DNA of 58,802 bases, filler included, from Sphacelaria rigidula (lineage: Eukaryota), in the NCBI GenBank assembly GCA_964200075.2. It is 7 parts of 7 records of this genome, joined end to end, with 100 filler letters (N's around TTAATTAATTAA, not from the genome) between each part and the next. Parts side by side here need not be neighbours in the genome. Positions count along the whole stretch, not along the records: positions 25,246 to 33,560 come from CAXNAA020011557.1; 6 more parts are not named here. One strand, 5' to 3'. The first letter of the stretch is position 1; the number at the start of each line of letters is the position of its first letter. This document shows, piece after piece, positions 1 through 58,802 of this stretch. The translations under genes and the position numbers were made by a program. Under the pieces are notes generated by a model that searched no databases, was not told where the DNA came from, and saw only the letters and a list, made by a program, of their open reading frames with translations.

Positions 1-165
1 TACTCATTTGTTGCTTGCCTTAGTCGTTCGACCATTGACCACGCATCCCCTTCGAGACGGATCACCGTTCCTACTCCTAATAGAGGCACCGCCCACATTC
101 TGGCGCTCAATACGTTCCTTCCATACATTACACAAGAGCCTCTTACATATCTTATCCACGTCCTG
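1..165 (-). mobile_element. 3' end fragment of a non-LTR (LINE-like) retroelement
   Basis: The minus strand encodes ...KRLLCNVWKERIERQNVGGASIRSRNGDPSRRGCVVNGRTTKASNK*, followed by GAGTA. Related copies that differ only in 5' extent occur at ~16119-16226, 18600-18720, 22630-22725, 40120-40186 and 50320-50389. Confidence 0.6.
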
Positions 166-197
166 TTTCGGGGAGGGGGGGGGGGGGGTGCACATGT

Positions 198-392
198 TGT
201 TCACGACGCGTCTCATCGAGACCAAGAAAAAAGCGGGAAAGGGAACAGAAAGAGTCCAAGAGCAGCACGTTGACGGGTCGCCGGGCGAGTCTATGGTTGC
301 GACGCGACGACTAGTCGACATGCTGCTCTTGGACACTTGTTTCGGTCCTCGATTCTGTTTTTTCTTGACTCGGTAAGACAGGGCCTCGAACA
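198..392. repeat. Imperfect inverted repeat (foldback/MITE-like), with a third related arm at ~700-775
   Basis: gttcacgacgcgtctcatcgagaccaagaaaaaag...gtccaagagcagcacgttgac pairs with gtcgacatgctgctcttggac...ttttttcttgactcggtaagacagggcctcgaac. Confidence 0.55.
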
Positions 393-984
393 GTTCGCGC
401 AGACTCTGCTGCACTGAGGCCGTGTCTTACAAGGGAAAAAAATCGCTTGAAAAGTGCGGCGGCAAGGATTTGTTCCTCATCTGATACGTCCATGTCATGT
501 ATGTTCTCGGATGGCTTGAAGCGCGGTTTGAAAAAATCCGGGCGCGACCGGGGGGGCAAAAACTGGAAAAGCTCAGGTTTCTCTACCGAATACATGCGAC
601 GGCAAGAACGAAAGGACACTCAAGATCTGCTTGCAGACTATCACGCCAGATGCCACCCGTTCACGGAACCATGCTAATCTCACACGATCCATTCTCGGTT
701 AGGGCGTGTCTCATCGAGATACAAAAAAGAGGAAAATGTAGTAAGAATGCAAAAGCAGCATGTTGACTAGTCGCCCAACCATAGACCCGCCCTCGGCGAT
801 CCACCAACACGTTTGCTTGTGGAAAATTTGTCACTTTTGCCGCATCTTTTTTCGTTGTCGCGATAAGACACGCATACAGCACGATTCGAGCACAGTGATA
901 CAAACACTGCAATAATTTGGAACCGACACTATTCCGTCCTCGGCATGATGTGTTCCCTTCGTAGCATATTTTTTCGTCAAGGTA

Positions 985-1366
985 GGCTATCGCTCCGGTG
1001 GCTCGGTTGGCAACCTTGGAACCTTCTGACGGTTGGGTCGTGGGTTCAAATCTCGGAGCGATCTGGAATTTTTCTCACACGATGCCCAACAGTGGGGAGC
1101 GACTATGTCGTGGATACAAGAAATTCGACCTAACGGTCGACGAGGGAAAGGGATTGCTGCACCCCTCTCGCGATGAAAAGCGAAGGCCAGCACCGCAGGA
1201 GGACGATGGGGTACTAAAAACAAAGAAAGAAAAAAGGCTCCTGTGTTGACCTTCCTCGTGTGTGGCCCCGGCTGGTGCGCCCACATATACCGAAACGTGT
1301 ACAGGGGCGGTAACCCGGCGCCCAGAATAGACGGGACAACAACGCATACACACACACACACACACA
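985..1366 (+). mobile_element. tRNA-derived SINE with (CA)n tail
   Basis: Pol III A-box-like TGGCTCGGTTGG (999-1010) and B-box GGTTCAAATC (1043-1052) lie in a tRNA-like head. The body and CA tail recur in reverse orientation at ~28605-28805 and ~41843-41975. Confidence 0.7.
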
Positions 1367-4300
1367 GGCGTCGGCGACGGAATTGCGTTGTGGGGTGGGC
1401 GACCAAATTGTGCTCACGCTCATGGACAGTACAGGCCGTACTATACAAACTACACCTTGCTCAAGTCCTTTGTGCAAAGCCTACTGCACGCACAACGTAC
1501 AGTGAGTCCTGGGCTGTCCGCAGTGCACGTTGCCCGCTTTTTGTTCACAACTAGCTGTACGAAACACATACGAGCGGAGGCCATGTCTCAGCAAATCAAT
1601 TTTCGATAAAAAAAAAAGCGCGGCGAAGAACAAAAATTCCGACCTGATAAGTCATCAGTTCAATATTGATGACGATAGTTCAAACCACGACCCATCAGAT
1701 CGGGATTTTTCTTTTCAACGCGCATTTTCGATCCAAAAATAAAATGACAAGATACGGCCTGAATTCAGACAATAGCGAGAGAGTACTGTATAGACAGCTC
1801 CGCTTCACGAATCCAGCCGTCTTTTCTCGTTTCAAAGCTTGCAAATTCGCTCGGACCCAACCCGCTCAAAACGAACGAATTCAATCGAATCAACTCTGCC
1901 GCACTCCTTGATTCGTTCGAAGCGGTCAAAAGTGAAAAAATCCAATCAGATAGGTCGTCACTCATGTCGACATCACGAGAGTTTCAGCCAAAAATACGTC
2001 AAATTGGGCTTCGCGTCGCACTCCTTGTGTGACCCCCGTGGTCAGACTGATACAACAGGTCACGAGTTCCAAACCCGACACGACAAAAACTTTTAGTGTG
2101 CACACTGATCGTGCATAATCTCTCGTATACCTGGGTCGCAAAGGATCTCGATATTTTGGTGACTGTTTTGCTCTTGGGGCGGGGGGTATAGCGCAGTTTC
2201 AAGTAATACTTCTCCCTCGTGCGGTGATACACGATACTTGGCTCGGAGGTTCTCTCCCATTATGAAGCTTATTACAAGCTTGATGCCATCTTTCAACACT
2301 ACCAGTGTGCTCTTACCTGGGCATGTGGGGGTGTGCGTGTGCCTATGCGGCGCAACGGTCTATCGTAATTCCACCGCACGAGACGTACCCGATACTCAAT
2401 GCAGTACAATAATATCATCGCCAAAACTGCGTCAATCAAGCAGCGGCGGTGCCGTTTGTTACCAGGTTAGTCTGCAGTTTACAGCAACGTGCTCAAGTCG
2501 CGCTGATTTGGGAAACTTGAGAAGTTGTAGTGCGGAGAGAAAAGGTGGGATTCACTACCTGCCCAGCTCGTTACGATTTTGACTCCCAGGAAGGGTCATC
2601 TGTTACTCTGGCATCATTCATTAATCTCGTTTCAAACAGAGAGTGACACGCAAATGACCCTCCCTGGTAGTGAAGGGATCACCTCGCAGACTACGAAGTA
2701 GTCAAATCCAGTCCATGAACAAGTATGCAAATCAATAAAAACTGGAAATACACCGAACCGTATATTTCGTTGTTTGGGGTATTTATTTCATGGCACAGGG
2801 GAAGAGCTGAGATGTTTCTGTTTGTTTACTGCTTGAAGACAAGTGCCTTGATTCGAAATGCGGACAATGTTCCTTCCCGGAAAATATCTCCGCAGGCAAA
2901 AAAAAATTGGAGAGATGACATGCTGTCCGTCACCTTAACTGTTTCGCTGAGTTTGTTTCGGGGCAGTGTACCACAATCGAAGGAGTCGAAATCGGGGGAA
3001 AGGCTATTAATAAATAGTATATTGTGTACAATACCACCGTCTGTACCAGATACACTTGCTCAAATAGACAACTGAAAGTTTCCAACAGTCTGAAATCTGT
3101 CGTTGAGGTTTTTCGAACATCACCGAGACACTACATACGAGTACACAGTACAGACAGTGTGGTACGTGCCAAGTGCATCCCCCAGTCAGTAGCTTCATTT
3201 CTCGTCAGCTCATCATCCAAGCAGACCAGAGCAACGTGACGGGCACTCTACAGTTCCTCAAAAATATACCGATTTTGAGACATCCAAACAATTCGATGGG
3301 ATGTTGTCGCACCACATGTGTTATTTGTATAGGTGACGGGCTCCGGTCAGCGTTGTACATCACCCGCACTCGACACGCTGTTCTGCTGTTTAGTGGTGAA
3401 GAAGATCCTCCACACTCCACTATCGATAGACATTAACCATCATCGCCGGAGGGTATCGCAGGTATACGCTAGCCGTGATAAACATTCGACCTCTGGCCGC
3501 TTGGGTACACCTTTCGGGCACCGCGGATTTTGACGAAATCGAGATGGGACAAACTGAAGGACCGGCAGGCGTGATACTGATCGATGCTCGTACAACGATC
3601 ATACCCCTGTCTGCACTCTGGTGTACTCGGCACGAGGGAGCTAGCCGCAGCGGCATATGGGCTGTGTTTTGTGGTCCTGCACGCCTCGAGTAGAGGTCCT
3701 ACGAGACCGGGACACCTGACAGCGTCGAATGCTCGAAGGGATTCACGGCGCCAACAGAGCATTATCATGCTCATCATGCTCATGTGGTTCGTATACCGTA
3801 GCGTTTTCACGATACAAAACTCAGTCTCCCATTTGTCCGACTCGCGCTGTGCTCGTCACGCTATACTCGCCGCAAATCATCATTATCCCGCACGTGGTGC
3901 TTGCTTGGCGTGGGTGAGTCCAAACCGTGAGAACTAGCTGCAACAAACGAAACTAGGGTAGCCAAGGTGCGCAACAAAGAATTATATAAATTCGACGAAC
4001 GGAGTACGCGTTAACATCAAGTTGAGGCAACCTTCTTCATCTAAACTTACCTCAAGTTGTAGGTCGTTCTGAAAAGGAACCAAGCTGCGGAAACCATCAT
4101 CCCGGACGTCAACAGACTGCAGTCAGTAGTACGAGTATACCGTGGGATATTCCTCGCCAGCAAGTATCATACGAAGGTCAGGAGATCAAATGCTTGATCC
4201 GTGCATAGTACTAGCGTAGTGCAGTGGTGTACCATACCCTTGCGAAAACGAAACGAGCCGGCTAGGCCCGTCTTCATTGGTAAGTAAGGCCCGCCCCACC

Positions 4301-5017
4301 CTGTTGTGATGACAGGTCAGAACAAAAAGACCGACCAATGAGATGACACACGCGATGACATGGCCACCACAAATCCGCCGACCTCCACATCAAACCTTAC
4401 CACCAGATCGCTCGTGCACCCGAACCCTGTACACTATTTGACTTCTTTCAACACGAAGATCATGCCCACGGGCCATCAATGACAATCTTCATAAGCACAG
4501 CCAGCACAAGGCTACGGAACCAGCTTTATGCTAATCGTACCCACAGTGCTGACTGCATTACTGTCTGTGGTGTGTTCTCTGAGGCTACGGGAAGCGCAGC
4601 AGTAGGTTGGTTGCTCACTTGCCGTAAATCGAAAACGGGCAAGTCTTTCAACTGGTTTTGGGAGACTACAGTTTCAAGACCGTTGAAATAACATACATGC
4701 CTACCTGGTCTCCAAAGAGTCGTAACGCACGTACATCATACCCTAATAGAGGAAACATTTACATATCATCTGTCCGAAGCTGTTCATCGATGGCGACTAT
4801 GACCTAGTAAGGCTCGCTATTTGATTGTTGCACAGCCGTACTGTACACCGATTCACCACATGATACGAGAAAGGTCCATCGGATACGGAAGAAACACTTG
4901 GGTCTTTGTGTTCTTCATTGAAGGCATGGATCTGGGCACAGGACCATGTGCTGCTTACAGGAAGTAGCCTCTCATAAATCCTGTATGACCAACACGCACA
5001 AAAAGCTCCGACCGCAC

Positions 5018-5749
5018 CTTCAAACAACTCCCGTCCGTGAAACACGAAGCCGTCTCCCGCTTGCACTCATTAGCGAAGCACCCCACATCACTGTTCTCCA
5101 TTTGTTGACCCTGTGCCGCATAGTCCTCAAACCCATCATACCCTTGCAAGTCCCGCACCGTCACGGATGAGGTTGGTTCCGCCATAGACGCGACAGCAAC
5201 CCCCTCTCCATCGCCCGCCGCAGCCGCTACACCTGCAAGTCCACCAGCCCCGGACATTCCAGCGACCAGCATTAATCCGGCCAGCATGCTGACTCCAACC
5301 CGCCTTAAGCTCTCCGCATAATCGCGAACACTAGTCTCTAGAGGTGGTGCACCCGTATCACATGCTTCGCTACCTCTACTACTGGAGCACCTTTTTCGTT
5401 CGGCTCCGAGAACGGCACGCACATCCTCGGTGTCCACAATCCCAGAGTCTCGTCGCCTGCTATGTTGTTGCTGCTCCTGCCGTCTGTCCAGCGCCATCGA
5501 CAACGAACTTTGATGGTTGACACGAGAAGAGCATGATGCTTGTGGCCTAGGCCGTACTCTCGCGCGCGCGGACGCGGTGGCTATCGCGGTAGCTGTGGTG
5601 TGCGGTGACCATGCGGGAGATGCGACAAGAGCCCGTGTATAGGGCGGGTTGGAGGTGGAAAGACCAAACGCTAGTCCTAAAGTCAACGCTTTTGATTTTG
5701 ATCGACGCGTCGCCGTGGCACCACCGGTGTTTGACTCGGAAAGCGGCAT
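5018..5749 (-). CDS. VDL: Violaxanthin de-epoxidase-like protein, exon 1 (bipartite leader plus start of the Cys-rich domain)
   Basis: YDGFEDYAAQGQQMENSDVGCFANECKRETASCFTDGSCLK matches the Cys-rich N-terminal domain of VDE/VDL proteins. The frame ends at a phase-0 donor AAG|GTGCGG (5017). Hydrophobic segments resemble a signal peptide and a lumen-targeting peptide. ATG 5749 is the likely start. Downstream exons were not identified on this contig. Confidence 0.8.
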
Positions 5750-8315
5750 CCCAGCGCGCTGATGATCGGTTTGATGGTATGTAGCTGGGGACGACACTGG
5801 CTGGGCGTGTCTTGAAGTCTGCCGCAAGGCACCGCACTGTACAGCACCAACTATCAGCAATCTGCTACCTGTGCTGTACAGAGCGGCCCAAATATGCGCA
5901 ATTGAAAAACAAGCGGCTCGAGGAGAAAAAGATGTCGTCTTCAAACAGCCTGCAAAAAAGATCAGTGTGCAACCCAGAATACAAATTATACCAGTCTTTC
6001 TTTTGATCGAAACGCCTTATTCTCAAAACACAGGGCACGGGATATTCTCCGGAGATGCGTTATGTTTCGCGCCGGTTCATGTGATTATTCTCCTTAAAAA
6101 AGACTCCAGGCTCCAGGCACGAGTCGCAGGGAACCTCGCCGTGAATGGAGGTGGAGAGCTGCCCATTGACTTGCTTTGTATCGCAAGCTTGCAAACTTGA
6201 CACCGACGTGGATGATATTGACGGTGATTCATTATCCTGGCGAGAAAAACCGCTGCGATCGGTTCACAGGCGCTCAGGATGTGACGACATGATGGGGGCG
6301 AGAGAGCGCATCGTCCTAGCCTAGGCTTTGCAGCTCTTTCCGAGATGATTGCTTCAGCGACAGATTCGGCTCAAGGTATGCGCTGTGCTGTGTGTCCAGT
6401 AGACATGCGCCTACCACGTTCTGCACTGCACGGTGTACAAGTTCGTATCACTCAATAACCAACATCAACTGGAGTTTCGGCGATTAGTTGGACTCTTCTA
6501 CTGTACTGCACAGACACCAGAGTGCTGTAGGTGAACAGCCGTGGTCCGTGTGTACACCTGAATTACTGTTCTTACTGCTTGTCAGTGCACAGCTTGTACT
6601 GTCTTCGTATAGAATGTGCTGCGCTGTACATGTTGTACCACTAACAGGGAATGCTACAAAATGAATGTTAGACCATCTTCAATGGCAGTCACCACCTATG
6701 ATTTTCACGCACGTCGGGGGGGGGAAAGGCGCCGGATCCATACATGGGGATAATTTTGTTGTAAATGAAATTATTTGCGCCAAGCGCGATTATGTCCGAG
6801 CGTTCAAGATCTACACCCAGCAAACACTCAGGACCCGTTTAAAATCAGCCGAAGAGCTAAAACATTGGACGTGTCTTGGTTCACTGTACTGCAGCACAAG
6901 CGCATTAACGTCCGCTCTTGTGTGCTGTAGCTATCACTGTCCTGTGGTGTGTTTAGATCTTGCGAAGACGGTTTCGTCTCCGCTGAGATTGCTTGATGTG
7001 CTGCATGGTTGTGTTCGTCTTTCTGTAACATATAGTATCAGGCGCATTGCTGTCTACACACTTGACTGTTGAAAACTTCATGTTACCCGAACCCATCACT
7101 TGCGCGATACCGAACATGGCTCGGTAAAGGCACACAACCAGCACCAGTATACACCGCTCGACCGGCTGGGCCAGACACCATACTCCGATGAAAGGAGCAA
7201 CGCACAGCACAGTGCGGATATACTGCACCGTCAGGGCACTGCTCGCACCCGTCAGCACGACGGCTGCTGCCGCTGGCATCGGCGCCAGCGTTCGCGGCCA
7301 CGGAAAGACACAGCCAGACATTCTAAGATGGGGATATACTGATACACGAGCATCGCGATGACCCACTGCGGCGGCAATGTACCACTCGCTGTCTGCTTGC
7401 AGCTTCGTTCCTCTGCTGCTGTTCTATCCATCCCGGCGTACACTACAGGTGTGACTCGAGCCTGCGAGCCAATCACGGCCATTTTTCACAGCATAATTCA
7501 CAAGGAAGGTCGCACTTCATTGGCGCTAGATTCCGCCGATTCCTCACTGAAGGGTCTCTGATTGGTTGAATTTCACATTTCACTATAAAAATGTATCCCC
7601 ATGTGTGGGCGTTTGTGCCGAAAAAAATCGGGGAACACATTTTATGTATCCCGATCTGGGCCGAATCGAGAGAGAAAATATCGGGGTGTCACGATTTCAT
7701 AACTATTTCCCCCGATGTTGAGGGGGTCACGGACGTACATTGACGTACGATGGTAGGGTAAGAGGCGTTTGATAATTTGCAACCGCAGCAGAAGACAGTC
7801 CCGCGACAGCGAAGGGCATGCCTGCCCGCGCCGGCTGCTAGAGCAGCTTCGCACGGCGATGTTTACATTTGGGCAATGGCGTATACCTTCTCCTATTTTG
7901 CCTAAGAAAGGTACGAAAAACGTAGTGAAACGCGAAAACAGCGAACACACAATCTAGGCTGATTTCGCTCCGAATTTTTCACGCGCCGCATTCGGGAGGG
8001 CTCCTCAGCGCCCGGGCCTCGGGAAAAAAATAGAAAAAAATATATGTTACTCGCGAGATATTGCCATGCACAGACCGACGTCTCGCCTCCATGAACCTCT
8101 TCCCCTTTCTATTAATAGGCCAAATTTCGGCCAGGCACAGGCTGAGCCGCCTAAGAAGCGGACTTTTCTTCAGCCAGGTCTAACTGACGATCTATCGCGA
8201 GTTGTGCCTATTATGACACATCGTGGTAATCTGCAAATCAACGCGCGTCTTTCACTTCTCGTAGCACGGCGATCTCACAAGTTCAGATCAAACGAAATGC
8301 CAAACTGTAGTCAGC

Positions 8316-8415
8316 NNNNNNNNNNNNNNNNNNNNNNNNNNNNNNNNNNNNNNNNNNNNTTAATTAATTAANNNNNNNNNNNNNNNNNNNNNNNNNNNNN
8401 NNNNNNNNNNNNNNN
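8316..8415. other. Artificial contig linker N44-TTAATTAATTAA-N44 (also 16731-16830, 25146-25245, 33561-33660, 41976-42075, 50390-50489)
   Basis: An identical 100-nt spacer with stops in all six frames separates contigs of 8315, 8315, 8315, 8315, 8315, 8314 and 8313 bp, i.e. a length-sorted concatenation. Confidence 0.97.
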
Positions 8416-9739
8416 CCTCATCTCGGAGTTAAACCTCAACTCGCACAATTTGCTGTTAAGGGTGTTTTCGAGTCGCCGAAACCGCCCCAAACGCGAGGTT
8501 GGGTGGTGATTTCACAATCATCGGAAGCAGCGCTAGTCTGCTTCATGCGGTTCCACATGGATTTTTTATGAATGTCTATGGACTACCGCTGTCTAGCAAC
8601 GAGACGCACTTGGCGCGCGTGGTGGCGTAAGGGTCGCAGTGTAATGCGACGCGGGTAGTGAAGGCGGCAGGATCAACGAACACTTTACCACCGACGAGGT
8701 CAGGGCCATGTTCACATAACGTGAATTGGTCAGGATTAGTCGGACTGACCGTGAAAACGGATGGCGGGTGATCCGCGGGGGGTTCAAAGGTATCGGTAGA
8801 CAGCGTGGGGGTCTGGTCCGATCGTGAAGGGCAGCGTGAATCAGGATTTTGATCAATCTCGTAGATGACTAGCTTGGAAGTACAAGGGTCATAATTAAAA
8901 ATAGATTGCTGCAAAGTGTCACTGGAGCCATCAGGGGAGGAAGCGGTACCGTCTGAAAGGTCCGATTTGGATTCCTCTTGGATGCCTGGCAATGTCATCG
9001 AGCTCAACGTCGCCGCTTTTTGGGGAGAATGAGGTCGGAATTTTCCGCTGACGGGAGGGGGGCGTGTCAATGCTCGCGCGATCTTGGGGGCATGACGACG
9101 AGGCTTCCTCTCGTGCCGTGACAAACGGCTGGGAACTTCCAAAACTTCTTGGGAAACTGCAACTACGTCCAGTTGAGGTGATGTTGTCAGCATCGGGGCA
9201 TGCTTGGCCGAAACTTGTGGACTGTCCGCTGGCAAGCTCGGTACAAAGGGCACTGCTAAATGTGAAAGGGGACGAGTGTTGTCCGCTGAATGTCGGGGTA
9301 GCTTCGCGGCAGAAGGGTGACGCGAAGATCAACTGCTATCAGGCTGGGTAGGAGTCGAGGGGTTTAAAGTGGTCACTTTCGAACCATCAACACCAGAACC
9401 AGTCGAAGGAACTCTGCTACAACCGGTGCGTGCGGTTGTTGAGGGAAGCCTGTGCCTCAAGGGTCCGCGGTCGGCTTTCCCACACCTCAGATTTATACTT
9501 AGTTCCGGAGGACCAAGTCCGGAGCCAAGCATAGAGCTGGGTGGTGAATCAACACAACGGTTACGCTGTGTGTATGAAGATAAAGACGGGGGTCGAGAAG
9601 AACGGCCGTCATTAGATCTCCTACAGAGTGTGGAAAAGTTCGGGTGAGAACGTTTTGTCACCCAAGCGGCGGTGGGTGTTGGGTGAGTCTTCGATTCTAC
9701 TATCGGCGGCGCCGAAGACTTCACGCCGTCGTCGGCGTG

Positions 9740-12700
9740 TCATGGGTCGTTGCGATCCGTCATGAAAGAGCCAGGGTTTCTGGCATTGGGGTTTGAGTTG
9801 TCGTGAGTTGCCCCCGTTCGCTGGTGATGACCATGCGAAGACTTAGAAGGGCGGAAAGAACTATCTCTATGGCAAGTACCTGAGACGGTGTTGGTGGTGT
9901 CGCGGCGGTCGCGATTCGAGCGAGAGTCGCTATGATTGTGGTAAGGCTGGCGATGGTAGCGAGACGGTTTACGATACTCGCGCATGCGTTTTTGCCATCG
10001 ACGCCACGCCGGCCCGTTGCTCTGAAGTTCAGGATTCATGAGCGAAAAAGTATTAATGCAAGGTTCAGGGCAGTCACGCATACTGTGGCCAGTACCATTG
10101 CAGTCGATGCATGTGTTAGCATGGCGACGAAAAGCATCCTTGCGAGCCGGAGGCGAAAGCAAGGGGGTCCACAAATGTGGGTCATCCGTGATGAAAGCAG
10201 TTGTGGAAACGACATAAACGTCCACGAAAGTATCTGCCGGATAAGGCCAAGCATCGAAGATCCACCGACAGAATTGGGTGTCCAAGTATTACAGGACGAA
10301 GTGTGAGTGCGTCCACGAGACCCGGAGGTACTCGTGGATGCGGCACGCAAGGTCTGCGAAGACCCAGAAGAACACTGTGTGCCACGAATGGCACGCGTTG
10401 AATTATGTTCTTGATCTACAAACGCAGTCCACATCGCGTCTACGGAGGCGTAAGGCACCTCTTCGTGCGCCAAAGCGCCCGGAAACAGAGACGGCATCAG
10501 CGTTGGAAATTGCTGAGCGACACTACTGCGAACATATGTCTGACACATAAGGTCACTAGGGCCATTCTGTCGGACAGCACCAGTTACACTAGACACCAAA
10601 AGCTTGAATTCGCGTAGGTAGTCAGCAAAGGGCACGTCTGCTGCCACGGCGAAGGAACTGAGGCGCTCGATGGCGCCTGCCTGATTATACTTATCGAAAT
10701 AACTTATGATGCGCCTTTCCAAACTGTCGAATAGTAGCGGCGCTGTTTGCCCGCCGGCACAATCTTGATCCATTGCTTCGAAGAAGGAGTCGAGAATCTG
10801 TGTCAAGGAAGCAGCGACGTCAGGGGAGCGACGGCTGATTGAGCGATGCAAAACCTTGTGTAATGGGGTTTGCCATCCATCAATCCAATCAGAGTCTTCG
10901 AAACATTGTTGTCCAGTGGCATCGGCCAACTCAAGGATGTTGCGCATCGTTCGACGCATTGAGGAAATGAGAGCGGATGCAGCAGGCATGGTTTTGATAT
11001 GCCAGAGTTTCTTAACATCCATCTGTAAGTACTCACACTTGATCGCAGCGACACGAGATGCCTCTCTACGAGTATCGGAAGCGGCTTTATCAGCGGCAGC
11101 TTGTTGGTTAGCTGCGGCGGCGGCAGCTAATGATCGAGCCGAGGTAGAAGACAATGGGCGAGCCGAATTGTCTTTATCACTATCAGTAAAACCTAGAAGG
11201 CGAGCAGACGCATCAGCTAAAGGAGGCGTTACTTGCCTGACGGCCGGTGAGGGCCGTGCGGATCGCGTCAAAGTGTACTGACGGTGTCTGGTTGTAGACG
11301 AGGAGGAACACTGGTTGTCAGAACGTTCATGGCTGCCCCGGGTCGTACGGTGACCGTTGGTGTTCTTGCGGTTGGTCCCCTACCCGCGGCGTGGTTCGGT
11401 GCCGGGCAGGTCGTCGTCGAAATCGTCGTCACGACGGTGGTGGGAGGGGTGCGGTGTGATCCAAGCATAAGCATCGTCGTGAGGTAGCGTGTTATGGGCG
11501 GCACGCATGGCAGTGAAAAGGGCGGCGACGGCGGTCTCGTAAGCGGGGCGATTGTCCCCGGTACCAATTGTGAGGGAGGGTATGAGGCGTTCTATGGTGA
11601 GGGCGACCGGATCGTTGTTCGGCAGTTTTCCCCCTTGCTGAAGGAAAGGGACGATCACAATGTTGATGGGCAGAGTGAGCGAACGCCAAGCCTGCTCGGA
11701 GGCGCGGAGAACATTGTTGCGATGGTACTTGCCCGACAGTTGGCGTAGCGTCCAAGAAAGCCAAGAACGTTCGCTGCCCTGAAGGCGGAGCCCAGGTGTG
11801 AGGGCAGAAGGCGCCGAGGTCTGAGGGACCTACGGTGGTGCTGGCGGGGTGCGCGCAGGCGAGGCTGTAGGAGCCGAAGCAGCAGCGTATGGGCGCGAGG
11901 GCTGGCGGGTCTCCGCCGAGCCTGAATCGGCAGAAGAAGGTGCAGGCGCTGGCTCTGTCGGCGTGGTCCTCAGAACAGGAAGATGGTGCTCATGTTCCAA
12001 AGAGCGTCGGGCCGTGGTGGCAGCGGCCGTGGCCGTTGCACATTGACGCAAACGGTATTCATCGCGCCGGATGGAGTCGCGCATTCCGTCGAGCGCTGTG
12101 AGGCGTTCAGTTAAAGTCTGTTGAGCCGCCCGCTGGCGGCTCGTCGCCGAGTCGACTGTCTGGCCTTGGCGCGTTAGACGTGCCGTGAAGTCGTCATGAA
12201 GGATAGTAGGAGCAGTGGCCTCCGCCAATTGGCGGGGTGAGGGCGGCGCAGGGGGCGTGGCCAGTTGAAATGCCTGGTATTCAGCGAGTATTTGCTCTTG
12301 ATCTGAGCGGGGACCACGCAACCAGAGCCGGGGTAGGAGGCCCGGCGGGCAATGCTCGACGCCCAACAGGGGGCGGTCGTCCGTGAGAGACCCTGGTGTA
12401 GGCGCCAGAGCCGAACCCGTGGCAGTAGAATCCTGCGGCGAAGTGTCCGATCCCGCATCAGTGGCCGATATGGGGGTGTCATCCGTGGCCGCCGTGTTGG
12501 GAGCGGCAGTCGCTGCCGCGCTGGGGGCGGGGGGCGTGACACGGATGCCCTCAGCATCTGTGTCGATGTCTGCAGCCGCAGGAGGTGAAGTGACCGCGAT
12601 AGAAGCGATGGTCGAAGGTACCTGGGTGTGAGCCATGGTGGAAGCAGATCGCAGGTATCGACGAAGATCTGCAATTTGTCGTTCCACCGCACGTATAGTG

Positions 12701-13356
12701 GCAGCATCAGGGTAGGGCGAAAGGGCACGGTTAGTGCTGCGTTCGTCTCGCAAAGGTGCGTGAATATCAGGCAACGAGGCATCTACGGGCAATCGTGAAC
12801 TTACATGGGTCCGATCGACATATTTAGGTCGTGAGGATCCCGTGGTTGATGATAATCCCGATAACAGAACACGTACGTCATGGACATGAGTAGTAGCATC
12901 GTCATGTTGAGTAATGTCGTCGCCATCCAAATCGAAATCAGAGGGAACATCTAAGGTCGAACGTGCATCATCAAAGCCTGCATGCGCGGGGACAGAGGCC
13001 CGTTGGTTCGTACTATTGTCAAAGCGAACATGATCTGAAGACGTTGAATGTTGAACGGCTGTGTAAAACGCGGCCGCAAGCGCTTGTGAAAGAGCAGTTG
13101 TCGCCGGTCCGTCAGAAATGACAGCCGGTGAGGAACGGAGCAAGTGCTCAAGAGGCGTAACTAAAGGCAAATGCCCTGTGGTAGGCTCTGCTGAGCGGCC
13201 AAGACGCGAGGAGGATGTTCGGCGCGAGGGCTGGTGGACAGAAGTGTCCTCACGAGGCACAACAGAGCGAGCGCGTAGCGACTCGTCGATCATGTTGGAA
13301 CTCCGAGACGGTGTGCGTTTCACAACAGAGCGAGCGCGTAGCCACTCGTCGATCAT
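9740..13356 (-). pseudogene. gag: gag (about 1,200 codons once stops and frameshift are bridged)
   Basis: Ser/Pro/Ala/Thr-rich N-terminus, a coiled-coil-like stretch, a capsid-like domain (AIERLSSFAVAADVPFADYLREFKLLVSSV) and a CCHC knuckle. In-frame stops at 11830-11832 and 11380-11382; frameshift near 10290. Confidence 0.7.
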
Positions 13357-13363
13357 GTTGGAA
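13258..13363. repeat. 43-bp direct repeat with 63-bp period at the gag start
   Basis: cacaacagagcgagcgcgtagc(g/c)actcgtcgatcatgttggaa occurs at 13258-13300 and 13321-13363. Confidence 0.9.
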
Positions 13364-13379
13364 GTCTTGGACAGTGGCG

Positions 13380-13392
13380 GTCGTGGTCACCA
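13380..13392 (-). promoter_or_regulatory. Candidate primer-binding site (tRNA-Trp-like)
   Basis: Minus-strand TGGTGACCACGAC sits just upstream of gag and resembles the TGGTGACCCCGAC tRNA-Trp PBS of many Ty3/Gypsy elements. No canonical ..CA LTR end directly precedes it. Confidence 0.35.
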
Positions 13393-16037
13393 GTAGCAGC
13401 CAAGTCTTGAGACGTGTAGTCGCCAGATTGGAAGGCCGAGGGTTGTCGGATTTTACTTCTTCGTGTACAGGGGAAGTAGGAGTGAATAGTTGTGAAGGAA
13501 TTGATAGAAAACGCTGACGGTGTAAAGATTGGTAAGGAGGGAGGGTCGAGTGGAGAATCATTTTCTTCGGTTGCGTCATATTAAATCGAAAAGGTAGAAA
13601 TGGACGCGAAACACCAGAGTACAATAGGCTGGTGTATCAAAAGCCGGTAGCGCAAGTTCGAAATGCAAGTACCGAAAAATTGGGCAGTAAAGACTACAAA
13701 ATTTATGAAGGTGGGTATACCGAAGTACAGTAAACTGCTGTGATAATAACAATCAGCGTAATCTCGGCAATGTCCAAGTACCGAAAAGGCAGACAGCAGA
13801 GCAAAAGGATAAAGAACTGAAGCTAAACGCCGAAAAGGGAGGAACTGCGGCAGAAATACGATACCTGTAGGGGAAACCATGTATAGGAGACCGCAGGGAG
13901 GCGCACTGAGGGTGTACCGCAGATACTCTAGTCGCAAAGAAACAAACTCGTAGACAAAACCAGTAGTGATCGCAAGAAAGGTGGTCGGTGCGAGAGCAAA
14001 ACGTAACAATGAGGCGACTGTGAAAGAAGGCAGACACCCGGACGGATGTCCGACGGGCGCACTGTGCACGTCAAATATGACAAGGGTACTTAGTGGCCAG
14101 GCACATACTGAACAAGGGTGCTTCAGTGGTGCAATTAGGACACCGCACACAGAAAGTCTAGGAAAACACAACTCGAGACCGCGACAGTAGACACCAGGAC
14201 TCGTGTAGATCACTTGACCAAGGTGAAGGCGATGTATAAATAGATGTAGAATTCAATACAGAAAGAGATTCAAAAGCGCGGCAGCGAGGGTGCGAAACAC
14301 TGGAGTCAAGTGCAGGGGTCCGAGAGGAGACAGCTGTAGCAGCCGACTGAAACACTAATATTGGTGAAGATCAGGCGCGAAACTGAAAATACTACAGGGG
14401 GATACGAGATTTCGAGGCAAAAACAACAGGAAATCGTAAAACGAAGCAGGTAGTACAGCGCCAAAGAGGAAAAAGGTGGACCACGTAGGGTGTGACCAAG
14501 GGCGGATCAAGCGATATAGAATCAAAAGGGAAACATGTGTGATGAGTACGCACGCGAAAAATGAGAAATGTATCACCCAGTACACATACAAAAGATGAAG
14601 AGCGCGTCGCGTAATACACAACCCAAAGATGTAAAGTGGATCACGTAGTGCACACTCGGCGGGAAGTTTGAGAAGCGGGGCTGGGGTGTTGTATGAACCC
14701 GAGGGAGTGTGCGGTGACAGCAGTACAACACCGACACGAGTGAGTAATCGGGGAAGTTGTCGTGTAGTCGGAAGAACGGCAATGTACGGAAGAACAGATA
14801 ATGTGTACTACAGTGCTGCAAGACGTTGGAGCGGTAGCTGCTACTACACAGGTGTTGCACCGAAAACGTAAGCGTGGATGTTGTAAGCGGTGAACTAAAA
14901 CACTAAAGCAGTCAATGTCAAGGGTGATGGGACACCGCACGGTAGACAAAACAGCGGTACACAAGTGTCAACGTCCAGCAAGGATTAAATGTAGTCGCTT
15001 GTGCCGTAAGGTAAAAGCGGCGCGTGTTAGACCTGTCCAGCAAGGTATAATGGCAACTGCCTGCAGGGGCACAACGATCAATCTGACACAGCGCTGAACG
15101 TATTCGTCGAGCAATGCGAAGAAGGAGGACAGTGACAAGGGAGCAAGGGCACTACAGATTAAGAGTGCGAGCTCAGCAAAAGGAGCGACCAATGTAAGAG
15201 AAAGACGAAAGATAAAGTGTGCCAGCGGTGGAGGCGCAAATGTGGCTGCTGCGGCGGAAACGCAAGGGAAGGGATGCAGCATTACAGCACTGTAACACAG
15301 CAAAAAGAAAGCACTGTAAAAGCTAAATGAAAGCAAAGGACTAGGTCTGTTGAAACTGCTACTAACAAGGGAAGATTACAGGGTGAACCAAAAATGAGAA
15401 GCAGCAAACGTAGGCTACAGAAAGAGACAGCTAGACAAGGCAACAAGGCTACACGAATACGCGTGAACGGCTTCTAAAAAACCAGGCAAGACACGTCCTA
15501 CCGTCGACGCCAGTGTAGTAAGGATAGGTATGGACAAGTTTCACACACCTTCCTTGAAAGATCGATGTGCTGCAAGCTAAGCACAAGATGCAACGGTGTG
15601 TCCGAAAGATATACGTTTCACACACGCACAGATTCACGTGACCGATGGCCGACAGTAGCAAATAGACAAAAGGAGCTCGAAGGCTTGGTATCTTGTAATT
15701 CTCACTTGTTATTCTCTTGCTCGCCTAGCGTACTGTTCTCACCAAAGGTAAGCAGTAGGAGCAGATGATCCAGCCAGCTCAGAGAGTGAGCAAGGATGCA
15801 TGAGATCCATGCAACGCGGCCTATCTGACCTCGGCCCGAGAAGGCGTTATACCTTCTCGGGGCTAGGGTACACCAGTCTGTACACCAACCTTCTCCAGAG
15901 CCATGGGAGTATTCCCATGAACAGGTCAGATGATCTGTGAGGCAACCTGCCCCAAAATTGTCCGTAGGAACAAATAACGCCTTTCTATATTCCTTTCTCA
16001 TGACACGTTTTACATTGTTTCCGAAATTCGGTAGCCG

Positions 16038-16585
16038 ATGGGAATTCCCAAAAATCAACCCTACCTTTTCAAACGGATCTACCCTCCTGCCATTCTTCCG
16101 CACTGCACGATGAGGGGTGTACTCACTTGTTTCTTGCCTTAGTCGTTTGACCATTGACCACGCATCCCTTTCGAGACGAAGCATTGTTCCTACTCCTAAC
16201 AGAGACACCTGCAACATTTCGCTATACGATTGGGGGTTCGGGGGGTTACGCTCGTTCCACTGGTGAACAGGTCTCCAGTGCTGGCGACCCTTTCTGGAAT
16301 CGTCTGCGCTTATCTTTTAGGAATGATTACCATCTGCGTGTTGTTCGTGACCAACACCAAAGACGTTGCGGCCCTGGAAATCGTCAACTTCCCGATGATT
16401 TTTTTTCTGTTCGTCGGAGTGTATGGCATGCGAGGTTTCCGCCTAGTGGTCATGTACAACCAAAATAAACGAGAGCGGTGGGGCCGGTACATCAAAGAAG
16501 CAGCTATGGCCAAGGTGCTTCTGGCGGCCTTCATCGTGATTCAGATTGTCGCTTGGATAGTTGTCGCCGCCGTGGGGGTAGAAAG
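16038..16585 (+). pseudogene. Multi-pass membrane protein exon (7TM / 7TM-RGS-like), interrupted by a LINE fragment
   Basis: PLVNRSPVLATLSGIVCAYLLG...FVGVYGMRGFRLVVMYN...VLLAAFIVIQIVAWIVVAAV gives three TM helices ending at donor AG|GTAAG. A putative N-terminus MGIPKNQPYLFKRIYPPAIL lies upstream of the inserted LINE piece. Confidence 0.5.
16119..16226 (-). mobile_element. 5'-truncated LINE 3' end
   Basis: Close match to 1-110; flanked by similar acgatgaggggt / acgattgggggt (possible degenerate TSD). Confidence 0.65.
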
Positions 16586-16659
16586 GTAAGGAAATCGCCG
16601 TCCTCGCTCCAACCGAAACGGTCATGGACGAAACCAAGCGTCGTTGTGGGTTTCGCATG

Positions 16660-16730
16660 TAACAACAAATTGTGCGAATTGAGGTTTAACTCCGAGATGA
16701 GGTTCAAGCCTAAAACAGTGCTTTTCCCAC
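16660..16730 (+). repeat. Dispersed repeat (also 8416-8456 in reverse and 58594-58662)
   Basis: aacaacaaattgtgcgaattgaggtttaact(c/t)(c/t)gagatgaggttcaagcctaaaacagtgc occurs here and at 58594; its reverse complement is partly present at the start of contig 2. Confidence 0.85.
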
Positions 16731-16864
16731 NNNNNNNNNNNNNNNNNNNNNNNNNNNNNNNNNNNNNNNNNNNNTTAATTAATTAANNNNNNNNNNNNNN
16801 NNNNNNNNNNNNNNNNNNNNNNNNNNNNNNTCAAAGCCAGCCCAAAAGTGTCACGAAAACAATC

Positions 16865-17040
16865 GCTTTACAGCGCCTGATGTTTGGGTTCAGGCGGCAT
16901 GAAACGCCTCATATGGGCGACATTGGCGAGAACGAACCCAAGCGTGGTAATTCCCAGCTGCTCGTTGTGCCCGGCATTTTTCATTTCGATTTACGTGAAC
17001 ATTTTGCCTCCCCAAACCAGCCACTTTTTTTAGAAGGGCT
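16865..17040 (+). repeat. Dispersed repeat (also ~25030-25145 + and ~36620-36760 -)
   Basis: ...catatgggcgacattggcgagaacgaacccaagcgtgg...ccagctgctcg.tg.gc.cggc... is shared by the three copies. Confidence 0.85.
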
Positions 17041-17079
17041 ACAGGCTGGTTCACGGGAAAAAAACCCCAAAACACTCAT

Positions 17080-18015
17080 CGGCAAAACTTCACGCCGTTT
17101 TGAGGAGTTAGACCCTGAAATTTCGCACAGGTGTTCTATGGGTCATAACGCACCTTTGGATGGGCGAGTTTTTTTTTTTCTGTCTGAATTTTTTCACCGT
17201 TTTTCCGGGGTCCAAGTTTTTTCGGGAAAACTTCGATCCAGTCGGACCCCCGTAAAACGATCAAAATTGAAAAATTAAAAACCTCGTCCATACAAAGTTG
17301 CGTAATGACCCATAGAACACCTGTGCAAAATTTGCAGGTCTAACTCCTTAAAACGGCGTGAAGTTTTTCGCGTTTGTGCGATGAACTTTGCCGTGCCACG
17401 GTGAAACGGCGAACTACTAGATTTTTGTATGAAAATGGCGTTTTGGGCCTTTTTCGACGTGAACATGAAAATTCAAGCACCAGTTAATCGATTTTGGCCA
17501 CGAAACTCGGTGAGGTTCTTCCTGGGGTTTGCGGCGGCAGAGCGTTTGCGATAAAAATGTAAAAAGTACTGTAGTGCCGGTTTTCCGGGGTCCCAGAAGG
17601 GATTACTTCGAAAAAACGACTTGGATCCCGTCGGACCCCCGAAAAACGGTGAAAAAAGTCAAGAATTAGAAAAATCTAGTTGATCGACACTTGCGGAATG
17701 ACTTATGGCACAATTTTGCAAAGTTTCAGGGTCTAACTCCTTATAAATGCATGAAGATTTGCGCGTTTGTGCGAGGATGTGAGCTTAAAACGTGCAATCT
17801 CCTAACTACTTGGTTTGAGTATAAACATCTTTTAGGGTAAATTTACGTCAAAGCAGGAAAAAATGTATGACATTTTCGAGTTTCTTTACCGAACTTTATA
17901 CATGTGTTCCGTGGACCATCCTGAGACGCATCAGGTTATTATTTTTTCTTTTGAGTCATTCTCTACCGCCTTCCGGGGGTCTTTGTACTGGGACCCCCGG
18001 AAGCCGGTAGAGAAC
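17080..18015. mobile_element. Modular foldback-like non-autonomous element
   Basis: A ~90-bp arm at 17085-17170 is inverted at 17278-17368 and repeated at ~17680-17772. Nested ccggggtcc...ggacccc palindromes occur at ~17192-17265, 17577-17655 and 17959-18014. Confidence 0.6.
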
Positions 18016-19001
18016 GGGGAAACCTTGAACCCTTGCCAAGAACACAATTTTTCCATTTGGAGCATCAAAAGCTACGGAACTGCCAAGTTTGAGGATGATA
18101 TGAGCTTTTCTACAACAGGTATGAGGGAAATCGTCACGAGGCTCCCTGGGTCTTTCCTGCGCATCATGAGAGGAAATTAGACAACGCCAAACTCCACATC
18201 ACCGAAACATTACGGTTTCGGGTATAATTCGACCCCGTTGGAACCGTTTTCAAATACTTTTCTCCCGTTAGGTTCTTGAGGTGATGACGGCCACTACCAT
18301 TTGAAGCATGTGGAGATTCGGTGGAAATTGGGCTTGGAATTCGTATTTTCAATTTCGGAACAGCTTGAAAGGCGCTGATTGGTCGAGACACATTTTTGTC
18401 CATAGCGGCACCGCTACAGCCTTGAAAAAAAAAATCCGGCTTCGTCACCCTCTTCGTCTGTTCATTGCGGTCAGTATGATATCATGTATGCGACTATTGG
18501 GTGCGTATTGCAGAAGGCATTTGCTGATAACAGAATTTGTTTTTTTTTCGGTGAACCAGTCTGTATCGTAGAAAGTGACTCCGACGAATACCCGGCGCGC
18601 TCCACCCCGGCTTCGTAGGAATGCGAGGTCAATGATGACTATGGCATGCAGGATCATGCAGGGTTACGAGGTCAATAGTTATATATGAATACGGTATGCA
18701 AGATCATGAGTATACCCCTTCCTTGAGATAAGTTCGTCGCCTCGCTCCTGTATGTGCCTGAAATTTTGGTACTGCGGATTGGATTATGACCAGCACTCAG
18801 CACTCCCGCACCGCGTTGACTTTCGCCAAATTCTCTTCGGTAGCCACACCCTCTTCGCGCTTTCAATCTTCAACGACGGAGTCCAGTAGATATTCCTCAG
18901 AGACTATGATATTTGCTAGGATTCGCTGGGATTTGAATCTTCAACCTTAGCCGATGATCGTACATTGGATATGGGCAATAGGGGAGATCATCGGGGGGGG
19001 G

Positions 19002-19447
19002 TGTTCTGCGGGACGAACGAAGAAGAAAAGGGATATAGGATTAGATGAAAAGGCGCAAAGGGCCGAAAGAGAGGCACGTGGTTATAGGTGTGTTTCGAAT
19101 GTTTCTTATTGTGTGGCCTGTCGGCTGCTGTTCTCCACACCTCTTCAGATCCTTGAGCTTTGGTCCCTGTGCCTCAAGGGATCGTTGGCCCATAGCCTCA
19201 AGGGATCATCGACCCGTCTCTTTCCCGGTACAATACCTGCCTTCCACATTGTTATCGAGCATTAGGCCTGCACTCTCGCATCTTCGCCACCTTTCATTAC
19301 CACGCATTATTGCTTCCGTCACATTAGCTCGATATTTCGAACCCGGAGTCAGAGTGCAAGGAACGTAGCATTCTGACCCACTAAGCAAACGCTTATCAGA
19401 GGAAGGAAACGAAACATGTACCCCGAAAAGAGCCTTCTCACGTTACA
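19002..19447 (+). mobile_element. Candidate 3' or solo LTR preceded by a polypurine tract
   Basis: ggggagatcatcgggggggg is followed immediately by TGTT...TTACA (TG...CA ends, ~450 bp). No second copy in the window. Confidence 0.4.
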
Positions 19448-20137
19448 AAAGATCCGTAAAAGACTGATTGGAATACGGGAAACCTCCTCGTTGGATAGCA
19501 ATGTCGCCGCTGTACTCGCGGCGACCCGGCGGTGTATTGGGTACAGTGTAGTGCTGAAAACTCTGTGAGGCCGGTCGGAGGATTGACGATTCGAATCTCG
19601 CCAGATGTGTCCGTTTTGTGTTGTTTTTTTGTGTGTTTGTTTCCTTGCCTGACGAAGCATAAGATTTCTGTCGTTGACAATGTATGGATGTGAGCAGTAG
19701 AGGAAGTGGTTTTGGTGACAGTCGACGCGGTGTGGTAGTGTGGTCTTAGAGTTGTAACTTTTGGCACAGGAAAATACATACCACGCGTTTTGTTTGCTTG
19801 GTGGCTGCTTTTTTTGTTCTCTCAGATGTCAACATTCCGCCAGGACCTGGCCGGTCTTGTTCTGCCTTTTGCCGTGTCCTCATACTCTTAATTATTGTTT
19901 TTTTCGTCTGGATTTCCATAAGAATTTCATGTCTCCAAACCTTGGGTTTCCTTCGTCTTTTTCAACTTGATAACTTCGAAGAAAGAACAAATATATATAT
20001 TTTGTACACAGCAACATTCTTTGTCCCATAAATGTCATACTGCCGGCGCCTGACCGTTTCGATCACTCTCATGTTGTCATTTTCGTGCTCTCCATGCTGT
20101 CATTTCCATGTCGTCCCGGGGGGGGGGGGGTATGCAG

Positions 20138-20230
20138 GTGGGCAAGCGCGTGTTCGAGGGGTGTATACGCGATGCCTTGGCTGGAAAGACGCGCGTGTTA
20201 GTGACCAACCAACTGCAGTTCCTACCTCAG
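20138..20230 (+). CDS. ABCC/MRP-type ABC transporter, internal exon (end of NBD1)
   Basis: cag|VGKRVFEGCIRDALAGKTRVLVTNQLQFLPQ|gtacgt, typical of the ABCC NBD1 switch region; phase 0/0. Confidence 0.9.
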
Positions 20231-20472
20231 GTACGTGACCCCGTTCCAAGGTTGAAAAGGGTAGAAATAGTAGATACCTCGAAGTGAGAGAGTAGTGTGT
20301 GAGAAAAAACCCGGGTTCCAAAGAAACCACTTGACTTGTGTCGTTCGGGGCGGAAGTCTTGAGATCAGGTCGCAGCACAGGACGTGATATGGTTTGGGAA
20401 TCGCGCGCGTGTAAGATGATTGTACGGTGCTTCACCGTCTTGGAATCTTGTTTGTCAGATTGCACGAGAAAC

Positions 20473-20519
20473 AATATATATATATATATATATACGTATA
20501 TATACATATATATATATAT
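20473..20519. repeat. (AT)n microsatellite
   Basis: atatatatat run with two interruptions. Confidence 0.9.
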
Positions 20520-21759
20520 TCGTCCAATTATTGGAGTTCCTAACGGCGTTACTGGCAAATACGTACGTGAGTAAGCGGTACAGCGTCCACTCTGACGGAG
20601 TACATGCTACATCCTATACATCCTACAACGATACCGTGGTAATATTCCAATATATTGTTTTTCCCTTGTCGCAAAAAATAAAATTCGTTTCCCATCCCAA
20701 CAAACATTCCCATTCCATCCTCATTAATTAATTAATTCATCAGTGAATCAATATATACGTCGTACCGTATTATATTTTTTGGCACAGGCTATCCTAAAAC
20801 AAAACAAAACAGCACCATCAACAACAACGATGATGATGACGACGACAACACCAGCAAGCTGCAGAAAAAGCAGCATCGTTTACTCTCGAGACGAAAAACG
20901 GTTTCGTATCCACCCACGACGATCACAGCCACGTGGTGCTTTTGTGTGTCCAGCGCTTTGTTTTGTTGCGAACAGAGTGAGCACACGCATCGATGCCGTG
21001 GCCCCCCCATCGCAAACACACAGTACGTACGTAACATACCATGTATACATGCCTACGTACCTAAGAGAAGCGACTGATGAGAGGAGCACAATCAATAGGG
21101 GTATACGGTCTGCCAAATTATCCTGCCAAGAAAAACAGTCCGTCCGGAGCGTTTGGGCATAGAGACTGTTCGTGTGGGTGATATACCGAGTATAACACCC
21201 CCTGGTGGCAGTTTTCATCCAAGGTCGATTTTGTCTCTTAGATTTAATGGATCACCCGCTGCCAGGGGTGAGAACATGTTCCACGTAGCACCTGCGGTAG
21301 ATCTTGTCGCTCCGGTGGTGAATGCTGCGTTCGGTACCTATGGTAGGTGTTGGGAAGGGAGGCTGTGTGTAGGGGCGCAGCACGAGTGTTCCTGGTGGGA
21401 TACCGCCGCCTCTTTTTCATTATCATGGCCAGCGAGTCAAGTTGAGGAAATAGGGTGACGCTCTTCAATTTTCAGCGAGTATTTTTTCAAGATATTGTTT
21501 GCAAAAAAAGGAGTTCCCACTTCTTTAGAATATTGTGTCGCTTGGACGGCATGTCACCGTATATCAGCAAGAGATTGATTGGTTGTTGCCGATTTGTTTT
21601 TTTCCTGTTGCGAAAAACGTTGATGGAAATCTTTCAAAATCGGTGCAGTTCAGATATAGCATATCACACTTTATTTCTCTTATCGTTGTCTACAACTAAA
21701 AATTGATGTTTGTGTACATTGTGTGATTATTATGGTGTTTTGAAATCTTGTCTCGTCAG

Positions 21760-21942
21760 GTTGACAGGATTGTGGTGATGGGCGAGCTGCCGGGGGTGAA
21801 GGGTGCCACCATCCTGGATCAGGGAACGTTCTCGGAACTGCTCAAGCGAGGGCGGGATCTCAGCAACATCTTGCAAGAGCAGAAGAAGCCGCCAACCACG
21901 ACGGCTGCGACCGATCCAGCTGTGGGGCAGATGACTGATCAG
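21760..21942 (+). CDS. ABCC transporter exon (VDRIVVM...QGTFSELL)
   Basis: cag|GTT...CAG|gtgtga, 61 codons, in phase with the previous exon; matches the post-NBD1 consensus D.I.VM...QGT..EL. Confidence 0.9.
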
Positions 21943-22783
21943 GTGTGATTCTATTACCGTTATTTTCCGCGCATTCATGAGGAGGAGGGCCACCCACGAC
22001 AGTTAGAACGTTCGTTGGCTTGAACGTTTGATGTGAGATCTGCAACTCCGGCATGGTCACTGTTTTTTTTTTCTTTTCTTCATGTGTGTCGCTCGGTTAT
22101 TTTCGAACACAAAATAATGGAAAGTCTACGGGGAGATACAGCATTTACCCAGGCACGTACATTATTACCGAAAGGTGAAGACTGGCGTCCAGAATAGATA
22201 GGATGACAACACACACAAACACACATACATCACATGTCAAGCAGTCATAGTCATACTCCAGAGAAAATCCCATGGCCAAATCTCATGTAAACTCATATCT
22301 AGTTAGTAGACTCCGTGATAGAACTCGACAGATTCGGAAACGATCAGATTTACGTGCTCCATCGAAAGCTGTTGAAAGGTGCAAGGCAAACTAACTCTCG
22401 TGGCACGTATCGCCTTCTGTACACGCTGGGTCCTGTTCTTGAGGCAAAAAAACGAGATTTCACCATTTGTCGTCGACTCACCCCTCCCCCCGCCCCCTCC
22501 CTGTCATCCAAATGCAAGATAATCAGTAGGCTTCGAGCCGAATGATCTTAGCAGGATGCATCTCACCCCTCATGCGACTCACCGAACACACCACGGCGCT
22601 TCGCGCTCAGTGACTGAGTGCGAGCCTGGCCCGGCGAAAACCCAGCGTGCTCCTTCCCGGCTTTTGCACGGATGCGAGGTCAATGGTCCCATGACTGCGG
22701 CATGCAAGATCAGGAGTTCACCCTCACCTCAACCCCTCCTGAACCGTCGTGTTTTCTTTCTGTTTGTGTGTGTAAACTCGCAG

Positions 22784-23218
22784 CTCGAACCGGAACCTTC
22801 CGCAACACCGATTGGTGGATCCGCCGCGGATGAAGGATCCCCATCTGAGCACAAGACGTTCCACCAGCACGGTGCTCATCACACCGCCGCGGAGGCGGGC
22901 GGAGAAGGCAGCCATCTGGATGACACTGGAGTTAGCTCGACTCCAACGTCAACAGAAAAGAAGCTCAGGGGAAATTCTAGATCAGAAGAAGACGGTTCGG
23001 TCGGAGGTCCCGGCGGCGCGCCAACAAAAAGGGCCTCCCGGGGAAATGAGGTGGATTATTGGGGTGAGGGTTCGGGTTCTGCTACCCCCCCCGACGATCT
23101 TTTCTCCCACAGGGTGTTAGAGGAGGGTGATTGCGGGCCGATTGCTGCGCCCGAGCGTACGCGTGTCGCCCAAGGTTCTTCGAGCGATGCTGACGTTGCG
23201 GCGGATGCCTCCATGCAG
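22784..23218 (+). CDS. ABCC transporter exon (disordered NBD1-TMD2 linker)
   Basis: cag|CTC...CAG|gtgact, 145 open codons rich in S/G/E/P, phase-compatible with both flanking exons. Confidence 0.7.
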
Positions 23219-23268
23219 GTGACTGCGCCCTGCTGTGCTGTGTGTGTGTCAATTCTACTTGTGCTATT

Positions 23269-23272
23269 TTGT

Positions 23273-23306
<34 letters not shown>

Positions 23307-23312
23307 GTTGTT
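23269..23312. repeat. (TTG)n microsatellite, intronic
   Basis: Direct reading of the sequence. Confidence 0.9.
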
Positions 23313-23782
23313 TGCGCTATCCCCTTCTTCTGCTATTTCGGAATGTGAGTTGGCGAGGACGAAGGGTGTGCTTGTCGGGGAGGGGGGGGGGGGTGTACTC
23401 ATGTACTCATGGGAGTGGGGGGGGCGTACTCCTTTGTTGCTTGCTTTGAGTCATTCAAGAACTTTTTTGTGTGTGTGTTGGAATGGGGGATGAGGGGGCA
23501 TTGAAGAGTACGTAGAAAACAGTAGCGAAAGGTTGCTACGGTTGACGTAGTTGACGATAACGCTCAAGCCCAAACACGAAAGCGATGCACACGCACTAGG
23601 GTGCACAGTGGCGTAGTATAGGTGTGCCTGCGTGTCTTCTTCGCTGACGTGATGTGTCTAACCCGTTTACAATACTTCCGTTCCCCCAAAATAATGTCTG
23701 TCAGTCGTTCCGTCACTCGCCTCGTTGATTTCACTGCTCACCCCCTTCCCCCCGTTTACCGACCATCCCGTCCAACGTGCAG

Positions 23783-23955
23783 AACCCAGCTGCACCAGGC
23801 GGCGGTGGCTTAATAGCGGCAGAGGAAAGGGTCACAGGCGCCGTGTCGGGCAGGGTGTACGCAGAGTATCTCAGGGCTGCGGGGTCCTGGGGCATGTTGA
23901 CAGGCCTCATGGGTCTCTTCCTCGTGTCCAACATCTCTCTGCAACTACAGCAGTG
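23783..23955 (+). CDS. ABCC transporter exon (start of TMD2)
   Basis: cag|NPAAPGGGGLIAAEERVTGAVSGRVYAEYLRAAGSWG...|gtgag carries the ABCC EER.TG.V...VY..Y motif. Confidence 0.9.
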
Positions 23956-24051
23956 GTGAGAGTTTGTCACTTGCATGGCGTACCGGTACGCCGGACGCTT
24001 GTCTTTGAGGCGGGGGGGGCGCAGGGTGGATTGTTTTTGAGAACTTTGATA

Positions 24052-24110
24052 TGTGTGTGCTTGTGTGCTTGTGTGCTTGTGTGCTTGTGTGCTTGTGTGC
24101 TTGTGTGCTT
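24052..24110. repeat. (GTGTGCTT)n minisatellite
   Basis: About seven tandem 8-mers. Confidence 0.9.
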
Positions 24111-25997
24111 TCTTTTCTCTTTTTTCTTATTATTTTCCTTGGTGCCTCGTGATTCCGAGAGGATGCAGAAGTATAGGCAAAAAGTATATCCACCTATATA
24201 GGTGGATCCTCCTTTCCACCGTCACCTTTTATCATGACCGATCCCGCGTTGTTCTTTTTAATTCGGGAGCCCACACTTTTTTAATCTGGTGCCCGTTATC
24301 GATGTTTGCAAACAAAGTGACGCCTTCACGTGCACCGGAGTGCAGGCAGTAGTCGGTAGTCATATCCTCTGCATCTGCATCCACTCTCATGTACGTGCAT
24401 CTGCATGTAGCCGCGAACCCTACGGTGAAGACGGAATAGTCCTGTACTGTATTGGCAAAGCATAGCTACCCACTGGGCTCGCGAGTACAGCCCGTGCTTG
24501 TAACCTGGCACTACTGTGTTGTCTGCTGCAGAATACAGCCTGTACTCGGACATGCGGTTACAGCGCAAAAAGTGCCGGGGTTCGCGTCCAAGCCAGCTGA
24601 GAAAATGCGAGAACGGGAAAACCTCAGTATCCATCCTGGGTAAATCTGTCGTGTGCCTCCTTCTATTTGATGCGATGGCAACACAATCAAAAGCACAAGA
24701 CATCTGTTCAATGACATTTGTTGGGAGTAGTGTCTCTCATCCAAAAACCATCTCGAAAAATACATGTGAGCACGCCACGGTTGGCAACAAAATGCACCTG
24801 AAATGTCTTGAACATCTGGGTCAAAATGGACAACCCCCCATCGTATGGCTCTAAACGTCCAATGAAATGATCACACAATTCAAGGGAAACAACGGTAAGC
24901 ACGTACAAGACAAAACGATAAAAACGAGTGTATACAGCAGCGACGAACACAAGGAAGACCGACGGAGTAGACACTTTCTACGATAGCCCCCCCCCAAAAC
25001 CTGCTCAACAGTGTAATGAAAAAGATGGCCGTACAGCGCCTGATGTTTGGGCTCAGGCTACATGAAGCGCCTCATATTGGCGATATTGGCAAGAACGAAC
25101 CCAAGCGTGGGAATTCCCAGCTTCTCGTTGTGCTCGGCTTTTCTCNNNNNNNNNNNNNNNNNNNNNNNNNNNNNNNNNNNNNNNNNNNNTTAATTAATTA
25201 ANNNNNNNNNNNNNNNNNNNNNNNNNNNNNNNNNNNNNNNNNNNNCAAGTAGGGTGTCTTGAGTGCGTGTGTGCGTGCTTCGCGCAGGAGAAAATAAAGG
25301 GGAAGCGGACAATGTGCAGGGCAGACAGCCCAAGACTATCAGTCCTCTCTGCTTACAATGCGACTTCAAAATAACCTCAGCAACGTGCAACTTTGTCCTG
25401 CCTGCATTGTCCATGAGCGTGCACTCAACTCGGTTGCCCACAGTACCGGCGCGCAGCTCCGTCCCTCATGACTACCATGAGAAAAGATGCGCAAGTTCTC
25501 GCCAACAAAAAAAATACAAAGCACCACCCGACCACTTTCGTGTATCTATCCCTGAGCTCAACTCGTGCTCTATGCTGCAGGGTTGCGTTGGTAGCTGAGA
25601 ATGAGTTGGATGGAGTTTGTGGTCCTTGTGAACGGATGTTATTTGGCGTGGTGGTCTGTAAGATAAGAGTCAAGTGCGGCTTCGTGCCTGTCGATTGCAC
25701 GTTTTCGATCGATTTTTATTTTTTCAATCGTTGCGTATTTCTCCGCGCGGCGCTAATCATGATTTTGAGTTGAAGCCGTCGAGGAACATAAATGCGGTGG
25801 ACCTATCAGATGATACAATTTTTTCGATTGAGAAAAAAAGTGCCAAGACACACCCTAAGGCAGGGCCTCCGTTGTTTCCTCTACTCTCACAATATCTCAA
25901 ACATCAGTGGTAAAACGAGGAAGTAAAGGGAAAAAACCGCTGGATTCAAGGCTGCAGGGGATATACGCATTGAAGCATTCCTGACGTACATACGCAC

Positions 25998-27246
25998 CGT
26001 CCTGTATGCTTCGGCCATCTCCTGCGCGGTGACCTCTGACTTCTTCGTCCTCTCCTTAATGCCCTTTATGTTCTCAGCGTGGAGGTACAAAGTGTCGTAC
26101 GTTGATCGCGCGGTTATGGTCTCGGTGGCATCATTGAGTACTGCCGAACGCCGCACGATCATGACAGCATAAACAAGATGTGCAAGCAGGGGGTGCGGGG
26201 GAAAAGGGACCAGCAAACGTAACTTATTAGTATGGCGGTGGAAGCCGGTCTAAAGCCAGATTCATGTCCGAAAAGGAAGTAGTGACAAGATTGACACCTG
26301 CGCAGATCTATGCTGTGCGGGCATGCGATACATATCCCTGCGGTGCTCAGTTGCAGGGTGCCTCAATATCGTGCGGGGGATTAGCAAACATGTACGTGCT
26401 CGAACCCTATTCATGATCACATGGGCTGCGCCAAATTTTGAGCGTGAAACAAACGAATCTCGCCAGGAAATATTGCTCTCCTACTTCTTTTTGGGGAGGC
26501 CGTTCCGTGTGTGTAACAACCAGGGCGATTACAGCCGCAGAGTTGTTCTCCTCGACCTTCAGAATGCGGGGCATGTGGTTAAAAACAAAAGATGGCACAT
26601 AAGTAGACAGCACAACGCGCCACTGCAGCACATGAAACTTGAGACATTGCTACCAAAACTGGTACTTGCTGCGAGGCGGCGAGCGCATGTGGGGTATCTG
26701 TGTCACATGTTGAGATCGATGGTGAATACCGCCTACTGTTAAATGCTGCACGCACGCCACAAACCGTTCGTCGATTCGCAACAAGCGGGTATACAAGCGG
26801 GAACATAGGCACGCGGCAAACGTAGAATCGCCCAAGACCCTCATGGCAGCAGCATCGAACGCGTAGTGCACACGGCAGCGTAATCTCGTCTCTCCGCTCA
26901 TGATCTTCTTGGCCGCTGCGAGTCGATGGTTTCCGTCAAGTACTTTGTAGACGGCTGTCGGAATGCAGTCCTCGGTGAACTCGCCGTTCGGCAGCCCTTC
27001 CCTGTCCACGACTAGCGCAGGCTCGGCGTGCGGGAGCCATCCCTTCTCCGTGATGGACTCCACCATCACATCTAAACCTCTACTGTTCAGCGGGCGCGTG
27101 AACGCCGTCAGCCTTATTTGGCTAAGAGGCACGTCGAAGCAAGCGATGAAGTTCCGGGTTAGACTGTTCGCGAGGGTTCCCTGGCTATTGTGACCCCGCT
27201 TTTCGGGCCCAGCACCCCCCCGCACATCAGCCACGGCCCCAGACAT
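25998..27246 (-). pseudogene. ParB/Sulfiredoxin-domain gene (exons 27246-26826 and 26140-25998)
   Basis: VPLSQIR...RPLNSRGLDVMVESITEKGW...YKVLDGNHRLAAAK is the ParB-N/Srx signature. The exons join in phase (GAT T|TA CTC AAT), but donor 1 reads CTACGT instead of GTACGT. Exon 2 ends at ACG|GTGCGT. Confidence 0.75.
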
Positions 27247-27922
27247 TCCACCGTCGGCACCGGATGTGAATAACCGATGGCGGTTTGTGTTGCTATATTG
27301 AAGCGGAGGGCGGTGTGTATGGACGGAGGTGGGATTGCAGGCGCGGCAATTTGGGAAGATACGGTATCGCCATTTGTGTTCCGTTTCGTAGCGCAGGTAA
27401 CCCGTTATTTACCGCGCCGACATGCGCGATATGTCAGTGGCATCTCACTGCGGGAAAACTGATTGTGGCATGTGGACACGCGCATTTCATGTGTGACGAC
27501 GAGCTTTTTTGGTTATCTCATCGACCACGTCTCCGCCTCTTGGAACGCGGCTTCGCAACGTTCTTTTTTGCGGACTAATCACCCGTGCATACACGTGGGG
27601 TCCCGGTGCGGGCATGGAGCGATGTGCGAGGAGTACAAACGGAACACGAAAACGGAATAAAATTTTCGGATCAGAAAACCCGCGCAATGCCACTGTTTGC
27701 GATTACTACAACCGCTCATTTGAATGAAGGGGTACTATGCATCGTGCACGGATATTCAACGGAGATTTAGGAAGCTCATCCGACCGTTGTGAACTTTCAT
27801 CCGAGAAGATACGCTGGACGCCTTCCGGGCGCCGACGGGCAGACAAGTCGGGCGTGAGCAGCAGTTTTCAAACGACACACTGTCTGCCCGCAGCGAACAA
27901 GCCCACCTCGCAGCACTGCAAC

Positions 27923-30353
27923 ATGAGCGCGTACGTGGCAAGTCGGGTTGTGTTCGCTCAACGTGAATGTCAGCGGCCAGGGAAACCCTCACCTGGAGGT
28001 GGTGATGTCCCCTCTCCCGCAGGTCTGAGCCCATGCCCCCTTCAGACCATGAGTCCAAACACCCCACCTTTCCATGGCTCCCCTACAGCACCCTACATCG
28101 GGGCAGTATAGCCCGAGACTCGGGAAGCCGATCCCTTCAGAACGATTCTAAGAGCACGACACGGCCGGCTACTACCGACGTAACAGACATGATGCAGATG
28201 TCATTTCAGTGCTGCAAGACACTGAAGTGTCTTGAGGGTTTTGTTTGCGGTGCCCGTGATATCGTCGTACTGCGCGCAGAGCAATCAGAGTTTGCGAAAC
28301 TGAGGTCATGCCGCGCGCGGCTCGACTGGGCGCGTCGACAGGTGCCGCTTGTGAAGGTCAGAAAAAATTGGGGATCCATGTTAGCGGCGAACGAGTTGGT
28401 TTGTAATTCGTTTTTCACCCTTGCGTTCCGAGTGTCGCACAACACCATCGAGTCCGCGAAGAGGAACCCACGGTCTTCGGTAGTCCTCAACGGGTATGTC
28501 GTGCCATGACTTACAGTGTTCTGCGGGATCGAGACCAACTACTCAGGCTGTACCCGTCGCCCGTGCTCGTTGTGCACTTTAATTGTTACACAGATCACGC
28601 GGGGTCGTGCGTGTATGTATGGGTGTGTGCACGGGTGTTTATCGTCCCATCTATTCTGGAGGCCTGCACGCCGGTGTACACCTTTCGGTGTATCTGGGTG
28701 TACCTGCCGGGGGGTGCACAGGGGAAAGGTCAACACAGGAGCTTTTTCTTGTTTTTGTTTTGAGCACTGTACTCCGCCGTCGTTCTGCGGTGCTCACCTT
28801 TCGTTGTTGACCGGAACAGGGGTCATGTCTAAAAATGGATACATTGTTTCCAGTGCTGGTCGATGTTCATGTGGCCGGCATGCTTTCATGAGTTCAGTTG
28901 GGTCGCAGCGCGTACACCGACCCATCATGGCGGCGTGCAGCTCCTCACAAAAGTGCACAGCTTCTGCAGTCAGCACAAGTTCACGGCGAAGCAATGGAGT
29001 CGCGGTGTCACTAATCTATTCCGAACGCCAGCGCAGTGTAGCAAACGTCACCGTGTAGCGCTTGCATCATTTGAACGCATGGGATTTTAATTTGAAACCC
29101 CCACAACCTATCGCACAGGCACCTATCCCGCACGTCGACATCGCCGTGCCAACAGCACCCTCTCTTGAAGCCCATACAGACAGACCATGAGTGCATGACA
29201 ACGGCGCAGCCCACATTATACCGAGTTTCGATCGACCGCGTGCCGTGACGATTCTGATTCCACGTTCCTCCGCACTGTCCAACCGCCTACCACCTCGATC
29301 CATCGGCGTTTCTCCGACGACGTGTTCGACATGCAGGGCTGATAGCTCACAGGTACGCAGCCGACACGAGCACGTCGTGGCGTTTTTCGACCACTTCGCC
29401 GCAAGTTTCGGACAGCACATGCCCCATAAAGACGCCGTACCTCTACCTTCGAAGCAAGAAGGTGGGTTGTCCTGGTGTTCAACATCAAGTGCGAAGCAAT
29501 GCATGGTGCCACCTGTCAAGGACTTTGTACTAGGCCCAAACATTTCGTCTTCGATCAAGCTATGAACACACCGACGTCTACCTTACTTCATGTTAGGCTG
29601 ATATACATTGCACCTGCAAGGCTCTCGTTGACTCTTCCGCTCGATCGCCACGCTCGATGCTCCGCACGTCTCTCACCCGGGCCAGTCACATTGCAGCTCC
29701 TTCCCCCGGCGAGCGTGCGTAGCAGTACAACGACGGTTTTTTGCACTCATTTTCGTATTAATGCAGCCCCGTCAGACCTGCAGTCGAGGGGCCTCGCCGT
29801 ATCACGTCGCTGTCATCATGAGAACGATGTACATGTGCCCCCGGTTTTTTAATCTTCTCAACCCCACGTTGATTGGAGAACAGGTATCTGTTACCCGATA
29901 TTCGTTGACGTCATATGATGGACGGATTGTCGATGCGGGGATCATCACACGAATATATTGATGGCCAAGATCGGGCTTGCGCCGGTCATCCTGGTATATA
30001 GTACCAGGATACTATCATAAGATGTACAACGGGGGTGTCAACGCCGTCGGTACAACCCTACCTCTACCGATGACAAATCATCCCTTGTCGGGTTTATGGT
30101 CGGCACGTCCCGCAGGAGCTGTATACACTTTACAAAGGACAGGAGGCGGGAGGACTAGTTGCGAGCGAAGCTTTCTTTTATCGCGTTTGGCGAGAGGCAC
30201 GACCCAACCTGCAGCCCAAGGTCGGCTCGACGTTCATGAAATGCCACGCCCTTACCGTGTACAAAGACACCCTGAACGGCACTCCTGGTGTCAGGGCGAC
30301 AGGATCCCACCATCGTCGAGGCGGTTAAAGCTGAGCAGAAGGAACATCTGGAG
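27923..30353 (+). pseudogene. Sola-type DNA transposase, N-terminal half (exons ~27923-28493, 29337-29461, 30116-30353)
   Basis: The spliced product reads CCKTLKC...VCNSFF...FRVSHNTI / VAFFDHFAASFGQHMPHKDAVPLP / ELYTLY...SEAFFYRVWREARPNL...FMKC...HLE. This is the motif order I recognise from Sola-like transposase N-termini. Frameshifts are present and no DDE core was found. Confidence 0.6.
28605..28805 (-). mobile_element. SINE 3' fragment (same family as 985-1366) in the transposase intron
   Basis: Shared gtcccatctattctgg...aaggtcaacacaggagc...ctgcggtgct next to a TG-rich end. Confidence 0.7.
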
Positions 30354-33300
30354 GTGAGGGGATACTGTGGGCATCGCATGTTCTTGCAGCAATGCCTCGT
30401 GTGAAAATTATTCCATTTTCATGCACTCGTAGTTGATTCGTGCCGCACGAAAGCACCCTCAACCTTTGCTTTTAGGGTTGCAGCCAAGGTACACTGAGTC
30501 CAGGCACATGAAATGGCGCAAAATCACCTCGGCAAAATTTGGGTCGGAACCTTTGTTTGGTTTGGTTTTGGACTTGAAGCACGCTGCGGAAGCGAACATA
30601 AACCGCCGGATCCTTGGCTTCATGCAAGGTGATCATGAATCAATCGTAGCAAACCCAAGTGAGTCAAATCACTACGGTTCGGCACCCCAAGACCAGAACA
30701 AGCACAGCCGAGGACGTTTTCGCGAAAAACCCCGCGAGAGGAATAACTTGGGGCAAAAGACCGAGGCGTGGGAGGGGGGGCAGTTGCGACGAACCTCAAA
30801 CTCTTCACCCGTCTGCGACCGCAGCAACCATTGCAACGGCCGCACTAGTGTGACTAAGGGGGTGTCGCCGGAGGGTCCGCGCTATTTATTTGGCGTGATG
30901 ATTTTTACTTGCTTGCTGGAATCATGTTGAATCATCAAAGAACTGTTGTTATTGATGAACAAATTAAAAGCAACACTCAACACTGCTGAAACCACTGCAC
31001 ACCATCCAAGTTTATTCATGAAACACACGACCGAACCAAGCACGGCTCGTGCGAATTGTTTCGACAACGTCTTGCTGAGCAGGTGACGCCCGAAAGGGTG
31101 ATAAACACTTGTCTCGTTTGAGATCCCAAGGATCGTTGCAGTTGCTTGGCGGTATTTTCTGCCACGCAACCACGCGCGACGCACGTATCATCACCGAACG
31201 GCCGGCATCTTTTTCCTGCGCCCGCTCCAACAAATCGTATGTCCAAACGCTTCGGTTTTGGGCTGCTCGGGTGCAGGCCAGCATCCTTGACGCAAAGACA
31301 CCGTTCAATTCCGTGTTGTGGTTCCGGAACAGGAGGAAAATGTTTTAGGACACTATTTTCCGATATGTTGTAGGGCTTTGAACTGGACCAGTTTGCATTG
31401 GCAATTAAAAAGTGTTTCACTGGCACTGGTGACGAGGACTCCGCTTTCTCGAGTTTATTTGAAGTTTCCGGCTGTGATTAAACCATATTTAGTATGGTTC
31501 GTTTACAACAAAGATACTCACATGATTACGAACAACAATGACGATAGGACTGCACCCGACAACAGCACAGGTACACACAGTACAGTACAGAACTCGTGGT
31601 CACTGGACCTTGAAGTGATATTGGGGGTATATGCCAGGCTGCTCGTTTCATAGCACGACATACATCTGGGGTTTAAAATAGCACACAAACGGTTATCCGA
31701 GGCCACAACATACCAAGTACCCCATGGCTTGCAATCCAACCGCATGCGTGATTGTGGGTCCGTACGTCAATCATTTTGCGCTGTTATCTCCGCGTGTTGC
31801 CAGCCTCGGGTTGTTTGCATCAACTTCTCCTCACTGAGAGTCTGCTGTTGCATAATACAGATGCTTCCGATGGGATTTGAATGCCATCTGACAGTGCCCT
31901 CCCCCCCCAAAAAAACATCCGAGACCCTATGCCCCTTGTTTGAATCCCGGAGTCTTGGCGGGGGGAGGGGGGGGGGGGGGGCACTAAATTTAATACGGGA
32001 TGAAATAAATGAGGAACAGACGAATTAAAATAAAATAGATGGGCAGTATATAAAGCTTCAAATTCGTGTTCATCATGAAGCTTTATTTTTTTCGATTAGC
32101 TTCGGAGCCAAGTGAGGCCAAGTGATATATATTCTGTGCGTCCCCCCCCCTCTCCCCCCCCGCTGCCGGAACGAGCCTGGCTCTGTCTTCTTGTCTATTG
32201 TATTCCCCTTTTTTTTTTACATCCTATTATCATTATTTTTTTTCGTTCTATCATTATTTTTCTTGTCCTTTCTTCCATTTTTCTCTCATTTTTTTCATGT
32301 TTCTCGTTTTTGTTTCTGATAACGAGCTGCAGTGTTACTATTAGCTACGTAATGCACGATCATCATCATTTTTGTCTTTGTTCGTGCCTGTGTTTGTCGT
32401 TATTTTGTTGTTACAGCTGTTCGTTCCTGTTATTGTTTGGTGGTGGTGTTTGTTGTGGTGGTGGCGATATTTTTGTTGTAGTTATCGCTGCCCCCTTTCT
32501 TTCCTTTCTGAGGCCGTTGCTTCTGTCGTTTTTCTGTTCCTTTCTTGCGTTAATGTTTTTTTATTATTATTCTGCTCTATTTTTGCTGCTCCCGACCACG
32601 GGCTGGATTGTTACAATCAGCTAATGCGAGATAATCAATGAAATGAACCAATCAATCAATCAATATTCGTGGGTTTCGGCGATACGTCGCACATCACACT
32701 TCCACGACAACAAGACCAGTCGAATTCCACAAAGGAAAAAGGGGCCCAAGTAGGCTAGACGCAACCAGCTGCATAGTCGACTTGCACCCAATGTATGTCG
32801 CAGGTTTTGGTGGCAGATACGGCCAACAGTCATGGGCGCCACGTCACGGAAGTCGCCCCGAAATGGCTATTTATTGAGTGTTCCCCCATGAAAAAAAAAA
32901 GAATCATAGGACCGCCGCAGGGGGGAGAGGACGTCGGATTTCGGATAGTTTTTTGTCGGACACTCCTGTGTCACCCTAGACGTTTGGCTCTTCAATGCGA
33001 GGGGCCACATTCCGTACATTTTTCCACATTATTGACAAAAAAAACAGCTGAATACCGCAATTTTTCTCGCCTGCGGGGGTGCTCCCGCAGGACCCCCTCA
33101 CCAGCCGGGGAGGGCCGTTGGCAGCTGGCGGCGTCACCGCTCGCCGATGATGTTTTCCCGTCAATCGGCGAAGCCGATTAACTGGTAAACAATCGATGTA
33201 CTGGGCGCGCCAGCGGCCAGTTTGAAGTTAACTGGCCAGAGCAGTCAGCGCACGGCCCCAGTTTATTGTCTTTCTCGACCGCCCGTGGGGGAGGGGGTGG

Positions 33301-33660
33301 GGCGCGGAGTGCATGACGAGGTACACTCTGCAAGGCCCCTCGCTTCGTGCGATAGACGGGTCTGCTTCGACGTGTGGTGACAGTGTTCGTACCGTTCGAA
33401 CTGCGTACCTTGTAGTTTGGAGAATGTTCTGCTCACCTGTCGCAAGGCGTTCAAGCCGTTGGCCATACCCAACCCTGAAGCTGACAACACAAGCGTGTAC
33501 GAGGGGTCGGAGTATAAAATAACTTGTAGTCCACCGAAAGTGTCGTCGCACCCGCCCAATNNNNNNNNNNNNNNNNNNNNNNNNNNNNNNNNNNNNNNNN
33601 NNNNTTAATTAATTAANNNNNNNNNNNNNNNNNNNNNNNNNNNNNNNNNNNNNNNNNNNN

Positions 33661-33776
33661 ATTGATCTACAACAAGCTTGTTCGAACAACAGTTGCTGCT
33701 TTCAACGACGAACTGACTCGAAACTTCGAGCAACAAATGGCCCAGAATACCCCTCCCCCCTATCGTAGGATGACTC
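33661..33776 (-). mobile_element. End of GAG...CTC MITE family
   Basis: Reverse-complement match to 39874-39990, ending ccccctatcgtaggatgactc. Confidence 0.8.
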
Positions 33777-33784
33777 TATAGATA

Positions 33785-33980
33785 TTAAATCTCAGATGGA
33801 AATCTCAGGTGGATCTGAAATCCCGGATGGATATCGCTAGATGGATACCCTAGGTGGATACTCAGATATACATACATGTCCCGTGTGGATATCCGAATGG
33901 AAAACGATGTCTCACATCGGCATTCCAGATGGATATCTCAGACGGGTCTGAAATACCCCCCAGGGGAATATTTTCCCAGA
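33785..33980. repeat. Degenerate GGATATC/CAGATGG-rich repeat (also ~36270-36600 and 36850-36920)
   Basis: Recurrent ggatatc, cagatgg and ccacat motifs in both orientations. Confidence 0.5.
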
Positions 33981-35139
33981 TAGCTGTCGCACAAAAGTAC
34001 AAGCCTCCTCTCGATTACTTATGTCCTCTCATGAACGGTTAGATTCCCTTCCCCTTGTCTTTGTGCGGCTTCTTCTTTAGCTGACATCACCAGCAAGTCA
34101 CGTAATGACCACTCAGTGGGAAACTTTCCACTTGGAGCTCAGTTTGCTTCCGTTGCAGGGGGGGCTAGATATTTAGAAAATTGGCGCCTCTAGCTGAAAC
34201 GTTGCATCCCGAAATTGGCCGCAAAAACGCCCGAATCGCAGCGGAAATCACCCGATCGCGGTTACCTCCGCCTTTTCTCCATGAAGATCTTAATACGCAC
34301 TATGTACGTGGGGCAGCGTCTCAGCACAAAAAAGATGTCCCTTCTAACCTGAAATTCACCATGTTTTAGTGAAAGAAATATCCGGATACGGAAGGTACCC
34401 CGGCAGTAGGCGTACAATAGAACACAAGAGCTCTTGCTCGCAGCATCAGAAGGAAACGTTTCGTCAAGAGATGTCGAACCTGAGCCAGTGTCTCTTTCCC
34501 GAAGGCCTCGGATTTCCCGCGTGGATATCTGCGTAGCGTTTTGTACTCTCTCACATCCACCACACGTTTTGTTTCGGAAATTTTACTCGTTTGGTAAGTA
34601 GGCGTTCTGTAGATCCTCCTTTTTGTTTTCGAGAACAGCCCGGTTAAGTTTCCTCGGGGTGAAGGGAGATACACCTTTCGTGTCCTCGAATGCACATGAT
34701 TTACCACGTGTCCGTCTGACTTTGTGCACAGGTTTTAGGAGGCATACGGTCTGACTAGCGATTGCCCACGGGATCGCCTTCCTGGCTCACCGAGCTTAAA
34801 AAGACGTACTGTAGGTTGTCAACGGTACTGTCAAAGTCATTGTATATCTTTTCGTTGCAGGGCTACCTATAGAAACCATGCAGCACTGTATATCGGGGGG
34901 TGTCTCTCCAGAAGAACGGGTCGTTGTATACCCAAGCTGTGCAACCCTTCAAAGGCTCGCAGACGTGTATCTTAGGAGCAGATACAGCTGACGAGCGGGC
35001 TATGATGTAGGATATGGTTTCATGAGCATCAGAACGTCAGGGGCTTCCATCTGATCTCACCTTCGCGCTCAAATCTAAGATCTTCGGTTGTTTTTTTGCC
35101 GAGGGTTATCACGGGCCAACATTCGATAACAAAATCCCG

Positions 35140-35425
35140 CACGACTGGACGGATTCTCTTGTCCCGTCGTTTTCTCCGGGGCGGACTTCCCACTCCGTTC
35201 TGTTTTTGCGCCGTCAACGGGAAAATTTTCGTCCAGTCCCGTCGTTTTTTAGGCATCGGGAAGAGTCGCGGCTTCATGTTGTCCTCCTCTGGATTTTTTC
35301 CGGTCCCGTCTCGTCCTCACAGAAAGTTCGAAACTGTTTACCGTCGTATTTGATGCGATTCCACGTCCGCTGCTCACGGGACGTCCCGTCATCAAGAAAG
35401 GAGCTCCCGTCAAACCTCATGGGGA
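35140..35425. repeat. GACGGGA/TCCCGTC-rich MITE-like repeat (also ~37165-37500)
   Basis: Many short inverted cccgtc/gacggg motifs in both copies. Confidence 0.5.
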
Positions 35426-37623
35426 AAAGAATTGAAGAAGTATAGGGCTGCATATGATTTTTTTCCAGATGGAGAACATTGCTTACTGAAAGTGACCGAA
35501 AACAGAATATTCCAAGGTTACGTACTGTAGGTTATGCCCCGCAGTGGGGGGCTTTAGGTTGGCAAACAAAAACATGCCAGAATTTGTATCGAACGTTCCA
35601 AGGTAAGGTCGGGTAGGGTATACTCAGTTGCGGGGTACTTTGAAAGTCGCACTTAAAGTACACAAATTGGGGGTAGGGTTTTAGGGATCGCTTTCCGGTT
35701 ATTTTGGGGTACGACTCCCAACACTCTACCCTAATTTGAGTACCTCAAGTACGTCTGTAAATACCCGAATTTCAGCCGGAATAGCCTACGGAACGCGACC
35801 TTGGAGCCAGGCTTCTTGCGCCAGTCGCTGAGTCGCGCTCTACACGCTCTACCTTCACCGCACAGTGCAGCATATCATAGTGGTCGGTGACTATGTGCGC
35901 AAGTCTTGTACTGTCTGCGCCGTGCGATATGTGCTAAACAATATAGTCGCCAGTGAAGTCCATTTGAATCAATGTTCCTTGTGTGGCCACGCGGAAGACG
36001 CGGGCTTGGTTTGGATTCTCAGAACGATGGTTCAGCCGCTTGATTGGTCAATAGGACTCTCGTCTTCTATCTTTCCGAACGTGGGTGATGGCGATAAGAA
36101 CCAATAAAAATGGGCGGAATAGTACAGTACGGTGATCATTTGCATGCCGATCACATACGGGGGACAACAGTACTATGCGCGTGCTGTTTTGCTCCTATAT
36201 ATTGGGTGCTACTCAGCTGCTCGTGCTTTGTCAAATCCATATGAGCCTTGCACTGTCGCGCAATCTTCACGTAGAATATGGACGTCCACTTGGAATATCC
36301 CTCTGAGACATCAGGTCCCTCTGGGATGTCGACGTCCATCTAGGGTATCAATATCGATGTGAGATGTCCATGTGGAATGTCTCCTAGAAAAATAGTTCTG
36401 GGATATGGAAATCCCGCAGAGATATTCCAGTTGCATGTTTATATCCTGGGTGGACATTCGTATCCTGTATGGATTTCTACACTGGTGAGGGACATCCACA
36501 TACCATAGAGATGCCCACATTCCAGGGGGATATCCACATTCCGGAGGGGTTTCTACATTCCACAGGAATATTCACATCCCAGATGAAAATCCGAGATGAG
36601 CGACTGATACCGCGAATGCGCCCTCCAGAAAAGTGGCTGGTTTAAGGTGGGAAAACCTACATGTAAATCGAAATGGCAAAAGCCGAGCGCACCGAGCAGC
36701 TGGACACTTCCACGCTTGGGATCGTTTTCGCCAATGTCGCCCATATGAAACAAGTTATCATGCGCTGTATGACCGTTTTCTTCGTCACGGGTTTGAGGCT
36801 GGTTCGGGGGGGAGGGGGCTATCGCGGCATGACTCGAGCGTCAATGTCCCAGACGAATATCTATCTGAGATGGGGCGCCCCTGATGAATATCCATCTAGG
36901 ATATTCACGTCCCCGATATAGGTTGCACAGTGACGCAAGACCGTCGAGTTTCACTACCGTGTCGGATGATAGCCTCTGCTGTACATAGCGTTGTCGGGTG
37001 CCACTGTGTCACTAGTTGTTCTGAGGATGATCCGCTATGATCGTTGTTATCGCTCGCTACATTTGAACGCCAGTCATTGTTTCTTTACTGACGTGTCGAA
37101 GCATCGCAAAAAATGTATCCCTCAGCGCACACATTTTCAGGGTCTCAACACATATTTACAATCAGGTCCCGACGGTACTCGCTTCCCCGTGTGGGCGGGA
37201 GGGAAAGAGACGGGACGGCACGGGAATCTCATCGGAGGGTAATGACTTTTTTCCTAACGGCAGGATTTCCCGTGCCATTATATATCAGGGGCGCAGTTAC
37301 CGTCCAGTCCCGGCCAACCTATTCTGAAATTTTGCCATCCCCTTTTCTTTCTAGCGTAGCGCCCTTACTGTCTCGTTTGTTTCTTAATAATGGAAAACAT
37401 TCCCGTTCCGTCCCGTAACGGGTTTATGTGAATGGAACTTCTCGCCCCGTCGCGTCCCGTTCCCGCGAAGAACCCACTGATTTTTTCCTCGTCATGAATG
37501 CCCAGCTCTTAGCTAAGAGACCCATACCAAACGAAATGAGCAGTCAGTTCTGAGCGCTTTTTATTTTCCCCTTTCTCGAGTTCCCTCGCAGCCCGGAACG
37601 CTTTTATAATTTCTCTGATGCAG

Positions 37624-40600
37624 GAAGACCTCGGCCCTGAGCATCTCCCCCGCTGGTTCCAAAGCACTGAAGGGCTTGGCGTCGGCGTATCCCTCCTTGT
37701 AGTTGAATCGACTCTAAGCAGCAGTCCGCTCAAAAACACGCACAATTGAGCCATCTTCTTTTTTAGCTCGCTTCTTGTCTGTGCATTGTTTCCTGGGTCG
37801 GCGTTCGGTCTGATTGTGTTGGTCCTCTCTTTATGCGGGCGTGGGTCCATTGACTGATCGGCTATGTGTCGTGGATTAGGTGATCCGCTACGGGAGCAGT
37901 AGCCACGATATGGACGTACCTAAATCACACACAGGTGAGCACCTGCTCAGGAAATATTCCGAGCGTAAGTGAAACAAAATTTGGAAATAAAACCCGGCGT
38001 ACTTGGTACTTTGCAGTTTCAGTCACCTTCGCGCTGTTTGGGTTGGTTTGATTACCCAGGGTGTGCAAACGGAGGACGAGGAAGACTTAATTTTCACTTT
38101 TGAGGGCATTTCCACCGGAATTCTTGCGCAACTCACCGGTCGCTTTACCCGCTGGCTCAGCAAAAAGCTCCCGCTCGGCTCCGATGTACGAGCCATACAG
38201 GTGACGTTCTTCGGAGAACAGACAGCATCGCCACCACTATCTCTTGTCAACCCTTGTCAACCCTTGAGGCCCTCGGTTGTAGCGGAACGACGAGGATCCG
38301 ATACTTTCGGGAGGGGGAAAATCTTCGCTTGATGTTGATGAAGTACGTAGTCGTTTTCTCGTTTTGCTTCCGGATGTTATGAAGATACTAGCATTTTTTT
38401 TCGTATGTGTGTGTGTGTGCGGTGGGGATCGCTTTTTTTTTTACAACTTCCGCTCGTTTCAGCCGGGCGAAACAGTAGAATATAAAGAACATCGGACGCT
38501 GGAACACTCCATGCCTTGACGGTAGCATATCTTGAACACCTCCACTTTTGCCAGACGCTAGTGGCAGAATGGTTGACGATGGAGGAGCTAATTTGTTTGC
38601 TTTTTTCTCAAACAGAGCCGCAACAAGCATGTATCTCTGTGTTTAACTGCACCCCTCTATCTGACGCCAAAAGTGTTCCCGTACTTCGCTTTCAAGTTTC
38701 AAACGATACGACAACAGACGCAGATCCAAGCCTTTTAAAAATGCATCTCACACTAACCATGCTCCCCCAAAATCTTCGCCTACAGCACCTTGATGAGCAA
38801 ACTGAGACGTGCGGCTCTTGCATTTTCTCCCGTTGAATAGAGTAAGGAACGAGGCACCCCTCGCAAGTTCGCGCTACCGGAGGTTCGACTTCCCAACACT
38901 AAAAAGTCGGTGACACATGTGTGCACAGTATACGGAGTGATTTTTCCTTGGGGTGTCATTTTTTCCCGACCAAGGATCTGAATAAAAGGTGCTGGCAATT
39001 TGAATACGTGAACTCGAACAGGCTCGCTACGGATCTTCGGTGGCGTCCTACTTCCACTTCTACCGCTGGCTCGTCGGCAACTACATTTTGATGGCCAGTG
39101 TAGGATTAATCTGGATGGTTCTGCACGTTCTCGGGAGAAACACTGATGATGTGATCGAGGCTTCGTTGGTCGGTGAAGGGCTTCCCACACTTGTTTCTTA
39201 GAACCCCCTATCCTTCGATGCACGTGTCTACTAGGTGTCTACGAAACATTAGGAGAAGGTGGTTTCCTCGTGTGATGCCCCTGCTTCGGTGTTGTAGTCG
39301 TTCTCCGAGGCAGAATGCCGAGTCTACGATTGCCGGAAGGCGAAAAACGCGTATGGATATGTATATGCTGTAAGTCCGAGCATTTGATGGTATTCACAGG
39401 TCAATCGACAGACAACATGCCTGACTGTAGACTTTTATCCCGCAGGGCAGTTGACATCTTGCTACACGCACATGACGAAAACCGGGTCATTCTTTCCTCT
39501 CTCTGTCAATCAGTCGAGTGTTCGCTTCGCACGGTTGATTTGTACAGGGGATGCAAACCCCTGCGACTTTACAATCAGTTTTTATGGACGGATATTCGCG
39601 CAGTAGGTTGCAGTTATGACTTGTCGGTAAGACAAGATAGACTTACGTCGTTTATAGTCATTATTCTCACGTTGTTTAATTTCGACACTATCAACAGTTC
39701 CCTTTCAATCCCGCAGATCGACACCGACGATGCTCTCTTCATGGATAATTAACAAGATGGAGGAGGTCTTGATTGTTGATATATCGCCCCGAATATGATG
39801 CCCCTTCCTAAATGATTCTCAGGGGTGACAACGAGTATGTATTTGTTCTTGATGTTTTCATCTGCGAACGGAAGAGTCATCCTACGATAGGGGGGGGGGG
39901 GTATTTTGGACCACTTCTTGCACGAAATTCCAAGTCAAATCGTCGTTGAAAGCAGCAACGGTTGCTCCAACGAGCTTGTTATGGATAAATATCGCTCATT
40001 CATACCGATCGACACCGTTCTGAACCAAATACAAGCGCGCTGCGAGTGTGGCAAGTCGCCTGACACACTGGTGAGCATCGTTTTTCGTGCAACCAAATGC
40101 CCCCCCCCCTATCGTAGGAATGCTCCGTCTCGAAAGGGATGCGTGGTCAATGGTCAAATGACTAAGGCAAGCAACAAATGAGTACGCCCCTATCGTAGGA
40201 TGACTCGGACAATGTCGGGAATGACGTTTCCTTTATGTTGCGATCCCGGCCCACCATCCATCAGCATGTTTTCCGACAGAATTGGAAATCCACTTACTCT
40301 GGCCAGCCGACGCTCCTCATATGTAAATATTTTCTCCATGAGATAGTTTCGGAAGCCTCTTCATCTACTTCTTCGGTGTTATGAGCCTCTCAGGTGATGT
40401 AAAGGAGAGTATAAGCTTCCGACACTGTGCGTAATCGTGAGATACATACACTATCATCATAGGTGAGCTACGCTAGGTCAGAACAACGGATTTCTGGGAC
40501 TAGATGTCAGCTATATATCTTAATTTTCTGCACAGGTAAGGAGGGAATTCCGTGCTTGTCGGTTGAGTCAGCTCTACCCAGGTTAGTCACCAGGTGCCTG

Positions 40601-40908
40601 TGTGAACAGTCAACCCAACGGTCCCCGGAAACTGTCTAGTTGATCATGCGAGCGCACTCATATACGTCGTGAAATACTACATACTCCGTTTGAGAAGAAA
40701 ATTTAACGATATGTGTCTCTCCGAAAGTGTCTGCTGTAATCACAAAAACATTTCGCCGCACGTTTTTTCCCGTCCAGGCATCATTCCTTCTTTCCTGGCG
40801 TACTCCAGCTTCGGCCCCGCCAGTCGGCAGTCGTACGTCGCCGTGGTGGTGCTTACCATCACTCTCCAGGTGGTAGCTGCCACTGTCAAGTGGATCAGGG
40901 AAGACAAG
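37624..40908 (+). pseudogene. Probable exons of an unassigned membrane-protein gene (37624-37934, 38060-38200, 40778-40908)
   Basis: Canonical AG/GT borders and hydrophobic translations (AIFFFSSLLVCALFPGSAFGLIVLV; YVAVVVLTITLQVVAATVKW). The first exon has in-frame TGAs and a frameshift. Confidence 0.35.
39874..40206. mobile_element. MITE with TIR GAGTCATCCTACGATAGGGG and a 4-bp TSD-like flank (Sola-like termini)
   Basis: Starts GAGTCATCCTACGATAG(G)n and ends (C)nTATCGTAGGATGACTC; flanks are GGAA / GGAC. Other ends of the family are at 33776 and 58504. Confidence 0.75.
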
Positions 40909-41842
40909 GTAAATGAACCAAAAGCAAGCACACGCATTTTGTTTCGTATCGTCATTACTTTACATCAAGCGTTCGTCAACGCACCTGAGCCCAAATACAT
41001 GTTGCTGCCATGGAAGCTTGTTTTTCTACGAAAAACGGCAGCAATCCACCATGAAATACAAAAAACGTGCCCACCTTTTCGAGCGGGAATTTCGACCTGA
41101 AGCGCGCGTGCATAAGTCCGGGCGATTATTGGTAGCACGTGAGACCAAAGTGCTTTCCTTCCCGCGCAGCTCGACTTCCACGTCCTCTGGAGCCTTCTGA
41201 TCCCGGTCTACGGGTATTTTGTTAAAGGTTATCGCCCAATAACTTGAAAGCAGGCGGAGAAAAATGAAGGAGCGTGCCTTTCTCATTCTCTTTTGTATTG
41301 GTGAAGGAGAAAAACAACGGCTACGTTTTGGTTAACGTCTTAAACGACGTTAACGGAGTTCCCCGGTAAGCTGCGAATATGGTCCCTGAAGCGGAGGTTT
41401 GCGAACCCGTTTCTCGGGTCATCCGTCCTGCACCATGTACATACTACTATCAGTAATCAAGGATATCAGGCCATATTGCAGTGTGGCATCAGGAGAACGC
41501 CAAGAGTTGAGTGGGATGGGAAGATATTAGGGTACGATGAATTAGTGCTGATAGACGATTGAGTCATGAACGGTGGCGTGGTACCCTTTGGTATTCTCGT
41601 ATGTGTTCATTTATATGTATCGTTTTATTCCACATTCCCTATAATTTTGTTCCTTGCATCATAAGTACAGATGTGAACGTCAACTTTTCACGTCAAAACT
41701 CGAACGCTGATCCGGGGGCGAAAACCAAACAAATGAAACGGCTCCTTTTGGGAACGGTTTCCTTTTCAGCCGCAAGTGTTGAAGCGGAGAATGTCCAGGG
41801 GATAACGACTCCTTCATTTGGGCACGAAATTGATATCCAGAA

Positions 41843-41975
41843 TGTGTGTGTATGTGTTGTCGTCCCATTGATTCTGGGCGCCAGTCAACCCCTTTCGGGA
41901 TATGTGGGCGCATCAGCCGGCGTCACACAGGAGGAAGGTCAACACAGGAACTTTTTCTTTTTCATTTGTTTTTAG
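41843..41975 (-). mobile_element. SINE 3' fragment (same family as 985-1366)
   Basis: tgtgtgtatgtgttgtcgtcccattgattctgggcgcc...gtcacacaggaggaaggtcaacacagga. Confidence 0.75.
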
Positions 41976-42075
41976 NNNNNNNNNNNNNNNNNNNNNNNNN
42001 NNNNNNNNNNNNNNNNNNNTTAATTAATTAANNNNNNNNNNNNNNNNNNNNNNNNNNNNNNNNNNNNNNNNNNNN

Positions 42076-42890
42076 GTGCTGGTGCGGTTGTACCTCGTCC
42101 GTATGGCGATACTGTGCATGGTACTGCGCCAGGTGAAGTCGTTCACTTTGATTTTCTGTACGTTGGAAGTAGCGGGCCTGAAGGTGCTAATGGTCTGCCT
42201 GAGGAGGATGATTTGCGGCACGTTTTAGTGATCATGGATTATTTGTCCAATTTTGTTTGCCTGGAGCCGACCGAGGCTTGCACCGCCGAGGTTACGGTAA
42301 GCACTTGCTCCATTGGCGCAAGACTTTGGGCGTGCCGCGTGTTTGGCTTAGTGATACCACCATGCACTTCAAAAATCGAGTGATCGCGCAGCTGAGCGAT
42401 GCGCTGGAGGTGCAACACCAATTTGCTGTTGCGTAAACCCCTTGGTCGAATGGTGCTTGTGAACGCATGGTGAAAGAGGTTATTCGTGCGTTGCGGTCTA
42501 TTTTGTCGGAACAGCGACGGCCGGTGTCTGAATGGGTTGATGTTGTGCCAGCCGCTCAGTGGGTGTTGACTACTTCTTTTCGTGAAGGCTACCGTAACAC
42601 TCCGTATTGTGTGATGTTTGGGCGTGCGCCGCGTACAGCGTTTTCCGCGCTGGTTTCTGTCACTGGCGGTGAGTGGCACGTGGATATCATGGATGCCGAT
42701 TCGTTGCGTAACAAGGTTCGAGGCGTGGTTGACGAGCAAGTGCGGTTTTGTAACGAAGTGCAAGCTGCTGTCGTGGTGTCTCGCGAAACCAAACGCAAGC
42801 TTGCTCAGGGCCAGGCTGTCTTCCCCAAGTTTGCAGTAGGAACTTTCGTCTTGTATGCCCATGTTCGGAAGCTACAAACCGCAGGGTTAT
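42076..42890 (+). pseudogene. Ty3/Gypsy integrase core relic
   Basis: PGEVVHFDFLYV...LVIMD.LSNFV...GVPRVWLSD...HFKN...PWSNGACERMVKEV...TPYCVMFGRAPRT, with a frameshift and a stop. Confidence 0.9.
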
Positions 42891-43599
42891 GATGAAGACC
42901 GAAAGTTTCATCCCATCTATTTTCAGGTGCAGGGTGCGCATGAGGTAGTGTACACCTCATGTAGCAAGCAGTATGGGTCGCTGTAGAGAGCTTCCAACAG
43001 GATGCGGCGACCGGCGGGCCACCCGCCACGTGTGGCTTTGGATGATACTTTTGTCCCCATCACCTTACCACACAGCTCTTTGTGGTTGGGGTGGGCCGCC
43101 ATTTTCCCCTTTGTTGCATGCGGCAAATTCTCTTCGTGAGGTACCAGCGTGGCGGCGCGCATGCATACAACAGTACAGTACAGTAAAATGTTGTACGCCT
43201 CTCAGACTGAAGCAGCAGCTGCCGCTGCATACCCCCTTGCACGTTCTGAGCAAATCTCAGCTACCGAGATCAACTGCCTATATACCGCCTCTTTATCCGT
43301 GCCCACTACATACATGTTAACGGCACACTACAAGTCATCGGCAGAGAGATAGGCAGAAATCATGACGGTAGCTCCTGTTTTCTTTCCACGACCCACCTGG
43401 GTTTAGTGCCTCGTAAAAATGACCACATTGTAGCATGTACACTCCTTCCCGGTTTTTCCGGGCGACCCTGTGTTAGTGCAACTACTACGTTTAGTATAGA
43501 ATTGTGACAAAAAAAAACACCGGAAAACTCGGGAACGCTGTATTGAGTGCAAGTAATATCCTATAACCACGTTCCGACCGCCCTGCATTTGGAACCCTG

Positions 43600-44300
43600 C
43601 ACACGTAGGACAGCTCATGAGCTAGCTCATCTGCGGGCGGTAGCTCACTTGTAGTCAAACATGTACATGTGAGCTACGATCGATTGCTCAACACAAGGTA
43701 AACTTGCGCTGATGAGCTACGAGTTGGTAGCTCACCCAGGACAAACATGCGTAGCTCATGCGGCTCTCATAGCTCACCCGGGGCGAATATGAGCTGATGA
43801 GCTACGGGTTGGTAGCTCACTCAGGGCAAACATGCGTAGCTCATGTAGCTCTCATAGCTCATCCAGGGGAATATGAGCTGATGAGCTACGGTTAAGTAGC
43901 TCACCTATCGCAGGCGTGCGTAGCTCACACAGATCCTATAGCTCACTCAGGGCGAATATGTGCAGCTCATGTAGCTCTCACAGCTCACCCAGAGAAAACA
44001 TGCGTGGATGAGCTATGTCCGGTAGCTCACCCGAGGCAAACATGCGCACCTCACCTAGCTCTTGTAGCTCACGCCGGAAGAATATGTGTAGCTCACGCAC
44101 TTCTTACAGCTCACCCAGGACAAACATATGCGGATGAGCTACGCTCGATAGCTCACCCAAGGCAAACATGCGCTTATGTGAGTAATTGTAATCCCGTTTT
44201 CCACATCGATCGCCTGTCGCGAAGGATCCAGGTGCACGGCATCATTTCCGACTGAAGCGCGGCTAGAGCTGCTGCCCCCCGCGGTCGCCATGCAGGGCGA

Positions 44301-44373
<73 letters not shown>

Positions 44374-45051
44374 TTGTGTGTGCGTCTGTGGTTGTGTGTG
44401 TATGTGGTGGCTATGATGGGGATGCCTTCTGATGCAGCCATGTTGATTGTTGATGTTTACAAAAAGCAAATCCATCGCTACACTAAACGGAACAGGTGTG
44501 TGCACATCTAACATCTAACCGTTGTCACGTACATACAAAATCAATGTGCATGAGCATCGGAACAAAAACAACTCCAAGATCGGCGTAGCTCCCGTAGCTC
44601 TTTGCTCAACCAGTGCAATCATGCGTAGCTCCCGTAGCTCTCATAGCTCATCCAGGGCAAACATGCGTAGCTCATGCATCTCTCATAGCTCATCCAGGGC
44701 AAACATGTGTAGCTTATGCATCTCTCATAGCTCATCTGGGGCAAAAATGCGAAGCTCATGCAGCTCTCATAGCTCATCCGGAGCAAACATGCGTAGCTCA
44801 TGCAGCTCCCATAGCTCACCCAGGGCGAATATGAGCTGATAAGCAACGGGTTGGTAGCTCACCTATCGCAAACGTGCGTAACTCCCACAGCTTCGATAGC
44901 TCACCCAGGACGAATAGGAGCTGATGAGCTACGGGTTGGTAGCTCATGTACGGTAAACATGCGTAGCTCATGTAGCTCTCATAGCTCACTAGGGAGCTAC
45001 ACTATAAAAGAGCTAGCTCGAGCTATAGGGAGCTGATCTGTCCGACGTGTG
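43600..45051. mobile_element. Non-autonomous TIR element (Mutator-like, ~9-bp TSD) filled with TAGCTCA repeats
   Basis: TIRs cacacgtaggacag (43600-43613) and ctgtccgacgtgtg (45038-45051); flanks GGAACCCTG / GAAACCCAG; internal tandem units built on tagctca/tgagcta. Confidence 0.7.
44305..44400. repeat. (TG)n microsatellite
   Basis: A pure TG run of ~66 nt plus a degenerate extension. Confidence 0.95.
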
Positions 45052-45694
45052 GAAACCCAGTAAGGCTTATCTGGGCCAGGGATAGGGTCCCCACGCGATC
45101 TTTGCAGTGGTATCACACTCGACAACAATCCCCCCGCTGGTCGCTCGGGTCTGGTCGATAGATTTCGCCTCGCCGTGATTGGGCAGGTCGCTCGAAGACT
45201 TATTTTTATTATTTCATTAACACAGGGTCAACCCTGTGTTACTGGGGGGTCGGTCTCAAAAGGGTTAACAGGTGATTCTGAGAAAGAACTGCAGATCACA
45301 ACTGTGCTCTCAATAAGATCTCAAATTTACTATCATGAGCAATAACACGATATACATGCGCAGGGAACACGATGATGAATTTCTTTTAGAATGTTTTTCT
45401 CGCGTTCCGCTATGTCAACATATACGTCGTATATTTCCCCACCACAGTCGAAATAATATCCCAGAACGCAAGCGAGAGAAGCTGGTTCAACGTACCCTCT
45501 CGCACCGCAAGCGCTGTACGTCTCCTCTTATATAAATATCTTGCACGTACCAGGAGCGTCGAAGTGCCAAGTTACCTTCGACCTTCGCCGAAGAGGGTCT
45601 CCTGGAAAGCGGCATTCGATATCGCGGTGAAGTTGAACGTGCCATTTTTTGTGCATATACTTGGAACAACGAACACACCTTCGCCCAAGTTAAA

Positions 45695-46560
45695 TGTGAT
45701 AAAATCTAAGCACGTGTGCAGCTATTTGTTATCCCAAGTATCATCATGTACAGCTGCTTGTTGCCAGTACAGCATCAGTGCAGATTGCGGTTAGGGCCAA
45801 TTAGTACAGAACCCACAACCATGAAGACTTTCTTGACATGAGTAGTCTAGTGAAACAAGATACCTCTGGCGGTGGCCAAGCTGCTGCGGGCGTGGTCCAC
45901 ATGGCGGCTTTCATACCGTAAGCCGTGCGCTGCGGTGCGCTGTCGTACGGTCAATGCACTCTGGGAGGAGGAGCCATACGTTCAAATTTTCGATCGTCGT
46001 TCACTCTGCCGAGGTCACCATAAGCTGTTTGTTGCTTGACGCGAGATATGGATCCATGGCGAGCACGGGCGTTCTCGTAACATATGGACCACTGAACTAC
46101 CGCCCAGCCTATCTCACACAAGATGCTTTTGTCAGTGCTCGGCTGCGTGGGCCACACATGAAACGGCAGGTAGTCCATACGCTACAAGAACGCCCTTGTT
46201 CGCGGTCGACCCATATCTCGCGCCAGGTAACAGCTTATGGTGGCCTCGGCAGAGTGAACAACGATCGAAAAATTGATTGTATGGCCCCTTACCTCAGTGC
46301 GCATTGACTGCACGTCAGAAACAGCGCACCGCAGCTCACAGCTTACGGTATGCCAGCCGCCATGTGGACCACGCCAGCAGCAGCTAAGCCACCACCAGAC
46401 GTATTATGTTTCACTTGGCATGCCAAGAAAGTCACCATGGTGGTGGGTTTTATTGTATACTACATTACCCTAACCGCCATCCGCATTGTTGGTGTTCCGG
46501 CAGTAAACAGCTGTACACAATACATAACATCCGGCAGCACATGTGCTTAGATTTGACCAC
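45695..46560. repeat. ~870-bp imperfect palindrome with a nested MITE (45948-46310) at its centre
   Basis: Outer arms pair throughout (e.g. aaatctaagcac / gtgcttagattt; cataccgtaagc / gcttacggtatg). The inner element has ~105-bp TIRs, cggtcaatgc... / ...gcattgactg. Confidence 0.8.
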
Positions 46561-49500
46561 AAAAATGACGATATTTTGAAAGCAGGTTCAACCTCACCGC
46601 GATACTGAACCCCATTCTAGAGGAGACCCTCTTGTAGGCCGCTTCATACGGTTGGAATTTGAGCGTGATATTTATGTCATATAGGTGTTTGTGCTGTCCT
46701 CTTTGTAGCGCAGGAGGGGCGGGGGCGATTTGGTGAAGACGGCTTTGCAGAGTTCAGTACAAGAGTAAGCAAGACTTGAGTGTTGTTTTTTTTGCGAACG
46801 CACTTAAAGTATCACATGCACATTGATGTGTAGTGTATATTCTTGTACCAGATTATCGTCTTCTGCAGTTGGCTGAGCGTGATGCACCACAGTGCAGCAT
46901 TTTCCTCAAACATTTTCTGTCATGAACCACACACCATTATATCCTCCGGTTTAATTCTTGAGGCTTCTTGCAGCCCTCTGGCCCATCTTCAGAAGAATCT
47001 CTGTTGCAAGTTTAGACAGTGCAGTCTACGTTCATCGTGTGTGGTTGAAATCGTCGCTGCAAGATACTGTATTGTATAAGCGGCACGGCTTGCATTTTGT
47101 TTGCAACGGTTCAAGTGAAACTGTAGACCACATATGTGTCGTTTTACTGTACATTTTTCATCGTAAATTAGGGTATGTTTTAAGATCTTTTGTTTTACGT
47201 ACGGTATTGGTTTTTTTCCAGAGTGGAGAGTGTTGAGCCTCGCTCTCGCTCCCCACCGCTTCTCACTCTCCTCAGCAACCCAGTTTTTGTTTCAACAGCC
47301 CCTTCTTGCAAAAGAGGCTGTTTGATTAGGCCAGAAGCGCCGAACAACACCATCTTGTTTTTCACTCCACTGCTCCTCGCAAGTAGCTTCACCGCCACAG
47401 TGCAAGCCTCTACTTAACTGTCGAGTGAGACAGTGCTGTGCCAGCGGATAATTTCCAACAATCTCCACGCCAAATGTGGTCGCGGCGGCACAGGAGAAGA
47501 CTGTACACAGTAGATGCATTACACCTGTTGTCCATGTTCAGGCCTTTCGTTCAAGCTGTGATTTGGTTCTGAAATAATCGTTGTTACACGTTGGTGTTGT
47601 TCATCTGCGTGTGTACCGTAGGATTGCTGTGAACTTTGATCGCCACACTACTGGAGCTCGCAGCGATCCTTAGCAGTTGGACGTTTGTTTGAACATAATA
47701 CACCACTGCGCTGTTGTGATCTGCAGCTGCCTGCGTACTGCAGTACTGTTTTGTACTTGATTCATCCCACTGTCGACTCCTGTACTGTCTCCGAGAACGC
47801 CGTGTCCATTTGATCAATCGGCATCATATTCGATCCTTGAGACATTTTGACTGAATCATTTTCACCAGAAAATGGACCGAAAATGCTGTGGGTTCAATGG
47901 ACAACTCCGGCGGTCAAAGGGTTCATCTACCCTTCTTATGTACCCCGAAGGTAGTCAGGAGCACCGGAGTTGTTTTCGCGGTAGGATCAACAGGCAAACA
48001 TTACCTCCGAGGACGGCTGCTTTCCTATCCGTGGAGAAACCATGGATCTAACCTCCACATAAACATCATCCCTGTGTTGAAGATGTTTTCCACGTAGCCG
48101 TACGTGCCATGCACTACGTTTTGAATTTCTGATGAGGTCTTCGATACATTGAAACAAGCGAAACAAAATGAAGTGGTCAAGATCCGTCAGTCCGAGTGCT
48201 CAAAACTCATTTGGCAGTTGCGAAGCCGAACTTCATCCGATCCGGCCGCGAGGTTTTCCTATCCCTACCAACTCGACAGCGTGGGTGCGATCTCCGGGTT
48301 TCGAGTTTGATAGCTTGTCTTGAATACGCTGAATTGGTGAATCTCGAATGTCACATGGTTGTTGATCATTGGTGATTTCCCAGTAAAAAGACGGTTAGTA
48401 TCGCATGAGGCACCTCGGAGTCGGCGTCTTCACCAATTTCCCAGTCGGAGACGTTTTTCATTTCGATCAAAATCAGGGCCACAAAATTTGCCCTGAATTG
48501 CCGCGGAAGTACCCCTGGGAACATCGCTTATTTCTAACCTCGTCGGTGCATAATTTTTCCCCCCGTGTTGCCGTGGTCTAGTGAAGTATGCGACGTCAAG
48601 CACATTGGTAATAAGGTCTTTAGTGCATCATTTCAGCCAATATCCCCTTGGTCATGATGTCTTCTGTACTGAACGGTTGAGCTTTGGTGTTGCGCAGGAG
48701 CAGTGCCTTTTATGAGGTCTTCGTATTCACGGCTTTGAACCAACAATGATTAGTTCTGTGCAGTTGGGATCTCCACCTTTCTACGTGGTCTTCTCGTCGA
48801 CGATGTTTGAGGGATACTGATAAGTGTTCCTGTGCGGTTATACCATGACTTGCAAACATACCGAACTGCAAAGCCGCGCATGCGATGGCCGACCTGCACA
48901 CAAGAGCTTCTCTTGCTCTTAGCATCCCACTTTTTTCTATATTTTCAAATGATCTCCCACGTATATTTAGCAAATAGCACTCCACATTGTCTTTCGCCTT
49001 GGAATCGCTCAAGCTGGGCGATGCCGCAACGCGCCAAAAACCTTTCAACCTTTTATATATTTGAATTTTCATCGAAATCTACGGGGAGTTTCTCTCAACT
49101 TCTCACGGTGCAGCATTCCACGCGGTCTTGAGCCCTCACAGACCACCACTGCGCTCACTTCAAACTTAAGTACATTGGTTTCTTCGTCGGAGCCCCTCGT
49201 CCGTTCCGAGAACATGCGTGTTTTCTCGGTCCCGCGCTCTCTCTCCACACGATCGAACTCGCGCCACACCCTCGGCACACCCTCGCACACCACACCACTA
49301 CCACTACCATCATTTTTACCTCCACACACATGTCGAAAAGCTCCTTGAAAGCATCCACTCCTCCCACGGAGCGTGAGATCCAACTAGAGCATGCGGCCGG
49401 CAAAAACATTATGGTTTCGCCTCAACCCGGCTGCAGGGACGCCGCCAACGTGTTCACATTTCAGAACTTCCCTGATGGTCACAGGGTCAACGTTTGGGGC

Positions 49501-52500
49501 CAGGGTGGGTCATCTGCTGGATCGGCATCATTTTCACACCACATTTTGACATCGGGACGCCACCACAAGCCGCTACGATTGACGATTTGCCTGAACTTTC
49601 TTCCCGCGTACATATCTGTGACACCTGCCCGAAAGTTTGGGACAACAAATGATGTGAAAACAGTGGCTTCGGGTGACGGGCAAATGATATATATCAAGCT
49701 ACTGGAATGATTATTGGGAATCTGAGTTCACGCATTATAAAATTGTTTCGTTGTCCTACCAAGCAACAGCTCATTCGTGACACTAACTCTCAGATATCGT
49801 CGTGCTTCTGCCCCACGCTCTGCCGTCTCCTTCTCCATGGCCAGTTCAACGGTGATCGTGTATTGGTCTGACCCGAATCTGGAATACCCGTTGAGCGATG
49901 GCTCCCCCAGCAGCTTCATCGGAGATATGCCGTACACGCGCCTACAACCCGGTATCGCCCGGTACAACTTCTCGCGAACAGCAATTGTACGTCGTGCTCA
50001 GTGGTACCGTTTACTTGTTTTGTTGAATTTGTGTTATTTTTTATTAGTCGCCGTTCAGTCATACGGTGTGTTCTGGTATATCAGCGTGCATGTACGCGCG
50101 CGTGTATGTAATCATCGTTTTCGTCGCCCCATGTTTGCTGGACTTCATTTCGTAACAATATCGACGGTCGATCTTCAACACCGGAAACGACGACCCTAGA
50201 CCTCAGTAGCTTCTCTCTGCTTGCGAGCGTTCCCCTCGAATGACATCATACCGTGTATACCGAGAGTTCTAATCCCCGATTCATGGACATTACTCGGACA
50301 AAATAGAGTCATGCCATCATGGGTGTACTCATGATCTTGCATGCCATAGCCATAAGACCATTGACCTCGCATCCCTACAATGCCGGGACNNNNNNNNNNN
50401 NNNNNNNNNNNNNNNNNNNNNNNNNNNNNNNNNTTAATTAATTAANNNNNNNNNNNNNNNNNNNNNNNNNNNNNNNNNNNNNNNNNNNNGTTGCTTTATT
50501 TTGTGGTATCGCCACTTCCTGAGACAGCCACAGCTTCTACACTGCCTCATGGGTGCCTCACCATACCGTGGCGGGGGGGGGGAGCTATGCATCAACATAG
50601 CGGTGGAAGTCGTTGGTCAACTGGGGTAACGTAACAGACAAGTTACAACAACAGGGAGCAGGGTTTTTGAGGGCCGCGAACCCTATTAACAGTAGGACGC
50701 CTCCGATGACGATCCTAGGGTCTGCGGTAATTCCAATCTGGTTCCATCCGGAAGATAGAGTGAGGAAGTTATGGGTTAGGATAGTCGATGGATTACCGTA
50801 CGGATTCATTTTGGGGGCAAGTTTCTTCGGAATAAACAAAAGCACGTTGTCTTTTGAAGGCCGATCAGGGTTTCGACCTTCACCGGAGGCACCGTGGGTA
50901 AGGTTCGTGTCCCACGGTTCACCAAAACTCGGAGCTGTGGACACCGAACGCCTTACCGGCCAAGAAGATTCGGCAAGGTGGGATCTCTTCTGTGCTGTCA
51001 AGCCGAGCACAACTCGTAACGACCCGACGGGGATGTTGTCTGGTGAGAGCGACCTGGCGGCGTGGGGTGAGGTATGGAGGGACCTTGGAGCAGCGTGGGA
51101 GGACGACGCTACGCTTCAGTGGCCACTGCGTCTGACGGAGGACGCGAGTTTAGAAGGTTTCGTTAGCGAGTTAGTCCCAGACTACATACGAGGGCCGCAA
51201 CCGCAGGAACGTCAACTCGTGTTAATCAAACCTCGGCAGGCGTTCGATTTAGACGAGGAGGCAGAGGTAGGGGTAGCCAGGGGAGTGCAATGGTGGGATC
51301 CACATTTACCATTAGTATGTAAGGTGGTCAACACAGCCAAGAGTGCTCGGTTCGTAAAGAAGGGTATCATAGTGGCAAAGGTCGTGGCCGTGAATGTTCA
51401 GGATCGCGAGCGGTTGCAGAGTCTGTACGTTTCCGACTCGGGCACAACGCTTAAGTCGAAGCTGGAGGATGGAGGGACTAGTCCCTCCCCAACCGCTGCC
51501 GGAATCAGCGAAGGTGAAGGAGCGTCACGCAACTGAGCCCACAGGAGTAGATCTCACGGAGGCGAACATGGGTCAGCTAGGTCCAGCGCAAAAGGGCCGG
51601 CTGCTGTCATTGTTAGGTGACTTTAACAAAGCAGGTCTTTTTGCGGTGGACCCTAAGCGAGTGAAGGCCGCCCGTGGAGAACCTTTACGTCTACAGCTGA
51701 AGGAGCCCAAGTGTCGGCCGTTCGCCGTCGGCACTAGGCGTTACTCGCCAGAACAAGAGACGGCTATTCAAGATGAGATCCAGAACCTCGTGAAGCGGGG
51801 GATCATCGACCCGTCGACGTCAGCATGGGCAGCTGCTTGCGTCACGGTACGGAAGAAGGACGGTAGTTTACGGTTGTGTCAGGGTTATCATGAACTGAAC
51901 GAACTTCTCGAGTCATGCAGCGGCGGTTTGGGGAATATGCAGACCATGTACAGTGGACTAGCAGGATCCAAGTACTTTACGAGTGTTGATCTATCGAGTG
52001 GATTTTTTCAGTTGGAGGTGGCAAAAGAGGACCGACACCTGACAGCCTTTCGCGATGCAAAGGGACACCTATGGCAATATCAACGTTGCGGATTCGGACT
52101 CAAGGTATTATCGGCGACATTTCACCGAACAGTATCCGAAGCGTTGTTACCGGCGAAGGGTGTCAAGAATTGGTTGGATGACATCTTGTGGCCTAGTGCG
52201 ACTTTCGCCAGTCACATGGCGGGGCTGAGAGTTGTGCTTCATTGTTTACTAACCGCCGGCCTCACCGCGAATTTCCAGAAATCACAGTGGTGCACCCAAC
52301 AACAGGACTTTGTGGGGATGACGATCGATGCTTCGGGGATTCGACCCTCGCAGTCTAAAATCGAAGCAATCGCCCAGTTGAGGGAACCACAGAAGGTAGA
52401 GGAGTCAAGATCGTTTCTGGGTATGACTGGATATCTTAGGCGGTACATAAAGGGGTACAGTAACATGGAGGCGCCACTCACAGACTTGCTGAGAGACAAG

Positions 52501-53249
52501 CGACTAGCCACCAAGCGGGCGAGGAGGTTGGCACTTCCGTGGGGGCCTCAGCAGCGACAAGCATTCTTGAACTTGAAGGACGCGCTGATGACGTATCCGA
52601 TCTTGGTATACCCGGATTGGAATGAGTGATTCGTACTACACTTCGATGCCTCGCAGTACGCGGCGGGGGCCGCCCTGGCCCAAGGAGCAGATGAGCGGGA
52701 ATGGATCATAGAGTATGCTAGTCATAGATGGTCTCGAGCGGACGGAGAGAAGTCGGCATCAGAGAGAGAAGTCGTGGCTGTTTTGTGGTCAGTAGAGCGA
52801 TTTAGGTCGTATCTATGGGGGCGGGAGTTTACGCTAGTTACGGATTGCAGTGCGTTGACGTGGCTGTTTCGCAGCCAAAAGTTGTCACCTAAGTTCCACC
52901 GGTGGGCGCTGAGGTTGATGGAGTATGATATGGTTCTCAAGTGGAGAGCTGGGCACGAACACCAGCTGCCGGATGCCTTATCCCGGCTGCAAGGGAGCCA
53001 ACCCCGGGGAACCGACATTGACGTGTCATTCCCTGACGACAACACTAAAGCCGAACCCGGCGGAGAGGAAGGACCGCAAGGACCCAGACTAGACGGGATG
53101 CTGCTGAAGGAACTGGAGGTCGACTACCCGGAAGAGACCGCAGACGTTATGGCCTTAGCGTTGGAAAATGTCAGCGCACTGTATACTCTGCAAACCGAAG
53201 ACGAGTCCACCAATGATACCGAGTGCCCCATGCCAGGACCGATGAAGCG

Positions 53250-54115
53250 GCAAACCCTCGCTTTGGTTATCCATTGCGGAGGCGGAGGGAGTATTCTGGC
53301 CGCTGAAGAGTTCTTGGAGGTGGTCGCAGCCACCGATGCAGACTGGAAAGCGTTGGGCTGCGTCAGAGTAAATGAAGTTGGAAAGGAAGTCAAGCTGGTA
53401 CGTACAAGTCCAGGGCGCCGCTCCTTCCACAATCTGGTGGAGGAGGTGCAACCAGAAGTAATGGCAGGAGATACGAGTAGAGTTACCTCCAGTGAGCGAG
53501 GTGCGGCGGAGCCGGAATACGCCGACGCTGTCAAAGAGTTGGTCGGGTCGTTCCTTTCCTCAAGCTCGGTGACAACTCTGATATTGGAGAGTACCGCTGT
53601 GATGCTGAGCTCCTCGGGTTGGAAGCAGCACGTCGCTCCGCTATTGAGCGGAGCTGGTTGCTTCACCGAACAAGCTCCAGTCTCAGCCGTGCAGGTGGGC
53701 GCCCCGTATCAAAAGAGACGGACCTATGTGGTCACTTTGAAGGCTGACCATCAAGGGCAGGGACCGCTGCGAGCATGGAAGCAGCAAGTGGAAGCATACA
53801 CCATGGCTTGCCCCACGTTGGGTCAGCTATTGGGGCGAACCGGCACCTACTTCTTGGAGCCAACGGGACAGGGCAAGGCTATTCGTGTTCCCGGCTGACG
53901 AAGAGTAAACCCAGGCGTGAAGAATTCAAACCCCACAAGGCGGACGCAGGGGAATTGGAGGAAGCCGTCGAGCTCGAGAGAGACGATTTCATCAGAGTCG
54001 CGACTACCCTCGATCACTACGAGACACAACCCACGGTGAACAACGACGCCGTGCCGGAGATTGTGGCTAATTTCGTCCACCAGTGGATGATGAAAGCGGT
54101 TTTATCGAGCCTGGA
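53250..54115 (+). other. Degenerate DNA (cytosine-5)-methyltransferase domain inside pol
   Basis: Motifs appear in canonical order: I IHCGGGGS, II VVAATDAD, IV PEVMAGDTSR (no PC), VI LILEST, VIII AVQVGAPYQKRRTY, IX-like ELERDDFIRVATT, X-like IVANFVHQWMMKAV. Confidence 0.7.
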
Positions 54116-55724
54116 AGCGGAAGGTTTGTTAAGCCGGGCTCAGATTTGGAGCGAGGATGTAGGTTTGAGCGCGATTGCGGCGACGTGGCCTAGTGAGGAA
54201 GCTGAGTCACCGGAAACTTGTGGAGCCGCTGTAACGCGCTCGTCGGTCCCCGAGGCGGAGACTAAGTCAGACCAAGACCCTGGTGGGGGGGAGGCTTCAA
54301 CTGAGGAGCCACTGGTACCAGGTAAGGGCAGCCCTAGGACCGTCCTCGAGCAGACGAGAGCGATCTTGATCGATGGACCGCGACTCGGCCTACTACAAAA
54401 GCGGGATTCCCGGCTTGGATCCATCAAGGAGAGGTTGAAAGAGGATCATAAGGATGAAAGGACCAATAAGGAGCAGAATGCGTACGTCCTAGATGAGGAG
54501 AATCTTCTATGGTATACCTCACGTAGGGCGCCGGCCAAGCTAGATATTCCTCGCAGTCTAGTGCCAGGCTTGTTGAGGTTGGTGCACACTACGCACGGGC
54601 ACGCCGGAGTGATGAGGACGACAGCAGTGATCAACGCACGTTACGAATGGCCAGGTCTTTTCGCCGATACTCGCAGATACGTGCTGTCTTGTGGGTGTCG
54701 CCGGCGCAAGCGTACTAACAGTCACACAATAGCGATGCGACCTGCTCGATTCTTGCGGGCATGGGAGGTGCTAGAAATGGACATATCAGATGTGAAGCAG
54801 GTTTCCATTTTGGGTTATAGGTACTTGTTGATCGTTATGGATCGAGCGACCAAGTTTCTCTTTGCCTTTCCGCTGGCTGCCAAGACCACTGAGCCCGTAG
54901 CCAAATGCCTGTTAAAGCTCTTCTTCTTGACGTTCGGAGTACCCTATTTCCTTACAAGTGATGCCGGGGGGGAGTTCACTTCAGAGGTAGTAAGCCATGT
55001 ATGCCAGTGGATGAAAGTGAAACTTGATCATGGTCCGGCAGAGCACCCTCGCGGTCAGGGCGCGGTGGAAAGGTACGGTGGGTGGTTGCACGACGTTTTG
55101 GCCGAGTTGTGTAAGCAGTGGCCGGACAGGTGGGACGAGTATGTGTCTCCCGCTGTATGGATTCACCGTACCACTCCCGACCCGTCATTGCCTGATAACC
55201 CGACGCCATTCAAGCTGCTTTTTGGGCGCGAACCGCGCACTCAAATCGATGCTGTGCCACCGGAAGTGGGGTCTCCACCTTTGAGTAACACGGTGAAACA
55301 ACAGCGACAGAATCTAAAGGAGGTTCATGAGCTACTAACCCAGCGCCATAAGCGAAGGGAGGAGGTAAGATCAGCTAGAAATGCCGAGTTGACTCGCCAG
55401 TCGGCAGGATCGCGAGCTCAGGTAGGGGATTTGATGCTGGTCAAGGAGTCGGACAGCTCCCTTCTAAACGAACGTGTGCCGGCCAAACTGGTACACGAGT
55501 TGTGGACTGGACCATGGACGGTGCAGCAGGTGGTGATACCAGGTCTCAGCCTCAAGGTCAACATGCAGGAACGAAAAGTACGAGAACGGAAGGTGTCCGC
55601 GGCCATCGTAAAGACGTTTTATGTGCGACCAGAACAGCTGCGGCATTCATTTTTAGACGAGTACTCTCACTTAGCGTGGGGAGTCGACTTGGGGTTGGCC
55701 GAGGACATTGCGTCCGTCCCACAA

Positions 55725-56140
55725 CTGTATACGTTGACGGACAGGAAAGTAATACTAGGCTCAGGGGCGTCGTGGGGATGGGAATATCGAGGGTTATTTC
55801 ACGATGGGGCCGAGTCGCACTGGCTGTCAGAGGAGGAAGTTTTACATAGCTTCACAGGGTTGCAGTTAGATGTGTTCCATGCGTTGTGGGAGCTATACCA
55901 CCCACAGACCAAACCGCGCCCATCTGTCACGCCATCTCGAGCGGAAAGGGATTTGATTGCTCGGGATGAAGCGTTACGGCAGATTCCTCGAGGGGCCAAG
56001 ATCCGTAAACACTTTACGGACCGCCACGGTGAGCGACAGGAATACGAAGGGGTGGTTTTCGATTTCCGTCAGCCATATTACCGCATCAAGTATCAGGATG
56101 GAGATTGGGAAGAGATGACACAACTACAGGTACGAAAATA
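55725..56140 (+). other. Chromo-like and Tudor-like modules at the integrase C-terminus
   Basis: LTDRK...WEYRGLFHDGAESHWLSEEEV is chromo-like. GAKIRKHF...YEGVVFDF...YYRIKYQDGDWEEM is a Tudor/SH3-like barrel. Confidence 0.6.
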
Positions 56141-56367
56141 CTCGGTGAATGGAGGAGATACCGGAACAGTGTCTGGGTCAAGATGAACGAAGAGGGAGAC
56201 CGCTTCTGCACGGTGTTTAAATTCCCTACGTGGTCTAACTCGGCAGAACGGTTACCAAGATCGACGACTACACGAAAACAACGTCGGATCTCGAGGGCTA
56301 GGAACCTGGAATTCGGCGATCCATCGTCGAACCACGTTCAGCCCCAGGGTTTGTCAACCCTAGGTCT

Positions 56368-56818
56368 GAGGGGGGGTGTTATGGATCGCGGTGTGCATGG
56401 AGGAAGGGACAGTACAATGATGGGGCCCGTCTGTTGATGGGAAAGTCCCGGAGGGCTGACTGCGGGAACTGGCAATGTGCCGCAGTTAGGGGTGAGGATG
56501 TTTGAGCCGTTGCAGACGGTTACATAAACATGCCTCTTTACATCCGACTTAAACTCGATTCTTTGGCATCGAGTGATGGTCGTACCCTGGTTTTGCCAAT
56601 CCTTTTTGGAACGAGCTCAAAAACCACTACTGAAAGAGAGAAACTGAATCGGTCCTGAAGCTGAGATCAAGATACCCTGACGTTCAACGTTGCTCTGTGC
56701 GTTGGACTTATCACTCGTGCGGTGCGTTCACTGGTTGGTTAGCGGATACACGGTGAGTGCACGGAGATGAAATGATCATAAGGGGCAGACCTGGATGATG
56801 TGAGTCGACACAATAATA
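56368..56818 (+). repeat. Polypurine tract and probable 3' LTR (56377 to ~56818)
   Basis: GAGGGGGGG directly precedes TGTTAT. The candidate end ATAATA is one mismatch from the ATAACA inverted repeat. The 5' LTR is not available to confirm the end. Confidence 0.55.
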
Positions 56819-58503
56819 GAATATGCGAATTAGTGAACAAACAGTATGAGGTGCGAACTGGAAATCTCATGTCTAGGGGGGGTGATTATGTTGTGAAATG
56901 AGTGATGATGTCTGAACATACATAAAACGACAGAACTTCGGTTCTTGTGAGGATGAATTCATTTAAGGAATTGCTGATTGCTCGGGAGAAACATGCAACA
57001 TTGACCACAACCCTGCACAACCGATTCTGTTTGCGACATGGTGCTTCCAACCGGGAACGTTGTGTCGAATCAGTCCATCTACGGTGATCACACACCGCGA
57101 AATTTGGTTAGAAAAAAAGGTTGCGGGAGACAGCAATCGACGGGAGATTTCGATCTTCATATGGAAATAAAGGTAACAAACTGTAATTTCGTTTCATCCC
57201 AGGGCACGAAATTGCCGTGGAAATAACAACCGGACAAGGTAAGTGAAAGCATGGTGCGCGCCATGAGCGACGCGCACACGTGTTGCGCCAGTGCAGCAGG
57301 AAACAAACTGCGGAGACGGCTACAGTGGTTACTTGTATTTCGAATTTTGGTGGCGTAGATCAACCCACTCATGCGTGCATATTGCGCTTGAGGAAGAGAC
57401 CTCGAAAAGGCGACCGACAGGGCCAAACAGTAAGTACTTCACACCGGGGAACTACTATCGGCACCCACCTGTGAGGCTATGCTCGTAAGGCGAACCGTGT
57501 GCGAATCTAAACAGCTTGCGCATTAACAGAACCTACCAGTAAACCACATGATCATAGGCTGAAGCGCGCACGTTAGGGTGAAGAGGGATCATCTGGGCAA
57601 CACCGCTGGGTAGTAATGTCGCGCATAACCCCAGGGCACACAGCAGCTGCTTGGGCGGGGGGTTATTTTGCATGCCTACAGCGAACGAAATGAGTGGCGG
57701 GCTGAAAGGCACCGCCACATACGCTATTTACCGGACCCACACCTATGCAATTAATAGTATAGTTGCGGGACATTGGATTCAGATTTATGTCCCAATTGAA
57801 AGCCACGCCACTCAATCGCTCGCCCCGATGGTACAACGAGAAATGTTGTTACAACAGACCCTGAAAGAAGCAAACAGCCATACAGACAGTGAACAAAGAC
57901 GGAGCGGCGCGAAGAGAAAAACTGAGTAACCGCATGAGATGCCAAGGGTGCTGTGTCCTAATATGTTTAGAACAAGAGTTGCGCAGCTCGAGCAAAGACA
58001 GCTGCTGACTTGCATGCCTTTTACGATACCAGCAAGATCTGGGCATTTATGCAGGCACCCCGCTACACCCTGAATTCGCTTGAAACACTTGGGGAGGCGG
58101 GCAGCTACAAGCTTGCTCCCTTTGCAACAAGTAATACATGAGAAAGAATGGCTAGCAAACTGTTAGCGGAGACAAAGGTATACAGGGAAAATGCTATAGT
58201 ACCGCTCGAGGAGCTGGGGAGGGGCGAAAATCACGACAACAGCAAAACAAGGTGCTGATGTTCGCCCTGTACAAATTTATCTCATACCATTAAAACAGGA
58301 TAATGGCGGTGTATATATTAAAAACCCAATTCGCGGCCGTTCGTTTACAATTGAGAATTGTCAACAAACACTGTCACTACTCGATCGGCCGGACGGGATA
58401 CAGCCAGGGCAGGGTTATATAACATGCTGAGGGCGCTGGAGAAAAAAAAATAGCAATGCTAACCAGGCGTCGCAGGCCGTGATAGATGTTTGTTCGCTCA
58501 CAA

Positions 58504-58590
58504 GAGTCATCCTACGATAGGGGGGGGGGGGGGTATTTTGGGCCATTTGTTGCTCGAAATTTCGAGTCAGATCGTCGTTGGAAGCAGCAA
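58504..58590 (+). mobile_element. Left end of GAG...CTC MITE family, fused to a second repeat
   Basis: gagtcatcctacgatag(g)ntattttgggccatttgttgctcgaaa... switches at ~58594 to the 16660 repeat. Confidence 0.8.
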
Positions 58591-58802
58591 CGAACAACAA
58601 ATTGTGCGAATTGAGGTTTAACTTTGAGATGAGGTTCAAGCCTAAAACAGTGCTTTCCTCACTCTTTCAGCGATGATGCCCAATGACGTTTTTGTCGACC
58701 TAATACCCTTCAATCGCGTAGGTACTTCTTCAGCGCAATTCGCCGACTCTGCGCGCCTACAGCTCTGACCGAAACCGCCATTTTCCCTGATATTACCCCC
58801 CT

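Follow-up and report, generated by a model that had tools for sequence, protein, structure and literature searches.

The window analysed here, 58,802 nt of Sphacelaria rigidula DNA, is a concatenate of seven pieces of ~8,315 nt each, joined via N44-TTAATTAATTAA-N44 linkers. Two divergent genes lie in the piece at positions 25246-33560: a spliced minus-strand gene encoding a ParB/sulfiredoxin (Srx) domain and a spliced plus-strand gene for a probable transposase (Table 1). The original prediction had placed the pair on one contig, which is true for 25246-33560 only, because the finding sits in a single piece, and does not extend to the rest of the concatenate. Contigs and unitigs were taken from Logan; runs X1 and X3 are DNA-like, and X6 and X7 were guessed to be RNA.

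Table 1. Features of the locus, with positions along the window.
Feature	Positions	Strand	Evidence
Unrelated very high-copy short repeat, left bound of the unit	25540..25811	.	Depth 169,265 (X1)
Repeated unit, probable internal part of a larger mobile element, with the 5' parts of both genes	25812..30805	.	Contig depth and loose ends
ParB/Srx-domain gene, coding exon 2, start of helical region past the ParB domain	25980..26140	-	tblastn
ParB/Srx-domain gene, intron, 685 nt, donor CT not GT (G>C at 26825)	26141..26825	-	Joint 26139>26825, placed within 1 nt
ParB/Srx-domain gene, coding exon 1, 140 codons + 1 nt, phase 1	26826..27246	-	Open from ATG
5'-UTR intron of the minus-strand transcript, CT..AC on +	27575..27992	-	Joints 27574>27993 and 27294>27993, X6/X7 only
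Plus-strand exon 1, ATG 27923, second ATG cluster 28189	27923..28490	+	Joint 28490>29334
Upstream non-coding exon of the minus-strand transcript, right end undefined	27993..28141	-	Donor side of joints at 27993; P0002 model 28141-27993
Nested very high-copy short repeat (R-right), TG-rich tract at start, within plus-strand intron 1	28609..28823	.	Depth
Plus-strand exon 2, 2-bp deletion after 29435	29334..29461	+	Joints 28490>29334 and 29459>30114 (cut +2 gives GT..AG)
Plus-strand exon 3, FFYRVW ... C-x2-C region, donor GTGAGG at 30354	30116..30353	+	Joint 29459>30114
Possible small exon 4 (AG/CAC ... CAAG/GTGATC), in phase with exon 3	30580..30628	+	Read from the sequence only, no joint listed

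As had been predicted, the minus-strand gene starts at the ATG at 27246, encodes DGNHR at 26923-26937, and has a second coding exon. Using tblastn, the spliced relative P0010 matched 27162-26824 (E 4e-27) and, through its aa 139-183, 26138-26004 (E 1e-8), while aa 156-206 of the relative P0100 matched 26108-25980. The joint between the two exons, which the original prediction had proposed to check in RNA-seq, occurs in X6/X7 only. The remaining parts of these relatives (aa 184-301 of P0010 and aa 207-843 of P0100) had no tblastn match anywhere in the window. Homology is lost beyond about 25940-25980, and the rest of the gene is therefore absent from the piece, so that the window copy is interrupted after about 200 codons. 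The suspected decay of the splice donor was also observed: the window reads T/CT-ACG (slash, exon end), whereas, of 76 relatives extending beyond the end of exon 1, 63 read through a phase-1 GT(G/A)AG donor as NGT-GAG or NGT-AAG.

Upstream of the coding exons, the minus-strand transcript contains a 5'-UTR intron with an alternative acceptor at 27295, and the gene model of P0002, a second copy of the locus, uses the corresponding 27294/27993 junction. The exon upstream of this intron begins at 27993, within plus-strand exon 1, to which it is antisense. The spacing of about 680 bp given in the original prediction agrees with the sequence, the plus-strand ATG at 27923 lying 677 nt from 27246. The bidirectional promoter placed in that interval did not fare as well: most of the supposed 680-bp intergenic promoter is taken up by the minus-strand 5'-UTR intron (27575-27992), and the two transcripts overlap head-to-head, in place of a simple bidirectional arrangement.

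Predicted structure confidently assigns the minus-strand product to the ParB/sulfiredoxin fold, in line with the ParB assignment made from its motif. An AF2 model of exon 1 was built from 79 sequences (pLDDT 87, pTM 0.76), and all nine Foldseek matches against the PDB at E ≤ 1e-3 (E 1e-4 to 9e-4) were ParB-CDP, sulfiredoxin, PadC, or Noc. A VIA-align search against 48,161 chains gave Z ≥ 2 in only 12, of which the top eight (Z 7.0-9.5) were of ParB/Srx type by title; PadC ranked best (Z 9.5, rmsd 2.6 Å over 91 aa), with sulfiredoxin at Z 8.6 and KorB at Z 8.1, and Spo0J, Osa, and SspE took lower ranks. The likeness to the N-domains of ParB, Noc, KorB, and PadC and to sulfiredoxin is thus one of fold (Z 8-10, rmsd 2.6-3.2 Å, 85-98 aa), unaccompanied by a match at the sequence level: phmmer and profile searches of the PDB with the minus-strand protein returned chance matches only. 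Pfam ParB_N (PF02195) matched none of 82 family members at E ≤ 0.01, although one member matched GmrSD_N at 0.0036. The domain is therefore recognizable by structure and not by Pfam.

Relatives of this protein form a family of 102 clusters at 50% identity, mostly isolated exon-1 fragments, whose 102 representatives at E ≤ 1e-3 all aligned over residues ~25-143. The family is characterized by the motif (V/L)LDGNHR, and 60 of the 79 sequences aligned have DGNHR unaltered; this and the shared phase-1 donor speak for a gene family of eukaryotes. The conserved Gly-x-His-Arg loop is placed where sulfiredoxin has GCHR. Partition ParB proteins carry the CTP-binding box consensus GERRxRA, an arginine box that the family motif does not match, having DGNHR instead. 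Bacterial partition ParB proteins, in which a DNA-binding helix-turn-helix comes directly behind the N-domain, may differ further from the product of this eukaryotic, intron-bearing, and apparently transposon-borne gene in what follows the domain. The P0010 model is helical past aa 145 with no recognizable ParB-type helix-turn-helix, and alignments over both ParB domains gave an rmsd of 8-16 Å. The C-terminal 294 aa of the long relative P0100 looked by eye like a degenerate methyltransferase, a reading that we dropped since neither Pfam nor PDB searches recognized a methyltransferase there.

For the plus-strand gene, the three exons that had been proposed were recovered through the joints 28490>29334 and 29459>30114 (GT..AG), present in X6/X7 and absent from X1/X3. 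The window copy of this gene is decayed as well, as the original prediction had suggested from its frameshifts. Exon 1 has 8 (or 6) additional nt at 28083-28093 compared to other copies, 8 being omitted in X3 and X7 contigs and 6 in X6, and its ORFs 27728-28111 and 28006-28509 are out of frame with each other. In exon 2, contigs of X1, X3, X6, and X7 at full depth have CA inserted behind 29435. Exon 3 is frameshifted, with ORFs at 30074-30328 and 30276-30404, and requires a frame change in 30276-30326 to reach its GTGAGG donor.

The Sola-like transposase motifs that had been read in these exons could not be confirmed. Pfam yielded nothing for the plus-strand exons: all 84 ORFs of the piece lacked a match at E ≤ 0.01, and the eight main ORFs lacked one at E ≤ 1 too; Pfam is not known to contain a Sola model. 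Exons 1 and 3 had no protein relatives among longer proteins, there was no usable Atlas match, and exon 3 had no match in metagenomes. The sole match of exon 1 in IMG/VR, a 13-residue pattern (L001), was taken as chance. Neither a DDE/DDD core nor a methyltransferase was recognized in the piece. The lack of a match to a Sola or any other profile agrees with a reading in which the ParB-like gene is an accessory gene of a mobile element other than Sola1. The plus-strand gene would then either encode a transposase of another superfamily (KDZ, EnSpm/Plavaka, or Mutator) or be a further accessory gene, in a giant element that is non-autonomous. We regard this as rather unlikely. The exon 2-3 peptide ends in C-x2-C, a layout typical of the region ahead of a DDE core; we take the plus-strand gene to hold the probable N-terminal part of the element's transposase.

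Both genes belong to one repeated unit, as the original prediction had proposed for a single inserted element. The summed contig depth in X1 is uniform over 25802-30805 except at a nested repeat, at ~2,000-6,400, and single unitigs of the unit reach 1,200-2,700 in DNA runs of 0.58-0.76 Gb; these k-mer depths, on which we judged copy number, have no single-copy baseline and do not separate dispersed from tandem copies. One unitig of depth 2,416 (X3 record 11) is identical to the window over 234 nt. The X1 contigs fall into identity classes of 529/1981/3853/2252, with identities of 85-100%. The order of the genes is the same in the second copy, P0002 (labelled Sphacelaria rigidula, 94% identical), which in tblastn maps colinearly to 28870-28796, 28141-27993, and 27294-26827. 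The edges of the unit, accurate to about 100-250 nt, are marked by loose ends at 25811 on the left and by jumps in contig count at 30769-30853 on the right, and the flanks have depths of 125,000-169,000 (left) and 8,000-12,000 (right). Loose ends mark both borders of the left-bounding repeat, with 86-98 contigs ending at 25540 and 85-91 at 25811. Both genes end abruptly in unrelated repeats, and the window copy is defective. No TIR and no TSD, including the 4-bp TSD that the original prediction had put up for checking, was found within the 8.3-kb piece, the unit being cut off by other repeats.

The nested repeat in plus-strand intron 1 (R-right) has a depth of 71,449 in X1 versus ~2,500 alongside. 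It is common to other copies of the unit, X7 record 29 running unbroken across 28465-28941, and R-right copies also lie in pieces 1, 3, and 5 of the window. We considered whether the unit had inserted, over 3.2 kb, into a repeat R, whose halves (25303-25441 and 28609-28823) are contiguous in piece 1, and rejected this as weak because the piece-5 copy, and apparently the piece-3 copy too, have the right half without the left, because depth is equal on either side of the right half, and because RNA-like joints splice over it.

A repeated pair of genes might also consist of ordinary host genes or pseudogenes in a segmental or tandem duplication. The piece offers no termini, TSDs, or catalytic domain to speak against this, and depth is blind to the distinction between dispersed and tandem copies. 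However, unitig depths in the thousands at identities of 85-100%, nested insertions common to copies, decayed copies flanked by other repeats, and a family made up mostly of isolated exon-1 fragments, a pattern typical of transposon-borne genes, make a duplication very unlikely. Brown algal genomes commonly harbour integrated phaeoviruses, and the ParB fold is common in viruses (phage clusters appear in the Atlas at 0.94), so we also weighed a fragment of an integrated phaeovirus-like giant virus carrying a ParB-like gene. This is barely credible given the spliceosomal introns in both genes, the intron position conserved across the family, and the very high copy number; moreover, the smaller family alignment (A4) found no relatives in IMG/VR or in JGI metagenomes.

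Among known mobile elements with a comparable layout, the closest is Sola1-1_Ec32 of Ectocarpus, a 21.5-kb element described as carrying a ParB-like + N4mC/N6mA methyltransferase gene opposite a Sola1 transposase (PMC12477816); this was the sole article in the literature searched to bring Sola1, transposase, and ParB together. The likeness is one of arrangement, as published: a brown-algal host, an intron-containing gene whose product begins with a ParB-like domain and which is transcribed from the strand opposite the element's main gene (here the putative transposase), nested insertions common to copies, and many pseudogenized copies. In contrast, the present locus comprises ~5 kb only, without catalytic core, TIR, or TSD. 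Its ParB-like gene also lacks the C-terminal N4C/N6A methyltransferase domain, nothing past ~aa 200 of the relatives being present and no Pfam match being found. Judging from depth, as qualified above, the present unit seems to exceed by far the copy number of Sola1-1_Ec32, for which the table row in its flattened form gives 2 full-length copies and 1,989 in total (PMC12477816).

A non-Sola1 element gains some ground from other published elements. ParB-like accessory genes are reported in Plavaka, whose accessory genes also have homologs in red-algal giant elements of the Plavaka and Mutator types (bioRxiv 10.1101/2025.02.11.637652); in Ectocarpus, many giant families bear non-transposase genes only (PMC12477816). 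Against it stands the sole brown-algal case in print, in which a Sola1 transposase is encoded opposite the ParB-like gene, the strand arrangement seen here. On balance, we consider it probable that the sequence at 25.81-30.8 kb comes from the interior of a cut-and-paste transposon, probably a giant one, that is present in many copies and transcribed. The fragment is defective and holds the 5' ends of a ParB-fold accessory gene and a probable transposase gene in divergent, overlapping orientation. The architecture and interpretation of Sola1-1_Ec32 being already published, the original prediction is plausible by analogy and not new, and the locus opens no new question.

In such an element, the transposase would cut and paste the element, and the accessory protein would contribute an N-terminal ParB/sulfiredoxin nucleotide-binding fold with a DGNHR loop. 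By analogy with Sola1-1_Ec32, the full-length accessory protein would most likely couple this module to an effector domain, DNA-modifying or otherwise, and might either bind the element's own DNA and mark it epigenetically or activate a modification enzyme on dsDNA. Two other systems are relevant. PAG3, an accessory protein of giant Plavaka (EnSpm/CACTA) transposons from the red alga Bostrychia, likewise has a ParB-like domain at its N-terminus, and it has been suggested that it binds the element encoding it and modifies it; unlike the gene studied here, it is fused to a 2OG-dependent oxygenase and adjoins tandem inverted-repeat arrays (bioRxiv 10.1101/2025.02.11.637652; Curr Biol 2025), whereas no repeat arrays that could serve as parS-like binding sites were found in 25800-30900. 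In phage, a ParB-like protein is reported to activate a 5mYOX thymine dioxygenase on dsDNA (PNAS 2026, PMC13229309). Such activators, which have the nucleotide-binding domain of ParB and no obvious domain for binding DNA, also work with a DNA-modifying enzyme, but the two are separate proteins, and no partner enzyme was identified at this locus.

A recent and still untested idea holds that giant transposons of algae use ParB-like accessory genes to bind their own DNA and mark it epigenetically. To it the locus adds a second brown-algal lineage, apparently at very high copy and with spliced transcripts from both strands, which should be useful for the annotation of brown-algal repeats and for the choice of a system in which to test self-marking. 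A bolder reading, which we hold to be distinctly unlikely, is that a Sola1-type transposon, active at present, has multiplied in a sphacelarialean brown alga until its copies number in the hundreds or thousands, and that a broad, Pfam-invisible clade of ParB-fold proteins specific to eukaryotic transposons (102 clusters, one conserved intron) recruits or activates DNA-modifying enzymes on its own element. From an Atlas lead only, this clade may reach to the fungal DUF3723 proteins, a Starship accessory family; DUF3723 and ParB were not found in one paper in the literature searched. On the same bolder reading, the head-to-head overlap of the two transcripts could place the element under small-RNA control.

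The unit at ~25.81-30.8 kb, in which a minus-strand ParB-like gene stands head-to-head with a plus-strand gene, is genuine: it is a defective internal piece of a transposon family that is present in many copies and carries a ParB-fold accessory gene. Six linkers split the 58.8-kb window into seven pieces of ~8,315 nt each. These pieces are artificially joined. Features are not to be linked across the linkers, and the usable context is only the piece 25246-33560, which contains the gene pair entirely. No further copy of the unit was present in the other six pieces of the window.

Features of the window by position
Feature	Coordinates	Strand	Description
N44-TTAATTAATTAA-N44 linkers	8316-8415, 16731-16830, 25146-25245, 33561-33660, 41976-42075, 50390-50489		
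Long open frames P0107, P0106	10039-13386	-	447 and 518 aa; Ala/Ser/Thr/Pro-rich; stretch GC-rich with strong GC skew
P0001 (minus-strand protein)	26650-27246	-	
Possible exon 4	30580-30628	+	49 nt
Short repeats	25303-25441, 25540-25811, 28609-28823 (nested in the unit), 32474-32751; 1161-1539, 22167-22209, ~41850-41975		
Tandem arrays, piece 6	43708-44989		42/85/126-nt periods; TAGCTCA-rich; flanking a (TG)51 microsatellite
Gypsy-type LTR retroelement pol	51394-56183	+	RVT_1 (1e-13), RT_RNaseH (7e-27), Integrase_H2C2, rve, C-terminal Tudor-like

As originally predicted, the minus-strand gene starts with an ATG at 27246 and its frame encodes DGNHR at 26923-26937. Pfam gave no match for its product, nor for 82 family members except one (GmrSD_N at 0.0036), and PDB searches with the protein, as a single sequence or as a profile, returned chance matches only. 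Scanned in full with HMMER, 1.84 billion representatives yielded 102 relatives at E<=1e-3, 29 of them at <=1e-10, with residues ~25-143 as the matched region in 102/102; DGNHR was exact in 60 of the 79 rows of the family alignment. For the 140 residues encoded by exon 1, AlphaFold2 gave a confident model (pLDDT 87, pTM 0.76), and all nine Foldseek matches at E<=1e-3 were ParB-CDP, sulfiredoxin, PadC or Noc. In an independent all-against-representatives structure alignment, just 12 chains out of 48,161 reached Z>=2; the best eight (Z 7.0-9.5) were ParB/Srx-type by title, with PadC as top match (Z 9.5, rmsd 2.6 A over 91 residues) and Spo0J, Osa and SspE ranking lower. The predicted structure, and structure only, thus confirms a ParB/Srx fold. 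Partition ParBs carry a GERRxRA box, whereas the minus-strand protein has DGNHR instead. In the model of P0010, a spliced relative, no match to a ParB DNA-binding domain could be made for the post-domain helices.

The end of exon 1 was reached by 78/78 aligned relatives, and 63 of the 76 that run on continue with (S/G/C/R)(E/K), encoded as NGT then GAG or AAG. This tail means a phase-1 GT(G/A)AG donor read through. Such shared read-through argues that the ParB-like family is eukaryotic, with one common intron position, and is known mostly from exon-1 fragments. Five spliced relatives (P0010, P0047, P0076, P0099 and P0100) pass from exon 1 into a (L/F/C)N(D/E/R/A) segment, placed by tblastn at 26138-26004, and to 25980 with P0100. 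The corresponding 685-nt joint, 26139>26825, was found in X6 and X7, two sequencing runs guessed to be RNA, but in neither of the DNA-like ones, X1 and X3. The mutated donor originally noted was borne out, the window copy reading CT (G>C at 26825). Across the whole window, tblastn found nothing matching the last 118 residues of P0010 or 640 of P0100, and past ~25.81-25.95 kb lies an unrelated repeat with a depth of ~170,000. The ParB gene is therefore cut off after ~200 codons, and the window copy shows no effector domain of any kind, for instance a methyltransferase.

The plus-strand ATG lies at 27923, 677 nt from the minus-strand ATG. The space between them had been proposed as a bidirectional promoter; it is not a plain promoter, as it holds a minus-strand intron (27575-27992, CT..AC; alternative acceptor 27295). 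The ParB exon is spliced to an upstream exon starting at 27993, inside plus-strand exon 1, which makes the two transcription units overlap in head-to-head orientation.

The predicted exon boundaries of the plus-strand gene reappeared as joints 28490>29334 and 29459>30114 (the latter GT..AG), in X6/X7 only; by frame arithmetic the first keeps the frame. Behind 29435, two additional bases (CA) are present in all four runs and bring exons 2 and 3 together in phase 0, so the window copy has a 2-bp deletion. At 28083-28093, 8 (or 6) nt are missing from other copies, and the 8-nt form would connect the frame of 27923 with that of 28006-28509. In exon 3, another frame change is required between 30276 and 30326 to reach the GTGAGG donor at 30354, beyond which a short fourth exon is possible, judging by sequence alone. 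Past ~30.8 kb there was no further recognisable coding sequence, and depth and contig counts shift.

This gene had been assigned to Sola-type transposases. Its exons matched no transposase profile among those used, an outcome that by the original refuting condition formally speaks against the proposed two-gene transposon; however, none of these profiles is known to cover Sola. Pfam matched 0/84 ORFs of >=55 aa in piece 25246-33560 at E<=0.01 and, even at E<=1, nothing relevant for the eight main ORFs. No longer relatives of exons 1 and 3 were found in a 5.8-billion-protein index, an Atlas search gave no usable match, and locus scans with the exons gave just one 13-residue chance match. The exon 2-3 peptide, with C-x2-C at its end, has a layout that we take to resemble the region preceding a DDE core.

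The DNA-like runs comprise 0.76 Gb (X1) and 0.58 Gb (X3). Across 25802-30805, summed contig depth in X1 was ~2,000-6,400, except in the nested short repeat (71,000). Single unitigs reached 1,200-2,700, and a 234-nt unitig identical to the window reached 2,416. A single-copy locus would attain such depth only in a genome of <1 Mb; for an algal genome of at least 100 Mb, depth read without a single-copy baseline implies hundreds of copies or more. Copy identities range from <90% to >99%. Among labelled proteins the nearest is P0002 ('unnamed protein product, partial [Sphacelaria rigidula]'), 94% identical, which marks the source as a brown alga belonging or close to this species. Its gene model maps to 28870-28796, 28141-27993 and 27294-26827, so a second copy keeps this order. 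The nested repeat is crossed without a gap by an RNA-like contig covering 28465-28941, so copies share that insertion.

An Ectocarpus TE survey (PMC12477816) describes Sola1-1_Ec32, an autonomous 21.5-kb element with AACCG..CGGTT termini, a 282-bp TIR and a 4-bp TSD, which carries, opposite the transposase strand, a gene whose 1,104-aa product has ParB-like and N4mC/N6mA methyltransferase domains; with reference to Iyer et al. 2011 and Petroll et al. 2025, it places similar proteins on transposons of green and red algae. A Bostrychia preprint (bioRxiv 10.1101/2025.02.11.637652) reports that Plavaka elements carry PAG3, in which a ParB-like domain is combined with a 2OG oxygenase, and a phage study (PNAS 2026, PMC13229309) shows a ParB-like protein that activates a thymine dioxygenase on dsDNA. 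The original prediction of a ParB-like accessory gene thus closely matches a description from a sister lineage, such a gene on a brown-algal transposon being already in print for Ectocarpus. Most likely, the unit is to the sphacelarialean lineage what the Sola1-ParB element is to Ectocarpus. We consider it fairly likely that a transposon is at hand which combines a ParB accessory gene with a probable transposase; Sola1 specifically is only slightly favoured.

In the DNA-like runs, the tabulated short repeats, the nested one included, have summed depths of 70,000-175,000, suggesting that they are MITE/SINE-like families with a very high copy number. Two of the types, 25303-25441 and 28609-28823, adjoin around a TG microsatellite in piece 1. 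The P0107/P0106 frames, for which Pfam gave no match, may be gag-like or retroelement-related. For P0001, an Atlas feature search lists a fungal cluster at 0.93 with DUF3723, presumably a Starship accessory family, in 31% of members. PF12520 matched 0/82 family members, and a literature search returned none joining DUF3723 with ParB; a related ParB-fold domain may occur on fungal giant transposons. The gene model of P0101, a 431-aa relative, fuses ~290 upstream residues, with a hAT-like 'DES' segment by eye, to the ParB exon, which hints at ParB-fold genes in other transposon contexts elsewhere.
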